From contig JBKHEF010000013.1 in assembly GCA_046540955.1 (NCBI GenBank), forward strand, positions 1,104-65,103: a stretch of DNA of 64,000 nt. The letters run 5' to 3'. Origin of the DNA: Wenzhouxiangella sp. Lineage in GTDB: Bacteria > Pseudomonadota > Gammaproteobacteria > Xanthomonadales > Wenzhouxiangellaceae. The translations under genes were made by a program, and so were the position numbers. The notes beneath the pieces were generated by a model that saw only the letters and a list, made by a program, of their open reading frames with translations, ran no database searches and was not told where the DNA came from. Shown here piece by piece: positions 1 through 64,000 of this stretch (positions are counted from its first letter, which is position 1; every line of letters starts with the position of its first letter).

Positions 1-874
1 AGGCGCGGCTGGCGCTTTTCGGCAGCATGTGCTCATACAGGTGCGCCGGGTCGGCGTTGGAGATCATGGCCTCGCACGAGCGCGAGCTGCCGTCGGCCAG
101 GCGCACGCCGGTCACCCGGTCGCCCTGCGTGGAGATCGACTCGACCGTGGTGTTGAGCTCGACGCGGATGCCGACATCGTCCATCAGCTGGTGCAATGCA
201 TCGACCAGCGCGCCGGTGCCGCCCATGGCAAAGTGCACGCCATGGGCGCTTTCCAGGAAGTGAATCAGCCCGTAGATGCTGGTCGTATCAAACGGGTTGC
301 CGCCCACCAGCAGCGGCTGGATGGAGAAGGCCTGGCGCAGGTGGTCGCTTTTCAGGCGCCGGCTGACCATCTGCCAGACCGTACGCCAGGCGCCCAGCCG
401 GGCCAGGTGCGGCACCTGGCGCAGCATGAAACCCATCCTGTGGAACGGGGCGTCGGAGAGCTGGGTGAAACCGACGTCGTAGAGCCGACGGGAGTCTTCC
501 AGCAGGCGCTGGTAGCCGGCCACGTCTTCAGGCTGGATCCGCCCGATTTCGGCGAGCGTCTGTTCCATGCTGCCGCCGTAGTCAAAGCGCTCGCCATCGG
601 CGAACTCGAAGCGATACCATGGATCCATCGGTACCAGTTCGACGGCATCGGCAAGCTTCCGACCGAACAGGGCGAACAATTCCTCGAACAGAAATGGGGC
701 GGTCAGGACCGTCGGGCCGGCGTCGTGGCGATAGCCGTCTTTCTCAAACACCTGGGCGCGCCCGCCGAGCCGTGCACAGCGATCCAGCAGGGTGACGTCA
801 TAGCCCTTGGCGCGGGCCCGCAAGGCGGCCGCCATGCCGCCAAAACCGCCACCGATGACGATGACTCGATTCAT
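1..874 (-). CDS. crtI: Phytoene desaturase (5' part, runs off left edge)
   Basis: Not in the ORF track; manual minus-strand translation gives MNRVIVIGGGFGGMAAALRARAKGY...GGRAQVFEKDGYRHDAGPTVLT...QPLLVGGNPF...GVHFAMGGTGALV (FAD-binding GxGxxG and CrtI motifs). ATG overlaps the crtE stop (ATGA). Confidence 0.93.
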   Translation of the reverse strand, partial: MNRVIVIGGGFGGMAAALRARAKGYDVTLLDRCARLGGRAQVFEKDGYRHDAGPTVLTAPFLFEELFALFGRKLADAVELVPMDPWYRFEFADGERFDYGGSMEQTLAEIGRIQPEDVAGYQRLLEDSRRLYDVGFTQLSDAPFHRMGFMLRQVPHLARLGAWRTVWQMVSRRLKSDHLRQAFSIQPLLVGGNPFDTTSIYGLIHFLESAHGVHFAMGGTGALVDALHQLMDDVGIRVELNTTVESISTQGDRVTGVRLADGSSRSCEAMISNADPAHLYEHMLPKSASRA

Positions 875-1779
875 GCATTCTCCTTGCAGGGCAGCGCTGC
901 GTGCAGCTTGAGCGCGGTTTCGGCCAGCAGCCGACCCGAGTTGCAGGGCAGCGTTCGCGCCAGTGCCGCGGTCTGGCCGAAGTGCTTGCCGGCGCGCTTG
1001 GCCACGATCGAAGCCGGCTCGGTTTGCCCGGCAGCCTCGACGACGCGCACGGCGTTGAGGGCATTTCTGGCCCGGTCGGCCTCCAGGTCGCGCAGATCGT
1101 CGAACATCTGGTAGCCCAAAGAAAACAAGCGGCCGCAATCTTTGGCCAGCGGATCGAACTCCGCGTGTCCGGCCAGGTGCAGGGCAAAGCTCAGCGGCAA
1201 AGACAAAAGCGGGCCGGACTTGCCGGCCGCGATCGCTTCGTAAGACGCCAGGTCGGCGACGTTTCGACCTTCGCCCAGGTCTGCATCCTGGCCACGGATC
1301 AACAGTGTCACATGATTGTGCAAGTGAGGCGCCAGCGCCGATGTTGCCGGGGAGGTGGCCAGGGCGGCGTAGGCCGCCGACAGCAGCAGATCGCCGGTGC
1401 AGATGGCCACGGCCTCGCCATGCGCGGCCCAGACGGCCGGCCGGCCACGCCGAAGCCGATCGCGGTCCTGCACGTCGTCGTGCACCAGCGAGGCGTTATG
1501 GACCAGTTCCACGGACGCGGCGCTGGCGACGATGGCGGCCGGCTGAACGTCCAGCGCCAGTCCGGCCTCGATAGCCAGTCGCGCCCGGAATCGGCCGCCA
1601 CCGGCTTGAAGATGGTCCAGCGCGGCCTGCTGGGCCGCGCTGGAGGGGTTGCCGGACACGAGATCCTGCATGCGGCACTCGACCCGATCGAGCAGGGTCA
1701 AGGCATCGGCCGGCGCGGGGGCAGGCAGGGCGCCTGCGCCCGGGCCGGGCCTGTGCAGAGCATTTGCCTGGAGGCTCAT
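871..1779 (-). CDS. crtE: Geranylgeranyl diphosphate synthase (polyprenyl synthetase)
   Basis: FARM LVHDDVQDRDRLRRG and SARM YQMFDDLRD; located between rhodopsin and crtI. Confidence 0.88.
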   Translation of the reverse strand: MSLQANALHRPGPGAGALPAPAPADALTLLDRVECRMQDLVSGNPSSAAQQAALDHLQAGGGRFRARLAIEAGLALDVQPAAIVASAASVELVHNASLVHDDVQDRDRLRRGRPAVWAAHGEAVAICTGDLLLSAAYAALATSPATSALAPHLHNHVTLLIRGQDADLGEGRNVADLASYEAIAAGKSGPLLSLPLSFALHLAGHAEFDPLAKDCGRLFSLGYQMFDDLRDLEADRARNALNAVRVVEAAGQTEPASIVAKRAGKHFGQTAALARTLPCNSGRLLAETALKLHAALPCKENA

Positions 1780-1805
1780 GCGCGGATCCCGTGAGCCTGG
1801 TTGTC

Positions 1806-2561
1806 TCAGGCCGTAGCCGGGCTTTGCGACTTGCGAAGCGCGATCATGAAGATCAGTACACCAAAGAAGGCCTTGGCGACGACATCAGCGATCGTGTAGC
1901 CGACTTCGATCACGACGGTGGCGGTACCGCCATCCATGGGGATCACAAACGGCAGGAAGTACACAACCGGGTAGAAACTCCACGACAGAACCACGACCCA
2001 GCGCGCCAGATTGATCAGTCCGCGAACTTCGCTGGGCTGGCTGTTGATGGACTCCGACAGGCCGACAAACAGGCTGTAGACGATGTACAGGAACGGAATC
2101 ATCGACAGTGCGCCCCAGATGAACCGGGTGCCGTCGATGCCGCCGGAGACCTCGCCGGGATAACCCAGCAGAATCATCAGCGCGGCTGCGCCGCCGAGCG
2201 CCACGCTCTTGCGGATCGTTTCCGATTTGGTCAGGCTCATGACCAGAATCAACTCGACCAGCAGCAGCGGGACGGTCAACAGCCAGTCGACGTAGCGGTA
2301 GGCCTGGTTGAAGGCGACACCGGTCAGTTCGACGCTGCCGTCCATGACGGTGAACGCACTTTCCCAGCTGGCGAAAATTCGCAGGTAGTGATAGCCGGCG
2401 ATGAAGGTCACCAGCCCGGTGATGATCACGGCGAGCTTGTATTTCGGGGCGATTTGCGAAAGGCCTAGCCAGTAAAAAAGAGTCGCGGCGAGCATCGCCG
2501 CAATGCCAAACGAGAACGCGTTGTAGATCAGTTGATATTGTCCAAAGGATAAGGCTTCCAT
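1806..2561 (-). CDS. Xanthorhodopsin-type microbial rhodopsin, DTE outward proton pump
   Basis: Helix C AYRYVDWLLTVPLLLVE (D-T-E), helix B YHYLRIF His, helix G ADVVAKAFFG retinal Lys. Start reassigned to MEALSF at 2561, preceded by a GGAGA RBS. Confidence 0.95.
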   Translation of the reverse strand: MEALSFGQYQLIYNAFSFGIAAMLAATLFYWLGLSQIAPKYKLAVIITGLVTFIAGYHYLRIFASWESAFTVMDGSVELTGVAFNQAYRYVDWLLTVPLLLVELILVMSLTKSETIRKSVALGGAAALMILLGYPGEVSGGIDGTRFIWGALSMIPFLYIVYSLFVGLSESINSQPSEVRGLINLARWVVVLSWSFYPVVYFLPFVIPMDGGTATVVIEVGYTIADVVAKAFFGVLIFMIALRKSQSPATA

Positions 2562-2741
2562 TGATTTCTCCCAGTCGCGGTGCATTGTGACGCTGGACGG
2601 GCCTTGTTCGATCCTTGGGGAAACAGGCGCAGCCAGCAAGTAGAAAGTCTGGTGGGATCTTTCAGCGATGGGAGACTACGCCGCGAATGTGTAGCTTAAG
2701 TGAATCTAACTTCTTGAAAATGAAGTCAAAATGCTCACATC

Positions 2742-2760
2742 AGTGAAGTGTCTCTTCACT
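2742..2760. promoter_or_regulatory. Inverted repeat upstream of the rhodopsin gene (possible operator or hairpin)
   Basis: AGTGAAG-TGTCT-CTTCACT in an AT-rich intergenic stretch; a minus-strand TTGACT (-35-like) lies at 2724-2729. Confidence 0.3.
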
Positions 2761-2784
2761 CACGTCCTGTGCGTGGGCAATCCG

Positions 2785-5043
2785 TTATGGTTGCGGGTTG
2801 GCCTCAAATTGCAAATGCCGGTGCAAAAAGCGGGCGATCGTTTCGTAGACGTGCACGCGCTGGTTGTCGCCGGTGATGCCGTGTTTTTCGCCCGGATAGG
2901 TCATCAGGTCAAACTGGATGCGCGCTTCCTGCAGTTTTTGCATCAGCATGGTCGAGTGGGTGAACAGCACGTTGTCGTCGGCCATCGGGTGGATCAGCAG
3001 CAGGGGGTCGCTGATCCGGTCGGCCCAGCTCAGTACATTCCCCTTCCGATAGGCTTCGGGCTGGGCCTGCGGGGTGCCGAGGTAGCGCTCGGTGTAATGG
3101 GTGTCGTAGAGCGCCCAGTCGGTGACCGGGGCCACCGCGACGCCGGCGGCAAAGTTGCCCGGCTGCTGGGCCAGGGCCATCAGCGCCAGGTAGCCGCCGT
3201 AGCTCCAGCCGAAGATGCCGATGCGTTCAGGGTCGACGAAAGACTGGCCGCGCAGCCAGTCCAGGCCGATCATCTGGTCGATGATTTCGACCCGGCCCAG
3301 CTGGAGATGGGCTGCATCCTGAAAGGCCTTGCCCTGGCGGACGACGCCGCGGTTGTCGAGTGAGAAAACGATGTAGCCCTGGCGGGCAAAATACTGGTCG
3401 ATCAGCGCCCTGCGCCCCCAGCTGTCGGTGACCAGGCGATGGGTCGGGCCACCATAGACATGGACCAGCACGGGGTAGCGCCGTTGCGGATCAAAGCCGG
3501 CCGGCCGGATCATGCGGTAGCGCAGGGCCTGGCCATCGGGGCCGATCAACTGGCCGAACTCGGTGGCTTGATGGGCGGCCCGGTAAGGCGCGTAGGGATG
3601 GTCGTCATCGAGCTGGTTTTCGACCAGCCATGCCAGGCGCTCTCCGTCGGCCGAGTGCAAGGACAGTTGCTGGGGCTGCCGGGTGCTGGAATAGGTGTCG
3701 ACATAGACCCGGGCGGCGCGGTCCATGGTCACCTCGTGCCAGCCCGGCCGGCGCGAGAGGCGGGTGACGTTTTCAGGCGTTCGGGTCAGCAGGGACTGGC
3801 GGTAGAGATGTTTTTCTTCCGGTGAAACTTCCGCGGCGGTGAAATAGACCAGCCCGAGTTCTTCGTCCACCCCGACCAGTTCGTCAACCGCCCAATCCCC
3901 GGCGGTCAGGCGTCGGATCAGGCCACCGTCCAGGTCATGCAGGTACAAATGCCGGAATCCGTCTTGCTCGGACGACCAGATGAAGGCATCGAGACCATCG
4001 AGGAAGTGCAGGTCGTTGTGCAGGTTGATCCAGGTGTCAGAAGTCTCGGTCAGAACCACCTGCGCAGGGCCGCCGTCAAGCGTTGCGACGACCAACTCCA
4101 GGGTTTGCTGGTCCCGGCTCTGGCGCTGAAAGCTCACACGCTCGCCGTCGGGCAGCCAGGCAACGCGCGGGATGTAGATATCGTCATCTGCGCCCAGGTC
4201 GATGAAGCGGGTGCTGTCATCGGCCAGGTCGATCACGCCCAGGCGGTAGCTGACGTTGGGCGTGCCGGTGAACGGATAGCGTTGCTCGACCAGAGTGATT
4301 TGATCAGCTTCGATCTCGTAGCGGCGGGTTGGCGCGATGGCCGACTCGTCGGTGCGCAGGAACGCGATCCGGCGGCTGTCGGGCGACCACCAGAACCCGC
4401 GCGAGCGGTCCATTTCTTCCTGAGCGATGAACTCGGCCAGACCATTGGCCACGACCTCGTCGCCATCCTCGGTCAGCGCACGGACCTCGCCCGATTCCAG
4501 ATCCGCCACCCATAGGTTGCGCTCGCGCACAAAGGCCACGAAGCGCCCGTCGGGCGAGATGCGCGGGTCGATATCCGCTGCCGCGGCGTCAGTGACCTGG
4601 CGGACCTGGTGCTCTTCGGCCGCCAGATCAAGCAAGTGGATATCGCCGTCCAGGGGAAAGATCAGGTAGCGACCATCGCCTGACCAGCGGTACTCGACGA
4701 TGCCGCTCAAGCCCGAGATCCGGGCCCTCTCCCGCCGGGCCTGCTCGGCAGCGGATAGTTCTCCTTCCTCGGCGACGATACTGTCGGCAGCCACCAGCAG
4801 GCGGGTTTGCTTATCGGCGATGTGGTATTCCCACAGGTCGAGGCGGTCGCGGTCTTCCTCGCTGGCGCGCAGAAAGGTCACCCGGTCGCCGGCCGGTGAC
4901 AGCTCGGCCTGACGCAGGCTGGCTCCCGTCAGATCGGGTGATGCGAAGATGCGCTCGATGGTCAGGTCGGGCTGGGCCGGCGCCTGGACCGACCAGAGCA
5001 GCGCTGCAAGAACAGGCCAGAGCCTGGGGGAAAGAAAAGGCAT
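2785..5043 (-). CDS. Dipeptidyl peptidase IV (S9B), secreted
   Basis: Signal peptide, DPPIV beta-propeller (AQEEMDR..GFWWSPD), GWSYGG nucleophile, ADDNV Asp, EKHG His. Confidence 0.93.
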   Translation of the reverse strand: MPFLSPRLWPVLAALLWSVQAPAQPDLTIERIFASPDLTGASLRQAELSPAGDRVTFLRASEEDRDRLDLWEYHIADKQTRLLVAADSIVAEEGELSAAEQARRERARISGLSGIVEYRWSGDGRYLIFPLDGDIHLLDLAAEEHQVRQVTDAAAADIDPRISPDGRFVAFVRERNLWVADLESGEVRALTEDGDEVVANGLAEFIAQEEMDRSRGFWWSPDSRRIAFLRTDESAIAPTRRYEIEADQITLVEQRYPFTGTPNVSYRLGVIDLADDSTRFIDLGADDDIYIPRVAWLPDGERVSFQRQSRDQQTLELVVATLDGGPAQVVLTETSDTWINLHNDLHFLDGLDAFIWSSEQDGFRHLYLHDLDGGLIRRLTAGDWAVDELVGVDEELGLVYFTAAEVSPEEKHLYRQSLLTRTPENVTRLSRRPGWHEVTMDRAARVYVDTYSSTRQPQQLSLHSADGERLAWLVENQLDDDHPYAPYRAAHQATEFGQLIGPDGQALRYRMIRPAGFDPQRRYPVLVHVYGGPTHRLVTDSWGRRALIDQYFARQGYIVFSLDNRGVVRQGKAFQDAAHLQLGRVEIIDQMIGLDWLRGQSFVDPERIGIFGWSYGGYLALMALAQQPGNFAAGVAVAPVTDWALYDTHYTERYLGTPQAQPEAYRKGNVLSWADRISDPLLLIHPMADDNVLFTHSTMLMQKLQEARIQFDLMTYPGEKHGITGDNQRVHVYETIARFLHRHLQFEANPQP

Positions 5044-5184
5044 GTTGCGGAGGGTCCGGAAAATCTGGTGTCGGTACTATTGTGCGCAGCCAGAATCCAT
5101 TTTGGCAAATGCCCCTGCGCATCTGCCGCATGCAGCAGCTGGTTTGCGCGCTCACCCAAAACCTTATGTTTCAGGCGCGATCTT

Positions 5185-6549
5185 CTACACTCGGTCATGC
5201 ACCTGCGGCAGCGGATGACGGGTGGTGATGGTTTCCAGGCCATGGGCATTCGGGCCGCGTTCGGAGCGGTATAGCAACCACGAAAACAGCAGACCCAGGG
5301 CAGCCAGGGTGGTATAGAACCACATGCCGGCCGCGTAGCCGGCCGGATTGTCGGGTGCGGCGTTGAAGGTGTCGTTGAGCAGGCCGATGATCGGCGGAAC
5401 AATGGCCCAGCCCAATTGCTGGCACAGCGTCATCATCGCGTACGCCGAGCCCAGGCGACGTTCGTCGACGATGTAGGCGACCGACGGCCACATGACGGCT
5501 GGAATCAGGGCAAACACCGCGCCGAGCAGCAGCATCACGATCAGCAGGGTCAGCGGCACCTGGCCCGAGCCTACGAACGGCACGGTCAGCGTCATGTCCG
5601 GGCCGGGTGGTGCATAGGTGACGATCAGGAACAGCGGCAGCATGACCAGCGAACCTGTGGCCATGAAGAACGAACGTTTGCCGACCCGGTCGACCCACAG
5701 CCCGAAGATCGGCGTGATGAACATGGCCGCCAGCGGCAACAGGCTCGACAGCAGGCCGGCGGCCTGGCGCTCCAGACCGTGGGCCTGCTGGAAGTAGTCG
5801 ATGGCGAAGGTGCGAAACGGAAACACGGTGGAATAGAACACCACGCACAGCGCGACCACGTACCAGTAAGACGGGCTGAAGGCGAACAGATCACGGACGC
5901 TCAGCTTCTCGTGGTCGCCGCCTGGTCCAAGCTGATAGTTGCGCTCGGCCCGCCTCTCCATCAGCCAGTAGAGCAGGGCGGCGGTCACGGTGATGCCGCA
6001 CACCGCGGTGGCCAGCCACAGCGGGTCCTGCCAGTTGGCATACAGCGGGGTGGCGAAACCGGTCGACCAGTCGGCGGTGGTTGAACCGAAGCGTGAAATC
6101 GACAGGTTGATGCCGAAGGCAAAGCTCAGTTCCTTGCCCTTGAACCACTTGGCAATCGCCGTGGTGGCGGCCACGATCAGCGGTTCCGAACCCAGGCCCA
6201 GCATGACGCGGCCGGCCAGGATGGTCTCGTAGCGGGGGGTCAGCGCGGTCAGTGCGGCGGCGGCCAGGCAGACCAGGGCAAACACGAAAATGGCCCGCCG
6301 CGTACCGAAGCGATCGATGATCACGCCGCCGGCCAGCAGGATCGTCAGCGCGGCCAGGTTGTAGCCGGTCGACAGCCAGCCGATCTGCTGGTAGGAAAAA
6401 TCAAGCTGTTCGCGCATCAGGTCGATGACCGGCCCGAGCGCGTCGTAGACGTAGTAATTACCGAACATCGCCAGGCTGACGAACACCAGCACCACCCAAC
6501 GATAGGTCGGTGGCGGCGGCAGGGAATCCAGGCGAGGGTCGTGGGTCAT
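5185..6549 (-). CDS. MFS transporter, MFSD1-like
   Basis: About 12 TM segments, motif A GVIIDRFGTRR, N-terminal MFGNYYVYD resembling MFSD1 TM1. Confidence 0.85.
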   Translation of the reverse strand: MTHDPRLDSLPPPPTYRWVVLVFVSLAMFGNYYVYDALGPVIDLMREQLDFSYQQIGWLSTGYNLAALTILLAGGVIIDRFGTRRAIFVFALVCLAAAALTALTPRYETILAGRVMLGLGSEPLIVAATTAIAKWFKGKELSFAFGINLSISRFGSTTADWSTGFATPLYANWQDPLWLATAVCGITVTAALLYWLMERRAERNYQLGPGGDHEKLSVRDLFAFSPSYWYVVALCVVFYSTVFPFRTFAIDYFQQAHGLERQAAGLLSSLLPLAAMFITPIFGLWVDRVGKRSFFMATGSLVMLPLFLIVTYAPPGPDMTLTVPFVGSGQVPLTLLIVMLLLGAVFALIPAVMWPSVAYIVDERRLGSAYAMMTLCQQLGWAIVPPIIGLLNDTFNAAPDNPAGYAAGMWFYTTLAALGLLFSWLLYRSERGPNAHGLETITTRHPLPQVHDRV

Positions 6550-6934
6550 GCGCGCAGAAAGTTCGGTCAGCGGTCGCTTTTCCAGCGCAGTGTATACCGG
6601 GCAACTCGGGCGCGCGCCCGCACCATGTTCCAGCGCAGCCGGTCGATCAGGGCCAGGGCAGCCTGGCGGGCATCGACGAGGGGCTGGAGTATGCGATGAC
6701 GCGGGCCTGTTTCGCGACGACTAGAACCGAAACAGCGGGTATTGGCTTCGCGCTTGTTCCAGCAGGCCCTGGTCGTCGTCGGCGGCCTGACAACGATCAG
6801 GGCAAACAGCCAGTCACACAAGAGTTCCTTAAGTGGCATTGTCATGCACTCTGCCGGAACCGACAATCCGACCCAACGAAGCGGGCGAGTCGTGGCTTTG
6901 AGTGCACAGCGTCGGCCCGTTCTCGCCAGCTTGG

Positions 6935-7954
6935 CTATCTGCGATGCGGCGCTGAAGCCTCCGGGTCACACCAGTGGGCGGTCAGCAGGTAGTCGATGGT
7001 CAGGTTGTCGAACAGGGCCGAGCCGGTCGAGATGAACAGCACCGGTTCGGGGCAATCTTTCGGATGTTGCAACAGATGGCCAAGATCGACGATGCGGTGC
7101 CGATCCAGAAGGCTTTCGGAGTCGAAGCGCTTGAGATCGCCCCAGTGTCTGCTGTCATGGGTGTCTACACAGACATTGTAATGAGCGAGCACCTTGGGAT
7201 CGAGTTCGCGTTGCCAGTCGGTGTCGGCGCCGACGCTGATGACGATGCGTGGTTGGTAATCGGAGGCGTCAAACAGCGGCGACTCGCTGTCGGTAGCCAG
7301 GACCAGCGCGTCGGGCCGGCTGGATAGATCTGCGGCCTCGAACGTGCCCGTTTCCAGTTTCGGATTGTGCAGGGAGAGTTGTTCGGCGGCCAGGTGCGCC
7401 CGGCCCGGGGCGCGGTCGCTGAATTCGATCCGGCGGACCGTATCCAGCGTGGCAGCATAGCAGGCCGTGTAGAAGCCGACCCGACCGGCGCCGATGATGG
7501 CCAGGGTTTCACAGTTGGGCAACAGCAGGCGCAGACCCGTGACCGCGCAGGCACCGGTGCGCGCCGAGGACAGAATGCAGCCGGCAAAGCCGGCCTCGAT
7601 GAAGTTTTCGGCGCTGTGCAGGGCAAACGCCTTGCCAACACTGATTTCACCGGGCACGATCTGCCGTGGCCAATTGGTGCCTATGATCTTGACCGTCTTG
7701 CGAACCCGATCCGGGAATCGAACCACGCAGGGCATGACCCTGAAATCGGAGCGCTCTCCGGGATCGATGAACACTGACTTGGCCGGCAACTCGAGTTGCG
7801 CATCGCCGCGGGCAATGGCCTTCAGAGCCGCCAAAAGATGGTCCAGGTAGGCCGCAGGTGCAGCGGTCAGGGCCGCGTGCACCGCCGCATCGTCGAAGAA
7901 CACGTAGGGTTCAGGGTTGATGCGAAGTAGTTGATTGAGGGCGTTGTCGATCAT
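6935..7954 (-). CDS. Ornithine cyclodeaminase / mu-crystallin family protein (divergent)
   Basis: DFRVMP, LSSARTGA, IIGAGRVG Rossmann, ISVGAD, RELD, FISTGSALFD. Confidence 0.85.
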   Translation of the reverse strand: MIDNALNQLLRINPEPYVFFDDAAVHAALTAAPAAYLDHLLAALKAIARGDAQLELPAKSVFIDPGERSDFRVMPCVVRFPDRVRKTVKIIGTNWPRQIVPGEISVGKAFALHSAENFIEAGFAGCILSSARTGACAVTGLRLLLPNCETLAIIGAGRVGFYTACYAATLDTVRRIEFSDRAPGRAHLAAEQLSLHNPKLETGTFEAADLSSRPDALVLATDSESPLFDASDYQPRIVISVGADTDWQRELDPKVLAHYNVCVDTHDSRHWGDLKRFDSESLLDRHRIVDLGHLLQHPKDCPEPVLFISTGSALFDNLTIDYLLTAHWCDPEASAPHRR

Positions 7955-10403
7955 TGCGGTCTGATCTCCTGGTCAGCGCGGTTTGAGGCTCGAAGACCGC
8001 CAGCGCGACCTCTGGCGGCGCCAGCACGAGCACAAGATCGCCGTTGACTGCCTGATCCAATCCGGTCCGGATGGCCTGTGCCCGGTCGGCGAATGTCGTG
8101 ACCTGGCTGGGCAAAGCTCCTGCGGCAAGTACTTTCTGGCGAAAGTAGTCCAGCATCTTTTGCTGCGGGTTGGGACCGGCCCACTCAGGATTACGCTCGA
8201 TGTAGCCGGTGTAGCCGCTGAGCGTGATGGTGGCAAAGCGTTGCGCAAATGCACCGGCCAGCTCATCGATGTGGCAGCGGTGGCGCGCGCCGATGGTCAT
8301 GCAGACCAGGTGCACCCGGCCCGATACCTGCAGTCGATCAACTACTTCGAGCACGCGCTCGACGCCGTCAGGATTCTGGGCAAAGTCACTCAATACCGTG
8401 AACGGGTAGCCGGTAATGAAGTTGTAGCGACCCGGGTTATCGGCAGTGGAGTTGCTAAAGCCGGCAAGCGCCTGGCGGATGCGCGCCGGGTCGATGCCGA
8501 GGGCCCAGGCGGTGGCTGCTGCGAAGCGTGCGTTGAAGCAGTTGCTTTCCAGCAAGCCTTCCATGGTGGCTGGAATTTCAGCCAGAGCCATCAGCGGCGA
8601 CTGCTGTTCGCCCCGGGCCAGTATCAGCCAGTCACCATCCGAACGCCGGTCGACGAAGACGGCTTTTCCGCCCTGGCGGCGATGGGCCAGCAGTTCGGGA
8701 TGCTGCCCGGATTTGGCAACCAGTACCAGGTGCCGGCAGCGCGCGCGAGCGCGCATGTTCAGACACAACGGGTCATCAGCATTGAGCACGATCGACCGCG
8801 TGGCGCGGCCGATCAGGCGTCCTTTGACCTCGGCCATGGCCTCGAGGCTGTCGATGCCGTCTACGCCCAGGTGGTCTGCTCTAACGTTGAGGCAGGTGGC
8901 CACTTCGCAGTGGTCGAAGGCGGTGCCGGTCTTGAGCAGGCCGCCGCGAGCCGTCTCCAAAACCGCCGCGCGAGTGCGGTTGTCGGCCAGCACCATTGCG
9001 GCTCCCGTGACCCCGGCCACATCGCCGTCGATGATACGCTCGCCGCCCAGGAAAGCGCCCTCGGTGGTGGCCAGGCCGACCGCGTCGAACGCCTGTGCCA
9101 GAATGCGAGCGAGCATGCGGCAGGTGGTGGTCTTGCCGTTGGTTCCGGTAACCGCCACGAGCGGTATCCGCGCTCGTTGGCGGTCGGGAAACAGGGTGTC
9201 AACCAGGCAAGCGGCTATCGACCTGCGTCTGGCATGGTCGCCATGGCGCATCAGGTCAGGATCCGGCAGCACGTTAGTGATCACGCAGTTAGCTGCTTCG
9301 GCCGGCCCGGCCGGGTCGACGACGGCCATGTCTACGCCGGCCAGAACGGGCAGCTTGCACACGGCCGCGGCGCGCTCGGCCAGTTCGCGGATCGGTTGGG
9401 AGATCCGGTCGAGGACATCCTCGGTATATGGCGCGCTGGAGACGGCTCGAAGCCGCCCGCCGATGACCAGACAGCGATAGTGCTGCCCTGGTGGCCAGGA
9501 CTCGACCCAGACCCGTCGATGCGGGCCGGCCAGGACATCGAAAGCCGCCGCGACTTCACTGGAGCGGTGCAGCGGGCCCAGCGTATCGGGCGTATTTGAA
9601 AGATGGGGAAACCGCGGCTTGTACAGCGTCCGAACCGCCACCGGATAGCCCAGGCGCTCGGCGGCCCGGATCGCCCGCCGGGCAGAGTTCTGGTTGCCAA
9701 ATTCCAAATCCTGCCGTGGCAAGGGCAGGCCGGCCTGCGCCAGTCTCGGCATCAGCTCGGCCCGGCAGCGAATGGATTCCAGCAGGTGTTCGCTGGCACC
9801 TTCCGGCATGGCCCCGGCCACCAGGCGACGACGACATCCATGGCCAAGCTGGAGCAGGCCCACGCGGATCGGACGGTCCGGCGGCGACGGATCGAAAGGC
9901 TCCTGGTCAAGCCAAAAGGTCGGCAGGCCGGCAGCGTGGGCTGCCTCGCGCACCAGCTTTGCATCGGCATCAAGGGTCCGCGCGGATGCAAAGCGCAAGA
10001 AAGCGGCTGCGCGGTCGAGCAGATCGTCAGGTTCTGAGTTTGTGTCGATGGACAGCAGTTCTGCAGCCAGTTCCCCGGCCCGCAGCGCGCTCAGGCTTTC
10101 CTCCACCGGAAGGGCAATTGCCCAGAGGCACGAACGCCGCTCGACGGTTGTCGTGCCCGCGCCATGGCCGGCCGCCTTGAGCAGGCAGGCCACCAGGCGG
10201 CCGAAAAACTCCATCGGTTCTTCACGATCAGTCGCTGATTGTCCGATGGCCCGCACACCGCACTGTTCCAGCCGCCTATCCAGCTCATCGGCCCGCTTGA
10301 TCGCTGCTTCCAGCAGCGGTCTATTCAGCTCAAACCACGCCACCGGCGGCGGCCCGAAGCTGGAATATCCAGAAACGATGTGACTTGAAAGGATGATTGA
10401 CAC
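7911..10403 (-). CDS. Cyanophycin-synthetase-like protein: degenerate ATP-grasp plus intact Mur-ligase domain
   Basis: LLQLGHG, LGYPVAV, YRCLVIGG, GVDM; then VAVTGTNGKTTT P-loop, VLETARGG, DHLG, NADD, PGRYN, DFAQNP. Confidence 0.85.
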   Translation of the reverse strand: MSIILSSHIVSGYSSFGPPPVAWFELNRPLLEAAIKRADELDRRLEQCGVRAIGQSATDREEPMEFFGRLVACLLKAAGHGAGTTTVERRSCLWAIALPVEESLSALRAGELAAELLSIDTNSEPDDLLDRAAAFLRFASARTLDADAKLVREAAHAAGLPTFWLDQEPFDPSPPDRPIRVGLLQLGHGCRRRLVAGAMPEGASEHLLESIRCRAELMPRLAQAGLPLPRQDLEFGNQNSARRAIRAAERLGYPVAVRTLYKPRFPHLSNTPDTLGPLHRSSEVAAAFDVLAGPHRRVWVESWPPGQHYRCLVIGGRLRAVSSAPYTEDVLDRISQPIRELAERAAAVCKLPVLAGVDMAVVDPAGPAEAANCVITNVLPDPDLMRHGDHARRRSIAACLVDTLFPDRQRARIPLVAVTGTNGKTTTCRMLARILAQAFDAVGLATTEGAFLGGERIIDGDVAGVTGAAMVLADNRTRAAVLETARGGLLKTGTAFDHCEVATCLNVRADHLGVDGIDSLEAMAEVKGRLIGRATRSIVLNADDPLCLNMRARARCRHLVLVAKSGQHPELLAHRRQGGKAVFVDRRSDGDWLILARGEQQSPLMALAEIPATMEGLLESNCFNARFAAATAWALGIDPARIRQALAGFSNSTADNPGRYNFITGYPFTVLSDFAQNPDGVERVLEVVDRLQVSGRVHLVCMTIGARHRCHIDELAGAFAQRFATITLSGYTGYIERNPEWAGPNPQQKMLDYFRQKVLAAGALPSQVTTFADRAQAIRTGLDQAVNGDLVLVLAPPEVALAVFEPQTALTRRSDRNDRQRPQSTTSHQP

Positions 10404-10482
10404 GAACCGATTTTATAGCGTTTGCCCGGGCTCGGGCACAGCGCTGGGCTATGCGGATCCTTGAGCCGGCGGGACTGCTTTT

Positions 10483-12762
10483 TCAGCGCGAAACCAGGGT
10501 TATGCGGCTGGCCGTGGTGCGTTCTATCGCCTCCCGGGACCACGGCACGGTCCAGGGTTCGCCGTTGAGGAAATCACCCAGGAAGCTGTCGAAATGGGGG
10601 CTGAAGGGGTTGCCGGACTGGCCCATGGCCAGGTTCAGGGTGAAGCTGTCGGGATCATTCCAGTCCAGCACGAAGCGCATCGAGGCCCCGGCCCGGGCCT
10701 GCCAGTTGGCGGTTTCGGTATCGAAGCGGCTGAAGGTGGCGTTCAGGCTGGCGCTGTCGCCGCCGAAGGGAAACGGGCCACGGCTCAGGTTCAGCCAGCG
10801 GTCGAGCAGCGCGGACCGGGCCAGCGGGTGGCGAACGTGCAGGGTCTGGATCATCCCCAGCGGTCGGGCACCGGCCCGTAGCGCATCGTCGAGCGCCAGG
10901 GCGGCGGCTTCATCGCGGTCACGGGCGGCAAGGTCGGGTGCAGTTTCGCCATCGCGCAGCCAGCGGTCGGTGAGCGGGCGCAGGGTGCGCCAGTCCGGGC
11001 GAGCGGATTCGTGGCTCGAGTCGAACAGCGCGCGTGGCAGGTAACCCCACCAGCGCGCGAACAGGCCGGCAACATCCGATTCGATCCGCATGTCGCCGTC
11101 CCAGCGGCGCAGGTCATCGGCGATCACGCTGCGCCCGCTGCGCTCGGCGGTCTCGGCCAGCCAGTCCTTGAAGGCCATGGCGCGGTCGGAGGTCTGATCG
11201 AGCTGGAAGCGGGTCATGTCGGCCTGGTCGAAGCGCTCCTGGCTGGTCAGCAGTTCGGTGGCGCGGCGGATTCGGTCCTGGTAGTAGAAACCGGGCAGGG
11301 CATAGGGCCAGTCTGTTCCGGCCGCCAGGTTGTTGGCATTGGCCAGCCAGCCCTGTGGGGGGTCGAGCGCAAACGGCCGCGCTGCCGGTGGCTGGAAGCC
11401 GCGCCAGTGATAGCGCGGATCGGCCCCGTCGAGCACGCGGAAGAATTCCCGATGCTCGCGCACAGGGACCGGGGTGGACTGTACGTAGCCTATATGACCG
11501 TTGCGGTCGGAATAGCTCCAGTTGACCGACAACGCACCCATGTCCCCGGCAGCGGCCCGAAACTGGGCAAAGTTTTCGGCCCGGTTGATCGCCAGTCCCT
11601 GGCCGATCAGCGGTGCGATCGGCAGCTCGAAGCCGGCCCAGCCCAGGACCAGCACTTCGCTGGCATTGGCCTCGATGACCTTGCCGAACGGCGCATATTG
11701 GTAGGTCTGGACCTGGGCTGTTTCCTGGCCGCGCACAGTGATGCGTTCTTCGCGTTCCAGCAGGCTGACCCAGCCTTCGGGACCGAGGACGCGATCGGGC
11801 TGGTCCGGGTTGCGCTTGAGGCGATACAGCTCGAACAGGTCGACCGGCGCCACGGTGAACGCCCAGGCGATGCGGCCATTGTGGCCCATGGCCACGAACG
11901 GCAGGCCGGGCGCGGTCACGCCGACGACATCGAGTGACTCCTCCGAGTGCAGCCCGGCGGCATACCACAGGCCAGGCGCGGTGTTGAATTCCAGGTGTGG
12001 GTCCGAGGCATGCAGGGCCGCGCCGCTGGTCGAGTGCTGCGGTGCGATCACCCAGGTGTTGGAGGCTTCGGTCAGGCGCAGGGCGGGAATCGTGGTCATG
12101 CCGCCGGCAGTCAGCTGTTCCAGCCACCTCCCGGCCTCGGGACCGAAGCTTTCGGTCACGGCCAGGTAGGCATCGCGGATCTGCTGGACCAGGGTGAGGG
12201 GATAAAAGGTCTGGTAGTAGGCGATGCTCAGCACATCGGCCCGGGTCCAGGGTCTGGGCCGGTGCCCAAGCACAACAAACTCGGGTGGCAGTCGATCGGT
12301 GGTTGCGATGCGCTGGTTGACCCCGGCCAGGTAGGCATCGAGCAGGTCAGCGGTCGCGGGATCCAGCTGTGGCGGGTCTTCCGCCATCCGGCGGGCAAAG
12401 CCGAAACCGCGATGCAGGACATCAAGCTCGATGGCCGCAGGACCGAAAAGTTCGGCCAGTTCGCCGGCGGCCATGCGCCGGATCAGTTCCATCTGGAACA
12501 GTCTTTCCCCGGCATGCAGCCAGCCCAGTGCTATCAGCACATCGCGATCGGTCTGGCCGTGAATTCGTGGAATGCCGCGGTCGTCGAACAGGATTTCAAC
12601 CTGATGGCCCAGGCTTTCGACCCGAACCTGGCCCGCGTAGGGCATCTGCGACTGGGCCAGCCACAGCCGTCCGCCGAACCAGGCGGCCGCGAGCAGGACG
12701 AACAGACTGATCAGGCTGACCCAGAAGCTGCGGGCAAGGATGTTGCGGGTGCCGGTGCTCAT
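10483..12762 (-). CDS. Penicillin acylase family Ntn-hydrolase (S45), N-terminal membrane anchor
   Basis: DDRGIPRI, LHAGERLFQMELIRR, beta-chain SNTW nucleophile, ASDPHL, GHNGRIAWAFT, LANANN, GQSGNPFSPHF. Start reassigned to MSTG at 12762. Confidence 0.9.
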   Translation of the reverse strand: MSTGTRNILARSFWVSLISLFVLLAAAWFGGRLWLAQSQMPYAGQVRVESLGHQVEILFDDRGIPRIHGQTDRDVLIALGWLHAGERLFQMELIRRMAAGELAELFGPAAIELDVLHRGFGFARRMAEDPPQLDPATADLLDAYLAGVNQRIATTDRLPPEFVVLGHRPRPWTRADVLSIAYYQTFYPLTLVQQIRDAYLAVTESFGPEAGRWLEQLTAGGMTTIPALRLTEASNTWVIAPQHSTSGAALHASDPHLEFNTAPGLWYAAGLHSEESLDVVGVTAPGLPFVAMGHNGRIAWAFTVAPVDLFELYRLKRNPDQPDRVLGPEGWVSLLEREERITVRGQETAQVQTYQYAPFGKVIEANASEVLVLGWAGFELPIAPLIGQGLAINRAENFAQFRAAAGDMGALSVNWSYSDRNGHIGYVQSTPVPVREHREFFRVLDGADPRYHWRGFQPPAARPFALDPPQGWLANANNLAAGTDWPYALPGFYYQDRIRRATELLTSQERFDQADMTRFQLDQTSDRAMAFKDWLAETAERSGRSVIADDLRRWDGDMRIESDVAGLFARWWGYLPRALFDSSHESARPDWRTLRPLTDRWLRDGETAPDLAARDRDEAAALALDDALRAGARPLGMIQTLHVRHPLARSALLDRWLNLSRGPFPFGGDSASLNATFSRFDTETANWQARAGASMRFVLDWNDPDSFTLNLAMGQSGNPFSPHFDSFLGDFLNGEPWTVPWSREAIERTTASRITLVSR

Positions 12763-12840
12763 GGGCGGCAAGAATAGCGGATCATGCCCGCCAGGTTTGC
12801 CTATAATTTCGCAACTTCCCTGCCCGATACCGAGTCCGCC

Positions 12841-13407
12841 ATGCCCCGAGTTGCCGAAATCAAGCGCGGCCAGGTGGTCGAACACGATGCCACGGTCTAT
12901 GCCGTGCGCCAGATCGACCGCTCCGCTCCCACCGCCCGTGGCGGCGGCACCCTGTATCGTTTCAAGCTCGAATCCATTCCCGGCGGCGACAAGCGCGAGT
13001 TGACCTTCAAGGGCGATGATGTGCTCAAGGAAGCCGACCTGGTCCGGCGCCTGAGCGAATTCTCCTACCGCGATGCCGACGGCTTCGTGTTCATGGACGG
13101 CGAGGACTTCAGCCAGTACGTGCTCTCGGCCGAAGATGTCGGCGATGCCGCCGACTACCTGCTGGAAGGCCAGGATGGGATCTATGTGCTGATCATCGAC
13201 AGCCAGCCGGTGGCCATTCAGCTGCCCCAGTCGGTGGTCCTGGAAGTGGCCGATACGGCGCCGGTGATGAAGGGAGCGACCGCGTCGCGCTCGGCCAAGC
13301 CGGCCCGGCTGGAGACCGGTGTCGACGTGATGGTGCCCGATTACATTACCCCGGGCGAGAAGATCAAGGTCAATACCGAGACCGGTGAATTCATGAGCCG
13401 CGCCTGA
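12841..13407 (+). CDS. efpL: Elongation factor P-like protein EfpL (YeiP)
   Basis: Tip loop APTARG, C-terminal KPARLETG...VPDYI..GEKIKVNTETGEFMSRA. Confidence 0.9.
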   Translation: MPRVAEIKRGQVVEHDATVYAVRQIDRSAPTARGGGTLYRFKLESIPGGDKRELTFKGDDVLKEADLVRRLSEFSYRDADGFVFMDGEDFSQYVLSAEDVGDAADYLLEGQDGIYVLIIDSQPVAIQLPQSVVLEVADTAPVMKGATASRSAKPARLETGVDVMVPDYITPGEKIKVNTETGEFMSRA

Positions 13408-14522
13408 TGGCCGGTGCCGATTCGATCGATCCGCGCCTGAAGGCGCTGCGCGAGGAACTCGACGAAGTCGATGCCGGACTGGTCGACCTGGCCGCGCAGC
13501 GCCAGCGCATCGTCGCCGATATTGGCCGGATCAAGCAGGGGACCGGCCGCCAGGTGCGCGATTTCCGGCGCGAACGCGAAGTGCTCGACCGGGTTCGTGC
13601 GCGGGCCGAACAGCGCGGCCTGGACCCGGATGTGGCAGAGGATCTGCTCAAGCGGCTGATCGATGCCTCGCTGACCCGCCAGGAGCAGGATCGGGTGCGC
13701 GCGGCTGGTCGCGGCGAAGGCCGCCAGGCCCTGGTCATCGGTGGTGCCGGGCTGCTCGGTCGGTGGCTGGTGGCCTTTCTGGAATCTCAGGGCTACGGCG
13801 TCGTGGTGGCCGATCCGGCCGTCGATCAGTCGCTGCCCGACAGTTACCGGGACTGGCGCGAGGCGCCGCTGGATGTCGAACTGGTTGTCGTTTCCACCCC
13901 CCCGAAGGCCAGCGCCGCAATCATCGAGGCGCTGGCAGATCGCCGGGTTCCCGGGCTGGTGTTCGATGTCGGCTCGATCAAGTCGCCGCTGATTCCAGCC
14001 CTGCGTTCAGCCGCCCGGGCTGGCCTGAACATCTGTTCGATTCACCCGATGTTCGGCCCGGATACCCGCTTGCTGTCGGGTCGTCATGTGCTGCTGATGG
14101 ACGTGGGTAATCGCACGGCGGTCGAGGCTGCCGGCGCCCTGTTCATCGATACCATGGCCGAAGTCGTCGAGGTGGCACTGGATGAGCACGACCGGCTGAT
14201 GGCGCTGGTTCTGGGCCTGTCGCATGCCTTGAACATCGCGTTTTTCACCGCCCTGGTCCGCTCCGGCATCGAAGCCGGTCAATTGGCCGGGATTTCATCG
14301 ACCACCTTCAAGCGCCAGCTTGAGATTGCCCGCGATGTGGCGGCCGAAAACCCCGATCTCTACCATGAAATCCAGCGTTTGAACGCCCACGGCGGACTGG
14401 CCCGCCGGGCCCTGGTCGAAGCCGTGGAGCTGTTGTCACTGGCCAGTGATGCCGACGATGCAAGCGCCTTTACCGAATTGATGCAGCAGGGCCGGCGCTA
14501 TCTCGAGGGACTGAGCCGCTGA
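13407..14522 (+). CDS. tyrA: Bifunctional chorismate mutase / prephenate dehydrogenase
   Basis: N-terminal CM2 (LREELDEVD...RDFRRE), IGGAGLLG Rossmann, DVGSIK, SIHPMFGP, EHDRLM. Confidence 0.88.
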   Translation: MAGADSIDPRLKALREELDEVDAGLVDLAAQRQRIVADIGRIKQGTGRQVRDFRREREVLDRVRARAEQRGLDPDVAEDLLKRLIDASLTRQEQDRVRAAGRGEGRQALVIGGAGLLGRWLVAFLESQGYGVVVADPAVDQSLPDSYRDWREAPLDVELVVVSTPPKASAAIIEALADRRVPGLVFDVGSIKSPLIPALRSAARAGLNICSIHPMFGPDTRLLSGRHVLLMDVGNRTAVEAAGALFIDTMAEVVEVALDEHDRLMALVLGLSHALNIAFFTALVRSGIEAGQLAGISSTTFKRQLEIARDVAAENPDLYHEIQRLNAHGGLARRALVEAVELLSLASDADDASAFTELMQQGRRYLEGLSR

Positions 14523-14528
14523 TCTCGC

Positions 14529-14801
14529 TCAGGCGAAATGCTCGTCCAGGTAGCGGTGGATTTCGGCCTCGACCCGCGATTCCAGCGCGCTGAGCAGGAA
14601 GCCCAGGCGTGCCTTGACGTGCACGACTTCCTCGGTCACGGCAATTTCACCGTGCACGCCGAAGCGCTCGAAATGAATCGTGTCGCCATCCCAGCCATAG
14701 TGGATGGCGAACTTGCTGGCCAGGTCGCGGGCCAGGTCATCAGCGATCCCCTGGGCTTCTTCCAGATTTTTGTTGTGCGGTTTGCAGATGTCGATGGCCA
14801 T
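14529..14801 (-). CDS. Polyhydroxyalkanoic acid system family protein
   Basis: 90 aa with the family pattern H..GLEEA...W.GD..HF.R.GV.G.I.V...V.V.A.LGFLL. Confidence 0.75.
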   Translation of the reverse strand: MAIDICKPHNKNLEEAQGIADDLARDLASKFAIHYGWDGDTIHFERFGVHGEIAVTEEVVHVKARLGFLLSALESRVEAEIHRYLDEHFA

Positions 14802-14808
14802 GGCTTTG

Positions 14809-16053
14809 CTATAAAGAGGTTTTCGGCGGCAACAGGACGCTGGCCAGGATCATGCCAATGGTCAGCGCCAGGGCAATCATACCCGCCATCACGGCGGTTT
14901 CGATGCCCGAGACGACGTCATCGGCCAGCAGCGTGGTCAGGCTGCGCAGGCCGATGCTGCCCGGAACAAGCAGGATCAGGCCGGGCAGGTGCATGATCGA
15001 GCCTGGTCGGCCGGTCAGGGTGACGAACAGGTTGCCCGACAACCCCACTGCGAGCGCGCCGATAAAGGCCCCGAAAACGGGTGCATCGATCAACAGACCC
15101 ACCCGTGACCCGGCATGGGCGATTGCGCAGGCCAGCAGGATCCAGATCCAGTTGCGCAGGTGGGCCTGGTTGAGCATCATCAGGCCCAGCGCAGCCAGGG
15201 CGACGCCGAGGGGAGGCAGCCAGGCCGGGGGATGGGCCGAAGCCGTCAGATCCGGCGGTCCGATCAGCCATTGTCCGGCCAGCCCGCCCATCACCAGGCC
15301 CATCGCCAGCAGGGCAAACACCATCAGCGCATAGGCCAGTCGCGACGAGCCGGATACCAGGTGGCCAGTGGCCAGTTCGCGTGCCGCGGTGGTCAGGTTC
15401 ATGCCGGGCAGCAGCGCGATGATGCTGGCGATGACCCCCGGTAGCAGGGCTGTGGTCGGATCAAGGTGGCACCACAGCATGCCCAGGAAGGTGGTCACGG
15501 CAGCCGCCAGCGGCGAGATCAGGCGCGCGCGTTCGACGTGCTTCCCCAGCCACAGGACAATCAGCCCGGTCAGCGTGCCCAGCACCAGGGCCAGCAGCAT
15601 CTCGCGCCAGTTGCCGCCGATCAGCGGTGCGATACCGGTCGACAGCAGCGTGAACCCCAGCAGTTGCAGCCAGTAGCCATACAGCGGCGGCGCGTGATCG
15701 ATTTCGCGCACCCGCTGGTCGGCCTGTTCGGGGCTCAGTTCCCCGGCGGCCAGTTGCTCCATGACCTCGGTCAGATCGGCCAGCTTGGCCAGGTTTGCGC
15801 TGCCCGGCGCTGAGCGGGCCAGGAAGGTGCGCTGTTTTTCGCCATCGCCCAGCGAGACGATCAGGGCCGTCGGGGTGGAGAAAAACTCTGCCTGCAGGCC
15901 CAGTCGCCTCGCCATGATCTGCATGGCATCCTCCAGCCGGTGGGCCGGCGAACCGACGTGCAGCAGGGCGCGGCCGAGGTTGAGGACCAGGGCCGCATAG
16001 CGGTTGGACTCATAGGGCTGGGCGTTTTCGGCAAGGTTGGCAGGGTCGGTCAT
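14809..16053 (-). CDS. ThrE family threonine/serine exporter
   Basis: GSPAHRLED, FFSTPT, LLPG..LT.A.RELA.GHLVSG..R, LVPGS; start reassigned to MTDP at 16053. Confidence 0.85.
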   Translation of the reverse strand: MTDPANLAENAQPYESNRYAALVLNLGRALLHVGSPAHRLEDAMQIMARRLGLQAEFFSTPTALIVSLGDGEKQRTFLARSAPGSANLAKLADLTEVMEQLAAGELSPEQADQRVREIDHAPPLYGYWLQLLGFTLLSTGIAPLIGGNWREMLLALVLGTLTGLIVLWLGKHVERARLISPLAAAVTTFLGMLWCHLDPTTALLPGVIASIIALLPGMNLTTAARELATGHLVSGSSRLAYALMVFALLAMGLVMGGLAGQWLIGPPDLTASAHPPAWLPPLGVALAALGLMMLNQAHLRNWIWILLACAIAHAGSRVGLLIDAPVFGAFIGALAVGLSGNLFVTLTGRPGSIMHLPGLILLVPGSIGLRSLTTLLADDVVSGIETAVMAGMIALALTIGMILASVLLPPKTSL

Positions 16054-16130
16054 GGATCGCAGTGTACTTTCTTGTTTGCCGATGCGGCATGTCGGCCAGG
16101 CATGCCGCTCTGTGCTAGCCTTCTGAGAAC

Positions 16131-17294
16131 ATGAATACCGTCGCTGATTATCTGTCCAGTCTTGTCGCCTTTCCCACGGTATCGCGGGATTCGAATCTGG
16201 ACCTGATCGACTGGGTCGAGACGCGTTTGGTCGGGTTGGGGGCACGCTGTCGCCGAACCTGGAGCGATGACCGGCGCAAGGCCAATCTTTGGGCCTCGTT
16301 CGGGCCCGAAGGTAGCGGCGGCGTGGTCCTGTCGGGTCACACCGACGTGGTGCCGGTCGAAGGCCAGGACTGGAGCAGCGATCCTTTCCAGCTCACGCAC
16401 CGTGAAGGCCGCCTGTACGGTCGCGGGACAGCTGACATGAAGGGGTTTTCAGCTGGCATTCTGGCGGTCCTTGGACGGGCTGATCTTTCTGCCCTGCGCC
16501 AGCCTCTCCACGTGGCCCTGTCCTACGACGAAGAGGTCGGTTGCCTGGGGGTGGACCGGATGATCGACGATGCCGTGGCCGCCGGCGCGTGCCCGGCCTA
16601 TGCCGTCATCGGTGAGCCGACCACCATGCGCATCATCCGCGCGCACAAGTCGATCAACGTGTTCCGCACCCGCATCACCGGCAAGGCGGCCCATTCCAGC
16701 CAGCCGCACCGCGGCGCGGGTGCGATTCTTGCCGCCGGCCGGCTGATCGATCAACTCTACCGGATCGGCGAGGAAAAACGGGCTGCGGCCGGCGCCAACG
16801 GCTTTGAGCCGCCCTGGACAACTGTCCAGGTGGGCCTGGTCCGGGGTGGCAACGCGGTCAACATCCTGCCGGCCGAGTGTGATTTCCTGTGGGAGTACCG
16901 GGCGCTGCCCGACGAGGATGCCGACGAGATCATTGAGCAGGTGCGCGCCTTTGCCCGTGACCAAGTCCTGCCTGCGCTGCGTGAATTCGCGCCCGAGGCC
17001 GACATCGCCATCGACACCCTGGCCCGGGTGCCGCCACTGGTGCCGGATCCGGGCCAGCGTGGCGAGGCGTGGGTGGGGAGCCTGCCCGGCGTGCGCCCGG
17101 GCGGCAGCGGTGAAGTCGCGTTTGCCACCGAAGCCGGCAGTTTTCAGCGCGCCGGGATTGCCAGCGTGGTCTGCGGCCCGGGCTCGATCGACCAGGCCCA
17201 CCAGCCCGACGAGTTCATCGAAATTGCCGAGCTCGAGCGCTGCGAGCGCATGCTGGAGGGGATTGTCGAACGCCTGGCGCAGCCGCTTTCATGA
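16131..17294 (+). CDS. argE: Acetylornithine deacetylase (M20)
   Basis: LSGHTDVVP, GRGTADMKG, YDEEVG, IGEPT, GKAAHSS, FATEA, AHQPDE. Confidence 0.9.
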   Translation: MNTVADYLSSLVAFPTVSRDSNLDLIDWVETRLVGLGARCRRTWSDDRRKANLWASFGPEGSGGVVLSGHTDVVPVEGQDWSSDPFQLTHREGRLYGRGTADMKGFSAGILAVLGRADLSALRQPLHVALSYDEEVGCLGVDRMIDDAVAAGACPAYAVIGEPTTMRIIRAHKSINVFRTRITGKAAHSSQPHRGAGAILAAGRLIDQLYRIGEEKRAAAGANGFEPPWTTVQVGLVRGGNAVNILPAECDFLWEYRALPDEDADEIIEQVRAFARDQVLPALREFAPEADIAIDTLARVPPLVPDPGQRGEAWVGSLPGVRPGGSGEVAFATEAGSFQRAGIASVVCGPGSIDQAHQPDEFIEIAELERCERMLEGIVERLAQPLS

Positions 17295-18073
17295 AGCTGG
17301 ATTTCTTCCAGGTCGACGCTTTCGCCGAGCGCGTGTTCGAGGGTAATCCTGCCGCAGTGGTGGCGCTGGACGACTGGCTTGATGATGCCGTGCTCCAGGC
17401 CATCGCAGCGGAGAATAACCTCTCGGAGACCGCATTTTTTGTCGCCGAAGGCGATGGGTTCCGGCTGCGCTGGTTCACGCCCCGAGCCGAAGTTGACCTG
17501 TGTGGTCATGCCACCCTGGCCACTGCGCACGTTCTGTATGCGCATCGCGGTCATGCCTCGCCCAGCCTTAAATTCCAGACCCGCAGTGGCCCTTTGGGCG
17601 TATGCCGTGAGGCGGCGGGCTACTGCATGAATTTCCCGGCGGCTGTTTCCAGCCCCGCTGCCATTCCCGGTGCTCTGATTGATGGCTTCGGTGGGCGCAA
17701 ACCGGCCGAGGTACTGACCGGGCCCGACCATCTGGCGGTGTTTGCGAACGCGAGCGAGGTGGCCGAACTCCGTCCGGACTTCGCCGCCCTGGCTCGCCTG
17801 GGAGGGCGCGGCGTGATTGCCACGGCACCAGGCGCGGACTGCGACTTCGTCAGCCGCTGCTTCTTTCCCAAACTGGGGGTCGACGAAGACCCGGTCACAG
17901 GCTCCGCCCACTGCCAGATGGCGCCATACTGGGCCGCTCGCCTGGGACGGACGGACTTGCGCGCCCGGCAACTTTCGTCGCGCGGCGGCCGGGTCGACTG
18001 CCGCCTGCGCGGTGACCGGGTCGAACTGCTTGGCCGGGCAGTGACCTGCCTGGTCGGCGTGCTGAGTCTTTAA
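17291..18073 (+). CDS. PhzF family isomerase/epimerase
   Basis: VDAF..GNPA, NLSETAF, EVDLCGHATLA, EDPVTGSAH. Confidence 0.92.
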   Translation: MKLDFFQVDAFAERVFEGNPAAVVALDDWLDDAVLQAIAAENNLSETAFFVAEGDGFRLRWFTPRAEVDLCGHATLATAHVLYAHRGHASPSLKFQTRSGPLGVCREAAGYCMNFPAAVSSPAAIPGALIDGFGGRKPAEVLTGPDHLAVFANASEVAELRPDFAALARLGGRGVIATAPGADCDFVSRCFFPKLGVDEDPVTGSAHCQMAPYWAARLGRTDLRARQLSSRGGRVDCRLRGDRVELLGRAVTCLVGVLSL

Positions 18074-18102
18074 CGCATGACATTTGGGCGAAAATTCGAG
18101 CC

Positions 18103-18744
18103 ATGAGCATGGACGATATCCAGGATCGACCACAGATCCGGCCACTGTGGCCGACGCTGTTTCTGAATCACCGACTGCCCGGCCACGAGCGTGCCAACCC
18201 GGTCCTGATGGAGTTGATCACCGGCCTGGACTCGGCCAATCCGGAGCTGACCACCGACTACCTGGAGGGCAATCTGTTCGCGACCGGTCATCCCGTGCTC
18301 GAATGGCTGGAGGCCTGCATCCGGCGCTGCGTGGCCGATTATGCCGGGGCCACCGGGATCGACTACGAGCTGGACTTCCACGTCCAGGGCTGGGCCAATA
18401 TCAACCGCTTCGGTGATTATCACAACCTGCACAACCACCCCTATTCCTGGCTGTCGGGCACCTATTATGTACAGGTGCCCGAGTCGCGGCGCGAGATGCC
18501 GGGCCGGGCCGACCTTGACCCCGGCGCGATCAGCTTCTTCGATCCGCGACCGCAGGCCAACATGAACGCCATCCGGCGCGATGCCCAGGTCAATCCGGAA
18601 CACCGCGTCCTGCCGCGCAGCGGCGACATCCTGTTGTGGCCGGCCTTCATCCATCACCTCGTTCATCCCAACCTGTCCGATGAGTTGCGGGTGTCGATCT
18701 CGTTCAATATCGTGCTGCGCTGGCGCGATAGCTACATGCCGTGA
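18103..18744 (+). CDS. Putative 2OG-Fe(II) oxygenase (TIGR02466-like)
   Basis: WANIN..GDYHNLHNH, LSGTYY, LWPAFIHHLV, RVSISFN. Confidence 0.82.
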   Translation: MSMDDIQDRPQIRPLWPTLFLNHRLPGHERANPVLMELITGLDSANPELTTDYLEGNLFATGHPVLEWLEACIRRCVADYAGATGIDYELDFHVQGWANINRFGDYHNLHNHPYSWLSGTYYVQVPESRREMPGRADLDPGAISFFDPRPQANMNAIRRDAQVNPEHRVLPRSGDILLWPAFIHHLVHPNLSDELRVSISFNIVLRWRDSYMP

Positions 18745-18760
18745 CGCTGGTGCGATAAAG

Positions 18761-19903
18761 GTGCCGATCTTTCCGAATTTCGCGTCCAGTATTCAGAACC
18801 TGCGCAGCTCGGTTTATGCCGGGGTGCAACCGGCCTCGGGGTCAGCCCCGATCCCGTTGCACATCGGCGATACCTGGATGGAGCCGCCGGCCGGATGTCG
18901 GATGGAGGATCTGCGTGTGGCCGACCATCCCGGCATGCACCGCTACACGCCGGTGGCGGGCTTGCCGGCCTTGCGGGTCCGGATTGCCGGGCTTGAGTCG
19001 GCCCGGACGGGCCTTGAGACCGCACCGGAGCAGGTGCTGATCACCGCCGGCGCCACGGCCGGGCTGGCCGCCGCAGTAGGTGCCCTTGTCGCTCCGGGCG
19101 AGGAGGTGCTGCTGGCCGCCCCCTACTGGCCGCTGATCGCAGGGGCCGTGCGCGCATTCAATGCCGAGCCGGTTGCGGTACCCCTGATGACCGCGGTCGA
19201 GACGGCCGAACAAGCGGTGGCCCTGTTCGAGCACTACCGCAGCGAGCGTACCGTGGCGGTCTACTGGAATACGCCGCACAATCCCACCGGTCGCGTGATT
19301 CCGCGTGACTGGCTGGCGGCATTGTCGGCCTGGGCCCGGGCGCATGACCTCTGGGTGTTGTCAGACGAGGTCTATCAGGATTATGTCTACACGGGCGAGC
19401 ACGTGGCCAGCCGACCGTTTGCGCCGAACCGAACGATCGCAGCCCACTCGTTTTCCAAGGCCTTCGGGATGACCGGCAACCGCTGCGGCTACCTGGTCGG
19501 CCCGGCAGAGGTGATCGAGGCGATCGAGCGCATCACCACCAACCTGCATTATTCGGCCTGTACCGCTTCACAACTGGCCGCGCTCCGGGCCCTGGACGGG
19601 CCAGGGCTGGACTGGGTCGAAGCAGCCCGCCAGCAGTATGCTGATCTTGGCTGCTTCGCGGCAGCCGCCCTGGCCCTGCCGGCCCCGCAGGGAAGCACCT
19701 TTTTGTTCCCCGACGTGTCCAGCGCGCTCGATGAACGCGGCCTGCCCGGGCTGCTGGGCGATCTGGCCGAGCAGGGTGTCATGGTTGCACCGGGCCCGAC
19801 CTTCGGCCCTTATCCGAACCACGTGCGGCTGTGCTTTACCGCCGTCGAGCCTGACCGGGTGCGCCGCGGCGTCAGCATTCTGGCAAAACGACTGGGGGTT
19901 TGA
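18761..19903 (+). CDS. PLP-dependent aminotransferase class I/II
   Basis: NTPHNPTG, SDEVY, SFSKAFGMTGNRCGY, VRLCF; GTG start inferred after the upstream stop. Confidence 0.88.
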   Translation: MPIFPNFASSIQNLRSSVYAGVQPASGSAPIPLHIGDTWMEPPAGCRMEDLRVADHPGMHRYTPVAGLPALRVRIAGLESARTGLETAPEQVLITAGATAGLAAAVGALVAPGEEVLLAAPYWPLIAGAVRAFNAEPVAVPLMTAVETAEQAVALFEHYRSERTVAVYWNTPHNPTGRVIPRDWLAALSAWARAHDLWVLSDEVYQDYVYTGEHVASRPFAPNRTIAAHSFSKAFGMTGNRCGYLVGPAEVIEAIERITTNLHYSACTASQLAALRALDGPGLDWVEAARQQYADLGCFAAAALALPAPQGSTFLFPDVSSALDERGLPGLLGDLAEQGVMVAPGPTFGPYPNHVRLCFTAVEPDRVRRGVSILAKRLGV

Positions 19904-19914
19904 AGGCCGCGCCG

Positions 19915-20508
19915 TTATCGCACCAGTTCGATGCGCGCGACCTCGATGTCGGCTTCGAAGGCCTCACCATAGGCGACCACGCCGAGCGTGCGCAGGGCTG
20001 TCAAATCCAGCTCGCGCTGTATCGAGCGGCCCTCGAAAGCCGAGAAGGGGATGACCAGATCGCGCCATTCCGGGCCAGGGTCGATGGTTGCCCGGTAGTA
20101 TTGCCACGGCCGCCAGGTGTGGCGGGTGCGCAAGTGCAGATAATAGGGTCCTGGCGCACCGCGCACGCGCAAGGCGATTCCGCGGTAATCCGAAGCATCG
20201 AAATCCCCACCCTCGGCCTGGAGCGGCACCCTGGTCTGGATGAAACCGCCATTGTTGTCCAGCCGCACCTGGCCACGCAGGCGCAGCGCGGGGCCGCTGG
20301 GCCCATCCACATAGCCTGCCTGCATGTCGGAACGCCCGCCCATGACCCGGTCGGTGAACCCGCGCCACCGGGTGCCGATGGCGGCGGTCCCGTCGCGGCT
20401 TGCAAAATCATCAATCAGCATCGGTTCTTCGCTGGCGCCAGTGGTTGTGGTGGCCAGGGCGCCCAGCAGCAAAACAAGGGCGGCGCCGGCAAGCGTGGAG
20501 TGCGCCAT
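19915..20508 (-). CDS. CIA30/NDUFAF1-like protein with signal peptide
   Basis: TDRVMGGRS, G.VRLDNNGGFIQ. Confidence 0.85.
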   Translation of the reverse strand: MAHSTLAGAALVLLLGALATTTTGASEEPMLIDDFASRDGTAAIGTRWRGFTDRVMGGRSDMQAGYVDGPSGPALRLRGQVRLDNNGGFIQTRVPLQAEGGDFDASDYRGIALRVRGAPGPYYLHLRTRHTWRPWQYYRATIDPGPEWRDLVIPFSAFEGRSIQRELDLTALRTLGVVAYGEAFEADIEVARIELVR

Positions 20509-20603
20509 AATGATATTTTTTTAAGTTGCGGAACATCGCCGCAAATTAGCACGGCCCCGGTCACGTTTCTGTCGCCGCCGGTCGGTGCCCGCTGGAGAGT
20601 CCG

Positions 20604-20741
20604 ATGATGCAAACCCTGCTTACCTTGGGCCTGCTGGCCGCGCTGCTGTCTCCAGCCGGTCCGGCCATAGCCGACACCGGGTCGGAGTTCGACGTCAAAC
20701 TTGCCGGGTTGCAGGTCCGGATTGCGCGCCAGTCGCCCTGA
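20604..20741 (+). CDS. Unannotated 45-aa small secreted protein
   Basis: Manual translation MMQTLLTLGLLAALLSPAGPAIA|DTGSEFDVKLAGLQVRIARQSP*; GGAG RBS about 7 nt upstream; fills the gap between CIA30 and the phosphoesterase. Confidence 0.5.
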   Translation: MMQTLLTLGLLAALLSPAGPAIADTGSEFDVKLAGLQVRIARQSP

Positions 20742-20758
20742 TCGGCAGGTATCGACGA

Positions 20759-21661
20759 TCAGTCGGCACCGGCTCGGTCGAGCCGCAGTTCAAAATGGTA
20801 GGCGTGGCGCTCCATTGGCGAGAGCGTGCCGACCTCGTAGGTTGCGACCTCGACCTGGCCGTTCTGGTGGACCGAGACGACCCGGAACATCGGCACGTGA
20901 CGGGTCTCGTCGGGAATCTTGGTGCGCTCCAGGGCGGGGATGTGCAGATAGTGGACCCCGTCGATGCGCTTGGAGTGATCGACCCGGTCCATGTCCATGT
21001 GCAGGTCGCCGGAGATCACCGCGGCCACATTGGCTTGGGCGATGACTTCGGCGAAACGGGGATGGGTCACCCCCTTGTCGGCATTTTCCGGGTAGACCCC
21101 GGTCTGGGAGGCGTGGACGACCAGAAAGACCGGCTTTGGTGCCAGTTGCTGGATCTCGGCAAGCATCCAGTCGATGCCATCATCGTTGAAATCACGCTCG
21201 ACATCCGGGGAGGCCAGGACCAGTGCCACCGGATCGGTCTCGAGCACGTAGCGGGCCGATGCAATCTCGGCCCGCCCGTCGTTCCAGCGATTGGCGAACT
21301 CCAGGAACAATTCCACCGATCCATTGTTTTCCTCGTTGCCCATGATGGGGTAGAAGGGCAGGTTGAGATCCTGCAGCACCGGGGTCACGTTCTCGTACTG
21401 GACCATGGTGGCCTTGTGGGCAATGTCACCCACGCCGATGACGAAATCCAGCTGGCCGCGCGTGGCCAGCACATTGATGTCGGCCACTGCGGCCTCGACC
21501 CCGGGAAAGGCCGCCTCGGGCTTGGGTTCAGCGTCACCGAGCACGGCAAAGCGCAGCGTGACCGGGTTGTCCTGATCGGATTGTGCTGGGACGGTGCCGG
21601 CCAGCAGTCCGCATAGTAACCCGGCGGTCAGCACGCGCAAGAGATTCGGCAGGATCGGCAT
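20759..21661 (-). CDS. Secreted calcineurin-like metallophosphoesterase with acidic ligand substitutions
   Basis: Signal peptide; motifs GDAE, GVGDI, MGNEE, VHAS, SGDLH. Confidence 0.8.
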   Translation of the reverse strand: MPILPNLLRVLTAGLLCGLLAGTVPAQSDQDNPVTLRFAVLGDAEPKPEAAFPGVEAAVADINVLATRGQLDFVIGVGDIAHKATMVQYENVTPVLQDLNLPFYPIMGNEENNGSVELFLEFANRWNDGRAEIASARYVLETDPVALVLASPDVERDFNDDGIDWMLAEIQQLAPKPVFLVVHASQTGVYPENADKGVTHPRFAEVIAQANVAAVISGDLHMDMDRVDHSKRIDGVHYLHIPALERTKIPDETRHVPMFRVVSVHQNGQVEVATYEVGTLSPMERHAYHFELRLDRAGAD

Positions 21662-21759
21662 GGTAACAGGCTCCTTGTCAACAAGCCTCCAGTGTATCCA
21701 CGGTTTACTGCGCTACCATGAAAATCCCGTCAATCGACGAAATTAAAGAGCCTTGTGGC

Positions 21760-24447
21760 ATGAAACGCGACCAGATTGATTTCCCTGCCCGCCACGCCGC
21801 GCTGCGCGAAGATGTCAGTCTGTTGGGCGGTCTGATCGGTGAACTGCTGCGCGAGCAGTGCGGCGAGTCGCTGTTTGTGCGGGTCGAGGAAGCCCGATCG
21901 GCGGCCATTGATCGGCGCAGCGGTCAGTCGACCGGGGATTTTCTGCAGTCGCTGTGCCGCTTCGGCGACAGCACCGAGGCCAGCGATTTCATCCGCGGCT
22001 TCGCCGCCTGGTTCCGCATGGTCAACCTGGCCGAGCAGGTCCACCGCATCCGCCGTCGGCGCGAATACCAGAAAAGCGCGACCGGACCGCAGCCCGACAG
22101 CCTGCTCGACGTGTTTGCCCGGCTCAAGGCCGCCGGCCGCGGCTGGGACGAGATTCGGGCCCTGCTCGACGAACTACTGATCGAGCCGGTTTTTACGGCC
22201 CATCCGACCGAAGCCACGCGCCGCTCCATCCTGGAGAAAGAACAGCGCATGGCGCGCTACCTGGTCCAGCGGATGGACCCGACCCTGCCGCCGGGCGAAG
22301 CCGAGCGCCTGATTGACCGGGTCCGCATGGAACAGACCATCGCCTGGCTGACCGCCGAGCAGTCGCATACCCGCCCGACCGTGGCCGACGAGGCCGAGCA
22401 TGCCCATTTCTACCTGGCCAACACCCTCTACCGGGTCGCGCCCCTGATCCACGAGGCCATCGCCGAGGCGGCCGGACGGGTGTTCGGGGTCGATGACTGG
22501 CCGGGTGACATGCCGACCGTGTTGCGGTTCGGATCCTGGGTGGGCGGTGACATGGACGGCAATCCCAACGTCGGGCCCGATACCGTGCTCGACACCCTGG
22601 CCGAGCAGCGCCGCCAGGCGATCAGCAACTATCGGCGCGAGGTCGGGCGGCTCAACCGCCTGCTCAGTCATACCGAGGCCAGGGCAGGGGTCAGCGCTGG
22701 GGTCAAGGCACGAATCGCCGAGTACCGCCGTCTGCTGCCGGAGGTCGAAAAGCAGGTGCCGGCCCGACACATCGATATGCCGTATCGCGTCTTGCTGTGC
22801 TTCATCGACGCCCGCCTGCGCGGTACGCTCAAGGAGCACCGGGCCGGCTACGAGCGGGCCGGGGAATTGCTGGACGATCTCGACGTCATGATCGACAGCC
22901 TCAAGCAGCATGGTGGCCGCCGGGCCGGGCTGTTTCCGCTCCAGCGCCTGCGCCGCCGGGCCGATATCTTTCGCTTTCACCTGGCCGCGCTGGACCTTCG
23001 GGTTGACTCCGGCGATCTGCATGAAGCCGTTGCCCGCCAGCTCGAGGACCCTGAATGGCCCGAGCGCGGCGTCGAGGAACGCACCGGTGTACTGCTTGAT
23101 CGCCTGCGCCACGGCCACCATCCCCGGTCCGATGACCACCCGGTCTTTCGCCTGCTCGAGGCGGCAGCCACCGCCCACTACCGCTTCGGCGAGGGCTCGG
23201 TGGGCACCCTGATCGTGAGCATGAGCCGCAATGCCGACGACATCCTGGCCGCCTGGCTGATGGCGCGCTCAGCCGGGATCGAAGACGGCCGTCTCGACCT
23301 GGTGCCGCTGTTTGAAACCGTTGCTGACCTGCAGGCTGCCGAGCGGGTCATGGCCGGTCTGCTCGAGCTCGATGGCTGGCGCGATTTGCTGTCCCTGCGC
23401 CAGAATCGCCAGATGATCATGCTGGGCTATTCCGACAGCAACAAGGATGGTGGCATGGTCGCTTCGCGCTGGTCGCTGCAGGACGCCCAGGTTCGCCTGA
23501 CCGCCCTGTTCGTCCAGGCCGGTATCCGGGTGGTTTTTTTCCACGGCCGCGGCGGCACGATCGGTCGTGGCGGTGGCAAGACCCACAGCGCCGTGCTGGC
23601 CGCCCCGCCCGGTTCGGTTGGCGGACGGTTGCGCCTGACCGAGCAGGGCGAGGTGATTCATCGCAAGTATGCCCTGCGGGCGATTGCCGCGCGTAACCTG
23701 GAACAGGCCACCGGGGCAGTGATCGAGGCGACCCTGGGCTTCAACCGCTCCCGGGAGGAAGAGGGTGACCATCGGCTGATGGCCCGGCTGGCCGAGCTGG
23801 CGCGCGCAGCCTACCGCCAACTGGTCTACGGCAGCGAGGATTTCTCAGACTATTTCCGCTCCGCCACACCGATCGATGTGATCGAGCGCATGCGCATCGG
23901 CTCACGTCCGGCCTCGCGCCAGAAAAAGACCGGCATCGAGGGCCTGCGCGCCATTCCCTGGGTGTTTGCCTGGGGCCAGAGCCGGCACAGCCTGCCGGGC
24001 TGGTACGGGCTTGGCAGTGGCCTGGAACAGCTTGCCGGGGAGGTCGGGCTGGATACGCTGCGTGCACTCAACCGGCGCTGGCTGTTTTTTGCCAACCTGC
24101 TTCAGGATGCCGAGATGGCCATGGCCAAGTCCGACATGGATATCGCCGGTCACTACGCCGGCCTGGCCGGCGAACTCGGCGAACATTTCTTTCCGACCAT
24201 CCGGGATGAGTTCAAGCGCACCGAGGCCATGATCTGCGCCATCCGCGAGCAGAGCAGCCTGCTTGAGCGCGATCCCACACTCAAACGCTCGATCTTGTTG
24301 CGCAATCCCTACATCGACCCGATGAGCTTCGCCCAGGTCGACCTGTTGGCCCGCTGGCGTGCCGGCGACCGGGAAGATTCAGCCCTTGAGCAGGCCCTGA
24401 TCACCAGCGTGCATGGGATCGCCCAGGGACTGCAGAACACGGGTTGA
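21760..24447 (+). CDS. ppc: Phosphoenolpyruvate carboxylase
   Basis: VFTAHPT, GGDMDGNP, GYSDSNKDGG, FHGRGGTIGRGG, LRAIPWVF, RNPYIDP, GLQNTG. Confidence 0.96.
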   Translation: MKRDQIDFPARHAALREDVSLLGGLIGELLREQCGESLFVRVEEARSAAIDRRSGQSTGDFLQSLCRFGDSTEASDFIRGFAAWFRMVNLAEQVHRIRRRREYQKSATGPQPDSLLDVFARLKAAGRGWDEIRALLDELLIEPVFTAHPTEATRRSILEKEQRMARYLVQRMDPTLPPGEAERLIDRVRMEQTIAWLTAEQSHTRPTVADEAEHAHFYLANTLYRVAPLIHEAIAEAAGRVFGVDDWPGDMPTVLRFGSWVGGDMDGNPNVGPDTVLDTLAEQRRQAISNYRREVGRLNRLLSHTEARAGVSAGVKARIAEYRRLLPEVEKQVPARHIDMPYRVLLCFIDARLRGTLKEHRAGYERAGELLDDLDVMIDSLKQHGGRRAGLFPLQRLRRRADIFRFHLAALDLRVDSGDLHEAVARQLEDPEWPERGVEERTGVLLDRLRHGHHPRSDDHPVFRLLEAAATAHYRFGEGSVGTLIVSMSRNADDILAAWLMARSAGIEDGRLDLVPLFETVADLQAAERVMAGLLELDGWRDLLSLRQNRQMIMLGYSDSNKDGGMVASRWSLQDAQVRLTALFVQAGIRVVFFHGRGGTIGRGGGKTHSAVLAAPPGSVGGRLRLTEQGEVIHRKYALRAIAARNLEQATGAVIEATLGFNRSREEEGDHRLMARLAELARAAYRQLVYGSEDFSDYFRSATPIDVIERMRIGSRPASRQKKTGIEGLRAIPWVFAWGQSRHSLPGWYGLGSGLEQLAGEVGLDTLRALNRRWLFFANLLQDAEMAMAKSDMDIAGHYAGLAGELGEHFFPTIRDEFKRTEAMICAIREQSSLLERDPTLKRSILLRNPYIDPMSFAQVDLLARWRAGDREDSALEQALITSVHGIAQGLQNTG

Positions 24448-24600
24448 GTAACCAAGGAAATTTCCTACCAGAAATCATGATGTTTTCCTAATTTGATCAG
24501 CGGTAGTTAGCTGATGAAACCGTAAATGGAGCTACGCCAGACTTGGAAACACTCCGCGTCCACCGGGAGTACTTCTAACCATCAAATCAGGAGAAAAGTC

Positions 24601-25455
24601 ATGAAAAAAAATGGGCTTTTTCATTGGATTCTCGTCGGCTTGCTCTATCTGCCGGTGCAGGTTTACGCCGAAGGAATCTGGGTGCTCTGCGATCACTGCA
24701 GCTCGGATTCCAGTTTCGCCAGTGTGGCCCTCAACGCCACGCAGGAAGGAACGATCTTTGTATCAAACAGGGCATCTAGAGAAACACGCAAGTATTTTCG
24801 GGTGGTGCAGTGGGATCGGCTGGAGCAGGTTTTCCGGGCTAGGGTTACCCCCAAGCCATTGAGTGATACAGAGGAAAGGGTTTTTAGTAGCGCGATAGAG
24901 GGCGGCAACACGGCGGTCATAGTCACTTCGAGAAACGGCAGCGACATGACCCAATGGGGCATTTCCGCGGTGGACTCGGTGGTCGAAGATCTGGCTAATG
25001 GTCACCTCAATCCGGCCCTGATCAACGCACTTTCCAATCAGTTGCTCATGAACGGTCTGTTTCCAACCGCGTCTGGCCTGAGTCAGTCCCTGGGCATTTC
25101 CATCAAGGGTTTGTTCAACTGGAGCGGTCGCGAGCTCGGAACCTCGCGCAGTTCCGTGCTTAACGTGACGATGACTTACCCGGATGATTCCCGCCTGTTC
25201 ATCACGTTCTCGACCCTCGGGGAAGTCATCTCGGTCAGTGGCGTGGATGCTGGCGGTCGCGGGCTGGCGTTGACCTACAGCGCGTCCAGGGGTGCGGCGA
25301 TCGATCCGGGGCGTACGGGTGCCTGGGAGTTCGGCGGCACGGCTGTCGCAGCCGCAGAAGCCCTCGGTGCATGGATCGGAGGTGCTGGCCCGCTGGAGTG
25401 CCACTTTGAGGAATTGGCCAACGATCGTGTGCGTGTGACTTGCGTACGCGACTAG
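24601..25455 (+). CDS. Hypothetical secreted protein, AT-richer than its neighbours
   Basis: AGGAGA RBS, signal peptide ending VYA, CxxC near the mature N-terminus and a Cys pair at the C-terminus; no family recognised. Confidence 0.7.
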   Translation: MKKNGLFHWILVGLLYLPVQVYAEGIWVLCDHCSSDSSFASVALNATQEGTIFVSNRASRETRKYFRVVQWDRLEQVFRARVTPKPLSDTEERVFSSAIEGGNTAVIVTSRNGSDMTQWGISAVDSVVEDLANGHLNPALINALSNQLLMNGLFPTASGLSQSLGISIKGLFNWSGRELGTSRSSVLNVTMTYPDDSRLFITFSTLGEVISVSGVDAGGRGLALTYSASRGAAIDPGRTGAWEFGGTAVAAAEALGAWIGGAGPLECHFEELANDRVRVTCVRD

Positions 25456-25472
25456 GGTGACTGCCAGGTTTG

Positions 25473-25507
25473 GCCGCTTCCGGCGGATGTCGACGCCGTC
25501 GGAAGCG
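25473..25507. terminator. GC hairpin between the orphan gene and TBDR
   Basis: CGCTTCCGGCGG / CCGTCGGAAGCG stem (one G-U), no strong U tract. Confidence 0.35.
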
Positions 25508-25602
25508 TCTTTCGTCAGCTCTCAATATGACTTGTGCGTTGCATCACCGTTAAGAATCGGTTATTTTCGGGGCCTGATTCCTTACCAGTCCAGGAGAAAA
25601 AC

Positions 25603-28600
25603 ATGGCCACGACCCTGCAACCCCGTCCGCTGGTGACAGCGATTTCTGCAGCACTGTTGACGCTTGGGCTCGGCAGCCTGCCGCTCTATGCCCAGACGGA
25701 ATCCGCCGTTCAGGATCAGAGTGCCGAAAATGAAAGCGCGGAAGCCGCCGACGGACAGATTACCGACCGCGTCGTGGTCACCGGCTCGCGGATTGCGCGC
25801 GATCCCAACCTGATCTCGCCGGCACCGGTGCAGTCGGTGGATTCCGAGGACATCGAATTGTCCGGCGAACTCAACGTCATCGATATCGTCAACGACCTGC
25901 CGGCCCTGCTCGGTTCGGCCAACGCCACCGAAAATCTGGCCTCGCCGGGGGCGGCCGGTGCCGGGGTGCTCAACCTGCGCAATCTTGGTTCGGTGCGCAC
26001 GCTGACCCTGGTCAACGGTCGTCGTCACGTCGCCGGCCTGGCCGGCAGTGCCTCGGTCGACGTCAACACCATTCCGGCCGCGCTGGTCGAGCGGGCCGAG
26101 GTGCTGACCGGCGGCGCCTCGGCGGTCTACGGCGCCGATGCGGTCACCGGGGTGGTCAACTTCGTGCTCAAGGATGATTTCGAGGGCGTCGATATCACCA
26201 CCCAGTACAACCTGTCGGGTCAGGGCGATGCCGATCGCCGCCTGATCTCGGCCACCCTGGGCAAGAACTTCGGCGGAGAGCGCGGCAACATCGTCTTTTC
26301 CCTGACCCATGAGGACACCGAGGGCCTGCTCCAGGGTGATCGCGCCCATACGCGCGGTGATCGGCTCGGCTCAGTCTGGCCCAACCCGGTCCGTTTCATC
26401 CAGGCCGCCGATATCGCCGAATTCGGACTGGACCCTCTTCTGCTGGGTAGCCAGATCGCTGGGTTCTGCGACGATGGTGACGCCACCCTGGGCGCGGCCC
26501 GCGGCCCCTTGTGCAATCGCATCGATGGCGTCCCGGGTCAGAGCCTGCAGCCGTTCGGTCGCTTCAACCTGACCAGCTATGGCTCGCTGATCGGCGTGGA
26601 CTGGTTCGGTGATGAGTTCCTGTCGACCTTCCCGGGCGATGAGTTCGAGGAATTCGGCTCGCCCATCTCGGTCAACCGGCCGCCGGGCGGCCTGATTTTC
26701 GACCTCAACAACAACGGGATCGAGGATTGCCTGGAGACGGTCAACGGCGTGATCCTGCAGCGCTTCGGCTTTTTTGCCGGCTGCCACGTCACCCGCACCC
26801 CCGGTGGCGATGCCGATGTTTTCCAGGACGGCCTGCTGGCTGGTTCGCAGAATGCTTTTGGCGGCGACGGTACCTCGGGCGGGCGTGACGGCCAGTCGAT
26901 CTCTCCGGACGATGAACGCACCGTGCTCAACCTCAACACCCGCTACGACATCACGCCGTCGACGCGCTGGTTCTTCGAGAGCAAGTATGCCCGCTCCAAG
27001 ACCATTGATGATGGCAGCCAGGCGGTGCAGGGCTTTTTCGACTCGCAGGTCATCCCCTGGGACAACCCGTTCATCCCGCAGAATCTGCGCGATCCCATCG
27101 AGGCCTTCGTCAACGCCAATCCCGACCTGTTCGTGCTCGAAAACGTCAACATCCTGGTCGGGCGCGACATGACCGACCTGGGCCAGCGGCGCAGCATTTC
27201 CCGGCGCGAAACGATCCGCTTCGTGACCGGGCTGGAAGGCGAGATCGGGACCGGTCCGTTCAGTTACGAGCTGGCTGTCAACTATGGCAAGACCTCAGCG
27301 GATACCGACTTTACCGGCCTGGCGCTGGACCGCTACTATGCCGCGTCCGATGCCGTGGTCGATCCGGCCAGTGGCGAGATCGTATGTCGCTCCGAACTCG
27401 ACCCGACCGCCCTGCCTCCCGGTTCCTTCCTGCGCAGTGCCGGTCCCTTCCGCGGCTTCCAGACCTTCACGCCGGGCCAGGGCCAGTGCGTGCCGCTGAA
27501 CCTGTTCGGGATCGGCGCACCCAGCCAGGAAGCGGTCGATTTCGTGATCGTCGACATGGCTCGCGAGCGGACCATCGAGCAGACCGTGCTCAGTGGCTTT
27601 GTGGTCGGCGACAGCTCCGAGTGGTTCGAACTGCCGGGGGGTCCGATGGGCATGGTGTTCGGTTTCGAATACCGCGACGAGGAAAGCTCGTTCAAGGCTG
27701 ACGGGTTCGAGTTGCCCCAGGACGATCCGCTGGGTATCGTCGAAGCCGCCTCGCGGGTGTTTCCCATCGATGCCCCGACCGACAACACCTCGGGCGGTTT
27801 CGATGTCCGGGAAGTGTTTGCCGAGGTCTCGCTGCCGCTGCTCAACAACCGACCGGGGGTGGAAGACCTGACCTTCGATGCGGCCTATCGTTACTCGGAC
27901 TACTCGACCCTGGGCAGCACGGACAGCTGGAACCTGCGCCTGTCCTATGCCCCGATCCAGGACATCCGCTTCCGCTCGACCCTGTCGCAGACGGTGCGTG
28001 CGCCCAACATCAACGAGTTGTTCTCGCCGCTGCAGCCGGCCACCGCGCGACCGAGCGATCCGTGTGATGTCGGCAATATCAATGATGGTACCGCCAATCG
28101 TCCCGGCAACTGCGCCGCCGATGGGCTGCCGGCCGATTTCACCGATCCGCTGACGGCACGTTTTTCCGGCTTCACTGGCGGCAATCCCGACCTCGACGTG
28201 GAAACCGCCGATACCTTCACCGCCGGCGTCGTGCTCGAGCCGCGTTTTGCCCCGGGTCTGTCGATATCGGTGGACTGGTACGACATCGAGATCGACGATG
28301 CCATCTCCTCGATCGGGGTCCAGGAACTGGTCAACGCCTGCTACGATTCATCGACCTTCCCCAACCAGTTCTGCGCCCAGTTCGTGCGCGATCGCAATCC
28401 CGACTCGCCGACCTTCCTTGGCTTTGAATCATTTGTCAGCAGCCAGCTGAACTTCGCCAAGATCGTCACCCAGGGCGTGGACTATGCCGTCCGTTACGAC
28501 TTCGAACTGGGCAGCCTGGCCCAGGCGCTCGATACTTACGGCAGCATGACCCTGGGTGTCACCGGCAACTGGGTGAAAAAGCTCGAGCGCTTCGAGGATC

Positions 28601-28962
28601 CGGTCGATGCCAGCATCGTCAATGATCAGCTTTATGAGAACGGCCAGCCCAAGGACGCCTTCAGTGCCTTTGCCCGCTGGCGCTGGGATCGGCTGACCCT
28701 GAACTGGCAGGCGCGCTACTGGGGCAAGTTCCTGGAATTCTCGCCGCGGATCACCAACGACAGTGCCGACAATGTCGAGAACGCCTGGACCGGCGACATG
28801 TGGCGGCATGACCTGAGTGGTTCCTATCAGGCCAACGAGTCGATCCGGGTGATCGCCGGGGTCAACAACGTGTTCGACAAGGCACCGGTGCTGACCTCTC
28901 GCGCGTACCCGGTCGGGATCATCGGTCGCGAGTACTTCCTCGGGCTCAATGCCCGATTCTGA
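25603..28962 (+). CDS. TonB-dependent receptor (standalone)
   Basis: TonB box RVVVTGSR, plug LRNLG..RTLTLVNGRR, VLTGGASAVYGADAVTGVVN, NVFDK, C-terminal Phe; AGGAGA RBS. Confidence 0.95.
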   Translation: MATTLQPRPLVTAISAALLTLGLGSLPLYAQTESAVQDQSAENESAEAADGQITDRVVVTGSRIARDPNLISPAPVQSVDSEDIELSGELNVIDIVNDLPALLGSANATENLASPGAAGAGVLNLRNLGSVRTLTLVNGRRHVAGLAGSASVDVNTIPAALVERAEVLTGGASAVYGADAVTGVVNFVLKDDFEGVDITTQYNLSGQGDADRRLISATLGKNFGGERGNIVFSLTHEDTEGLLQGDRAHTRGDRLGSVWPNPVRFIQAADIAEFGLDPLLLGSQIAGFCDDGDATLGAARGPLCNRIDGVPGQSLQPFGRFNLTSYGSLIGVDWFGDEFLSTFPGDEFEEFGSPISVNRPPGGLIFDLNNNGIEDCLETVNGVILQRFGFFAGCHVTRTPGGDADVFQDGLLAGSQNAFGGDGTSGGRDGQSISPDDERTVLNLNTRYDITPSTRWFFESKYARSKTIDDGSQAVQGFFDSQVIPWDNPFIPQNLRDPIEAFVNANPDLFVLENVNILVGRDMTDLGQRRSISRRETIRFVTGLEGEIGTGPFSYELAVNYGKTSADTDFTGLALDRYYAASDAVVDPASGEIVCRSELDPTALPPGSFLRSAGPFRGFQTFTPGQGQCVPLNLFGIGAPSQEAVDFVIVDMARERTIEQTVLSGFVVGDSSEWFELPGGPMGMVFGFEYRDEESSFKADGFELPQDDPLGIVEAASRVFPIDAPTDNTSGGFDVREVFAEVSLPLLNNRPGVEDLTFDAAYRYSDYSTLGSTDSWNLRLSYAPIQDIRFRSTLSQTVRAPNINELFSPLQPATARPSDPCDVGNINDGTANRPGNCAADGLPADFTDPLTARFSGFTGGNPDLDVETADTFTAGVVLEPRFAPGLSISVDWYDIEIDDAISSIGVQELVNACYDSSTFPNQFCAQFVRDRNPDSPTFLGFESFVSSQLNFAKIVTQGVDYAVRYDFELGSLAQALDTYGSMTLGVTGNWVKKLERFEDPVDASIVNDQLYENGQPKDAFSAFARWRWDRLTLNWQARYWGKFLEFSPRITNDSADNVENAWTGDMWRHDLSGSYQANESIRVIAGVNNVFDKAPVLTSRAYPVGIIGREYFLGLNARF

Positions 28963-28983
28963 GCGCGCCGAATCGGCTCGTTG

Positions 28984-29021
28984 AAAACCCGGGATGGCGA
29001 CGCCGTCCCGGGTTTTTTTTT
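28984..29021 (+). terminator. Rho-independent terminator (likely bidirectional)
   Basis: AAAACCCGGGATGGC-GAC-GCCGTCCCGGG followed by a long T run. Confidence 0.9.
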
Positions 29022-29086
29022 GGACCGATGCTGGCTCCAGCATCGATCCCGGCTGGCGGCCAGAGTGCTGATGCGACGGGGCAGGG

Positions 29087-32000
29087 TCAAGGTCCGGTAG
29101 GACTGACCGCGCTTCTGAGCGCCTGAACCATGGCCAGAAAAGCCTGTTCGAACTCAGCGAAGCGCTGTTTGGCCTGATCAGCCTGGTTGGCCGCTGAGTG
29201 GGCGATGACTTCGGTGGCCAGTTGTTCCAGCCTCTGGTGCAGCGGCAGGCAGTGCTGTCCGGCCGGCGTTGCTGCAGCCGGTGTGTCCAGCCAGCTCACG
29301 GCGGCCAGCCTGGGCGGATGGCGCGGCGAGTGCTCGTCGCTATCGACGGCCAGGTAGCGCTCGAGGCGATCGCGCCAGCTGCGGTACTCGACGCTGGCGG
29401 CCAGCAGCGGCAGATGCGCTTGATCGACCGGTCCGGTATCCAGCCAGCTTTGCGGCGGGTGCCATTCGGCGATCCAGTCGGCCACCTCCTCGCCCGGCAT
29501 GGGACGCGAGATGGCGTAGCCCTGGCCCTGTCGGCAGCCCAGCTGCAACAGCATTTTGCCGTGGGCCTCGGTTTCGACCCCTTCGGCAATGACGTCCTTG
29601 CGGAAGGTTCGGGCCAGGTGGATGACGCCTTGCAGGATGGCCAGGTCATCCGGATCGTTAAGCATGTCGAGGACGAAGCTGCGGTCGATCTTGAGGGTAG
29701 CGACCGGGAGGCGTTTGAGGTAGGTCAGTGATGAGTATCCGGTGCCAAAGTCGTCCAGCGAAAAGTTCACCCCCAGATGATCGGCGGCTTCGATGATCTC
29801 GACCATCGGTACGGCTTCGTCCAGGGCGCTGGTTTCGAGGACTTCAAGTTCCAGATCGCCGGCCTGAACGGCCGGATAGCGGTCGAGAGCGTCACCTAAG
29901 CGTTCGATGAAATCTGGCTGGGTCAGCTGCAACGGGTCGACGTTGATGCTGACCGGGAGTTTAAGACCAGCCTGGCGCCAGGCGGTTATTCGGGCCAGTA
30001 CCGACTCGATCACCCAGTCGCCCAGCTGAATCATCAACTGGTGCTGCGCCAGCAGCGGCAGGAAGGCGGCCGGTGGCAGCAGGCCTTCCTCGGGGTGCTG
30101 CCAGCGGATCAGGGCTTCCATGCCGATCACCCGGCCGGCCTGCATGTCGACCTTGGGCTGGTAGTAGAGAACGAACTCGTGGTCGGCCAGGCCCTGGCGG
30201 ATGCGCTCGATGCGGCGATGGCTGCTGCGCAGGTGCCGGTCGTGCTCGGCGTCAAAGCGGTGGTAGCGATTCTTGCCGGCCAGCTTGGCCTGGTACATGG
30301 CCTGGTCGGCCTGGCGCAGGAGCTGGTCGGCATCGATGCCGTCGCCCTGGGGATAAAAACTGATCCCCAGGCTGGCTGAGATTTCCAGCACGTGGCCGTC
30401 ATGATGCACGGGTTCGGCGACCGCCTGCAGCAGCCGCCTGATCAGCGGTTGCGAGGCTTCGGTGTCGGACAGCCCGACCAGGACCAGGGCGAACTCGTCA
30501 CCGCCCAGACGGGCGACGGTATCGCCCTGGCGGACCGCCCGCTGCATGCGCCTGGCCACCTCCACCAACAGCCGGTCGCCGACTTCGTGGCCAAAGCGAT
30601 CATTGATCGGCTTGAAGGCATCCAGGTCCAGGCAGGCAACACCCAGCAACTCGTCGCGCCGGTCGGTCTGGGCCATGGCCTGCTGGAGGCGGTCGGCCAG
30701 CAATGCCCGGTTGGGCAGGTCGGTCAGCAGGTCATGATGGGCCAGGTATTGCAGTTGCTGTTCGGCCTGCTTGCGTTCGGTGATGTCGGTGTCCGAGCCG
30801 CGCACGCCGAGCAGCTGGCCGTCCGGGTCAAACACCGGCAGGATGGTGGTACTGACCCAGATGATCCGCCCGTCGCGGGTCTGGACCCGGTTCTGGAAGC
30901 CACTGTGGCGGCGACCACTGCGGATCTGGAGCAGCCCCTCGCGCTTGAGTTCCTCACGATCCGATGGCGGCGCCAGATCAAAGAAGTATTTCTCACCGAC
31001 CAGTTCTTCGGGCCGATAGCCCAGCACCTGGGTGACCAGCGGGTCGACGTCGGTGTAGAGACCATCGGTGTCGACCTGCCAGCGAAATGAGCGGCTTTCC
31101 TCGGCCAGTTCGCGGTAATTGGCTTCGCTTTCGGCCAGTGCCTGGATTGCATCACGTCGGACCAGGGCGCCGGCCATGATGTCGGCCACCACCTGGAGCA
31201 TGGCGACCTGTTCATCGGGCCAGCGACGGGTGGAGCGGACCGAATCAAAGCCGATGAAACCCAGCAGGCGAGACTGCTCGCCCAGCATGGGCAGACAGAC
31301 CAGCGACTGGATGGACTGGGCCTGCAGCAGGGCCTGCTCGCCGGCTGCCTCGCTCGGCATCCGGTCGACCTGCTCGATCCGGATCGGCTGCTTTTCCAGC
31401 CATTGGTCCATCCACCAGTGCTTGTCGGCCAGCGCCAGCTCCTGCAGGACGGGCTTTTGCGGCTCGATGCTGCTTGCGCACCACTCATGGGTGTTGCTGG
31501 CGCTGGTCATGCCGGCAGAAAAGCGGAACAGGTAGGCGCGATCGACTTCGAACAGGCGTCCGAGCTCGCCCAGGGCGCGTTCGATCAACGCTTCGAACTC
31601 GGCATGGTCGGCCGCGCTGACGAAGCCGGCCGCGATGTCTGCCACCAGTTCGCGAAAGCGCTGGTTGAACTGCTCGCGCTGGCGCTGCTTGCGCTCCTCG
31701 CTGATCTCGCGGCCGACGGCGAGCATGCCGAACGGCTTGCCGTTTTCGTCGCGCACCAGGCTCGAGGAAATCCGGGCCGGAAAGCAATGGCCGTCGCGAT
31801 GCAGACGATAGCCCTCGTTCTCGGCAAAACCCTGTTCGATCAACCGGGCGATGGCGGGGCGGACTTCCTGTTCAATCTGCTCTGCGGTGTGGAATACGCT
31901 GAGGTGTTTGCCGGTGACTTCCTCGGCGCGATAGCCGTGCATGCTCGCCCAGGCTGGATTGACGAAGCGGATCACGCCGTCAAGATCGGTCAAGGCGATG

Positions 32001-33727
32001 CCATCGATGGATTGTTCCACCGCGGTGCGGAATTCCTGCAGCGCGGCGGTGCGCTCGCGAACGGCGCGTTCGAGCGATTCGCGGCGGCGCACCACCAGGC
32101 CGACCACGGTGGCGAGCATGAGGGTCAGCAACAGGCCGGCCAGAAGGGTGCCGGCTACGGCCAGATCGGACTGGGCACGCCAATACCCCCGCGTCGGCTC
32201 GGCCCGGACCAGAAAGGTTCGGCCGAACATCAGCAGCGGACGCTCGAGCGTCAGTGCCTGAGACTCCGTGCTTCGATTAGCGTCCGAGCGGGCCAGCAGT
32301 TCGCGCGTGCCATCTTCATGCAGCATCCAGAGATCCATTGCCAGAGCGTTATCGGAGGTCGAGTCGGCAAGAAAGTCTTCGAACGCGGCGCTGGTCACGA
32401 CGACCCCTTCGGCAAGGTCTTGTTGCAGCCTGGGCCCCGTTGCCTGAATGATCAGGATCTGGCCGCGCAACTGGGGTGCATGGGTGCCATGCATGGGTGT
32501 CGATGCGGTGGGAAGACCGCTGCGGCGGCTCATTTCCAGCGGTTCACGCAGGCGCTCTACCGAGGCCAGATCGAAGCCCCGCAGGGCCAGCTCAGGGAGG
32601 TGTTCGGTCTGGCGGGTGATCGGAAAGTGATACCGGCGTCCGGTCGCGCTGGCGGGGGGTTCGGTCCCGGCTTCCCAGATGCGGAAATCCGCGCCGTCCT
32701 GGTTGGTGATTTTCTGCTCATGGGCTGTCCGCTGCGCGACCGGCACCGCCGGCGCCCAGGCCCAGTGAAGGGTCAGATTGTTCTGCGCCAGCAGATCGGT
32801 GAAGTGAATGAATTCCTCTTCACTGACGAAGTCGCTGGCCTGGAAAAAGCGCACCAGGCTGCCCATGCCAAAGTCGCGCAGGTTGCGCAGGCCGGTGTGC
32901 ACGCCCTCGGTAGCCTCGCGGGCGAGCAGCTCGAACGAACGCATCTGAGAGGCTCGGGCCTCACCATGGACAATCCAGGCGATCGTGACCGTGAGGGTCA
33001 GCCCGATCGCCAGGGCCATCCCTGCTTCCAGCCGCCGGAGAAGCCCCGAGCTTGCAGCAGGGCTGCGACGTCTTTGCAAGGCGAGCAGCTGGCCGCAGGC
33101 GACAACGATCATCAGGGTCAGCATGGCCAGGGCAATCGGCAGCACGCCGTGGCGCAGGACCTGGCCGCGCCAGTCGGCCGCGTCGATGTCAATACCCAAC
33201 GCCATCTGATTCGGTGCGCTGGCCGGCAGGCGCACCGGCACCAGGGCCGAGACCCAGACGCCCCAGCGGTCTTCGCCCGGGCCGCTGACCAGTGACGCAC
33301 CCGGATCGAAGACCCGAAGCTCCTCGGCACTGAGTTCGCCATAGACTTCGCCGGGCAGCGATTCGTCATCCGAGTCAGGCGGCTCGCTGTCGACCTGGAA
33401 GACCACCGTTCCATCCGGCCGGCGGGCCATCAGGTAGACAAAGCGGTAGCGTGGAAAAGCCGGGCGCAAGGCACGAAGCTGGTTCTTGAGACGCTGGTAT
33501 TCCGATGTTGTGGTATCGGTCTCGATCCCGCTCAATGCGGCCAGCCTGTGCGGGTCCAGGGTCTCGGCCAGGCGTTCGGCCTCGCCCAGCAGTTGCGCCC
33601 GCATCTGCCGGTCGACCTGGTTGGCGGTGAACATCATGGTCAGACCGCCGAGCACGATGATCAGCGCCATCCACAGCAGGGTGGAAGTGCTGGACAGGGC
33701 GCGGAAATAGCTGGTCGGTGATTCCAA
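29087..33727 (-). CDS. Membrane sensor diguanylate cyclase/phosphodiesterase: periplasmic domain-CHASE-PAS-GAF-PAS-GGDEF-EAL-(CZB-like)
   Basis: HHDLLTDLPNR, RQGD I-site, RLGGDEF, MEALIRW, LDDFGTGYSSL, IAEGVET, QGY. Confidence 0.93.
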   Translation of the reverse strand: MESPTSYFRALSSTSTLLWMALIIVLGGLTMMFTANQVDRQMRAQLLGEAERLAETLDPHRLAALSGIETDTTTSEYQRLKNQLRALRPAFPRYRFVYLMARRPDGTVVFQVDSEPPDSDDESLPGEVYGELSAEELRVFDPGASLVSGPGEDRWGVWVSALVPVRLPASAPNQMALGIDIDAADWRGQVLRHGVLPIALAMLTLMIVVACGQLLALQRRRSPAASSGLLRRLEAGMALAIGLTLTVTIAWIVHGEARASQMRSFELLAREATEGVHTGLRNLRDFGMGSLVRFFQASDFVSEEEFIHFTDLLAQNNLTLHWAWAPAVPVAQRTAHEQKITNQDGADFRIWEAGTEPPASATGRRYHFPITRQTEHLPELALRGFDLASVERLREPLEMSRRSGLPTASTPMHGTHAPQLRGQILIIQATGPRLQQDLAEGVVVTSAAFEDFLADSTSDNALAMDLWMLHEDGTRELLARSDANRSTESQALTLERPLLMFGRTFLVRAEPTRGYWRAQSDLAVAGTLLAGLLLTLMLATVVGLVVRRRESLERAVRERTAALQEFRTAVEQSIDGIALTDLDGVIRFVNPAWASMHGYRAEEVTGKHLSVFHTAEQIEQEVRPAIARLIEQGFAENEGYRLHRDGHCFPARISSSLVRDENGKPFGMLAVGREISEERKQRQREQFNQRFRELVADIAAGFVSAADHAEFEALIERALGELGRLFEVDRAYLFRFSAGMTSASNTHEWCASSIEPQKPVLQELALADKHWWMDQWLEKQPIRIEQVDRMPSEAAGEQALLQAQSIQSLVCLPMLGEQSRLLGFIGFDSVRSTRRWPDEQVAMLQVVADIMAGALVRRDAIQALAESEANYRELAEESRSFRWQVDTDGLYTDVDPLVTQVLGYRPEELVGEKYFFDLAPPSDREELKREGLLQIRSGRRHSGFQNRVQTRDGRIIWVSTTILPVFDPDGQLLGVRGSDTDITERKQAEQQLQYLAHHDLLTDLPNRALLADRLQQAMAQTDRRDELLGVACLDLDAFKPINDRFGHEVGDRLLVEVARRMQRAVRQGDTVARLGGDEFALVLVGLSDTEASQPLIRRLLQAVAEPVHHDGHVLEISASLGISFYPQGDGIDADQLLRQADQAMYQAKLAGKNRYHRFDAEHDRHLRSSHRRIERIRQGLADHEFVLYYQPKVDMQAGRVIGMEALIRWQHPEEGLLPPAAFLPLLAQHQLMIQLGDWVIESVLARITAWRQAGLKLPVSINVDPLQLTQPDFIERLGDALDRYPAVQAGDLELEVLETSALDEAVPMVEIIEAADHLGVNFSLDDFGTGYSSLTYLKRLPVATLKIDRSFVLDMLNDPDDLAILQGVIHLARTFRKDVIAEGVETEAHGKMLLQLGCRQGQGYAISRPMPGEEVADWIAEWHPPQSWLDTGPVDQAHLPLLAASVEYRSWRDRLERYLAVDSDEHSPRHPPRLAAVSWLDTPAAATPAGQHCLPLHQRLEQLATEVIAHSAANQADQAKQRFAEFEQAFLAMVQALRSAVSPTGP

Positions 33728-33744
33728 GCCGCCACTATACCGCA

Positions 33745-33979
33745 GCTTCCGGACCCGGCTTGCAGGGCATTGGCGGCGCCATCGACCTGGCCATTCCGGC
33801 CTGGTTGGGTTTCAGCGGCTTGGGGGGCACCGGGCGAGGCGGCCGTCATCGGACTCACGCTGGCCTTGGTCGGCCGGCCCTGCCTGCTGCTGGTGCCGAT
33901 GCTGATCCTGGCCTGGCGCTACCCGCTGGGCCGGCGCGCCCACGCCATCCTGGCCCGGCGCCTGGCCGGCCGATTTTGA
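33745..33979 (+). pseudogene. 3' remnant of a GPH/MFS_2 transporter gene
   Basis: Two frames join near a G6 run (33822-33827): GIGGAIDLAIPAWLGF / EAAVIGLTLALVGRPCLLLVPMLILAWRYPLGRRAHAILARRL*, resembling GPH C-termini; no start. Confidence 0.55.
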
Positions 33980-33990
33980 CAACGCTATCA
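33977..33990. promoter_or_regulatory. LacI-family operator
   Basis: TGACAACGCTATCA; 13/14 identical to the site at 42947. Confidence 0.75.
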
Positions 33991-34114
33991 TTCTGGCTCA
34001 AGCTTGACCCACAAGCCACCAACCAAAGCACCCCCGAGATGGTCACAAGCAAGCTGCCAGCACTGCCCGGGAACCGGACACCGGCCGATCCGGCCGTGTT
34101 TGGAGTCTAAAGCC

Positions 34115-35593
34115 ATGCCGTCCGCCAGCCACGTCACCGCGCCGGCCGACCGCATCCCGTTCGGCCAGAAACTGGTCTACGGGGCCGGGGCCTTTGTCAA
34201 TAACCTGCTGGCCGGTGCCATCGGCGGCATGATGATCGTGCTCAACCTGGCCTACGGCATGAACCCGGCCCTGGTCGGTCTGCTCGGTGCACTGCCGCGC
34301 CTGACCGATGCCATCACCGACCCGGTCATGGGTTATATCTCCGACAACACCCGCTCGCGCTGGGGACGGCGACGGCCCTACATTTTCTTCGGTGCCATCC
34401 TGGCGGGGGTGACCTTCATCCTGCTGTGGCAACTGCCGCCGGGCAAGACCGAGGACTGGTATTTCTGGTACTTCCTGGCCGGGTCTTTCCTGTTCTACCT
34501 GGGCTACACCATCTTCGCCACGCCCTGGGTGGCGCTGGGCTATGAACTGACCCCGGACTACCACGAGCGCACCCGGCTGATGGGGGTGCAGAACTTCATT
34601 GGGCAGACGGTTTACCTGATCGTGCCCTGGTTTTTGCTCATCATGCAGAACGAGCGCCTGTTTGACGGCATGGCCGAGGGCGCGGCGGGCCTGGCGCTGA
34701 TCATCGGCCTGATCACGATCATCGTCGGGATCATCCCGGCGCTGCTGTTGCGTGAGCGCTTCCAGGATATCGCCGAGCGGGCCAATGCACCCGATGTTGG
34801 TGCAGCCGAGAGCATGGTGCGCATCATTGCGCGCAACCTCAGGGAATTCTTCATCGGCTTTTTCATTACCCTGCGGTTCCGGCCGTTTCTGAAACTGTGT
34901 GCGGCGACCTTCCTGGTCTTCAACGGCTTCATCATGGTCGCTGCCTTCCAGTTCTACGTCATCATCTACTATGTTTTTGCCGGCGATACGGTGGCAGGGG
35001 CCCGCTACGCCGGTTACGCCGGCACGCTGCAGTCGCTGGCAACCTTCGGCGTGATCGTGCTGGTGACCTGGATGGGAACCCGGATCGGCAAGCGGCGGGC
35101 GTTTTTCGTCGCCATCGGGCTGTCGGCAGCCGGCTATGCCCTGAAATGGTTCTGCTATACCCCGGACAATCCCTGGCTGATCCTGTTGCCGGCCCCGCTG
35201 ATCGCCTTTGGCCTCGGCGGCCTGTTTACCCTGATGCCCTCGATGATCGCCGATGTCGTCGATGCCGACGAACTCGAGACCCGTCAGCGTCGTGAAGGCA
35301 TGTTCGGATCGATCTTCTGGTGGGTGGTCAAGCTGGGCATGGCCGCCGCGATCGCCGCCGGCGGCTTCCTGCTCAATGCCACCGGCTTTGATGTCGACCT
35401 GGGTGGCAACCAGGCGGCGCAGACGCTGACCCTGATGCGGGCCTTCGACGCCTTTCTGCCGGCGATTGCCTCGCTGATCGCGATCTGGGCCATCGCCAGC
35501 TTCTCGATCGATGAGAAAAAGGCCTATGCGGTCCGGGCGGAGCTTGAACGCCGGCGCGGCCGTCCGGAAGCCCCGTTGCCCGAACCGGCCTGA
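34115..35593 (+). CDS. GPH-family (MFS_2) glycoside:cation symporter
   Basis: DAITDPVMGYISDNTRSRWGRRRPY, ALGYELTPDYHERT, ADVVDADE..T.QRREG. Confidence 0.92.
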   Translation: MPSASHVTAPADRIPFGQKLVYGAGAFVNNLLAGAIGGMMIVLNLAYGMNPALVGLLGALPRLTDAITDPVMGYISDNTRSRWGRRRPYIFFGAILAGVTFILLWQLPPGKTEDWYFWYFLAGSFLFYLGYTIFATPWVALGYELTPDYHERTRLMGVQNFIGQTVYLIVPWFLLIMQNERLFDGMAEGAAGLALIIGLITIIVGIIPALLLRERFQDIAERANAPDVGAAESMVRIIARNLREFFIGFFITLRFRPFLKLCAATFLVFNGFIMVAAFQFYVIIYYVFAGDTVAGARYAGYAGTLQSLATFGVIVLVTWMGTRIGKRRAFFVAIGLSAAGYALKWFCYTPDNPWLILLPAPLIAFGLGGLFTLMPSMIADVVDADELETRQRREGMFGSIFWWVVKLGMAAAIAAGGFLLNATGFDVDLGGNQAAQTLTLMRAFDAFLPAIASLIAIWAIASFSIDEKKAYAVRAELERRRGRPEAPLPEPA

Positions 35594-35608
35594 TCGATCC
35601 GGCTTGTC

Positions 35609-37813
35609 ATGACCCAGGAGCCTTCAAACCAGTCTGGCGCGGATCGGATTGCCGATCTACTGGCCCGCATGTCGCTGGAGGAGAAAATCGGCCAGATGGT
35701 CCTGGCCCAGCCCGGGGAGGGTCCGGTGGCCGAAAGCCTGGGCCCGGGTATCCGCGCCGGGAAGATCGGTTCGGTGGTCAACGTGGTCGATCGCGACACT
35801 GTCGATGAACTGCAACGCATCGCCACCGAAGACAGCCCGCTGGGTATCCCGCTGTTGATCGGGAGGGATGTGATCCATGGTTTCCGGACCGTCATGCCGA
35901 TTCCGCTGGCCCAGGCGGCCGGCTGGAATCCGGCGCTGGTGGCTGCGGCTGCCCGCTGTGCGGCCACAGAGGCCGCTGCTGCCGGGATCAACTGGACGTT
36001 TGCGCCGATGATGGATATCGCGCGCGATCCGCGCTGGGGCCGGATTGCCGAGAGCTTTGGCGAGGACGTTTTTCTGGCTTGCCGGATGGCCGCAGCGATG
36101 GTCGATGGCTTCCAGGGCGAGGATCTGTCGGCGCCCGGATCGATCGCTGCCTGCGCCAAGCATTTCGCCGGCTACGGTGCGGTCGAAAGTGGCCGCGATT
36201 ACGCCAGCACCCACATCCCCGCCAACGAACTGCACAACGTCTACCTGCCCCCGTTCAAGGCTGCCGTCGACCGTGGCGTGGCCAGCCTGATGACCTCGTT
36301 CAGCGACCTGGACGGCATTCCGGCCACGGCCCATGATGGTCTGCTGCGCGACCTGCTGCGCGGGCAGTGGGCCTTTGGCGGCTTCGTGGTCAGCGATTGG
36401 GACTCGATCCCGCAGCTCTCGGTCCATGGACTGACCGCCGATGACCGCTCTGCTGCAATCACGGCGGTCAATGCCGGGGTGGACATGGAGATGGCCAGTG
36501 ATACCTACGCGCGTTTCCTGGCCGATGCGGTGCGCTCGGGCGAGGTCGCCGAGGCGCGCATCGATGAAGCCGTTGGCCGTATTCTCCGCATCAAGCTGGA
36601 CCTAGGTCTGTTCGATCAGCCCTGCAAGGCGGTCGCGCAGGATCCCGCCAGGCTTGGCCAGCAGGCCCTGGATGTGGCCTACCAGTCTGCCCTGCAAGGC
36701 ACGGTCCTGCTGCAAAACCGCGGCGATTCGCTGCCGCTGGATGCGGCCGCGCTCAACTCGCTGGCGGTGATCGGGCCGCTGGCCGATGCGCCTTACGAGC
36801 AGCTCGGCACCTGGATCTTCGACGGAGACCCGGGCCTGAGCGTGACCGTCCTGGCGGGGATTCGTGACCGGGTCGGGGCGGCGGTCGACATCGTCCATGT
36901 GCCGGCCCTGGCCACCAGCCGCAGCCGCGACCGGCAGGGCTTCGAGGAGGCCCTGGCTGCTGCCTGCCGGGCCGATGCGACGGTGCTCGTGCTGGGCGAG
37001 GAGTCGATCCTGTCCGGCGAGGCCCATTGCCGGGCCGACATCGATCTGCCCGGCGCCCAGTCCGAGCTGGTCCACCACTTGCGCGCAAGCGGCAAGCCGC
37101 TCATCGCCGTGATCCTGGCGGGCCGGCCGCTGACCCTGTCAAATATTGTCGAGCATGTCGATGCCATCCTGTATGCCTGGCATCCGGGCAGCATGGGCGG
37201 GGCGGCAATTGCCGATCTGCTTCTCGGCGTTGCCACTCCGTCGGGCAAGCTGCCGGTGACCTTCCCGCGCGCGGTCGGGCAGATTCCGCTGTACTACAAC
37301 GCAAGGAATACCGGCAAGCCGCCGCGCCCGGATACGGTGGTGCATATCGACGATATCCCGGTTGCCGCGCCGCAGACCTCGCTGGGCATGTCGGCGTTTC
37401 ACCTTGATGTCGATTACACCCCGCTGTTTGCCTTCGGCCATGGCCTGTCCTACACCCGCTTTGAATATGCCGGGCTTCGCCTCAGCGACCAGCGCCTGCG
37501 ACCCGGTGAGACACTGACAGTCAGCGTGGCGCTCAGCAACCGCGGGCGGCTGCGGGCCGAAGAGGTGGTCCAGTTGTACGTGCGCGACCCGGTCGCGAGC
37601 ATCACTCGGCCGGTGCGGGAACTCAAGGGCTTCCAGCGCGTTTGCCTGGATGCCGGCCAGACTGTGCGGGTCGAGTTTCACCTCGTTGCCGAGGATCTGG
37701 CCTTTTATGGTCGGCGGCAGCAACGGGTGATCGAGTCCGGTCGTTTCGCCGTCTGGGTGGGTGGCAGCTCGGAGGCCCGGTTGTCCAGCGAATTTGAACT
37801 GGTTGATTGCTAA
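35609..37813 (+). CDS. GH3 beta-glucosidase (BglX-like)
   Basis: DVIHG, RDPRWGR, KHFAGYG, VVSDW nucleophile, LGEE acid/base, Fn3 EVVQLYVRD...KELKGF-like. Confidence 0.95.
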   Translation: MTQEPSNQSGADRIADLLARMSLEEKIGQMVLAQPGEGPVAESLGPGIRAGKIGSVVNVVDRDTVDELQRIATEDSPLGIPLLIGRDVIHGFRTVMPIPLAQAAGWNPALVAAAARCAATEAAAAGINWTFAPMMDIARDPRWGRIAESFGEDVFLACRMAAAMVDGFQGEDLSAPGSIAACAKHFAGYGAVESGRDYASTHIPANELHNVYLPPFKAAVDRGVASLMTSFSDLDGIPATAHDGLLRDLLRGQWAFGGFVVSDWDSIPQLSVHGLTADDRSAAITAVNAGVDMEMASDTYARFLADAVRSGEVAEARIDEAVGRILRIKLDLGLFDQPCKAVAQDPARLGQQALDVAYQSALQGTVLLQNRGDSLPLDAAALNSLAVIGPLADAPYEQLGTWIFDGDPGLSVTVLAGIRDRVGAAVDIVHVPALATSRSRDRQGFEEALAAACRADATVLVLGEESILSGEAHCRADIDLPGAQSELVHHLRASGKPLIAVILAGRPLTLSNIVEHVDAILYAWHPGSMGGAAIADLLLGVATPSGKLPVTFPRAVGQIPLYYNARNTGKPPRPDTVVHIDDIPVAAPQTSLGMSAFHLDVDYTPLFAFGHGLSYTRFEYAGLRLSDQRLRPGETLTVSVALSNRGRLRAEEVVQLYVRDPVASITRPVRELKGFQRVCLDAGQTVRVEFHLVAEDLAFYGRRQQRVIESGRFAVWVGGSSEARLSSEFELVDC

Positions 37814-37822
37814 AAAAGGAGC

Positions 37823-39139
37823 GTGATGGTTATGCCTGTTTTCTTGTTCTGGGCCGGGCTTGTTCTGATCAGTCTGGCCGGTGTGGCCCAGATGGCGCAG
37901 GCGGACCCGGTGCCGGTCGAGGTGGTCGGCAGCGAGTCCGGCTACCAGTTGTTGCGCGGCGGAGAACCTTACTCGGTGCGAGGTGCCGGTATGGTCGACG
38001 ATGACCTCGAGCGCTTCGTTGCCCGCGGTGGCAATTCGATCCGGACCTGGACCACGCGCTCGGAAGACACCGACATGCCGGCCCTGCTGGATCGGGCCGA
38101 TGAACTTGGCGTGACGGTCGCGCTGACCCTGCCGATGCAGCCGGAACGCTATGGCTTCGACTACGACGACGAAGCGGCCGTGGCCGCCCAGCTGGAGATG
38201 CTGCGCAATGAGGTGCTGCGCTACCGCGACCATCCGGCCGTACTGATGTGGATCATCGGCAACGAGCTCAACCACAGCTACACCAACCCGCGGGTCTGGG
38301 ATGCGGTCAATGATGTCGCCCGGATGATCAAGGAGCTTGACCCCCATCATCCGGCAACGACCGCCATTGCGGGCATACGCGACGAGGACATCCTGGAAAT
38401 TCTCGTGCGCGCGCCGGCGCTGGACTTTATCAGTTTCCAGGCCTATGGCCGGATCTTCGAGCTGCGCGAAACCCTGGCCCGGCTCGAATTCGAACAGCCC
38501 TTCATGATCACCGAGTGGGGCACGATCGGCTGGTGGGAGATGGAGAAGACCAGCTGGGGTGCACCGGTCGAGTTGAACAGTTCGGAAAAGGCTGATGTCT
38601 TCCTGCGCGCCTACCAGGACATCATGCTGCCGCTGGCCGATCAGTTACTGGGCACTTACGCCTTTTTCTGGGGCCAGAAGCAGGAACGTACGCCGACCTG
38701 GTTCGGCGTGCTGACCATGGACGGCGCGCAAACCGAGGCGGCCGACGTGCTCGAGTACATCTGGACCGGCCAGTGGCCGGCGCATCGCGTGGCTCGGGTC
38801 GAGCAGTTGCGGCTCGACGGCAAGAGCGCGCGCGACAACGTGATTGTGCAGGCCGGCCGCGACTACCCGGTCCACTTCGAGGTCAGCGGCGCGGACGAGC
38901 GGGCGCTGACCTATCGTTGGGAAATCAAGCCGGAAAGCGATGCCACCCAGGTTGGCGGTGATTACGAGGCCTATATTCCAAGCCTGGATCGCGCGCAGGT
39001 CTCGGGTAACCTCGCCAGCGGCCAGTTGCTGGTGGCCGAACCCGGCGCTTACCGCCTGTTTGCCTATGCCGAAGACGACCATGGCCGCGTTGCCCACGCC
39101 AACATCCCGCTGCTGGTCGAAGACGATCTCGATCAGTGA
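37823..39139 (+). CDS. Secreted clan GH-A TIM-barrel glycosidase (GH2-TIM-like, probably GH158 endo-beta-1,3-glucanase)
   Basis: Signal peptide, GGNSIRTW, WIIGNEL acid/base, ITEWG nucleophile, WGQKQERTPTW; the family assignment is inference. Confidence 0.75.
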   Translation: MMVMPVFLFWAGLVLISLAGVAQMAQADPVPVEVVGSESGYQLLRGGEPYSVRGAGMVDDDLERFVARGGNSIRTWTTRSEDTDMPALLDRADELGVTVALTLPMQPERYGFDYDDEAAVAAQLEMLRNEVLRYRDHPAVLMWIIGNELNHSYTNPRVWDAVNDVARMIKELDPHHPATTAIAGIRDEDILEILVRAPALDFISFQAYGRIFELRETLARLEFEQPFMITEWGTIGWWEMEKTSWGAPVELNSSEKADVFLRAYQDIMLPLADQLLGTYAFFWGQKQERTPTWFGVLTMDGAQTEAADVLEYIWTGQWPAHRVARVEQLRLDGKSARDNVIVQAGRDYPVHFEVSGADERALTYRWEIKPESDATQVGGDYEAYIPSLDRAQVSGNLASGQLLVAEPGAYRLFAYAEDDHGRVAHANIPLLVEDDLDQ

Positions 39140-39164
39140 GCCGGGGCCTGGTCCCGGGCGCGGT

Positions 39165-40199
39165 CTAGCGCACTTCGGCTATCGGGCCCGTGGATCCGCG
39201 GATGCGCAGCGTCCCGGGTACGACGAAATGACCGGAGCTGTCATCGCCGGCGTGTTTGACCAGCATCAGTGCGGCCTGCTCGGCCATGGCCGCAAACGGC
39301 TGGCGAATGGTGGTCAGCGGCGGATGCACCTGCTCGGCCAGGGTGATATCGTCGCAGCCGGCGACCGACAACTGATCGGGAATGGCAATGCCGAGCGTGC
39401 ATGCTGCCCGCATCACGCCGACCGCCATGTCGTCGTTGGCGGCAAAGATCGCCGTCGGCCGGCGCTTGCGCTTGAGCAGTTCCAGGCCGGCCCGTTCGCC
39501 CGAGCCGAAGGAATTGTCGCCGCTGGCCACCAGTTCGGGCGAGAAGGCAAGGCCATTGCGTATCAGGCCATCCTGGTAACCAAGCAAACGCTGTCCGACC
39601 GCCTGGTGCTGCGGATGGCCGGAGATGAAGCCGATCCTGCGGTGGCCATGGGCAGCCAGGTGATCGACCATCTGGGCGCTGAATTCACGGTCGTTGGTGC
39701 TCACCACACCGTCGGCGGGACGCTTGAGGCCGGGCGATAGCCGGATCAGCGGCGTGCCGGTGGCCTTGATGGCGCGCACCACGGGCTGGGTGTTCGACAG
39801 GGGTGCCGCCAGCACGATTCCGGCCGGCCTGGCCCGGCGGATCAGCGCGGCGAGTTCGTGCCGGATGCCCTGGCTGCGATAGCTGCATGGATGGATCAGG
39901 AGTTCGTGGCCATGCGCGCGGCAGACCCGGAGCACACCCTCCTGAAGGCGGATGATATACCCGGCCGACGGCAGTTCGTAGGCACTGGGATCGTCGTAGA
40001 TCAGGCAGATCAGGTGCGCGCGGCGGCTGGCCAGGTCACGCGCTGACTGGTTGGGTGAGTAACCGAGTTCGGCGATCGCCGATTCGACCCGGGCCCGGGT
40101 CTGGTCGCGCACGCCGGGCTCGCGGTTGACCACCCGCGAAACCGTCTTGATGGAGACACCCGCCAGGCGGGCGACATCGGTAATGGTCGTGTTGGCCAT
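39165..40199 (-). CDS. LacI-family transcriptional regulator
   Basis: TITDVARLAGVSIKTVSRVVN HTH, AIFAANDDMA, PPLTTI. Confidence 0.96.
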   Translation of the reverse strand: MANTTITDVARLAGVSIKTVSRVVNREPGVRDQTRARVESAIAELGYSPNQSARDLASRRAHLICLIYDDPSAYELPSAGYIIRLQEGVLRVCRAHGHELLIHPCSYRSQGIRHELAALIRRARPAGIVLAAPLSNTQPVVRAIKATGTPLIRLSPGLKRPADGVVSTNDREFSAQMVDHLAAHGHRRIGFISGHPQHQAVGQRLLGYQDGLIRNGLAFSPELVASGDNSFGSGERAGLELLKRKRRPTAIFAANDDMAVGVMRAACTLGIAIPDQLSVAGCDDITLAEQVHPPLTTIRQPFAAMAEQAALMLVKHAGDDSSGHFVVPGTLRIRGSTGPIAEVR

Positions 40200-40288
40200 G
40201 GCGATGAATTCTACCGGCAGTTTCCGGATCGGCAAGCGGTTTGACCTGCAGCCTGTGGGATACTGCCCGTCACCACGGGAGGAATGCC

Positions 40289-41284
40289 ATGGAATATCGT
40301 CGCCTGGGAACATCCGGCCTGAAGGTTTCAGCCCTGTCGCTGGGCTCCTGGGTCACCTTCGGCAAGCAGGTTGATGCCAGGTCGGCCAGGGTGTTGCTGG
40401 AAACCGCCTGGCAGGCCGGGGTCAATTTCTTCGACAACGCCGAAGGCTACGAGGCCGGCGAGTCGGAAAGAATCATGGGCGCGGCGATCCGTGATCTCGG
40501 CCTGGCGCGCGATACCTTCATCATCTCCTCCAAGGTGTTCTGGGGGGGTGACCGGCCGACCCAGCTGGGGCTGTCGGCCAAACACGTGCGCGAAGCCTGC
40601 GACCAGGCGCTCAAGCGCTTGCAGGTTGACTACCTGGACCTGTTCTTCTGCCACCGGCCCGACATCGACACGCCCATCGAGGAAACCGTGCGCGCCATGC
40701 ACCAGCTGGTCATGCAGGGCAAGGTCCTCTACTGGGGCACCTCGGAGTGGAGTGCCCGGCAGATCACCGAGGCCCACGGGATCGCCCGCCAGGAGCACCT
40801 GACCCCGCCGGTCGTCGAGCAGCCGCAGTACAACCTGCTCAACCGGCAAAAAGTCGAAGCCGAGTATCGTCCGCTGTACGAACGCTTCGGCCTGGGTACC
40901 ACGATCTGGTCACCGCTGGCCTCGGGTCTGCTGACCGGCAAGTATCTTGACGGCATTCCCGAGGACTCGCGCCTGAACCTGCCTGGATACGAATGGCTGC
41001 GCGATCTTCTGCTCGATGAGGCCGGACAGGACCGGCTGGCCAGAATCGGCCGCCTGCAGCCGGTGGCCGAGGCGCTGGGGATCAGCCTGACCCACCTGGC
41101 GATCGCCTGGTGTCTGAAAAATCCGAACGTCAGCACTGTGATCCTCGGAGCCTCCCGCCTCTCCCAGCTGGAGGACAACCTGGCCGCACTCGATGCGGTC
41201 CCGAAACTGACCGATGCGGTCATGGCGCAAATCGACGAGATCATGGGCAACCGCCCGGCCGAACCGGAGCGGTTCGGACAGTAA
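40289..41284 (+). CDS. Aldo/keto reductase, Kv-beta-like
   Basis: SGLKVS.LSLGSWVTFG, FFDNAEGY, IISSKVFWG, FCHRPD, WSPLASGLLTGKY. Confidence 0.92.
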   Translation: MEYRRLGTSGLKVSALSLGSWVTFGKQVDARSARVLLETAWQAGVNFFDNAEGYEAGESERIMGAAIRDLGLARDTFIISSKVFWGGDRPTQLGLSAKHVREACDQALKRLQVDYLDLFFCHRPDIDTPIEETVRAMHQLVMQGKVLYWGTSEWSARQITEAHGIARQEHLTPPVVEQPQYNLLNRQKVEAEYRPLYERFGLGTTIWSPLASGLLTGKYLDGIPEDSRLNLPGYEWLRDLLLDEAGQDRLARIGRLQPVAEALGISLTHLAIAWCLKNPNVSTVILGASRLSQLEDNLAALDAVPKLTDAVMAQIDEIMGNRPAEPERFGQ

Positions 41285-41307
41285 GTCCTGCGGGGCGGAT
41301 TTTGGCC

Positions 41308-42909
41308 TCAGCCGGTCAGCTGGTCTTCAAGTTCCTCGAGCGACCGGCGCTTGGTTTCCGGCACGATCTTCCAGATGAAGACCAGGCCGGCGGCGGCAAA
41401 CAGGCCATAGACCAGGAAGGTCAGGGCATTGCCGAGGGTGGCCAGCTCCCAGGGAAAGACCAGCTGAACCAGAAAGCTGATCCCGGAGTTGATGAAGCCG
41501 GCAAACGAGATCGCCAGGCCGCGCACCCTGAGTGGAAACAGCTCGGAAAACATCACCCACATCACAGGTCCGATGGAGACGGCAAAAGAGGCCACGAAAA
41601 ACAGGATGCCGAACAGGATCAGGCCCGGCCGGATGTCGATGGCCGCGGTGATCAGTTCGGCTTCGTGGGCGCGGGCCAGATCCGGGCTGAGCGTTTCGGC
41701 CAGGGCCTGCCGGAAGGCGACATCACTGCTGAAGGTGACTTCGTGCAAGCCAACCAGCTCCATCATGGTGTCGGGCGGTAAGGACAGATCGCGGAGCCTG
41801 TCCTCGGTCAGCGTGTAGCTGGCCGAGCCGAAACCCCAGGCCAGGACCATCATCGCCAGGGTGATGCCGGCCATGCCGCCCAGCAGCAATGGCCGGCGAC
41901 CGATCCTGTCGATGAGCAGCATGGCGATGACGGTAAAGGCCAGGTTGGTCAGGCCGACCAGCACCGCCTGCATGAACGATGCATCGGTGCCGATGCCCGA
42001 TTGCTCGAAGATCATCGGGGCATAGAAAAATACCGCGTTGATGCCGGTGATCTGCTGCAGCACGGCCAGGACGATGCCGGTGACCAGCACCAGGCGCAGT
42101 GCCGGATGAAAGATTTCGCGCAGGGCGACCTTTTCCCGGTGCTGGTCGCGTTCCAGGTTGCGCTGGATGTCGGCGATCTGTTTTGCAACTTCGACCGGCG
42201 CGAAGATGCGCTGAAGGGTTGCGGCTGCCTGATCATGCATGCCTTTCATGATCTGCCAGCGCGGGCTTTGCGGAACCCCCAGCAGGCCGCCAAAGAACAC
42301 CAGCGCCGGCAGGGTTTCAATGCCGAGCATCCAGCGCCAGGCATGGGCATCGAGCAGCAGGGCCTGGGCCCATGCGGCGTCCGACTGGGCAAACTGCAGA
42401 ATCAGGTAGTTGCTGAAGAAAGCCGCCGAGATGCCGATGACGATGTTGAGCTGGTTGAGGCTGACCAGCCGGCCACGACTGGCCGGTGGTGCGATCTCGG
42501 CGATATACATCGGCGCCACGATCAGCGAGGCACCAACACCCAGTCCGCCGATCATCCGGGCGATCACCAGGGTGACAAAGTCCGGCGCCAGAGCTGATCC
42601 GATGGCCGAGATGGCATAGAGGATCGCTGCGGCCTTGAGGACGCCGCGCCGACCGTAACGGTCACTCAAGGGACCGGCGAAGATCATCGCCAGGGTAGCG
42701 GTCAGGGTCAGCGAGCCCACGGCCCAGCCGATCTGCAGGCTTGAAAGACCAAACTCCGGGCCGATGAATCGAACCACTCCGGAGATCACTGATGCGTCGA
42801 AGCCCATCAGGAAGCCGCCGAGCGCCACGATGAGCGCGATCCGGACCACGTAACGCTGACTGCTGTTCATTGCTGGAACCTGGCTGGCCTGCACGCTTGA
42901 GGCCTGCAT
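41308..42909 (-). CDS. Sugar porter family MFS transporter
   Basis: GGFLMGFD, SDRYGRR, MYIAEIAP, QQITGINAVFFY, IDRIGRR, SELFP, VPETK; an alternative start is at 42870. Confidence 0.93.
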   Translation of the reverse strand: MQASSVQASQVPAMNSSQRYVVRIALIVALGGFLMGFDASVISGVVRFIGPEFGLSSLQIGWAVGSLTLTATLAMIFAGPLSDRYGRRGVLKAAAILYAISAIGSALAPDFVTLVIARMIGGLGVGASLIVAPMYIAEIAPPASRGRLVSLNQLNIVIGISAAFFSNYLILQFAQSDAAWAQALLLDAHAWRWMLGIETLPALVFFGGLLGVPQSPRWQIMKGMHDQAAATLQRIFAPVEVAKQIADIQRNLERDQHREKVALREIFHPALRLVLVTGIVLAVLQQITGINAVFFYAPMIFEQSGIGTDASFMQAVLVGLTNLAFTVIAMLLIDRIGRRPLLLGGMAGITLAMMVLAWGFGSASYTLTEDRLRDLSLPPDTMMELVGLHEVTFSSDVAFRQALAETLSPDLARAHEAELITAAIDIRPGLILFGILFFVASFAVSIGPVMWVMFSELFPLRVRGLAISFAGFINSGISFLVQLVFPWELATLGNALTFLVYGLFAAAGLVFIWKIVPETKRRSLEELEDQLTG

Positions 42910-42946
42910 GGTAAGACAAATCTGCCGGCCATGATGCCACCATGGT

Positions 42947-42995
42947 TGACAACGCTGTCAGCATTCTTTATAAAGCCCGGAAACAAGCGCTGTCA
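42947..42995. promoter_or_regulatory. Two LacI-family operators in the divergent sugar porter/TBDR promoter
   Basis: TGACAACGCTGTCA (42947-42960) and AACAAGCGCTGTCA (42982-42995). Confidence 0.8.
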
Positions 42996-43110
42996 AAAAA
43001 AGTTCAAGCACCGGTTTGTAGTGCGGCGCAACAACCTGGGCTTGCCATAAAAAGAACAGCTGCACACCCACAAACTGCTTCGATACTTTTGGCTGAGGAG
43101 GGAAGACCCC

Positions 43111-46100
43111 ATGGATTCAAACGTTATCCGCAAGACGCCTTTGGCTGCCGCAGTAGCCCTGGCGCTTGGTACCTGCATGCTTTCGCCGGCGCACGCGCGC
43201 CAGGATGAGGAGGCAGCCCAGGACGAAGAAACAACCGAACAATCCACAGAACAGACAACCGACTTCTTCACCGACGACCGTATTCAGGTTGTCGGCGTTC
43301 GCGGCAGCCTGATGCGGTCGATGGATCGCAAGCGTGATGCGGTCGGCCTGGTCGATGCCATCACCGCCGAGGACATCGGCAAGTTTCCCGACCAGAACCT
43401 GGCCGAAGCGCTCCAGCGTATTCCCGGCATTTCGATCAACCGGACCAACAACGAGGGCTCGCAGATCACCGTGCGCGGCTTCGGGCCGGAATTCAACCTG
43501 GTTACCCTCAACGGTCGCTCGATGCCGTCACAGGGTGGCCGTTCGTTTGATTTCGGCGACATTGCCTCCACCGGCATCAGTGCGGTCGAAGTCATCAAGA
43601 GCGGTCGGGCTGCGCTGCCCACCGGTGGCATCGGGGCAACGGTCAACATGATCACCGCCCGGCCGCTGGAAAACCCCGGTTTTCGCGGCGTGCTGGTCGG
43701 CAAGGCGGTCCATGAAACCTCCTCCAGCGATGGTGATCTGGGCAACCTCGATGAGTTCACCCCGGAGATTGCCGGCATCTACAGCAATACCTTCGCCGAC
43801 AACACCTTCGGTATTGCCCTGACCGGCTCCTATGAACAGCGCGACAACCGCGAAGAGTTCGCCGCGGTCAACAGCTGGGTGCCCAATTACGGTCTGGACG
43901 GCGGTACCGTCAACAACAACAACCAGCGCGATGACGGGGTCTGGTGGCATCCCCAGGATGCCGGTTACGGTTTTGCCGACATCTCGCGCACCCGTACCAA
44001 CGGCCAGCTGACCCTGCAGTGGCAGCCCAGCGACCGCATCCGCATGACCCTGGACTATACCTATTCGGAGCTTGAGTTCGAGAAGGACCAGAACAGCTTC
44101 GGGATCTGGTTTGCCAATCCCAATGTCTCGGCCACGATCAACGAACGCGGCACGGTCACCGACGTCACCCAGGTTGGTGGTGACTACGCGATCAATGTCG
44201 CCCGCGACAATACCGTCAAGGAAAACGACTCGCTCGGCTTCAATGTCAGTTTTCAGGCCACTGACAATCTGGAACTGATCTTCGACGCCCATGACTCCAG
44301 CTCTAACCTGAAAGGCGGTGGGCTGGGTGACGGCATCCCTGGCAGCTCGGCCAACCTGATCGTCGGCAACACCTTCTGTGACTGGTGTGGCACCGTGCCC
44401 GGAGCAGGACCGACGACTGCCACCATCGACGAGAAATTTGCTTCCTACTCGGCCGGGGGCATTCCGATCTGGGGTGCCACCTTCCGCGATCAGGAGACCG
44501 GGGAGATCCTGGACTTCCTGCGAAGAAGCGACATGGGTTCGCTGTTCGGCCAGGCTTTCGATGTCGACAACGTCAACGACATCCAGCAATTCCAGCTTGA
44601 TGGCATCTGGACCAACCCGGGGTCTGGTGCGATTTCGAGCGTCGAATTCGGCGCCAGCATGACCGAGCAGGAGTTCGTCAACCGCAACGCCTTCTCCGGC
44701 CTGCTACCCGGCGGCTTCTGGTTGACCTCGGCCCAGTACTGGCCCGACGAACTCTGGGACGAAGTAGGCTTTGGCGGCCTGCTGTCGGACTTCTCCAACA
44801 GCGGCAACTTCCCGCTGGATCGATTCTTCGTGACCGACTTCAACACCATGGTCGATATCTATGAATCGCTGGATTGCGTCTCCACCGGCGATCCGGTCTG
44901 CAACGATGTCTACTGGCCGTCGTGGGGACCGGAATTCCAGGATCCGTCCGGCGAGCGCGGCTTTTTCTGGCCCGGCCCGCTGGGCAATGCCAGCGGTGGC
45001 GGGGTTGAAGAAGAGATTACGGCGGCCTATTTCCAGGTCAATATGCAAGACCGGATCGCCGGGCTGCCATTCAATGCCCGGGTCGGTCTTCGGATCGAAG
45101 ACACCGAGACCAAGTCATCCGGCGACGAAGTGCCGGCCCAGGCCGTGGTCTGGGTGGGGGGTGATGAGTTCGTGACCGAATTCGGCCCGCCGACCTTCGT
45201 CACCGAGACCAGCTCGAATACCGAGTTCCTGCCGAGCCTGGATTTTGACCTGACCTTCCGGCATGACCTGATCTCGCGCTTCTCCTACAGCCGGACCCTG
45301 GCCCGCCCGCCGATCGGCGCGCTCAGCCCGGTGCGTTCGTTCGTCGGCAATCCCAACCCGCAAAACCGCGAGGCCAGCTCGGGCAATCCGGACCTGGTGC
45401 CGTACGTCTCCGACAATTTCGACCTGTCGCTGGAGTGGTACTACGCACCGGGCAGTTATGCCTCGGTCGCCTACTTCCGCAAGCATGTCGATAATTTCCT
45501 GGTCGGCACCACGGTGCGCGAAACCTTTGAAGGCCTGCTTGATCCGTTCCGCGGCGCCCAGGCCGAACTGGCCCGGGAACAGTTGGCCGCCGAGGGCATT
45601 CCGCTGAGCAACGCCAATATCTTTGCCCGCATCAATGAGAACCTCGGGGTACCCGCGACCACGCCGGTCCGGGCCCAGCCGGGTGATCCGCTGATCGAGT
45701 GGAACGTCTCGACCACCGATAATGCCGAGCAGGGCCGCATCTGGGGCTGGGAGTTCCAGGTCCAGCACATGTTCGCCGACACGGGCTTTGGCGTGCAGGC
45801 CAACGCCACCCTGGTAACCGGCGATGTCAAGGTTGATCGTAACGCGGTCGACCGTCAGTTCGCGCTGCCGGGACTCAGTGACTCGTACAACCTGATCGGC
45901 TTTTACGAAAACGAGCACATCTCGGCGCGAATCGCCTGGAACTGGCGCGATGAGTTCCTGTCCGGCTTCGACCAGTTCGACTCGCCGATCTTTGTCGAGG
46001 ACTATGGCCAGTTCGACATCAACCTGTCGTGGTTTGCCACCGAGAATCTGACCGTCTTCCTCGAGGGCCTCAATGTGACCGAGGAAACCCAGCGGGTCTA

Positions 46101-46179
46101 CGTGCGCTATCCCGAGCAGTTGGTGCGTGGCAACCAGTATGGGGCGCGCTACAATCTCGGGGCACGATGGAGATTCTGA
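43111..46179 (+). CDS. TonB-dependent receptor, glycan (CUT-locus) type
   Basis: DAITAEDIGKFPDQNLAEALQRIPG, VRGFGP, GNPDLVPY..DNFD, C-terminal WRF. Confidence 0.95.
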   Translation: MDSNVIRKTPLAAAVALALGTCMLSPAHARQDEEAAQDEETTEQSTEQTTDFFTDDRIQVVGVRGSLMRSMDRKRDAVGLVDAITAEDIGKFPDQNLAEALQRIPGISINRTNNEGSQITVRGFGPEFNLVTLNGRSMPSQGGRSFDFGDIASTGISAVEVIKSGRAALPTGGIGATVNMITARPLENPGFRGVLVGKAVHETSSSDGDLGNLDEFTPEIAGIYSNTFADNTFGIALTGSYEQRDNREEFAAVNSWVPNYGLDGGTVNNNNQRDDGVWWHPQDAGYGFADISRTRTNGQLTLQWQPSDRIRMTLDYTYSELEFEKDQNSFGIWFANPNVSATINERGTVTDVTQVGGDYAINVARDNTVKENDSLGFNVSFQATDNLELIFDAHDSSSNLKGGGLGDGIPGSSANLIVGNTFCDWCGTVPGAGPTTATIDEKFASYSAGGIPIWGATFRDQETGEILDFLRRSDMGSLFGQAFDVDNVNDIQQFQLDGIWTNPGSGAISSVEFGASMTEQEFVNRNAFSGLLPGGFWLTSAQYWPDELWDEVGFGGLLSDFSNSGNFPLDRFFVTDFNTMVDIYESLDCVSTGDPVCNDVYWPSWGPEFQDPSGERGFFWPGPLGNASGGGVEEEITAAYFQVNMQDRIAGLPFNARVGLRIEDTETKSSGDEVPAQAVVWVGGDEFVTEFGPPTFVTETSSNTEFLPSLDFDLTFRHDLISRFSYSRTLARPPIGALSPVRSFVGNPNPQNREASSGNPDLVPYVSDNFDLSLEWYYAPGSYASVAYFRKHVDNFLVGTTVRETFEGLLDPFRGAQAELAREQLAAEGIPLSNANIFARINENLGVPATTPVRAQPGDPLIEWNVSTTDNAEQGRIWGWEFQVQHMFADTGFGVQANATLVTGDVKVDRNAVDRQFALPGLSDSYNLIGFYENEHISARIAWNWRDEFLSGFDQFDSPIFVEDYGQFDINLSWFATENLTVFLEGLNVTEETQRVYVRYPEQLVRGNQYGARYNLGARWRF

Positions 46180-46201
46180 CCCCCGCCGGCGATCGCTGAT
46201 C

Positions 46202-46233
46202 ACAAGCCGCTGGCAACAGCGGCTTGTTTCTTT
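46202..46233 (+). terminator. Internal terminator after TBDR
   Basis: ACAAGCCGCTG-GCAA-CAGCGGCTTGT then TTCTTT. Confidence 0.75.
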
Positions 46234-46241
46234 GAGATGAC

Positions 46242-47822
46242 ATGACCGACCAGCCCATCAGCAATATCGTCATCGTCGGCGGCGGCAGCGCGGGATGGAT
46301 CACCGCCGGCCTGCTGGCCAGCGCATATCCCCGTTCCGGACCCGGTGCGGTCGCAGTGACCGTGATCGAGTCGCCCGATGTCAAGACCATTGGCGTGGGC
46401 GAGGGCACCTGGCCAACCATGCGGGCCACGCTGCGCCGGATCGGCCTGGGCGAACGAGAGTTTCTCCAGACCTGCTCGGCCTCGCTCAAGCAGGGCACGC
46501 GCTTTTGCGGCTGGGTCTCCGGGGCAGACGACGATGTCTATTACCACCCCTTTACCGTGCCCGCCGGTTACCCGGGCAATGGCCTGCTGGCGTGGTGGCA
46601 ACAGCAGGGTGGTCGGATGCGGTTTGCCGATGCAGTCACCCCCCAGGGCAGGGTCTGCGATCGCGGTCTGGCACCGAAACTGGCCGCTACCCCTGATTAC
46701 GCGCATGTCCTCAATTACGGCTATCACCTCGATGCCGGCAAGTTCGCCGACCTGCTCAAGACCCACTGCATTGACAGGCTCCAGGTGCGCCACCTGGTCG
46801 ATCACGTCACCGGCATAGACGGCGCGCCCGATCAGGATATCCGCGCCCTCAATCTGGCCAACAGTGGTCCGCTGGCGGCTGACCTGTTTATCGACTGCAC
46901 CGGCCAGTCCAGCCTGCTGCTGGGCCGGCACTATGGCATCGAACTGATCAGCCAGGATCATGTCCTGTTCAACGATCGTGCCCTGGCCGTGCAGGTGCCG
47001 TATGCCCGGCCGGGCAGTCCGGTCGAGTCGCAGACCAATTCCACCGCCCAGGCGGCCGGCTGGGTCTGGGACATCGGCCTGAGTTCGCGCCGCGGCATCG
47101 GCTATGTCTATTCCAGCCGCCACTGCGACGATGACCAGGCCGAACAGACCCTGCGCCAATACCTGGCCCGGACGAGTGCCCTCGACCCGGCTTCGGTCGC
47201 GCCGCGCAAGCTTGCTTTCACACCCGGTTACCGGGCGCGCTTCTGGCATCGCAACTGTGTGGCGGTGGGCATGTCGGCCGGGTTCATCGAGCCGCTGGAA
47301 GCCAGCGCGCTGGTCATGATTGAGCTGGCCGCCGCTGCCATTACCGACGAGTTGCCGGCTACCCGGGCAACGATGGACACCGTCGCGCGGCGATTCAACA
47401 CCCGCTTTGGCGAGCGCTGGGAGCGGATCATCGATTTTCTCAAGCTCCATTACGTCTTGAGCCGCCGGGAAGACAGCGATTACTGGATCGACAACCGCCG
47501 GGCCGAGTCCATGCCCGAGCACCTGGCCGAGGCCATCGAGTTGTGGCGAGACCGCTTTCCGGGCCCGAGCGATTTTGCCCGCGTCGATGAAATCTTTTCT
47601 GCCGCCAGCTACCAGTACGTGCTCTATGGCATGGGCTTTGAAACCCGGCCGCGCCCACGCGCCGGGCAGGCGGTCGAGATCGAGCAGGGGCGCGCATTGC
47701 ATCTGGAGATCGAACGCCAGAGCCGCCGCCTGCTGGCCCAGCTGCCCGACAACCGCGGGTATTTGAGCGAGATCGCCGGCCCGGCATCCGCGCCCTCCGG
47801 CCCGGTGGTGGCCGGTATCTGA
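46242..47822 (+). CDS. Tryptophan-halogenase family flavin-dependent enzyme 1
   Basis: GGGSAG, GVGEGT, SLKQG catalytic Lys, WVWDIG, GFIEPLEAS. Confidence 0.92.
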   Translation: MTDQPISNIVIVGGGSAGWITAGLLASAYPRSGPGAVAVTVIESPDVKTIGVGEGTWPTMRATLRRIGLGEREFLQTCSASLKQGTRFCGWVSGADDDVYYHPFTVPAGYPGNGLLAWWQQQGGRMRFADAVTPQGRVCDRGLAPKLAATPDYAHVLNYGYHLDAGKFADLLKTHCIDRLQVRHLVDHVTGIDGAPDQDIRALNLANSGPLAADLFIDCTGQSSLLLGRHYGIELISQDHVLFNDRALAVQVPYARPGSPVESQTNSTAQAAGWVWDIGLSSRRGIGYVYSSRHCDDDQAEQTLRQYLARTSALDPASVAPRKLAFTPGYRARFWHRNCVAVGMSAGFIEPLEASALVMIELAAAAITDELPATRATMDTVARRFNTRFGERWERIIDFLKLHYVLSRREDSDYWIDNRRAESMPEHLAEAIELWRDRFPGPSDFARVDEIFSAASYQYVLYGMGFETRPRPRAGQAVEIEQGRALHLEIERQSRRLLAQLPDNRGYLSEIAGPASAPSGPVVAGI

Positions 47823-47849
47823 CCATGCTGACCAGGGATTGACCACGAC

Positions 47850-48590
47850 ATGCCGCGTCACGAACCGCTCGACAATATCCGGCACAAGGATCTGCGCATC
47901 GACCGTCGCCCCGGCCCCGGCCGCGGTTTCGACGTGCAGCTGGCGCGTGTGTTTCCGGTTGAACTGGGGGCATTGCAGGCTGAGTATCCGCTGTTCCTGA
48001 CCCGCAATGCCGCCAGCGGGCACTTCGACCTGGTTGCCCTGCTGGGCCTGGAAGCCGGGGAAAATCTGTATCTTGGGGAAGGGGAGTGGCTGGCCCGGAT
48101 CCAGCCGCTGAGCATCGAGCGCCAGCCCTTCCTGATCGGGTTCCAGCCCGATCAGGATCCAGGCGGTGCTGCGCCGATGCCGGTGATCCATATCGACATG
48201 GACCATCCGGCGGTCAGCGATTCGGTCGGCGAGCCGGTTTTTCTGCCGCATGGCGGCGACAGCCCGCTGCTTGAGCGGATGAATACCGTGCTGGCCACGA
48301 TCCATGCCGGCCACCAGGCCAGCGAGAGTTTCTCGCGCCTGCTGGTCGGGCTGGACCTGGTCGAATCGCTCGATCTCGAAGTGGAACTCAACGACGGCAG
48401 CCGGCGTGGTCTGACCGGGCTCTACACGATCAACGAACAACGCCTGGCCGGACTCGATGGCGACAGCCTGGCGACCCTGCATCGACAGGGTTGCCTGCAG
48501 CACGTCTACATGTTGCTGGCTTCCATGCCGCAGCTGGCGGTGCTGATCGAGCGCAAGAACCGGAAGCTGGGCGCCCCGGCGCCGGCCTGA
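47850..48590 (+). CDS. SapC family protein
   Basis: HKDLRI, LQAEYPLF, ALLGLEAGENL, RQPFLIG, GLYTINE. Confidence 0.88.
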   Translation: MPRHEPLDNIRHKDLRIDRRPGPGRGFDVQLARVFPVELGALQAEYPLFLTRNAASGHFDLVALLGLEAGENLYLGEGEWLARIQPLSIERQPFLIGFQPDQDPGGAAPMPVIHIDMDHPAVSDSVGEPVFLPHGGDSPLLERMNTVLATIHAGHQASESFSRLLVGLDLVESLDLEVELNDGSRRGLTGLYTINEQRLAGLDGDSLATLHRQGCLQHVYMLLASMPQLAVLIERKNRKLGAPAPA

Positions 48591-48594
48591 GCCC

Positions 48595-49608
48595 ATGCTG
48601 CCGGTTCCCCAGCCCATCGAGGAAGCACAAGGCATCAGCGCGGCCAGGGTGCATGCCCACGTGGCCGGACTGGAGCGGCCGCTGGTGTTGCGCGGCCTCA
48701 TCGCCGACTGGCCGCTGGTCACCGCCGCGCGGGCCTCGATCCGGCAGGCTGCTGATTACCTGCTCAGGTTCGACACCGGCCAGCCGGTGACCGCCTTCAT
48801 CGGCCAGCCCGGGGACCAGGGCCGGATCTTCTACAACGACGATCTGACTGACACCAACTTTACTCCACAGCGGGTCGGCCTGCCCCAGGTTCTCGAACAG
48901 CTCGAAGCGCAGGCCGACAACCCCGGCGCAGCGACCCTGTACGTCGGCTCCTCGGCCATTGACCTGTGCCTGCCCGGCTTGAGTGCCGACAACAGTCTGC
49001 CGCCGGGACGCTTTCGGGCCTCGGTCCGGATCTGGCTGGGCAATCGCACCCGGGTGGCCGCGCACTACGATGCGCTTGAGAACATCGCCTGCGTGTGCGG
49101 CGGCCGGCGCCGCTTCACCCTGTTTCCACCCGACCAGCTGGCCAATCTGTACGTCGGGCCGATGGAGCTGACCCCGGCCGGTCAGCAGATCAGCCTGGTC
49201 GACTTTGAAAACCCGGACCTGGAGAGTCATCCACGCTTTGCCCAGGCGCTGGAGCACGCTGTTACCGCCACCCTGGGGCCGGGTGATGCCGTCTACATCC
49301 CGCCGATGTGGTGGCACCACGTCGAGGGGCTGGAGCCGTTCAATATCCTGATCAACCACTGGTGGCGCGAGGTGCCGGACTACATGGGCGCGCCCAACGA
49401 TGCCCTGCTGCACGCCATCTTGAACATCCGTGACCTGCCGCCCGCCCAGCGCCAGGCCTGGCAGGGGCTGTTCGAGCACTACGTGTTCCATGCCGACGAG
49501 CAGACGGCCGAACACATCCCGCCGCACAGCCGCGGCGTGCTCGGCGAGCTCGACGACACCATCGCCCGGCGCCTGCGCAGCCTGCTGCGCAACAAGCTCA
49601 ACCGCTGA
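48595..49608 (+). CDS. JmjC/Cupin_8 2OG-Fe(II) oxygenase (Pass1-like)
   Basis: IWLGN, HYD...RRRFTLFPP, PGDAVYIPPMWWHHV facial triad. Confidence 0.88.
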   Translation: MLPVPQPIEEAQGISAARVHAHVAGLERPLVLRGLIADWPLVTAARASIRQAADYLLRFDTGQPVTAFIGQPGDQGRIFYNDDLTDTNFTPQRVGLPQVLEQLEAQADNPGAATLYVGSSAIDLCLPGLSADNSLPPGRFRASVRIWLGNRTRVAAHYDALENIACVCGGRRRFTLFPPDQLANLYVGPMELTPAGQQISLVDFENPDLESHPRFAQALEHAVTATLGPGDAVYIPPMWWHHVEGLEPFNILINHWWREVPDYMGAPNDALLHAILNIRDLPPAQRQAWQGLFEHYVFHADEQTAEHIPPHSRGVLGELDDTIARRLRSLLRNKLNR

Positions 49609-49626
49609 ACCACAAGGATTCCGGAC

Positions 49627-51140
49627 ATGGCCGCAAGCGACATTGACAGTTTCGGGCGGATCATCATCGTCGGCGGCGGCACGGCCGGCTGGATGGCGGC
49701 CGCGGCCCTGGCCAAGACCTTCGGCACAAGCAAGCACATCGAGCTGATCGAATCCGACGAGATCGGCACGGTCGGGGTGGGCGAGGCGACCATTCCGGCG
49801 ATCAGGAACTTTCACCTGCTGCTGGGCCTGGATGAGGCGGAGTTCCTCGAGGCGGTCAACGGCACCTTCAAACTGGGTATCGAGTTCGAGAACTGGGGCC
49901 GGGTCGGCGAGCGCTATTTCCACCCCTTCGGCCCGCCGGGCGCGGATGGCTGGGCGGCGCAGTTTCATCATTACTGGCTCAAGAGCCGGGCCCTTGGCGA
50001 GACCGGCAGCCTGAATGATTTCAGCTTCGAGGCCACCCTGGCCCGGGCCGGGCGCTTCGGGATGAATGGTGAGCCCCGCCCGAACTATGCCTATCATTTC
50101 GACGCCGGCCTGTATGCCCGGCTGCTGCGCCGCTACAGCGAAGCGCGCGGTGTCCGCCGCATCGAGGGCAAGGTAGTCGACGTCAAGCTGCACGGCGAAA
50201 CCGGCCTGATCGAGGCGGTGACGCTGGCCTCCGGCCAGGCCATCGCCGGCGATTTCTTTATCGACTGCAGCGGCTTTCGCGGCCTGCTCATCGAGCAGAC
50301 CCTGGCCACCGGCTGGGAGGACTGGTCGCAGTGGCTGCGCTCGGACTCGGCCGTGGCGGTCCAGAGTGAGTCGGTCGCAGCCCCCATCCCGTATACCCGC
50401 TCGACCGCGCGCAGTGCCGGCTGGCAGTGGAAGATTCCCCTCCAGCACCGGGTCGGCAACGGCATCGTGTTCAGCTCGCGTTACCTGAGCGAAGACCAGG
50501 CGACCAGGCTGCTGCTCGACAATATCGACGGCAAGCCGATCACCGAACCGCGCTGCATCCGCTTTCGCACCGGCCGACGGCTCTTGCAGTGGAACCAGAA
50601 CTGCCTGGCCCTGGGCCTGGCCAGCGGCTTTCTCGAGCCGCTGGAATCAACCAGCATCCACATGATCCAGAACAGCCTGATCCGCTTCATCAAGCTGTTC
50701 CCGGCCGGCCGGATCGAGCCGACCGAGGTCGACCAGTTCAACCGCGATGTCCAGCTCGAAGCCGAGTACATCCGCGACTTCATCATCCTGCACTACCACG
50801 TCAACCAGCGCACCGATTCGGACTTCTGGGTCGATTGCCGCAACATGTCCGTGCCCGACACGCTCGCTCACAAGATCGGACTGTTCGCCAGCAACGCACG
50901 CGTGTTCCGCGACCAGTACGAACTGTTTGCCGAACAATCCTGGGTGGCGGTCATGACCGGGCAGGGCATCGAGCCGGCCGGTTATCACCCCATCGTCAAC
51001 AACCTGGCGGATGCCGAACTGAAGCAACTGATGACCGAAACCCGCTCGCGCATCGCCGCGCATGTCCGGCGGCAACCGACCCACGGCGACTACCTGGCCG
51101 GTCTGAAGCCCGCCCGGGCGCGAACCGCCGAGGCGGCCCG

Positions 51141-51144
<4 letters not shown>
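49627..51144 (+). CDS. Tryptophan-halogenase family flavin-dependent enzyme 2
   Basis: GGGTAG, GVGEATIP, TFKLG catalytic Lys, WQWKIP, GFLEPLESTS. Confidence 0.93.
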
Positions 51145-52595
<1,451 letters not shown>

Positions 52596-52609
52596 GGCGG
52601 GGGGCGCAC

Positions 52610-53308
52610 ATGCAATGGACTGAATGCCCCGATCGTGCCGCCCTGGTCGATGCTGTCAGCCAGCGCATCGCGGTGCGCCTGAGCGCCGCCCTCGAGGCCG
52701 GGCCGGAAGCCTGCATCGCGCTGGCCGGTGGCGGCACGCCGATGCCGATCTATGCCCGCCTGGCCGGGCTGGATCTGGACTGGGCGCGGGTGGTTGCCGT
52801 GGCCACCGACGAGCGTTGGGTAGCGGCCGATCATCCGGCCAGCAATGCCAGCCAGATCCGGCGGCAATTTGCCGGCACCGGTCTGCGTGTGGCCGGTCTG
52901 GTGCCCGAGCAGGCCGGCGGCGAGGCCAGCGTGGAGGCGGCCGAACAGACCCTGGCCAGGCTGGGTGATATCTTTGATCTGGCGCTTGTTGGCATGGGCG
53001 GTGATGGACATTTTGCTTCGCTGTTTCCGCATGCCCCGGCGCTTGCAACCGGCCTGGATCCTGAGGCGATCGAAAGCGCCCTGGTGGTGATGCCCGACCC
53101 ACTGCCGCCCGAGGCCCCGTTTGCCCGCGTGACCCTGACCCTGGCCCGGCTGCTGGCCAGCCGCAGCCTGATGCTGGTCATCACCGGCGAGGCCAAGTAC
53201 AAGGTTCTGCGGCAAGCGCTGCAGCCCGATGCCGATCCGCACAAGCTGCCGATCGCCGCCCTGCTGCGCTCGGCCGGTGACCGGCTGGAAATCTTCTGGA
53301 GTCCATGA
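52610..53308 (+). CDS. pgl: 6-phosphogluconolactonase
   Basis: ALAGGGTP, TDERWV...SN, GMGGDGHFASLFP. Confidence 0.93.
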   Translation: MQWTECPDRAALVDAVSQRIAVRLSAALEAGPEACIALAGGGTPMPIYARLAGLDLDWARVVAVATDERWVAADHPASNASQIRRQFAGTGLRVAGLVPEQAGGEASVEAAEQTLARLGDIFDLALVGMGGDGHFASLFPHAPALATGLDPEAIESALVVMPDPLPPEAPFARVTLTLARLLASRSLMLVITGEAKYKVLRQALQPDADPHKLPIAALLRSAGDRLEIFWSP

Positions 53309-55150
53309 ATGACGATGCTCGACCCGACCATTGAACAAGTCACCGAACGCATCGCCCGCCGCAGCGCCAGGCTGCGCCAGGACTACCTCGACCGGATCGA
53401 CCGGGCGCGCGATGCCGGTACCGCGCGGAGCCGGATCAGCTGCGGCAACCTGGCCCATGCCTTCGCCGCCTCGGGCGCTGACAAGCCCGTGCTCAAGAGC
53501 CTGCAGCGGCCCAATATCGGCATCGTGTCGGCCTACAACGACATGCTCTCGGCCCATCAGCCGCTGGAGAAGTTCCCGGGCCTGATCAAGCTGGCCGCCC
53601 AGGCCAAAGGCTGTACGGCGCAGTTTGCCGGTGGCGTGCCGGCGATGTGCGACGGGGTCACCCAGGGCCAGGTCGGGATGGAGCTGTCGCTGTTCTCGCG
53701 CGATGTCATCGCCCAGGCCACCGCCGTGGCCCTGTCGCACAACACCTTCGATGCAGCCGTGATGCTGGGCGTGTGCGACAAGATCGTGCCGGGTCTGCTG
53801 ATTGGCGCGCTGGCCTTTGGCCACCTGCCGGTGATCCTGGTCCCGGCCGGGCCGATGCCCTCGGGGCTGCCCAACAGCGAAAAGGCGCGTATCCGCAAGC
53901 TGCACGCCGAAGGCAAGGCCAGCCGCGAGGAATTGCTGGAAGCCGAGGCCGCCTCTTATCATTCGCCCGGGACCTGCACCTTCTACGGCACCGCCAATTC
54001 CAACCAGATGCTGATGGAAGTGATGGGCCTGCACATGCCCGGTGCGGCGTTCATCAACCCCAACACCCCGCTTAGAGACGCCCTGACCCTGGCCGCGGCC
54101 GAGCGGGCCTGCGACATCACCGCCGCCGGCGAGGCTTATACACCGATTGGCCGAACCGTGGATGAGAAAGCCATCGTCAACGCCATGGTCGGGCTGGCGG
54201 CTACGGGGGGGTCGACCAACCACGCCATCCACCTGGTGGCGATCGCCCGGGCGGCGGGCCTTCTCATTGACTGGAACGACCTGGACGCGATTTCCCGGGC
54301 CACACCGCTGCTGGCCCGGATTTATCCCAACGGCCAGGCCGACGTCAATCACTTCCATGCTGCCGGCGGCCTGGCGCTGGTGATGCGCGAGCTGCTTGAT
54401 GCCGGCCTGCTGCACCCGGACATCCGCTGCGTGCACGGCGGCGATCTGTACGCCCAGGCACGCGAGCCGGTGCTTGACGGCGACCGGCTGGACTGGACGC
54501 CGGCCGTTGCCGCCTCGCTCGATACCGATATCGTCCGGCCCGTCTCCGAACCGTTTGCGCCTGAAGGCGGCATTCGCCTGCTCCAGGGTCGACTGGGCCG
54601 GGCCATTGTCAAGATCTCGGCGGTGGCACCACAGCATCGCCGGATCGAGGCCCCGGCGCGGATCTTCGACTCGCAGGATAAACTGCTGCAAGCCTTTGCT
54701 CGTGGTGACCTCGAAGGCGATTTCGTCGCCGTGCTCCGCGGCCAGGGACCCAAGGCCAACGGCATGCCGGAATTGCACAAGCTCACGCCCACCTTGCAGG
54801 TGCTGCAGGACCGTGGCCAGCGCGTGGCCCTGTTGACCGACGGGCGCATGTCGGGCGCTTCCGGCACCGTGCTGGCGGCCATTCACCTGGTGCCCGAAGC
54901 GGCCAGCGGCGGCCTGATCGGCCGGCTGGTCGACGGCGATCCGGTGATCATCGACGCCGACCGCGGCATGCTCGACACCGGGCTGGACGGCGCCGAACTG
55001 GCCGGCCGCCCGGCCTGGCGGCCCGACCTGTCCGAATCGGCCTGGGGTTGCGGCCGCGAGCTGTTTGCCACCGCCCGCGCGGTAGTCGGTGATGCCGAAA
55101 GCGGAGCCAGTACTTTGTTCGGTGATCCGGAGTCAATGAGCGATGGCTGA
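53309..55150 (+). CDS. edd: Phosphogluconate dehydratase
   Basis: [55 protein letters not shown]. Confidence 0.97.
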
Positions 55151-56144
55151 TGATGTGGTGCTGGTGGGCGATATCGGCGGCACCAACGCCCGCTTCACCC
55201 TGGCCGAAAGCGGACTTGAGCGTCCGCAGTTGCGCGCTCTGGAGATTCTGGCGACCAACGACTTCGCCAGCCTGCAGGCGGCGGCCGAATACTACCTGGG
55301 GCAGGTTGCAGTCAGGCCGCGCCGGGCCGCGCTGGCTGTGGCCTGTCCGGTGCGAAGCGACGATATCTGCCTGACCAACCGCGCCTGGTCGTTCAATCGA
55401 CTCCAGCTGGCAGCCGCGCTGGGTCTTGACGAGTTGCGTGTGATCAATGATTTCGGGGCCGCCGCCCGGGGGATCGCCGCGCTCGGCCCGGATGAATACG
55501 AGCTGCTCTGCGGCCGGGCGCGGACCGGGCTCAGCGATCCGGTCAGCGTGATCGGGCCCGGCACCGGCATGGGAGTGGCCTTGCTGGTGCGCAACCCGGA
55601 CCAGTGCTGGCAGGTCATCGAGACCGAGGGCGGCCACATCAGCCTGGCCACGCTGGGGCCGGAAGAGCGCCGGATTCGTGATTGGCTGGCCGTCCGCCAC
55701 GGCCGGGTCTCGATCGAGCGGGTCTTGTCCGGGCCCGGACTGTCCGAGGTGCACGCCGCCTTCTCTGGCCTGCCTCCGGCAAGGCAAAGCACGCCGGATT
55801 CGGCCCTGCAGGCACCCGCGGATGTTGTCGCCGCTGCTTTGAATGGCACCGACCGCGCCGCAACCTCGACCCTGGCGCTGTTCTGCGCAACCCTGGGCAG
55901 CGTGGCCGGCGATGCCGCCCTGTTCCACGGCGCGCGCACCGTCGCCATTGCCGGCGGGATCGTGCCGCGCTTCATCCCGTTCCTTAAATCCAGTGCCTTC
56001 CGCCAGCGCTTTCTTGACAAGGGCCGGTTTGCCGCCTACCTGGAGGAGATCAACGTCGTGGTCGTCACCCATCCCGAGCCCGGACTGCTGGGCGCGGCCA
56101 TCCAGCTGCTGGCGCCGCAGGCGCCTGGTGAGCTGCCGGCATGA
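55143..56144 (+). CDS. glk: Glucokinase
   Basis: [38 protein letters not shown]. Confidence 0.95.
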
Positions 56145-56767
56145 ATCTGTTCAAGACGGGCCAGTGCCCGGTCATACCGGTGGTTCGGATCGAGTCAGCC
56201 GAACGGGCGGTGGGGCTTGCCCGCACGCTGGTCGACGCCGGTCTGTCCACCATCGAGATTACCCTGCGAACGCCGGCGGCCTGCGCGGCCATCGCCCGGA
56301 TCCGGGCCGAGGTGCCCGAAGCGCTGGTCGGGGCCGGCACGGTGCTCAACGGCGATGATCTTGACCGCGTGAGCGAGGCCGGGGCCAGGTTCGCGATCGC
56401 GCCGGGGTGCAGTGATGCCCTCTATCAGGCGGCGGCCAATACATCGCTGCCGTTGCTGCCCGGCGTGGCCACGGCCTCGGAGATCATGCGCGGGCTGGAC
56501 CATGGCCACGAAATCTTCAAGTTCTTCCCGGCCCAGTCCGCCGGTGGTATCTCACTGCTCAAGGCCTGGGCAGGGCCGTTTCCGAAGGTGCGCTTTGTCC
56601 CTACCGGCGGCATCACCCCGGCCAACGCGCCCGATTATCTTCGCCTGGGCAACGTGCTGGCCGTGGGCGGGTCGTGGATGGTGCCGGAAGAGGCTATCGC
56701 TGTCGGCGACTGGGCGCAGATTGCGGCTCTGGCCCAAGCGTGCGCGGCCCTGGCCCGGGACGTCTGA
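56141..56767 (+). CDS. eda: KDPG/KHG aldolase
   Basis: EITLRT, GAGTV, PG.AT.SE, FKFFPA, PTGGI. Confidence 0.96.
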   Translation: MNLFKTGQCPVIPVVRIESAERAVGLARTLVDAGLSTIEITLRTPAACAAIARIRAEVPEALVGAGTVLNGDDLDRVSEAGARFAIAPGCSDALYQAAANTSLPLLPGVATASEIMRGLDHGHEIFKFFPAQSAGGISLLKAWAGPFPKVRFVPTGGITPANAPDYLRLGNVLAVGGSWMVPEEAIAVGDWAQIAALAQACAALARDV

Positions 56768-56782
56768 TCGGCACTTTGCGGC

Positions 56783-57970
56783 ATGGCCACAACCGAGAGA
56801 ATGCTGCTGGCCATGATCATCATCCTGGCCTTGCCCTACCTGGTCTGGCGGCTGGGCCGGACCGAGCGCTGGGCACCGCTGGTGGTGGTCCAGATCCTGA
56901 CCGGCATTGCCCTGGGGCCGGGCCTGCTCGGGGCGGTCTTTCCGAGTACCTATCAGGCCATCTTCACCCCTGAAGTCACCCTGATGCTGGGCGGGATTGC
57001 CAGCTGGGGGGTGATCCTGTTTGTCTGGGTGGCCGGACTGGAGCTCGACCTGCCCCAGGCCTGGCGTCATCGCCGCGACAGCGTCGTGACCGCGACTTTT
57101 GCCCTTCTCACCCCGTTGCTGCTGGGCTCGCTGGTCGGGGCCGTGATCCTGTGGCACGACCCGGCATGGATGGGTTCTGGTGCAATGCCGTGGCAGTTCG
57201 TGGCCGGGATCGGCATGGCCTGTGCCGTGACCGCGCTGCCGATCCTGATGCTGTTCATGGAAAAGATCGACATCCTGCGCCAGCCACTGGGCCAGCGCGT
57301 GCTGCGCTACGCCAGCCTGGACGATATCGCCATCTGGGGCGTGCTGGCGCTGATCCTGCTCGACTTCGAGCGCCTCGGCCGGCAACTGGTGTTTCTGGGG
57401 CTGTTCATTCTCGCCACCCTGGTGCTGCGCCGCGGCCTGCCGCGTGTGCCCGAATCCGATCGCTGGTTTATCGCCCTGATCTGGCTGGCGGCCTGCGCGC
57501 TGGCCGCCGACTGGGCCGGGCTGCACTACATGGTCGGGGCCTTCCTGGCCGGGGCGGTGATGGAAAGCCGCTGGCTGGGCGAGGAGCGGCTGGACCGCCT
57601 GCGCTACCTGCTGCTGCTGGTCATGATGCCGGTATTCTTCTTGTCGACCGGATTGCGCACCGAGTGGGCGCTCGGCGGGGCAGCCGTGTTGATCATTGCC
57701 GCGGCCCTGCTGGCCGCCGGGGTGGCCGGGAAACTGGCCGGGGTGCACATCGCCGCTCGCCTGCTCGGCTGGCCGGCCGGCCAGGCCCGGGTGATCGGCT
57801 GGCTGCTGCAGACCAAGGCCCTGATCATGATCATCTTCGCCAGCATCCTGCTCGACCAGCAGGTCATCGCCAACGAGATCTTTACCGCGCTGGTCCTGAT
57901 GGCGGCTGCCAGCACCATGCTGACCATGCCGATGGTTGGGCAGAAAAAAGATTTTAAAACAATGCCTTGA
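56783..57970 (+). CDS. Cation:proton antiporter (CPA2)
   Basis: GIALGPGLLG, FVAGLELD, VTALPIL, SLDDI, GAFLAG, PVFFLSTG. Confidence 0.88.
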   Translation: MATTERMLLAMIIILALPYLVWRLGRTERWAPLVVVQILTGIALGPGLLGAVFPSTYQAIFTPEVTLMLGGIASWGVILFVWVAGLELDLPQAWRHRRDSVVTATFALLTPLLLGSLVGAVILWHDPAWMGSGAMPWQFVAGIGMACAVTALPILMLFMEKIDILRQPLGQRVLRYASLDDIAIWGVLALILLDFERLGRQLVFLGLFILATLVLRRGLPRVPESDRWFIALIWLAACALAADWAGLHYMVGAFLAGAVMESRWLGEERLDRLRYLLLLVMMPVFFLSTGLRTEWALGGAAVLIIAAALLAAGVAGKLAGVHIAARLLGWPAGQARVIGWLLQTKALIMIIFASILLDQQVIANEIFTALVLMAAASTMLTMPMVGQKKDFKTMP

Positions 57971-58089
57971 ATTGATTCTTAAGCGCTGATTCGGGATCAT
58001 TCCGAAAGCTTCGGCGCGATTTCAGGACGGATCAAGCGGTGGTGCGCAGGATGGAGCGCACATTCACCCCATCGGCCGGAGATCGCGCC

Positions 58090-61000
58090 ATGAACCTGTT
58101 CAAGCTCAGCCACGCCAACCCGGTTGCCACGATCGTGGTCTTCCTGATCGTCGGCATCATGGGCTTGGCCGCCCTGGTGAACCTGCCCGTGCAGCTCACG
58201 CCGAATCTCGAGCGGCCCAGCATCGTCATTCTCAATTTCTGGCGCTCGGCGGCACCGGCCGAGATGGAATCGGAAATCGTCGAGCCGCAGGAGGAGGTGC
58301 TGCGCTCCATCGCCGGGCTGGAGCGGATCAATTCCTCGGTGCGGGCCGGTTTGAGCATCACCACGCTTTCGTTCGAGGTCGGCGCCGACATGCAGGCAAA
58401 ACTCATGGAGGTGATCAACGCCATGAACCAGGCCCCGCCGCGCCCGCGTGACGCGCGCGAACCGATCATCAGTCTGGGGGGACTGGAGCAGCCGCTGGCG
58501 ACCCTGCTGATCCGCAAGACACAAGACGGCGCCGACGACGACTTCACCGGCGAGCAGGAACTGATCCGCCAGACCGTGGCGCCCGCCCTGCGCGCCATTG
58601 AGGGGGTGAGCGACGTCGGGCTCAACAGCTTCCGCGAACCGCAGCTCGAAATCGTTTTCGACCCCTACCGCATGGCGGCGCTGGGCCTGGACCTGGACAG
58701 CCTGATCGCGCGCATCCGCAGCTCCGGCAATGTGTCCGGGGGGTTCGCGCCGGTCGGGCGAAGAGAGTACACGGTGCGCTTTGCCGGCCAGTTCGTCGGC
58801 GATCAGTGGGCCGAGATGATCGTGGCCTACAACGACGGACGGCCGGTCAAGCTGGGCGAAATCGCCGAGGTCCGCCAGGGCCACGAGCCCCTGCGCGGCT
58901 TTGCCTACCGCGACGGCGCTCCGGCGTTCTACATCCAGCTGTTTGCGGCCACCAACGCCAACACGGTCGAGCTCATGGCCGAGCTCAAAGAGCAGGTGAC
59001 CCGGCTCAACGCCGATCATCTCTCGAGAGCCGACCTGGAGCTGGTGCTCAGCTTCGATTCCTCGGAGCACATCAAGCGCGCCATCGCCCTGGTGCAGGGC
59101 AACCTCGGACTGGGCATCGTGCTGGCCATGGGCCTGCTCTACCTGATGCTGCGCGGCTGGCGGGCGACCGCGCTGATCGCGCTCACCATTCCGTTTTCGC
59201 TCCTGGCCGCCCTGCTGGCGCTCGACTGGCTTGGCCGCAGCCTGAACATCATTTCGCTGGCCGGGCTGGCCTTCGCCGTGGGCCTGGTGCTCGATGCCGC
59301 CATCGTGGTCCAGGAGAACATCGTGCGCCTGCTGCAGCACGGCAAGCCGCTGAACAAAGCGGTGCTGCAGGGCACGACCGAAGTCGCGCCGGCGCTGTTT
59401 GCCTCCACCCTGACGACGGTGGCGATCTTTACCCCGATCGTGTTCATGCAGGGGGTGGAAGGGCAGTTGTTCTTCGACCTGGCCGTGAGCATGGCGGTCG
59501 CGGTCTGCGCCTCGATGCTGGGTGCGTTCTTCCTGGTGCCGGTCGTGGCCGGCGTCATCCTGCGTCGCCGCGACGTCGGCGCCCAGCCGCCGCGCTTCTG
59601 GCACCGCCTGGCCCGGCGCTACCTGGGCCTGGCCGGCAGCGACCGGCGGGCGCTGGTCTGGCTGGTGCTGCTCGGACCCGGCGCGGCGGCGCTGATCTGG
59701 GCGCTGCTGCCCGAGACCGACTTTTTGCCCGAGGCCAAGTGGGAGGGCATCATGACCGTATTCTCGGTGCCGCCGGGGGCCAGCTACGAAACCCTGGACA
59801 AGGAAATCGGGCGCACCGTCGTGCGTCGGCTCGAACCCTATCGCACAGGGCAGAAGTCACCGGCCATTCGCGGCTACAACCTGGCGATGAGCGAGGGTGG
59901 CAAGGTCCTGTTCGTCTACCCGCAAGATCCGCGCGAAGTCCAGGCCGTGCTTGATCTGCTGCGCAGCGAAATTCTCGTCAACCTGCCCGACACCCGCGCG
60001 TTCGCGTTCCAGTCTTCGCTGCTTAGCCTGAACGTCGGCGGCGCGCGTTCGGTCTTCCTGAACTTCACCGGCGAACTCGACCGGGCTTCGCGCCAGGTGG
60101 CCGCCCGGACCATGCAGCGCATCAGCAGTGAGATTCCCGGGTCTGTGATCCGGCCGCTGCCGGGCCTGAACGATGCCCAGCCCGAGCTCATCCTGACCCC
60201 CCACGATCATGCCGTTGCCCAGGCCGGCCTGAATCGCAACCAGGTCGCCGACATGGTTCGTGCGGTCACCGGCGGCCTGTATGTCGGTGAGCAGTTCGAC
60301 GGCAACCGGCGCCAGGACATCATCCTCAAAGCACCCGACTGGACCACCCCCGAGCAGCTCCAGGCGATTCCCATGGCCACGCCCTCAAGCGGGGTGCAGA
60401 CCCTGGGTCAGCTCACCCACGCCAGCCGCCAGGCCGGTCCCAGCCAGCTGCGGCGCGATAACGGCGAGCGCGCGCTGACCCTGGCGATCACGCCGCCGGC
60501 GGACATGTCGCTGGAAGCCACGCTGGCCAGGCTGGCCCCGATCATGGACGAGGTCAGGTCCCAGCTCAGCCCCGGCATCCACCTGCGGCTCTCGGGCGGG
60601 TCCGACGACCTGGCCGACACGATCGCAACCATGACCTGGAACTTTGCCTTTGCAGTGCTGGTGCTGTTTTTGCTGATGACCGCGCTGTTCCGCTCCGCGC
60701 TCGACAGCCTGGTCGTGCTGGCCTCCATGCCCATGGCCCTGGCCGGCGGCGTGCTGGGGCTGCGCGCGCTGAACCTGTTTGCCTTCCAGTCGCTCGACCT
60801 GCTGACCATGATCGGCTTCGTGATCCTCATGGGGCTGGTGGTCAACAACGCCATCCTGCTGATCGACCGGGCTCGCCGCGGCAGGATCGAGGGGCTGTCG
60901 GCCGAAGAATCGATCCGCATGGCGGTCGAAACGCGGGTCCGACCAATCTGGATGAGCACCCTGACCTCGGTGGTCGGGATGCTGCCGCTGGTGCTGGTGC

Positions 61001-61170
61001 CGGGGGTGGGCAGCGAGATCTACCGCGGACTGGCCGTGGTCATCGTCGGCGGCATGCTCGCCAGCACCTTGTTCACCGTCCTGTTCATGGCCTCGGCGCT
61101 GCGCTGGCGCGCCATCTTTAGCACGCGCCGCGTCCGCACCGCGCCCCGTTCCGTTCTTCAGACTTCCTGA
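58090..61170 (+). CDS. RND efflux permease (AcrB/MdtB-like)
   Basis: TM4 GLVLDAAIVVQEN, ASTLTT, TM10 GLVVNNAILL, RVRPIWMSTLT; start reassigned to MNLF at 58090. Confidence 0.93.
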   Translation: MNLFKLSHANPVATIVVFLIVGIMGLAALVNLPVQLTPNLERPSIVILNFWRSAAPAEMESEIVEPQEEVLRSIAGLERINSSVRAGLSITTLSFEVGADMQAKLMEVINAMNQAPPRPRDAREPIISLGGLEQPLATLLIRKTQDGADDDFTGEQELIRQTVAPALRAIEGVSDVGLNSFREPQLEIVFDPYRMAALGLDLDSLIARIRSSGNVSGGFAPVGRREYTVRFAGQFVGDQWAEMIVAYNDGRPVKLGEIAEVRQGHEPLRGFAYRDGAPAFYIQLFAATNANTVELMAELKEQVTRLNADHLSRADLELVLSFDSSEHIKRAIALVQGNLGLGIVLAMGLLYLMLRGWRATALIALTIPFSLLAALLALDWLGRSLNIISLAGLAFAVGLVLDAAIVVQENIVRLLQHGKPLNKAVLQGTTEVAPALFASTLTTVAIFTPIVFMQGVEGQLFFDLAVSMAVAVCASMLGAFFLVPVVAGVILRRRDVGAQPPRFWHRLARRYLGLAGSDRRALVWLVLLGPGAAALIWALLPETDFLPEAKWEGIMTVFSVPPGASYETLDKEIGRTVVRRLEPYRTGQKSPAIRGYNLAMSEGGKVLFVYPQDPREVQAVLDLLRSEILVNLPDTRAFAFQSSLLSLNVGGARSVFLNFTGELDRASRQVAARTMQRISSEIPGSVIRPLPGLNDAQPELILTPHDHAVAQAGLNRNQVADMVRAVTGGLYVGEQFDGNRRQDIILKAPDWTTPEQLQAIPMATPSSGVQTLGQLTHASRQAGPSQLRRDNGERALTLAITPPADMSLEATLARLAPIMDEVRSQLSPGIHLRLSGGSDDLADTIATMTWNFAFAVLVLFLLMTALFRSALDSLVVLASMPMALAGGVLGLRALNLFAFQSLDLLTMIGFVILMGLVVNNAILLIDRARRGRIEGLSAEESIRMAVETRVRPIWMSTLTSVVGMLPLVLVPGVGSEIYRGLAVVIVGGMLASTLFTVLFMASALRWRAIFSTRRVRTAPRSVLQTS

Positions 61171-61189
61171 CGCTTTGAGGAGATCCATC

Positions 61190-62284
61190 ATGAAACACGT
61201 CCAAATGATTACCTGTGCCGTTGTTGTCGCCGTCGTGGCCGCCCTGTCGCCGGGCGCCCCAAAAGCCCTGGCCGCGCCGAAGTCGGTGGTGTCGGTGGTC
61301 GCCGTTGAATCCGAGCAGGTCAGCCCGACCCTGATGGTGACCGGCACCGTTCAGAGCCGCCACGACTCGGCGGTCTCGGCCGGCATTGCCGGCTCGCTGG
61401 TCTGGGTTGCCGAGCCCGGCACCCGGGTGGCCATTGGCGAGCCGGTGGCCCGGCTGGATGCGCGTCCCTTCGAGCTGGCCGTGCGCGAGCTCGAGGCCCG
61501 CCTGAGCCGCAAACGGATTGAGATTCGGCGCCTGGAGCGCGACCTGGACCGCTACCGCCGACTGCAGGAGCAGCAGTCGATCTCGGCGCGCGAGGTCGAC
61601 GCCCTGGAGGCCGACCTGGCCATGGCGCGTACGGATGCCGAACTGCTCGAGGTCGAGATCGATCGAGCCCGCGATGACCTGGACCGGACCCGCATCATTG
61701 CGCCCTTCGACAGCGTGGTTGCACGGCGCTTCCAGCAGCAGGGTGAGAGCGTGTCCGCGACCCAGCCGGTGGTCAAGCTGGTCAGCACCGACGCGCTCGA
61801 GGTGCGTTTCCACGGGCCGCTGGCCCACAGCGCGCTGCCCGACGCGCTGGGCAAGCTGCGCGTGCACTGGTCAAGCGGCAGCGCCGAGATGGCCGTCCGC
61901 GCCACGGTGCCGGTCAGCGACGAGCAGTCGCAGAGTTTCCTGGGCTATCTGAGCGTGCCCGGGGAGTTGGCGGCGCAGTTTCGCATCGGCCAGCTGATCA
62001 GCGTGGCCGTGCCGACGGCGCTGCCGTCAACCCAGTTCATCGTGCCGCGTGATGCGCTGGTGCTGGGCGAGAAGCAGATTCGGGTGTTCGTGCTCGATGA
62101 CGAGGGCCGGGCGCTGGCGATACCGGTGGAAGTGGGCGCCGATCACGGCGACTACATCAGCGTCAGCGGCGCGCTCGCCACCGGCCAGCAGGTCATCGTG
62201 CGCGGTGCCGAGTCCATTCGCAGCGGCGACCTGGTCAGCGTGCTGTCTCCGGAAGAGTTTCCGGTGACTACCCTGGAAAGCTAG
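61190..62284 (+). CDS. RND membrane-fusion protein
   Basis: N-terminal anchor, lipoyl/hairpin, IIAPFDSVV, VPRDAL, GQQVIVRG; GAGGAG RBS. Confidence 0.92.
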   Translation: MKHVQMITCAVVVAVVAALSPGAPKALAAPKSVVSVVAVESEQVSPTLMVTGTVQSRHDSAVSAGIAGSLVWVAEPGTRVAIGEPVARLDARPFELAVRELEARLSRKRIEIRRLERDLDRYRRLQEQQSISAREVDALEADLAMARTDAELLEVEIDRARDDLDRTRIIAPFDSVVARRFQQQGESVSATQPVVKLVSTDALEVRFHGPLAHSALPDALGKLRVHWSSGSAEMAVRATVPVSDEQSQSFLGYLSVPGELAAQFRIGQLISVAVPTALPSTQFIVPRDALVLGEKQIRVFVLDDEGRALAIPVEVGADHGDYISVSGALATGQQVIVRGAESIRSGDLVSVLSPEEFPVTTLES

Positions 62285-62291
62285 CGGCCCA

Positions 62292-63761
62292 CTACCCGGA
62301 TACCGGATTGCCTGCCCGCGGCGGCAGGCGATCCAGCAACGCCCGGAAACGCCGATCGTTGCGCAGCGGCTGGTAGATCGGATCGACGTTGAGCAGCAGC
62401 ACCGGCGGCTGGCGCTCATCGACGGCCTCGTTCAGCCAGCGGAAAGCGGCCTCGTGGCGGCCGGAGTGAATGGCGTACCGGGCCCAGCTGATTGGCGGGA
62501 TGTAGTGACCGATGTTGGCTTCCAGGCGCTCGTCGAGAAAGCGCGCGAAGAGCGCGGCCATGCCGCGTTCGCGATACCAGCCGGCATACTGCGCGATCTG
62601 CGACTCGTCGATGCCGGCGTTGTCCATCAGCGTGACCAGCTGCTCGAACGCCAGCTCGTCCTCGCCCAGCAGCAGCGCGATCCGAAGCATCATGCGCTGA
62701 AAATAACGCGATTCCGGCTCACTCATGATCAGGCGCTTGACTTCGGCCAGCGCCCGCTCCAGCTCGCCGCGCATGTAATAGACAAAGGTCATGTTGACGA
62801 ACCGGTAAGAGGCCGGATTGGTCCGGCGCAATTCATTCAAGACCTCTTCGGCGCGTTCGAACTCGCCCAGCATGAGCAGCAGCTCACTGTAGGGCAGGTA
62901 GCTGCGGGGGTTGTCCGGGTCGATCTCCAGCGCGTGCAAGAATGCCTGCTCGGACCGTTCTATGTCCCAGTCTGCCAGCAGGTAGACCTCGCCCTTGAGC
63001 AGCCAGGCCTCGGTATTGGCCGGATCCAGCGCCAGCACCCGATCGAGCAGGGCGTGGGCCTCCTCGGCAAAGAGCTCGATATCCAGATGACCATCGAGCG
63101 CGCTGAGCTGCATTTTGGCCTGGGCAATACCGAGGTAGGCGGCGGCCGCGTCGGGATCCTCTTTCAGGACCTCGCGGAAATCGGCAACCGCCTGGCGGAG
63201 ATCTTCGGCGCTGTCGCTGCCCAGGCGTTGTTGCGCCTGCCCCAGCAGCGCGCTCAGCTCGCCGGTCGGGGCCTCGACGGTCGGCGCTGCGGCGGCCACG
63301 TCCGGCTCTATCGCCGGCTCCCGGCTGGTCCACCAGGCGCCGGCGGCTGCAATCAGCAGCGCAGCCAGCGCCAGGCCTGAAAGCATCTTTCGTCGAGGAT
63401 GCGGCGTTTGCGGGGTGGTCGTGCTTTCAACCGCCGCGTCGACCCGGTCGACCCGGGGCAGCCACAGGTAGCCGGTCCCGGTTACCGTGCGGATGTATTT
63501 CGGCGCCGCGGCGCGGTCGCCCAGCACCCGGCGCAGCTTGCTGACGGCCACCGACAGGCTGTCCTCGTTGACCACCCGCCCCGGCCAGATCTCTTCCATC
63601 AGCCAGGTCTTGGTCAGCACCTGGCCCGGCCGGCGGCAAAAGGCATGCAGCAGATCGGCGACCTTCTGCTCCAGAATCAGGTCCTCGTCCCCGCGCCGCA
63701 GCCGGCCTTCGCTGGGCGCGAAAGAAAAGTTTTCAAACCTGTAAAGCGATGGCTTTTCCAT
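62292..63761 (-). CDS. CadC/ToxR-like membrane regulator: wHTH-TM-TPR
   Basis: Trans_reg_C (IWPGRVV...SLSVAVSKLRRVLGD...YIRTVTGTGY), a single TM, TPR repeats, DPIYQPLRNDRRF tail. Confidence 0.9.
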   Translation of the reverse strand: MEKPSLYRFENFSFAPSEGRLRRGDEDLILEQKVADLLHAFCRRPGQVLTKTWLMEEIWPGRVVNEDSLSVAVSKLRRVLGDRAAAPKYIRTVTGTGYLWLPRVDRVDAAVESTTTPQTPHPRRKMLSGLALAALLIAAAGAWWTSREPAIEPDVAAAAPTVEAPTGELSALLGQAQQRLGSDSAEDLRQAVADFREVLKEDPDAAAAYLGIAQAKMQLSALDGHLDIELFAEEAHALLDRVLALDPANTEAWLLKGEVYLLADWDIERSEQAFLHALEIDPDNPRSYLPYSELLLMLGEFERAEEVLNELRRTNPASYRFVNMTFVYYMRGELERALAEVKRLIMSEPESRYFQRMMLRIALLLGEDELAFEQLVTLMDNAGIDESQIAQYAGWYRERGMAALFARFLDERLEANIGHYIPPISWARYAIHSGRHEAAFRWLNEAVDERQPPVLLLNVDPIYQPLRNDRRFRALLDRLPPRAGNPVSG

Positions 63762-63767
63762 GGGCGT

Positions 63768-64000
63768 TTACGGCCGGGCGGTGACTTTTCTCAGCAGCTG
63801 GGCGCGTTCCGGAAAACTCCGGACCAGCCGTTGATCAGCAGTGACCAACGGAATCTCCAGATATTCCGCCAGCGCTACGAACTCGCAATCATAAGCCGAA
63901 CAGCCCGATTTCGCCGCCAGCCGGAGCACCTCTGCCGAGTCCACCGCAAAAGCCTTTTGCAGCAGCAACTGTTCTGCCTGCTGCTGAATGGCCTGGGCAT
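63768..64000 (-). CDS. PIN-domain VapC toxin (3' part; 5' off window)
   Basis: SAYDCEFVALA...LVTADQRL. Confidence 0.85.
   Translation of the reverse strand, partial: AQAIQQQAEQLLLQKAFAVDSAEVLRLAAKSGCSAYDCEFVALAEYLEIPLVTADQRLVRSFPERAQLLRKVTARP

Follow-up and report, generated by a model that had tools for sequence, protein, structure and literature searches.

Introduction

Cyanophycin is known to be made by two routes, one through CphA1, which has three active sites, and one through CphA2, in which the G site alone is active. CphA1 (TIGR02068; PDB 7WAE, 7LG5 and 7LGN) is composed of N, G and M domains, and the HxxEH/C59 site of its N domain is on record (PMC9262961). CphA2 (PDB 7TA5 and 8FXI) is a CphA1 derivative that keeps three domains and one catalytic site; its G domain is active and its M domain is truncated and inactive (PMC10273328). 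There are also CphA paralogues of about 550 aa composed of N and M only, which lie beside cphA1 and the cyanophycinase gene and have an active-looking M domain, the G domain being wholly missing.

Here we describe cphL, a gene found in the window, that is, the 64-kb stretch of DNA that was analysed. Its product shares the N-G-M arrangement of CphA1 and shows the reverse of the CphA2 pattern, the G and N motifs being gone and the M motifs kept, as an earlier note on this DNA had recognized. In the literature searched, no description of a CphL-type architecture was found. A clade opposite to CphA2 would mean that evolution has put the CphA scaffold to new use beyond cyanophycin metabolism, and CphL would be a natural case of pseudo-enzyme domains preserved as architecture.

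Results and discussion

The cphL reading frame is intact and has no internal stop; its GTG start is supported by the alignment of the N-terminus with those of relatives. CphL scored 392.9 bits against TIGR02068 (cut-off 850) and 380 bits against NF010623 (cut-off 877), whereas the canonical CphA1 of the same genome reached 1128 bits with the CphA1 whole-protein HMM. The AF2 model of CphL (pLDDT 88, pTM 0.84) was matched by Foldseek to TeCphA1 (7wae_A) with a TM of 0.77 spanning all three domains and to 7lgj_A with a TM of 0.72, in alignments of 914-916 columns with gaps counted. On the basis of this model, CphL is predicted to keep the three-domain fold of CphA1. The match to CphA2 (7ta5) was poorer (TM 0.45), and CphL was not assigned to CphA2. 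The N+M paralogue of the host (C5:68991-70661) matched CphL with 143 bits only; CphL differs from this type in its folded G-like domain, its locus and its pairing with an OCD-like gene. The top MurE chains (7b6o, 7b53 and 1e8c) gave 36-39 bits. CphL does not have the UDP-MurNAc-binding N-terminal domain of Mur ligases; its residues 1-412 align instead with the N and G domains of CphA1. The features are listed in Table 1.

Table 1. Coordinates of cphL, its domains and motifs, and the partner gene in the window
Feature	Position	Strand	Remark
cphL	7911..10403	-	830-aa CphA-like ligase: N-like, degenerate G-like and intact M domains
N-like domain, residues 1-165	9909..10403	-	alignment; metallopeptidase HxxEH/Cys site missing
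EFFGRLVA, residues 65-72	10188..10211	-	occupies CphA1 G-HxxEH-V position
G-like pseudo-ATP-grasp domain, residues 166-412	9168..9908	-	without G-omega
YPVAVRTLYKPRFPHLS, residues 253-269	9597..9647	-	Lys replaced by Arg258; glycine-rich phosphate loop swapped out
ITNVLPDPDL, residues 375-384	9252..9281	-	E-x-N replaced by N-x-L
M domain, Mur-ligase core and lid, residues 413-800	8004..9167	-	PF08245, PF02875
P-loop GTNGKTTT, residues 420-427	9123..9146	-	K424 = TeCphA1 K499, T425 = T500
ETARGG, residues 483-488	8940..8957	-	E483 = Mg ligand E558 of TeCphA1
DHLG, residues 510-513, and AEVKG (K527)	8820..8876	-	alignment
PGRYN (R659 = TeCphA1 R731) and DFAQNP, residues 673-678	8370..8435	-	Q676 vs H748
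Subtype lid motifs GARHRCH (705-711) and ERNPEW (736-741)	8181..8291	-	alignment
OCD/mu-crystallin-family partner, 339 aa	6935..7954	-	PF02423, 47.8 bits vs 24

Motif states were compared with the same-genome canonical CphA1, CphA1 sequences from the PDB and 13 or more family members, and by this comparison the substitutions in CphL are conserved traits of the family and not chance changes. The earlier note had described decayed ATP-grasp motifs next to an intact Mur-ligase site, and this description holds. In the N-like domain, EFFGRLVA stands in the place of HxxEH as claimed, and the Cys ligand is gone as well. The G-like domain has about 247 aa compared with 326 in TeCphA1. YPVAVRTLY (residues 253-261), the counterpart of FPVVLKP in CphA1, had been located correctly; the catalytic Lys said to be lost is in fact exchanged for Arg258, and this position varies between K and R among family members. 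The glycine-rich loop, GNHGRGV in CphA1, is KPRFPHLS in CphL and is missing from every family member. ITNVLPDPDL aligns with ICEINAGPGF of CphA1 so that E and N correspond to N377 and L379; both metal ligands are lost as had been stated, in a register one residue away from that given before. No variation occurs in the family at V378, P380, D381, P382 and L384, and the second metal-ligand position is V or L. The absence of the large G insert was also borne out: G-omega, about 70 aa including the N394/S396 Asp-binding loop, is missing, and the HMMER alignment passes from residue 304 of CphA1 straight to 378 at CphL residues 321-322, whereas longer relatives of 886-898 aa retain it. The Asp-binding residues R323, N394, S396 and R458 of CphA1 are all missing, and R310 (CphA1 R309), invariant in the family, is the sole tested G-site residue that CphL retains.

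No Pfam ATP-grasp family reached its threshold with CphL, whereas canonical relatives carry several; the best match of this type was R2K_3 with 18 bits (cut-off 26.3). In the predicted model the G-like region aligns structurally to the G core of CphA1 (Foldseek), indicating that the ATP-grasp fold is retained. The Lys, glycine loop, E-x-N and Asp-binding residues of an active ATP-grasp G site are thus not retained; their retention would have overturned the earlier reading. The G and N sites of CphL are probably catalytically inactive; the word "dead" used for them before is right for the motifs and, as to activity, is drawn from sequence.

Residual or altered binding or catalysis at the G site is conceivable, because the long forms keep G-omega, have Asp in the place of the metal-binding Glu and carry K or R where the catalytic Lys would stand, and because R310 is invariant. 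The invariant VxPDPxL, found where the active site used to be, suggests that this region may do more than plain scaffolding. These features, together with the conserved E301 and D358, would also suit a G-like domain that is an active non-canonical ATP-grasp, the protein being a two-site polymerase of another polymer. We regard this as improbable, given the family-wide absence of the glycine-rich loop, V or L as the second metal ligand, Asn as the first ligand in a window protein that has G-omega deleted, and ATP-grasp HMM scores all below threshold. Furthermore, three or more distinct branches of the clade have no G-omega, apparently through no fewer than three independent losses, as would be expected if G catalysis were dispensable.

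The M domain exceeds the thresholds of Mur_ligase_M (PF08245; 62.9 bits vs 24) and Mur_ligase_C (PF02875; 47.2 bits vs 28.4), which CphL shares with the Mur ligases MurE, MurD and MurF, with FPGS and with MurT, and it matches the M domain of CphA1 (7lgn) with 232 bits. The P-loop, Glu, His and carbamyl-Lys motifs of the Mur ligase superfamily are all present and imply an acyl-phosphate mechanism for CphL; K527 is presumably the carbamylated-Lys position of Mur ligases. The ATP, Mg and carbamyl-Lys residues are the same as in CphA1. G420-T427, T447, E483, D510, H511, K527, N541, R659, D673, A675 and N677 are invariant in 13 family members, and the invariant M residues were mapped onto TeCphA1 residues for which functional tests exist. 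TeCphA1 K499, T500, T522, E558 and R731 all have invariant counterparts, namely K424, T425, T447, E483 and R659. The exception is H748, the His of DYAHNP in CphA1 and a contact of the gamma-phosphate, which is Gln676 in CphL and its subclade; the earlier note had rightly listed the M motifs as kept and had passed over this change. Since the gamma-phosphate His is Gln676, activity of the M domain is not guaranteed. MurF-type ligases are likewise not known to have this His. From the conservation of the other residues we infer that the M domain of CphL is catalytically active.

The lid of the M domain differs from that of CphA1. GARHRCH occupies the site of GDRRDED and ERNPEW that of CDDHRRGR (in general form, GARHRxH and NPE[WY] in place of GDRRDED and DDHRRGR), and the xNPE motif coincides in position with DNPR of MurE. 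These lid motifs mark the "type 1" subclade, which is the one with the OCD partner described below. Because the acidic residues that face Arg in the CphA1 lid are changed to Ala, Arg or His, the amine substrate of CphL is probably not arginine. A putative new Mur-type amide ligase with a lid unlike that of CphA1 is relevant to the engineering of cyanophycin-like polymers.

The cphL family is rare yet conserved. A query with the N+G region found 26 clusters (50% identity) at E<=1e-30 among 1.84 billion proteins, and 94 columns are invariant among family sequences that are 39-78% identical. When genome contigs were scanned with the family alignment, only canonical CphA1 loci were found, and the back-translated patterns were generic P-loop and ETARGG patterns. 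The dN/dS ratio was 0.12-0.41 across every domain (N-like, 0.23-0.41; in four pairs, G-like, 0.21-0.28, and M, 0.12-0.28), indicating purifying selection. The value of the G-like domain shows that cphL is no decaying gene. A non-functional remnant of a cphA duplication would agree with the loss of many catalytic motifs and with the rarity of the family; however, a pseudogene was rejected on dN/dS, and with the open frame, the invariant columns, the conserved partner gene and the confident fold prediction a remnant is hardly credible. The homologues are thus conserved and not randomly degraded, the second point on which the earlier reading could have failed. Purifying selection on the N and G domains (dN/dS 0.2-0.4) and the CphA1 fold (TM 0.77) fit the role of a scaffold that had been proposed for them.

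The gene downstream of cphL had been overlooked. It overlaps the 3' end of cphL by 44 nt, AGGAG precedes its ATG, and its product belongs to the OCD/mu-crystallin family by PF02423 and the Rossmann GxGxxG (IIGAGRVG); the family Lys (VKIIGTN), Arg (SSARTGA) and GADxxxxxELD motifs are also present. PF02423 and the family motifs are shared with BhcD iminosuccinate reductase (6RQA), archaeal AlaDH (1OMO) and ornithine cyclodeaminase; the matches to 6rqa (34 bits) and 1omo (about 30 bits) are weak. No NCBIfam equivalog came near its cut-off (best, 63 bits vs 266). The partner is of a subfamily of its own that adjoins carboxylate-activating ligases: members with 46-58% identity lie beside PaaK/CapK-like adenylating ligases in other phyla, and distant gammaproteobacterial homologues (L133-L135) yielded one more CapK-like neighbour, in naive ORF calls that are noisy at high GC. 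CphL is an entry to a sizeable unnamed OCD subfamily recurrently paired with such ligases. The OCD gene adjoins and overlaps cphL in seven of the eight type-1 contexts, the window included, and all other neighbours vary; the type-1 member without an adjacent OCD gene (P0014) is on a contig of just 4.9 kb. The cphL-ocd cassette moves as a unit. In the congener G038 it sits between gshA and a PGM gene, which abut in the present genome.

The window contains neither a cyanophycinase gene nor a second cphA, as noted before. The picture is different genome-wide, since contig C5 of the host carries a complete cyanophycin locus composed of cyanophycinase, cphA1 and the N+M-only paralogue, and contig C67 a second degenerate paralogue. 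In the congeners G038 (99% complete), G225 and G223, the cassette is present and both canonical cphA1 and cyanophycinase are missing. cphL thus does not co-occur with cyanophycin-degrading genes in the window or in these three congeners, it adjoins cph genes in none of the contexts examined, and, unlike CphA1, it is found in cphA1-free genomes with no cyanophycinase gene next to it. Since these congeners keep cphL, it is not merely the partner of a canonical cphA, a possibility that the earlier note had itself raised against its reading. CphL might instead act in trans, docking on cyanophycin or poly-Asp made by CphA1 and attaching a non-arginine residue from the OCD-like enzyme. The cyanophycin genes of the host, the retained N-domain fold and R310, and the way in which CphA1 grips the polymer between its N domain and M core would fit such a role. 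It is unlikely, however, in view of the three congeners, the cph-free contexts and the swapped acidic lid residues.

The reading that we favour as reasonably probable is that CphL is a CphA-derived, ATP-dependent amide ligase in which M alone is catalytic, pseudo-enzyme domains form the scaffold and the OCD-like enzyme is a working partner. In this mechanism, the M domain would use ATP to convert a substrate carboxylate to an acyl-phosphate and would then couple this to an amino acid, or to some other amine, through its amino group. Peptidase and ATP-grasp chemistry would be gone from the N-like and G-like domains, whose retained fold may be a scaffold on which the enzyme oligomerises, holds its substrate or does both. 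cphL and the OCD/mu-crystallin gene, which encodes a putative NAD(P)-dependent enzyme and is presumably translationally coupled, would form a self-contained two-gene module with no need of canonical CphA1. In the proposed division of labour, the OCD partner would supply an unusual amine substrate or else process the amide product, and the product would differ from ordinary cyanophycin. An amide-linked amino-acid product is probable because the M half looks catalytic, the partner is dehydrogenase-like and some hosts have no cyanophycin genes. Opposite architecture and scaffold thus stand from the earlier interpretation; the acceptor that it proposed, a pre-formed poly-carboxylate, a cyanophycin primer or a UDP-MurNAc-peptide, was not supported.

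Mur-family enzymes are capable of iterative action, and FPGS and PgsB repeatedly add acidic amino acids via the side-chain carboxylate. CphL might likewise be an M-only iterative polymerase that adds an acidic amino acid in this manner while the N/G part holds the growing chain. The polymer-handling CphA architecture under selection, the change of the lid pocket from acidic to basic, and the fact that among solved structures the OCD partner best matches iminosuccinate reductase, an Asp-making enzyme, would be consistent with this. We consider it quite improbable, because that match is weak (34 bits) and no conserved export or degradation genes lie nearby. A wider speculation, unlikely to hold as a whole, is that cphL and ocd together form a mobile pathway leading to a poly(amino acid) or a peptide-like metabolite not described so far, the M domain acting iteratively on an acidic or non-standard monomer delivered by the OCD-like enzyme. 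If so, the M site would be the real mirror image of CphA2, alone on the old CphA scaffold, the OCD-like enzyme would be an imine reductase or cyclodeaminase feeding the monomer, and the product might protect halophilic Wenzhouxiangella and relatives from stress or osmotic imbalance.

Other neighbours were considered as pathway members and rejected. The penicillin amidase gene (10483-12885) and the MFS transporter gene (5185-6549) are syntenic in the closest relative (L122) only. Replacement of glutathione synthetase, or modification of glutathione, was discarded as the principal explanation; a gshB gene exists, and since gshA abuts the PGM gene directly here, its adjacency to cphL elsewhere reflects an insertion site and no conserved link. 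The idea had come from the long-form relatives, in which a gshA of plant type (TIGR01436, 655 bits) lies 8 nt upstream. The other cphL contexts contain an alpha/beta hydrolase, LEA_2 with a Na/H exchanger, or gshA with the PGM gene.

Results

The cphL gene, encoding the CphA1-like protein CphL, is an intact open reading frame with a GTG start, and its last 44 nt are shared with the beginning of ocd, a gene of the OCD/mu-crystallin family that is preceded by a good Shine-Dalgarno sequence. Pfam recognises in CphL the middle and C-terminal domains of Mur ligases and nothing else above threshold; the sole ATP-grasp match is sub-threshold (R2K_3, 18 bits vs a cut-off of 26.3). The NCBIfam cyanophycin synthetase model gives 393 bits (cut-off 850), almost wholly from profile positions 392-847. 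Against solved structures, residues 321-793 match the Mur-ligase (M) domain of CphA1 strongly (232 bits, 7lgn) and residues 63-322 align with CphA1 weakly (33 bits); about 70 CphA1 residues are skipped between the 'RLLVVNGELVAA' strand and 'NISTGG'. An AlphaFold2 model built from 13 family sequences was confident (pLDDT 88, pTM 0.84). Because this model superposes over the whole chain on TeCphA1 and SuCphA1 (TM 0.72-0.77; 0.45 on CphA2 and about 0.36 on MurE), CphL is predicted to have the complete N-G-M architecture of CphA1.

Coordinates of the genes and loci (G000 denotes the window's genome)
Feature	Location	Strand	Product length
cphL	window, 7911-10403	-	830 aa
ocd	window, 6935-7954	-	339 aa
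Penicillin-amidase-family (Ntn hydrolase) gene	window, 10483-12885	-	800 aa
MFS transporter (5185-6549) and DPP-IV/S9 peptidase (2785-5043)	window, 2785-6549	-	
Cyanophycin locus (L001/L003)	G000, C5:68991-74239		
Second degenerate CphA-like paralogue (L004)	G000, C67:1128-3608		826 aa
LEA_2 and Na+/H+ exchanger genes	L009/L011, 11473-13414		
Cation/H+ antiporter-like gene	L128, 2-991		
OCD and PaaK/CapK-like pair	L130, 9001-11392		
OCD and PaaK/CapK-like pair	L131, 9001-11345		
OCD and PaaK/CapK-like pair	L132, 9001-12741		

Motifs were checked by aligning CphL with the canonical CphA1 of the same genome and with family members. An earlier note on this DNA had read the N and ATP-grasp (G) motifs as lost and the M motifs as kept, and the alignment confirms this with small corrections: at the metal site the register had been off by one residue, while the loss of both ligands is borne out. 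The G-omega module of CphA1 carries its Asp-recognising loop, with N394 and S396, and roles of R323 and R458 have likewise been described (PMC9427784); besides the loop residues, CphL lacks an equivalent of either arginine. The N domain of CphA1 has a described Cys/HxxEH metallopeptidase site (PMC9262961).

Motifs and residues of CphA1 and their counterparts in CphL
Element	CphA1	CphL
Catalytic Lys strand	FPVVLKP	YPVAVR258T (K or R among relatives)
Glycine-rich loop	GNHGRGV	KPRFPHLS
Metal ligands	ICEINAGPGF	ITN377VL379PDPDL
G-omega module	present	absent
N-domain site	Cys and HxxEH	EFFGRLVA, without Cys
M domain	K499, T500 (TeCphA1)	K424, T425
M domain	T522 (TeCphA1)	T447
M domain	E558 (TeCphA1)	E483
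M domain	R731 (TeCphA1)	R659

The M residues listed have been shown to matter in TeCphA1. Their CphL counterparts are invariant in 13 family members, as are DHLG, D673-x-A-x-N677 and Lys527, at the carbamyl-Lys position of Mur ligases. The sole exception in the M set is the gamma-phosphate His (H748 in TeCphA1), which is Gln676 in the subclade of CphL. In the M lid, D/R/D/E/D of CphA1 is replaced by A/H/R/x/H.

Among 5.8 billion proteins searched by word index, CphL residues 1-400 matched about 14 clusters, with identities of 36-78%; a cluster from Wenzhouxiangella is annotated merely as 'Mur ligase family protein'. An exhaustive phmmer search with residues 1-405 against 1.84 billion representatives clustered at 50% identity gave 74 matches at E<=1e-10, of which 26 reach E<=1e-30. 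From the tree and the motif table, canonical CphA1 forms a separate group. In clade A, to which CphL belongs, the former metal site reads VxPDPxL without exception; the clade includes type 1, with the lid motifs G(A/S)RH(R/K)xH and xNPE(W/Y) in place of GDRRDED and CDDHRRGR of CphA1, and type 2, with a lid like that of CphA1. Clade B comprises proteins of about 820-850 aa that are widespread across the order, including the second paralogue of the window's genome, and clade C is a further degenerate group of about 810-930 aa. Within clade A, long forms (886-898 aa) have G-omega and short forms lack it, the latter occupying at least three separate branches of the tree.

Pairwise Nei-Gojobori dN/dS, calculated for four pairs, was 0.23-0.41 in the N domain, 0.21-0.28 in the G-like domain and 0.12-0.28 in the M domain. 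The degenerate N and G-like domains are thus under purifying selection, and the idea that the homologues are randomly degraded, as pseudogenes would be, does not agree with a family whose dN/dS is 0.12-0.41 over all domains.

The cphL-ocd pair occurs in seven of eight type-1 contexts: the window, its closest relative L122, the metagenomic contigs L009 and L011, Wenzhouxiangella L013 and L014, and L129. In the eighth, a contig of 4.9 kb, no OCD gene was found beside cphL, nor was one found beside the type-2 member examined. The pair itself is the constant part and its flanks vary: penicillin amidase and MFS transporter (window and L122), alpha/beta hydrolase, LEA_2 and Na/H exchanger (L009 and L011), or plant-type gshA and a PGM-like gene (L013 and L014). 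A functional link with gshA was considered. In the window's genome, the gshA orthologue directly abuts the PGM orthologue on contig C17, so in the other lineage the cassette has come to sit between these two genes by insertion; since gshB is also present, we treat the link as positional.

The penicillin-amidase-family gene shares the strand of cphL and lies upstream at a distance of 79 nt. Its synteny extends only to L122, other relatives having the alpha/beta hydrolase in that position, and a hydrolase there may or may not be meaningful. Downstream of ocd, past a 385-nt gap, lie the MFS transporter and peptidase genes, which are probably a unit apart from cphL-ocd; the transporter is syntenic only in L122, whose locus ends within it, before the peptidase position. 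Two metagenomic lineages have the LEA_2 and exchanger genes close to cphL-ocd, and a third has the antiporter-like gene upstream, which hints weakly at a connection with osmotic or desiccation stress.

As the earlier note stated, no other cph gene was found within the window. Elsewhere, on contig C5, the genome has a full cyanophycin locus with a cyanophycinase (258 bits), a canonical cphA1 (1128 bits; HxxEH, GNHGRG and ExN all intact) and an adjacent 552-aa paralogue with N and M domains only, which belongs to another family than CphL. This cphA1 and its N+M neighbour are present in about ten of 31 genomes of the genus. CphL might then be merely the inactive partner of that CphA1. However, neither canonical cphA1 nor cyanophycinase was found in the congeners G038 (99% complete), G225 and G223, which hold a long-form cphL-ocd; the cassette is therefore independent of cyanophycin metabolism.

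The clade-B paralogue on C67 has an intact M-domain P-loop, ESTRGG and DYAHNP, and its G motifs (VWVETEH, LDFDLNPRL) are more decayed still. It has no OCD neighbour, the adjoining ORF being kinase-like (246 aa). A CphA-like protein of 867 aa, P0017, shows the reverse mix. It has largely canonical G motifs (VKP, E-x-N), a degenerate P-loop in the M domain (TGDVGKTGT) and no DYAHNP, and so resembles a path to the state of CphA2 that keeps the full length.

Discussion

CphL is the reverse of CphA2. In the best-supported reading, the M domain would be a stand-alone ATP-dependent amide ligase working via an acyl-phosphate, mounted on N and G domains that would be catalytically decayed and structurally required, and acting jointly with the OCD-like oxidoreductase. 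In the CphA1 tetramer, the M core touches the N domain and three G cores (PMC9427784). Repeated short forms are what would be expected if G catalysis had become dispensable earlier. The invariant VxPDPxL suggests some role for the old G active site, and the G site may function in the long clade-A forms. Because the acidic lid positions of CphA1 are replaced, arginine would be disfavoured as the incoming amine, and a neutral or acidic amine would fit. Our literature search found no paper describing this architecture; CphL combines the reverse-of-CphA2 pattern with a partner enzyme of its own and independence from cyanophycin genes.

The OCD-like protein retains, as read off the sequence, the Rossmann motif and the family Lys, Arg and GADxxxxxELD motifs. 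By profile and structure-sequence scores it is distant from all characterised OCD/mu-crystallin members: the top NCBIfam match reaches 63 bits (cut-off 266), and BhcD iminosuccinate reductase (34 bits) and archaeal alanine dehydrogenase (about 30 bits) are remote. Its subfamily, in which more than 120 clusters share >=45% identity with it, is far bigger than the CphL family and stands tail-to-tail with PaaK/CapK-like adenylate-forming ligases in Desulfuromonadaceae, a betaproteobacterium and a third lineage. Because the subfamily repeatedly accompanies carboxylate-activating enzymes, we infer that it may provide the amine that enters an amide bond or act on the amide once formed. The OCD-PaaK/CapK-like combination is an unnamed conserved pair; L132 has two such ligases in tandem, and FecR-domain proteins come next after the pair in Desulfuromonadaceae and the betaproteobacterium.

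Follow-up and report, generated by a model that had tools for sequence, protein, structure and literature searches.

A CphA1-derived ligase with a putative Mur-type site and an OCD-family enzyme form a two-gene accessory cassette in Wenzhouxiangella sp.

The window, which is the whole stretch of 64,000 nt of Wenzhouxiangella sp. DNA analysed here, carries a rare, movable and self-contained two-gene accessory cassette, composed of a CphA1-derived ligase and a member of an uncharacterised, highly conserved subfamily of the OCD/mu-crystallin family. In the original prediction, the two genes had been combined with an upstream S45 acylase into a trio; the phyletic distribution and synteny of the acylase ruled it out of the pathway. 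Based on the residues kept in the two proteins, a two-gene cassette making an amide or isopeptide amino-acid conjugate, rather than a trio pathway, is the reading that we consider somewhat probable.

The three ORFs were co-oriented on the minus strand of the window (Table 1). The OCD gene started (ATG, 7954-7952) 44 bp before the end of the ligase stop codon at 7911, and AGGAGA preceded this ATG at a distance of 10 nt. The acylase ORF extended from 12885 to 10483 with the likely ATG at 12762, and its stop was separated by 79 bp from the GTG of the ligase (10403), which aligned with the start codons of homologs. The gene order, overlap, ribosome-binding site and gap that had been predicted were thus all borne out by the sequence. 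Given the overlap with the ligase gene, translational coupling of the OCD gene to the ligase is likely. A consensus scan of the intergenic gaps for promoters and terminators revealed nothing informative, and no credible riboswitch or other RNA match was obtained in the Rfam scan of 4900-13100.

Table 1 Features of the ligase/OCD locus in the window
Feature	Position	Strand	Basis
S45 Ntn-hydrolase (penicillin/AHL-acylase family); adjoins the module, not a member	10483..12762	-	PF01804
CphA1-derived ligase, 830 aa; N, degenerate G and intact M domains	7911..10403	-	Pfam, TIGR02068, AF2, Foldseek
N-domain equivalent, ~residues 1-160, without Cx19HxxEH peptidase motif	9924..10403	-	Alignment A1
Degenerate ATP-grasp (G) domain, ~residues 161-405	9189..9923	-	Pfam, alignment
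Intact Mur-ligase (M) domain, ~residues 406-806	7986..9188	-	Alignment A1
AGGAGA ribosome-binding site for the OCD gene, within the ligase 3' end	7965..7970	-	Sequence read directly
OCD/mu-crystallin-family enzyme, uncharacterised subfamily, 339 aa	6935..7954	-	PF02423, AF2, Foldseek

The ligase was assigned to the Mur ligase superfamily by Pfam matches to Mur_ligase_M (62.9 bits, cut-off 24) and Mur_ligase_C (47.2 bits, cut-off 28.4). Against TIGR02068 it scored 393 bits, below the cut-off of 850, and strong alignment was confined to residues 327-794. The AF2 model of the ligase (pLDDT 88.7) was searched with Foldseek and matched the full-length CphA1 structures 7WAE, 7LGJ and 7LG5 with a TMq of 0.71-0.76, showing the three-domain N-G-M fold. 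In the G domain, no ATP-grasp Pfam match above cut-off was obtained. The NxNHGRG P-loop, in which SuCphA1 H267 presumably lies, was replaced; a deletion of ~68 residues covered the G-omega Asp-binding loop (TeCphA1 N394/S396); and T-N-V took the place of the Mg-binding ExN. An active ATP-grasp G domain was therefore not recognised in the ligase. The primer-generating Cx19HxxEH site, which is found in 83% of CphA1 sequences, was likewise absent: the Cys and HxxEH of this N-domain motif (as defined in PMC9262961) were present in the canonical CphA1 rows of alignment A1 and missing from the whole ligase clade.

The M domain presented the opposite picture. The GTNGKTTT motif at residues 420-427 (window 9123-9146) was invariant in alignment A1, as were E483 (ETARGG), D510-H511 (NVxADHLG), K527, NADD 541-544 and R659/N661 (PGRxN). 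According to the roles of the M-domain key residues given in PMC9427784 and PMC9262961, the P-loop Lys, the Mg-binding Thr/Glu and the catalytic Asp-His of an active Mur-type M domain were all present. These comparisons suggested that the Mur-type M domain is the only live catalytic centre of the ligase, and that the N peptidase and G sites are dead. Two further differences were specific to the ligase clade. Gln676 occupied the position of TeCphA1 H748, an ATP gamma-phosphate contact, and was Gln throughout the clade, which could weaken catalysis. In addition, the charges of the M lid were changed, from the canonical GDRRDED to GARHRxH and from RRDDxxRGR to xxNPE(W/Y), which argues for a substrate other than Arg. 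That the N and G scaffolds have stayed well conserved may indicate that the substrate is a polymer or oligomer and not a small molecule.

The OCD homolog was placed in the OCD/mu-crystallin family by PF02423 (47.8 bits, cut-off 24). Its best NCBIfam match, PRK07340, reached 62.9 bits against a cut-off of 266, all other equivalogs scored lower, and the named ones (Pyr2C reductase, LhpI, EutC, SbnB, BhcD and archaeal AlaDH) stayed below their cut-offs. When the AF2 model (pLDDT 91.8) was compared by Foldseek with all OCD-family structures, TM values of 0.72-0.79 at 17-23% identity were obtained, and all OCD subfamilies matched equally, leaving the protein structurally no closer to reductases than to cyclodeaminases or SbnB-type enzymes. 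The invariant residues included R72, K89, R132, GxGxxG 155-160, D180 and D244; the GAGRVG Rossmann motif was invariant, and SDFRVMPCVVRFP, GADTDWQRE and STGSALFDNLTIDYL were identified as signatures of the subfamily. The divergence of this protein, proposed earlier from its motifs, was confirmed: SSARTGACA and FISTGSALFD were present, no NCBIfam equivalog came near its cut-off, and no solved structure was especially close. About 400 clusters in the subfamily carry no function-specific name.

Conservation of the gene neighbourhood had been suggested as a check on the link between the CphA-like and OCD genes, and the two were found co-conserved as a tight pair. An OCD neighbour was seen at every examined locus of the ligase clade, which amounted to about nine distinct loci across four or more genomic contexts: with an alpha/beta-hydrolase upstream, without partner genes, with acylase/MFS, and with gshA-like GCS2/PGM. 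The coupling of ligase and OCD exceeds chance, because the junction ranged from an 8-bp overlap to a 7-bp gap in every related locus. In the M-domain tree, the OCD-linked ligases formed a single clade with 100/100 support, separate from canonical CphA1 and from other clades with a degenerate G domain and no OCD neighbour. Across the pair loci, the OCD proteins (61-84% identical to that of the window) were more conserved than the ligases (41-78%). The pair was rare, being detected in 3 of 25 same-genus genomes and in none of 16 genomes from other families. OCD relatives at 41-58% identity had no CphA-like gene; a PaaK/CapK-like adenylating ligase abutted them in 13/13 loci, so the subfamily consistently travels with a carboxylate-activating ligase. 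Since these CapK-like partners are convergent and not co-directional, the link is weaker for the distant OCD clade.

Other neighbours were evaluated as possible members. In Wenzhouxiangella sp. 15190 and a Great Salt Lake MAG, the pair was immediately preceded by GCS2. This ligase was rejected as a third member: in the window's genome, an ortholog of 74-75% identity sits in the same Opp-GCS2-PGM order with no pair beside it, and GCS2 is therefore a backbone gene neighbouring the insertion site. The upstream alpha/beta-hydrolase and aldehyde dehydrogenase were also set aside, as they were confined to one syntenic lineage and absent from the other pair loci.

Based on these features, the most likely function of the pair would be an NAD(H)-dependent step making or finishing an amino acid, combined with ADP-forming amide ligation. 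The M domain would convert a carboxylate into its acyl-phosphate, with ATP going to ADP and Pi, and then join it to an amine. The OCD enzyme would supply the building block, an amino or imino acid, in an NAD(H)-dependent manner through imine reduction, amino-acid oxidation or cyclodeamination; that it finishes the product instead is less likely. An amino-acid conjugate with amide or isopeptide linkage, formed from common metabolites and other than ordinary cyanophycin, would result. Gene architecture, the dead and live motifs, co-conservation of the pair, monophyly of the ligase clade and independence from the acylase and CphA1 were read from the data, whereas what the two enzymes catalyse, in which order they act and which substrates and product are involved are inferred from the proteins and their neighbourhood.

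Alternatively, the pair could serve cyanophycin itself, the M-only protein acting in trans to add an OCD-made non-arginine residue to the Asp side chains of cyanophycin or of a poly-Asp backbone made by CphA1. The window's genome does carry a canonical CphA1 (C5:70662-73445, TIGR02068 1128 bits), an N+M CphA paralog beside it (C5:68988-70646) and a further paralog with a degenerate G domain; CphA1 was also found in the genomes G001 and G002, and the ligase still has the full CphA1 architecture, with the N and G scaffolds that serve polymer handling and tetramerisation. However, the pair never adjoined cphA1 at the loci examined, and both the CphA1 N-domain motif and the charged M-lid surface are changed in the ligase. 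Moreover, in the pair-carrying Wenzhouxiangella sp. 15190 (G005/G026, 99% complete) no TIGR02068 match above 407 bits was detected, and canonical CphA1 was also lacking in G003 and G004. The pair is independent of canonical CphA1, and since the 99%-complete genome weakens any dependence on canonical cyanophycin synthesis, a modifying role of this kind seems rather unlikely. Mur-fold enzymes can also work iteratively, as FolC and PgsB do, and this precedent would allow a polymerase like PgsB/CapB or FolC, whose M domain repeatedly adds one amino acid, possibly the OCD product, while the catalytically dead N and G domains hold the polymer. Conservation of these two domains would fit such a role, and an incoming residue with a carboxylate could be bound by the M-lid motif, which is more basic here. 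We regard it as very unlikely, as iterative action is not known for CphA1 M domains and no export, anchoring or depolymerase genes were co-conserved with the pair.

In the trio pathway, an unusual amine from the OCD enzyme would be conjugated by the ligase, and the resulting conjugate would be processed or recycled by the S45 acylase. This pathway was suggested by the co-orientation of the genes and the short gap between acylase and ligase, and the same arrangement exists in one relative. The acylase was a full-length match to PF01804 Penicil_amidase (554 bits, profile positions 1-674 of 675), and it scored 53 bits against the cut-off of 950 for the PvdQ equivalog. Apart from the window, that one syntenic relative (L009/L011) was the sole place where it adjoined the pair. 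Of 25 same-genus genomes, 19 had an ortholog of the acylase whether or not they carried the pair, which occurred in only 3 of 25, so that of the proposed co-conservation with this CphA variant the part concerning the OCD held at all clade loci examined and the part concerning the acylase did not. In the pair carrier G026 the acylase lay on another contig, other pair loci had none, and in two pair-less genomes (G010, G018) the TyrA-EF-P-acylase-[variable slot]-MFS-DPP-IV backbone carried other genes in the slot. In addition, the acylase has an N-terminal hydrophobic export signal or anchor and therefore probably acts outside the cytoplasm, whereas no such signal was found in the ligase or the OCD protein, which would be cytoplasmic. 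A weak -10-like box directly before the ligase start at three loci gave a weak hint of separate transcription. These results make the trio highly improbable; the acylase is, like the MFS transporter and the DPP-IV peptidase, a gene of the genus backbone, and all three lie outside the ligase/OCD system, for which the record of neighbours is hereby corrected.

Cyanophycin synthetase serves both as a model of template-free amino-acid polymerisation and as a target of biopolymer engineering. The features of the ligase clade suggest that its product is new and that the M domain has acquired a new amine or carboxylate specificity, which would help to tailor cyanophycin-like materials, and the ~400 unnamed OCD-family clusters gain a testable context in the form of a neighbouring carboxylate-activating ligase. 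Beyond the two-gene conjugate cassette that we prefer, the pair might represent a so far unrecognised way of making a non-ribosomal amino-acid polymer or an isopeptide metabolite at the expense of ATP, in which a mirror-image, Mur-site-only cyanophycin synthetase, possibly iterative like PgsB/FolC, would condense an amino or imino acid of non-proteinogenic type supplied by the new OCD enzyme, with the same OCD chemistry feeding PaaK/CapK-like ligases elsewhere. This is unlikely; if true, it would reveal a widespread and unrecognised "OCD plus ligase" biosynthetic logic.

No publication describing the pair was retrieved by the literature search for OCD combined with a CphA-like or Mur-ligase gene, and a text search of a CphA bioinformatics paper for degenerate or truncated CphA forms gave no relevant match. 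Among solved members of the OCD family, P. putida OCD (1X7D), the LhpI-type Pyr2C reductase (6T3E), BhcD (6RQA), AF1665 AlaDH (1OMO), SbnB (4M54) and lysine cyclodeaminase (5GZI) were compared. The OCD homolog shares with them the fold, the GxGxxG motif, the Arg/Lys/Arg carboxylate-binding positions and the GAD motif, and differs in its own signatures, its obligate linkage to a ligase and its low identity.

With CphA1 (TIGR02068; 7LG5, 7LGJ, 7WAE, 7LGM, 7LGN), the ligase has the N-G-M fold in common over ~910 columns. The M domains are 35-38% identical, with the ATP, Mg and catalytic residues kept. Unlike CphA1, the ligase is without Cx19HxxEH and has lost from its G domain the P-loop, G-omega Asp loop and Mg-binding ExN, carries the ~68-residue deletion and altered M-lid motifs, and is not linked to cyanophycin genes. 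The known CphA1 derivatives have either kept the ATP-grasp site, as in CphA2, or dropped the G domain and stayed beside cphA1. The N+M CphA paralogs (~550 aa, beside cphA1) are M-only CphA1 relatives like the window ligase, but their G domain is wholly missing and they have no OCD partner; the N+M paralog of the window's genome fell outside the OCD-linked clade in the M-domain tree, on a long branch of uncertain position. CphA2 (7TA5, 8FXH/8FXI) is, like the ligase, a CphA1 derivative with one of two ligase sites left. It matched the ligase model weakly (Foldseek TMq 0.40-0.44), and its combination of active G and degenerate M domains was not found in the ligase. CphA2 is the mirror image, with the G site kept and M degenerate, while in the window ligase G appears dead and M live. 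The ligase clade differs from these derivatives on both counts, having kept the whole scaffold with a putative Mur-type site only, away from cyanophycin genes, and having gained an obligate OCD partner.

The three co-oriented genes of the original prediction, for an S45 acylase, a CphA-like ligase and a homolog of the ornithine-cyclodeaminase/mu-crystallin (OCD) family, were found on the minus strand of the window. The hydrophobic N-terminus of the acylase, MSTGTRNILARSFWVSLISLFVLLAAAWFGG, started at ORF residue 42, so that the start originally placed at 12762 is likely. The 79-bp gap between acylase and ligase, the 44-bp overlap between ligase and OCD and the AGGAGA site, all claimed before, were read directly in the sequence. 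The OCD-MFS spacer was 385 bp long, compared with about 100 bp in the syntenic locus L009; it held a possible ORF of 92-99 aa, and no Rfam match or terminator-like site was detected in it. A TAxAAT -10-like box lay about 8-10 nt 5' of the ligase start in the window (10404-10417), in L009 and in the related locus L003 (just before 10001 in both loci), and hints weakly that the ligase has a promoter of its own. No Shine-Dalgarno sequence was visible ahead of the window's ligase gene, and with the box so near to the start, the transcript may be short-leader or leaderless. Neither a riboswitch nor a clear terminator was found around the genes to mark the limits of the transcription unit.

Coordinates of the genes in the window and of related features in this and other genomes
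Feature	Location	Strand	Description
S45 acylase ORF	12885..10483	minus	PF01804, 554 bits, full-length Ntn-hydrolase
CphA-like ligase	10403..7911	minus	830 aa, Mur_ligase_M and Mur_ligase_C matches
AGGAGA site	7970-7965		
OCD homolog	7954..6935	minus	339 aa, OCD/mu-crystallin protein, PF02423, 47.8 bits
OCD-MFS spacer	6550-6934		
Possible ORF in spacer	6567..6866	minus	
MFS transporter	6549..5185	minus	downstream of OCD
DPP-IV/S9 peptidase	5043..2785	minus	downstream of MFS gene
Bacteriorhodopsin-family gene	1806..2639	minus	downstream of DPP-IV gene, adjoins polyprenyl synthetase gene
Polyprenyl synthetase gene	871..1779	minus	downstream of DPP-IV gene
Canonical cphA1, window's genome	C5:70662-73445		927 aa, TIGR02068 1128 bits
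Tandem of cphA1 and N+M paralog	C5:68988-73445		paralog 552 aa, without G domain, directly downstream of cphA1
Third G-dead CphA-like gene, window's genome	C67:1128-3608		826 aa, no ATP-grasp Pfam match
Slot in G010	L035:6080-9053		SBP_bac_8 solute-binding protein and GGDEF diguanylate cyclase
Slot in G018	L037:1515-2964		1.4 kb, unannotated, no Pfam match
OCD partner of ligase P0009	L001:12492-13325		called 277 aa
CphA-like P0048 locus	L034:5041-9706		P0048 901 aa

Against the cyanophycin synthetase model TIGR02068 the ligase scored 393 bits (cut-off 850), and the match was limited to residues 327-794. Its residues were read from an alignment of 20 sequences with canonical CphA1 proteins (A1) and from PDB alignments, against published key residues of CphA1 (PMC9262961, PMC9427784). 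In the N domain, the Cx19HxxEH primer-generating motif of canonical CphA1 was missing from the ligase in A1. In the G (ATP-grasp) domain, the NxNHGRG phosphate loop, which we take to include the essential His267 of SuCphA1, was replaced in the ligase. A deletion of about 68 residues had taken out the G-omega loop, which binds aspartate (TeCphA1 N394/S396; PMC9262961, PMC9427784), and the ExN magnesium site read T-N-V. No ATP-grasp Pfam model matched the ligase above cut-off, compared with five to eight for each true CphA1. The M (Mur-type ligase) domain was complete in A1, including GTNGKTTT, the Mg ligands, D510-H511 (SuCphA1 D585/H586), K527, NADD and PGRxN, with one notable change, Gln in place of the His748 of TeCphA1. 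The AF2 model (pLDDT 88.7, pTM 0.86) was superposed on full-length CphA1 structures with TMq 0.71-0.76, but only weakly on CphA2 structures (TMq 0.40-0.44). Based on the motif losses, the intact M domain and the CphA1-like modeled fold, the ligase is a CphA1 derivative which has kept the scaffold and in which the Mur-type site alone is predicted to be alive. In the M-lid, the canonical GDRRDED was replaced by GARHRxH, and RRDDxxRGR by a longer xxNPE(W/Y) loop, both clade-specific. If the analogy with the loops by which Mur ligases bind amino acids holds, these changes suggest a non-arginine substrate, as a lead only.

For the OCD homolog, no NCBIfam equivalog came near its cut-off. Its AF2 model (pLDDT 91.8) was about equally similar to every solved OCD-family structure (TM 0.72-0.79, 17-23% identity), among them reductases, cyclodeaminases, alanine dehydrogenase, BhcD and SbnB/CmnK. 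The carboxylate-binding positions of the family (R72, K89, R132), the GxGxxG motif, the GAD aspartate D244 and the acidic D180 after the second Rossmann strand were invariant in 36 subfamily members (A4), and D180 suggests the use of NAD rather than NADP. The protein is a genuine enzyme of the OCD fold and belongs to an uncharacterised subfamily, whose roughly 400 clusters were all unnamed or carried generic family names only.

Conservation of the cphA-like/OCD neighbourhood, proposed earlier as a check, was borne out, as the two genes were adjacent in all loci found for this ligase clade (8-bp overlap to 7-bp gap) in differing contexts. In three syntenic metagenome lineages, an alpha/beta-hydrolase gene lay upstream of the pair. 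The locus of a homolog with 42% identity had unrelated flanks and offered no candidate partner genes, and one Wenzhouxiangella MAG was syntenic with the window (L009/L011). In Wenzhouxiangella sp. 15190, as in a Great Salt Lake MAG, the pair stood between GCS2 ligase and PGM genes. GCS2 was rejected as a member, being a backbone gene with a 74-75% ortholog in the window's genome (Opp-GCS2-PGM) without the pair. The partner OCDs shared 61-84% identity with that of the window (A2), compared with only 41-78% for the adjoining ligases. The OCD in L001 was cut short at its C-terminus, ahead of the STGSALFDNLTIDYL motif, and may be frameshifted or decaying. The OCD, and hence the pair, occurred in 2 of 24 other same-genus genomes, whereas 16 genomes that represent other families of the order all lacked it.

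More distant OCD relatives (41-58% identity; Desulfuromonadaceae, other Gammaproteobacteria, Psychromonadaceae and Burkholderiales) were never found beside a CphA-like gene. At all 13 such loci (L015-L020, L022-L025, L031-L033), a convergent gene for an adenylate-forming enzyme of the PaaK/F390-synthetase/CapK-like type came directly after the OCD, in one to three copies and often two or three; the window's genome had no such gene. In these neighbourhoods, the OCD subfamily therefore always stands beside a ligase, of either fold, that activates carboxylates with ATP, which is the strongest argument that OCD and ligase share a metabolite. A BKACE-GNAT fusion lay directly upstream in L017 and L033, and sulfation genes (CysD/CysNC, sulfotransferases), glycosyltransferases or a Lys/Arg decarboxylase were near others. 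These distant loci look like another uncharacterised biosynthetic module.

We infer the step order, substrates and product of the cassette as follows. The OCD would turn a common precursor into an amino or imino acid in an NAD(H)-dependent reaction, and the M domain would join it to a carboxylate partner via an acyl-phosphate intermediate, with ATP converted to ADP and Pi, giving an isopeptide or amide conjugate. This reading is the most likely one, if only a little better than even. The ligase could instead be an iterative Mur-type polymerase, which we consider improbable. A trans-acting modifier of cyanophycin side chains is a little less doubtful but still unlikely. The window's genome did hold three further CphA-type genes, including canonical cphA1, and a single OCD-family gene. 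However, the pair was present in Wenzhouxiangella sp. 15190 (G005/G026, 99% complete) and two MAGs in which TIGR02068 matched nothing above 407 bits, so the cassette is independent of cyanophycin synthesis.

The originally proposed acylase-ligase-OCD trio is very improbable, and the acylase was dropped from the pathway, since its orthologs (57-84% identity) were spread independently of the pair, in 19 of 25 same-genus genomes, and in G026 the pair was on C38 and the acylase on C11. The acylase also had an export signal or anchor, and the ligase and OCD showed none. The TyrA-EF-P-acylase-[slot]-MFS-DPP-IV backbone was kept in G010 and G018, both without the pair, with other contents in the slot. 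Acylase, MFS and DPP-IV are therefore conserved neighbours of a variable slot, which the cassette fills in this lineage.

In the M-domain tree, the OCD-linked ligases formed one clade (support 100/100), apart from canonical CphA1 and from other G-dead clades (for example P0048 and the C67 paralog). The C67 protein had canonical-type M-lid motifs (DYAHNP, acidic loop), and its gene lay between NAD-dependent epimerase-like and kinase-like genes, with no OCD. P0048, 33% identical, had no OCD neighbour and was preceded by a 624-aa protein without a Pfam match. The tandem of cphA1 and the N+M paralog was also seen in G001 and G002. The literature searches turned up no account in which an OCD gene is paired with a CphA-like or Mur-ligase gene, and a term search in the text of a CphA bioinformatics paper gave nothing relevant. 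Ligase and OCD are both from known superfamilies, and among the known cyanophycin enzymes, the ligase is the mirror image of CphA2.

Follow-up and report, generated by a model that had tools for sequence, protein, structure and literature searches.

In a Wenzhouxiangella-like bacterium, a TonB-dependent receptor gene of the oligosaccharide type is followed, in fixed order, by a terminator-like hairpin and the genes of two predicted flavin-dependent halogenases (Hal1 and Hal2) that flank a SapC-family protein and a JmjC hydroxylase. We tentatively propose, as a reading that is possible rather than probable, that the four proteins encoded behind the receptor form a cytoplasmic accessory module that serves the exported product of the upstream gene, and that they act on protein and not on a sugar or an aglycone. 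Both the chemistry of the cassette and the identity of its target are what we infer from the comparisons described below. The locus corresponds to the neighborhood described by Iyer, Abhiman, de Souza and Aravind (Nucleic Acids Res 2010; PMC2938197), in which a JOR/JmjC gene is accompanied by one to three tryptophan halogenases, a TonB-class receptor and SapC, and it is therefore a further copy of a known, unsolved kind. Because its source is a draft genome (2.84 Mb, 94% complete), the Wenzhouxiangella-like copy adds little as a specimen; comparisons starting from this copy narrow the hypotheses on the role of the cassette. New or re-verified here are the junction hairpin, the linkage of halogenases to receptors, the polyphyly of these receptors, the predicted fold of SapC and its occurrence in genomes lacking halogenases.

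Gene content and conservation of the cassette

The window, i.e. the whole stretch of DNA that was analyzed, comprises 64,000 nucleotides (Table 1). A preliminary description of this DNA had placed four genes at positions 46242-51144, and their coordinates, frames and gene content were confirmed by sequence and Pfam: Hal1, SapC, Cupin_8/JmjC and Hal2 are all intact and encoded on the plus strand. The halogenase and HxD...H motifs that it had named were found as well, and the respective catalytic residues of Hal1, Hal2 and Cupin_8 are 100% conserved in 66-79 orthologues. The order of the cassette genes is nearly invariant among the 80 orthologous loci compared, in which the adjacent position of the receptor gene is conserved as well, and dN/dS values of 0.06-0.25 across the cassette (Hal1, 0.17-0.25; Hal2, 0.06-0.20) indicate purifying selection. 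Signal peptides were detected in none of the four proteins, all of which are probably cytoplasmic.

Table 1. Features of the receptor-cassette locus, with positions counted from the first nucleotide of the window.
Feature	Position	Strand	Basis
Second LacI-type operator candidate, TGACAACGCTATCA	33977-33990		one mismatch to perfect palindrome
MFS_2 (GPH-type) glycoside transporter	34004-35593	+	Pfam
GH3 beta-glucosidase	35609-37813	+	BglX-like structures, about 1e-165
GH158 endo-beta-1,3-glucanase homologue	37823-39139	+	PDB 9ORO 2.4e-83, 6PAL 5e-59
LacI-family repressor	39165-40313	-	PF00356 + Peripla_BP_3
Sugar-porter MFS transporter (XylE/GlcP-like), divergent from receptor gene	41308-42909	-	TIGR00879, 342 bits
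Sigma-70-like promoter TTGACA-N17-TATAAA, facing receptor gene	42946-42974	+	read from sequence
Candidate LacI operator, perfect palindrome TGACAACGCTGTCA, overlapping promoter	42947-42960		pattern search, 0 mismatches
TonB-dependent receptor, TonB-Xanth-Caul (oligosaccharide-type), with signal peptide	43111-46179	+	plug + barrel, TIGR01782
Terminator-like hairpin	46202-46234	+	11-bp stem with 7 G-C pairs, GCAA loop, then TTCTTTG
Hal1, predicted flavin-dependent halogenase, 2PYX/9LTB type (WxWxIG variant)	46242-47822	+	PF04820, E 1.5e-112
SapC-family protein, no signal peptide	47850-48590	+	PF07277, E 2.2e-56
Cupin_8/JmjC Fe(II)/2OG oxygenase, FIH-like ("Pass1-related")	48595-49608	+	PF13621, E 9.5e-69
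Hal2, predicted flavin-dependent halogenase, Xcc4156/BrvH type (WxWxIP)	49627-51144	+	PF04820, E 4.5e-186
Entner-Doudoroff operon zwf, pgl, edd, glk, eda	51141-56767	+	family assignments

Flavin-dependent halogenases were recognized by the GxGxxG motif for FAD, the WxWxIP motif, the catalytic Lys (K79 of PrnA/RebH) and the Glu corresponding to E346 of PrnA. Hal2 carries all four (GGGTAGW, W266xW268xIP, K82, E340), with K82 and E340 invariant in its orthologues. Hal1 (GGGSAGW, K83, E353) differs only in possessing W274xW276xIG instead of WxWxIP, a variant kept in 88% of the orthologues, in all of which K83, E353, W274 and W276 are conserved. Judged by these motifs, both proteins are predicted halogenases; halogenation with FADH2, O2 and halide has been demonstrated for their relatives BrvH and Xcc4156 alone. 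Over its full length, Hal1 resembles the "tryptophan halogenase" structures 2PYX (1.5e-157) and 9LTB/9LU2 (9LTB, 6.6e-163); enzymes of this type carry WxWDIG, not WxWxIP, and the literature searched yielded no published function for these structures.

Hal2 matches PDB entry 9LUQ and aligns end to end with Xcc4156 (6Y1W, 3.3e-174) and BrvH (6FRL, 1.1e-152), with which it shares the same motifs. In terms of alignment extent, RebH and Thal end at about residue 423 of Hal2, while BrvH and Xcc4156, which lack the C-terminal loop binding free Trp, reach its end. Free Trp is not accepted by either BrvH or Xcc4156. In vitro, both enzymes brominate indole as well as derivatives of it, but turnover of indole is poor, the activity is very low, and the authors doubt indole to be the native substrate. 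The active sites of both are open and similar to the one of MibH, which halogenates a peptide. The respective papers report neither a partner reductase nor a natural product, and the receptor context goes unmentioned ("TonB" is absent from both texts).

The preliminary description had also noted that a dedicated flavin reductase and biosynthetic genes are missing, and this holds true. PF01613 flavin reductases are absent from the entire 94%-complete genome, which encodes FMN_red and Fre-like candidates for general reductases elsewhere. The scan of the window covered the genes between about 18.6 and 61 kb and revealed no NRPS, PKS or Trp-pathway genes that could provide a scaffold, no partner flavin reductase and no exporter, i.e. 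none of the components by which a secondary-metabolite cluster would be recognized.

The best PDB match of the Cupin_8/JmjC oxygenase is FIH (E 1.7e-20), followed by JMJD5 and JMJD7, so that its nearest solved or characterized relatives are protein hydroxylases. It shares with them the DSBH core and the HxD...H facial triad, represented by the iron ligands H157, D159 and H241, which are 100% conserved together with R172. Compared with FIH, only the catalytic core (approximately residues 140-262) can be aligned, and R172 takes the place of the 2OG-binding Lys of FIH, the position of the basic residue for the C5 carboxylate of 2OG. For SapC, the sequence yielded no match in the PDB, and the AlphaFold2 model, albeit of high quality (pLDDT 92, pTM 0.87), matched no PDB fold at E <= 0.001. 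H12, E38, Y46, N72, W80, R91 and D116 make up the conserved polar core of SapC, in which W80 is invariant; invariant Asn residues occur as well.

Sugar-type regulation and the receptor-Hal1 junction

The cassette lies in a locus with the gene set for beta-1,3-glucan (laminarin-type) utilization: GH158, GH3, MFS_2, a sugar porter, LacI and two operator-like palindromes. The pattern of TGACAACGCTGTCA, which overlaps the promoter of the receptor gene, reached the observed count in 0 of 100 shuffles. Its one-mismatch copy TGACAACGCTATCA, for which shuffled sequence gave far fewer matches, is located just upstream of the MFS_2-GH3-GH158 operon. These palindromes support the regulon of LacI type that had been suggested for this DNA, and the receptor-cassette unit belongs to it, with beta-1,3-glucan as the predicted substrate. 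In orthologous loci, GH16, GH3 and GH1 genes are abundant on the flanks, which also contain LacI and sugar transporter genes. At the distal end of the cassette, the ATG of zwf overlaps the TGA of Hal2 as ATGA (51141-51144), an arrangement of translational coupling that is kept in the relative loci L002, L003 and L005. The zwf gene opens the only Entner-Doudoroff operon of the genome, in which zwf, pgl, edd, glk and eda are each present as a single copy. This coupling indicates that, in this lineage, transcription runs from the cassette through into the genes of central sugar catabolism, and a metabolic role would fit as well.

The hairpin between the receptor gene and Hal1 begins 22 nt past the receptor stop codon, and 14 nt separate the end of its stem from the Hal1 ATG; no space remains for a promoter ahead of Hal1. 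Its z-score is -3.2, and perfect hairpins of comparable strength occur only 6 times in the 2.84-Mb genome. Hairpins of the same kind are present in 65 of 68 receptor-to-halogenase junctions and exhibit compensatory stem changes, which suggests that this conserved, terminator-like element acts as a leaky terminator behind the receptor gene.

Linkage of halogenases to receptors and distribution of SapC

The receptor scored 621 bits with TIGR01782 (cut-off 310; model positions 2-868), but 40 bits or less with siderophore-receptor models, and it falls in a clade of 53 receptors, all of which are accompanied by the cassette. In 12 genomes, 42 of 49 PF04820 genes are preceded, within 6 kb and on the same strand, by the gene of a TIGR01782 receptor, i.e. 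halogenases of the cassette type are almost always receptor accessories. Conversely, a linked PF04820 gene was detected for 31 of the 77 TIGR01782 receptors in these genomes. The remaining 60% of the subfamily do without a halogenase, and therefore modification is not needed for the receptor fold as such. Linked receptors are polyphyletic, with at least nine label changes on the receptor tree and at least six clades. No residue was found that is common to all linked clades yet rare in unlinked receptors, the N-terminal linker preceding the TonB box did not differ between both groups, and a recognition or modification motif was not detected in the receptor. The literature searched contains no report of a TonB receptor that is halogenated or hydroxylated after translation. 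Taken together, the 80 loci, the 12 genomes and the survey of Iyer et al. (PMC2938197) agree with the earlier view that the cassette recurs, unexplained, beside TonB receptors of the sugar type.

SapC has a wider distribution. An even sample of 301 Gammaproteobacteria included 38 with SapC, and only 9 of 37 SapC-bearing genomes (the window's own genome excluded) encode any halogenase. When 20 loci from halogenase-less genomes were inspected, SapC adjoined repeat proteins of 1300-2800 residues in approximately 15, and several contained secretion genes (TPS domain, TpsB, TolC with HlyD, SecA-like ATPase). The polar core is identical in the receptor cassettes and beside the giant exoproteins. In most cases SapC accompanies giant secreted proteins, and this context lends support to the earlier suggestion that it could be an adaptor. 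A similar arrangement is known from the sapCDEF genes of Campylobacter fetus, the namesake of PF07277 that Iyer et al. cite (PMC2938197), where the SapC member adjoins genes by which a large surface protein is secreted; in contrast to the cassette, this set comprises no halogenase, oxygenase or TonB receptor.

What the cassette may act on

All components of the neighborhood described in 2010 are present in our locus, i.e. a JmjC protein with the HxD...H motif, PF04820 proteins (two in this case) with Rossmann motif and catalytic Lys, SapC and an adjacent receptor (PMC2938197). The JmjC enzyme likewise belongs to the FIH/TYW5-like group of Cupin_8 proteins, the host is a gammaproteobacterium, and the optional extra dioxygenase-like gene (DUF6445) is seen in some relatives (e.g. 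locus L067). Unlike the published description, the present copy resides in a beta-1,3-glucan locus with GH158, GH3 and LacI, and zwf-pgl-edd-glk-eda follow it in translational coupling. Iyer et al. predicted that a halogenated and hydroxylated siderophore-like metabolite is made from amino acids and imported by the adjacent receptor, and halogenases and JmjC oxygenases indeed occur in pyoverdine-type clusters (PMC2938197). This prediction fits neither the receptor subfamily, as reflected by the low scores of the siderophore-receptor models, nor the LacI-type operator shared with glucanase and Entner-Doudoroff genes; flanks dominated by GH16, GH3, GH1, LacI and sugar transporters as well as the lack of NRPS, NIS-synthetase, exporter or Fur-type features also speak against it. 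It is already largely contradicted, and we consider it very improbable.

Alternatively, the cytoplasmic substrate of the halogenases and the oxygenase could be a small aromatic molecule, for instance an endogenous indole, or else a phenolic or aglycone taken up along with the glycan, resulting in detoxification or in a halogenated signal or antifouling metabolite upon sensing of sugar, with SapC as an unrecognized enzyme or carrier. The in vitro bromination of indoles by BrvH and Xcc4156 is in favor of this possibility, as is the sugar control of a cassette co-transcribed with the glucose catabolism that supplies NAD(P)H and 2OG; the polar core of SapC would also fit an enzyme, as Iyer et al. 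likewise suggested (PMC2938197). However, the native role of indole is doubted as outlined above, dedicated genes for import or export of an aromatic molecule are missing, and the same SapC core in loci with giant exoproteins but no oxygenase or halogenase is hard to reconcile with an enzyme tied to halogenation. Moreover, the halogenases trail receptors of many clades, which argues against a single substrate class. We therefore regard small-molecule chemistry as somewhat unlikely. The preliminary description had favored chemistry on imported aglycones, phenolics or modified sugars. While its account of gene content, motifs, regulon, absences and recurrence stood, this part was not supported: the halogenases follow at least six receptor clades, signal peptides are absent from all four proteins, proteins are the substrates of the best-matching characterized hydroxylases, and the open, MibH-like sites of BrvH and Xcc4156 belong to poor indole brominases.

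Modification could also be directed at another protein, such as SapC itself, a component of TonB-ExbBD or Sec, or a regulator, and would then provide O2-, 2OG- or halide-dependent control of receptor biogenesis or activity. All three enzymes depend on O2, and FIH-type enzymes are oxygen sensors in eukaryotes. The failure to detect a receptor-specific motif and the invariant Trp and Asn residues of SapC would be compatible with such a target. But W80 and the polar core are equally conserved in halogenase-less genomes and therefore are not kept as halogenation sites, and TonB, ExbBD or Sec genes are not linked to the cassette in any of the 80 loci, which makes another protein target distinctly unlikely.

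According to our preferred reading, the accessory module for the exported protein, SapC would be the cargo-linked factor, as its family adjoins giant secreted proteins whatever the export route, and would bind the receptor precursor, or another unfolded client protein, prior to export. Exposed aromatic side chains, Trp being the most likely, would be brominated or chlorinated by the two halogenases, which depend on O2, and a further hydroxylation of a side chain would be due to the FIH-like oxygenase; general reductases would supply the reduced flavin. The hairpin behind the receptor gene would ensure a high ratio of receptor to enzymes. Cytoplasmic tailoring before export has precedents: HMW1C (GT41) glycosylates the two-partner-secretion adhesin HMW1, and HlyC acylates HlyA. 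In both cases cargo and tailoring genes share one operon, as proposed for the cassette, and SapC itself is found beside cargo of the TpsA type and of type I secretion. This likeness is one of logic, not of homology, and modification of a TonB receptor would be an extrapolation from it. Small indoles, the only compounds for which activity of halogenase relatives has been measured, speak against a service to the receptor, and evidence from gene neighborhoods cannot separate a cassette that serves the receptor protein from one that is merely co-expressed with it.

A wider version, which we deem unlikely, casts SapC as a cytoplasmic cargo factor of general use to large, beta-rich proteins destined for export, whose clients would include TonB receptors, the giants of two-partner and type I secretion and S-layer proteins, and which in receptor cassettes would recruit the halogenases and the JmjC hydroxylase to the unfolded receptor precursor. 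If true, some outer-membrane receptors would carry halogenated Trp and hydroxylated residues added before export, a type of post-translational modification not seen before in outer-membrane proteins. The cassette, known since 2010, is among the most widespread unexplained gene sets of aerobic Alpha- and Gammaproteobacteria, and BrvH and Xcc4156, the structures of which have been solved, are studied as biocatalysts. Should the enzymes act on the receptor or another exported protein, this would represent a new kind of bacterial protein modification and provide enzyme engineers with the real substrate.

Layout of the locus and properties of the encoded enzymes

The cassette encodes two PF04820 flavin-dependent halogenases (Hal1 and Hal2), SapC (PF07277) and an FIH-like Cupin_8/JmjC oxygenase, and resides 3' of a TonB-dependent receptor gene in the window (~65% G+C), whose + strand carries nearly all genes from 34 to 57 kb. 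All four genes are intact, their positions agree exactly with those in the preliminary description, and they are separated by spacers of 27, 4 and 18 nt. The start of zwf overlaps the stop codon of Hal2 as ATGA. A signal peptide was detected in the receptor and in none of the four cassette proteins. The assembly (2.84 Mb, 71 contigs, 94% complete) contains one cassette, three receptors of the oligosaccharide-type TIGR01782 (TonB-Xanth-Caul) subfamily and single copies of zwf, pgl, edd, glk and eda. The closest relatives are Wenzhouxiangella metagenome-assembled genomes, and the receptor shares 94% identity with that of locus L001 from another genome.

Features of the cassette locus and its surroundings (window positions)
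Feature	Position	Strand	Remark
ORF	24526-25455		309 residues; no Pfam match
Second TonB-dependent receptor	25534-28962		1142 residues
CHASE-PAS-GAF-PAS-GGDEF-EAL protein	29087-33727	-	1546 residues
Palindrome copy	33977-33990		one mismatch
MFS_2 glycoside transporter	34004-35593	+	
GH3	35609-37813	+	BglX-like
TIM-barrel hydrolase	37823-39139	+	438 residues; GH158 homologue
LacI repressor	39165-40313	-	
LacI/aldo-keto reductase ORF overlap	40241-40313		73 bp
Aldo-keto reductase	between LacI and sugar porter	+	
Sugar-porter MFS	41308-42909	-	
Palindrome	42947-42960		perfect
TonB-dependent receptor	43111-46179	+	
Hairpin	46202-46234		11-bp stem
Hal1	46242-47822	+	
SapC	47850-48590	+	
Cupin_8/JmjC oxygenase	48595-49608	+	
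Hal2	49627-51144	+	
ATGA overlap Hal2/zwf	51141-51144		
zwf, pgl, edd, glk, eda	ending at 56767	+	

The overlap between LacI and the aldo-keto reductase concerns their longest ORFs; the start codon of one or both probably lies further inside. The large signalling protein is encoded immediately upstream of the beta-glucan operons. According to the genome search, the second receptor, which is preceded by the 309-residue ORF, is not a member of TIGR01782.

The perfect palindrome, TGACAACGCTGTCA, overlaps a receptor-facing TTGACA-N17-TATAAA promoter, and its imperfect copy precedes the MFS_2-GH3-GH158 operon. The TIM-barrel hydrolase matched the GH158 structures 9ORO (2.4e-83) and 6PAL (5e-59); GH158 is a family of endo-beta-1,3-glucanases. 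From the two palindromes and the GH158 and GH3 genes it can soundly be inferred that this is a LacI-controlled beta-glucan locus, as had been proposed. Among 100 sampled neighbours flanking the orthologous loci, GH16 (10), GH3 (7), GH1 (4), LacI (9) and sugar transporters were well represented, and judged by these flanks the clade of the window receptor is a beta-glucan clade. An Rfam scan of positions 42800-51300 returned nothing meaningful.

The halogenase and oxygenase motifs announced earlier were indeed recovered in the translations, i.e. GGGSAGW, K83, WxWxIG and E353 in Hal1, GGGTAGW, K82, WxWxIP and E340 in Hal2, and H157, D159 and H241 in the oxygenase, whose R172 occupies the alignment position of the Lys with which FIH binds 2OG. 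The catalytic residues of all three enzymes are 100% conserved in 66-79 orthologues. Compared with the three nearest relatives, the four cassette genes exhibit dN/dS values of 0.06-0.25, and the adjacent transporter and repressor fall into the same range. Hal2 aligned end to end with Xcc4156 (6Y1W, 3e-174), 9LUQ and BrvH (6FRL, 1e-152), Hal1 matched 9LTB (7e-163) and 2PYX, and the core of the oxygenase matched FIH (1.7e-20), JMJD5 and JMJD7. Neither BrvH nor Xcc4156 takes free tryptophan, and both are slow in brominating indole. Their solvent-open substrate sites are similar to the one in MibH, an enzyme that halogenates Trp solely as part of its own peptide, and larger or peptide substrates were proposed by the authors (BrvH and Xcc4156 papers). 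The earlier remark that no flavin reductase is encoded nearby could be extended: no PF01613 (RebF/PrnF/HpaC-type) reductase was found in the 94%-complete genome, which encodes two flavin-dependent halogenases, and PF01613 is present in 13 of 14 control genomes. Candidate general reductases of the FMN_red and Fre-like types are encoded elsewhere in the genome.

Conserved gene order and the hairpin behind the receptor gene

A scan with the SapC profile returned 80 loci, in which the order receptor, Hal1, SapC, Cupin_8, Hal2 is kept wherever the contig permits. The Entner-Doudoroff operon follows the cassette in the closest relatives only, with the ATGA overlap between Hal2 and zwf retained in L002, L003 and L005; this coupling is the sole local peculiarity of the window's copy. 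The gene neighbourhood itself is already known (Iyer et al. 2010, PMC2938197), and the window's copy belongs to it. Our search of the accessible literature for fitness, transcriptome or biochemical data tying cassette genes to receptors retrieved only this study and the BrvH/Xcc4156 papers; genetic or physiological work on the cassette was not among the results.

One of the loci, L067, carries an additional gene between the receptor terminator and Hal1 (L067:7593-8324), encoding a DUF6445 protein of 243 residues (E 1.5e-65) with an H-F-D ... H pattern. Iyer et al. mention an optional second dioxygenase, to which this protein probably corresponds. An extra gene is also present in the same gap in L069 and L075.

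The G+C-rich hairpin begins 22 nt past the receptor stop codon, is followed by TTCTTTG and has a folding z-score of -3.2. Similar hairpins were found at 65 of 68 receptor-to-halogenase junctions, with compensatory changes in the stem (GCCGCUG/CAGCGGC, GCCGCC/GGCGGC, GCCCAGC/GCUGGGC). The window's genome has few strong canonical intrinsic terminators: in 2.84 Mb, a perfect G+C-rich hairpin of 9 bp with a T-run is found at only six places, one of which is the post-receptor hairpin. No promoter fits between hairpin and Hal1, because merely 14 nt separate the end of the stem from the ATG. Judged from this arrangement, the cassette and the only Entner-Doudoroff genes of the genome would have to be fed by read-through of the hairpin or by promoters inside coding sequence.

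Association of halogenases with receptors

In 12 genomes surveyed in detail, 42 of 49 full-length PF04820 genes have a TIGR01782 receptor gene at most 6 kb upstream on their own strand, and in 26 of these cases the distance is no more than 400 bp. Likewise, ~20 of the 22 SapC genes adjoin such a receptor. In control searches, Caulobacter vibrioides gave matches to SapC, PF04820 and TIGR01782. A halogenase accompanies 31 of the 77 receptors, and several of these linked receptors are followed by a lone Hal2-type halogenase without SapC. Among the compared loci, a lone Hal2-type halogenase lacking both SapC and JmjC was seen less than ~100 bp 3' of receptors from other TIGR01782 clades in L107, L114, L115, L122, L123, L124, L130, L131 and L091. 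The linked state requires at least 9 changes on a tree built from 125 receptors, versus a mean of 39 after shuffling; linked receptors are clustered but polyphyletic.

A private signature of linked receptors was considered and rejected. When TIGR01782 receptors of both kinds (79 linked, 46 unlinked) were compared, no column was common to all seven linked groups yet rare in the unlinked receptors, and the highest-ranked discriminating columns merely marked the largest clade. The linker between signal peptide and TonB box is alike in length and charge in both sets. Neither columns nor linker thus provided a mark identifying the receptor as substrate, and the halogenases are associated with TIGR01782 receptors in general.

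SapC and the possible function of the cassette

SapC has no sequence relatives in the PDB and no match to a second Pfam family at E <= 1. Its AlphaFold2 model is confident (pLDDT 92, pTM 0.87), and a Foldseek search of the PDB with it gave no match at E <= 0.001. Among 301 evenly sampled Gammaproteobacteria, 38 encode SapC, and leaving out the window's own genome, only 9 of 37 SapC-bearing genomes possess a PF04820 gene. We fetched 20 SapC loci from halogenase-less genomes (L141-L160). In ~15 of them SapC immediately adjoins a repeat protein 1300-2800 residues long, and several contain secretion genes: a TPS secretion domain and a FecR-domain protein in L142, with the same layout in L154 and L160, a ShlB/POTRA TpsB transporter in L144, TolC and HlyD in L143 and a SecA-like ATPase in L147. 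DUF5649 repeats are present in L141 and L150. Hairpins between giant genes and SapC are inconsistent. A small FecR-domain protein is often encoded between SapC and the giant, and the giants of L152 and L153 share the C-terminal motif W.WFD...TGD[IL]T[LM]PR..R.Y.

The polar core of SapC (H12, E38, Y46, N72, W80, R91, D116, S225) is equally conserved in cassettes and beside giants. SapC as substrate of halogenation was rejected, since W80 and the polar core are just as conserved where halogenases are absent. SapC is the constant non-enzyme partner, and what all its contexts have in common is a neighbouring gene for a large, exported, beta-rich protein.

The product predicted by Iyer et al. was a halogenated metabolite resembling a siderophore, and they took SapC for an enzyme of unknown kind. 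We rejected the siderophore, as the receptor belongs to TIGR01782 and is accompanied by a sugar repressor, GH158, GH3 and Entner-Doudoroff genes. The preliminary description, whose observations held throughout and whose interpretation is supported in part, envisaged chemistry on aglycones, phenolics or modified sugars imported with the glycan. This leaves unexplained that halogenases accompany receptors of many clades and that SapC mostly resides beside giant secreted proteins in genomes devoid of halogenases. Action on a small molecule appears rather unlikely. That the cassette modifies a protein other than the receptor is less probable still.

The exported beta-rich neighbour common to the SapC contexts favours a cytoplasmic module that serves exported cargo encoded next door. 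Against it stand the negative search for a receptor motif and the 60% of sister receptors that lack a cassette, and we propose it from genomic context only tentatively. SapC would hold the exported cargo protein. The O2-dependent enzymes of receptor cassettes would modify a protein, the most obvious candidate being the receptor precursor, and a leaky terminator would limit these enzymes to smaller amounts than the receptor.
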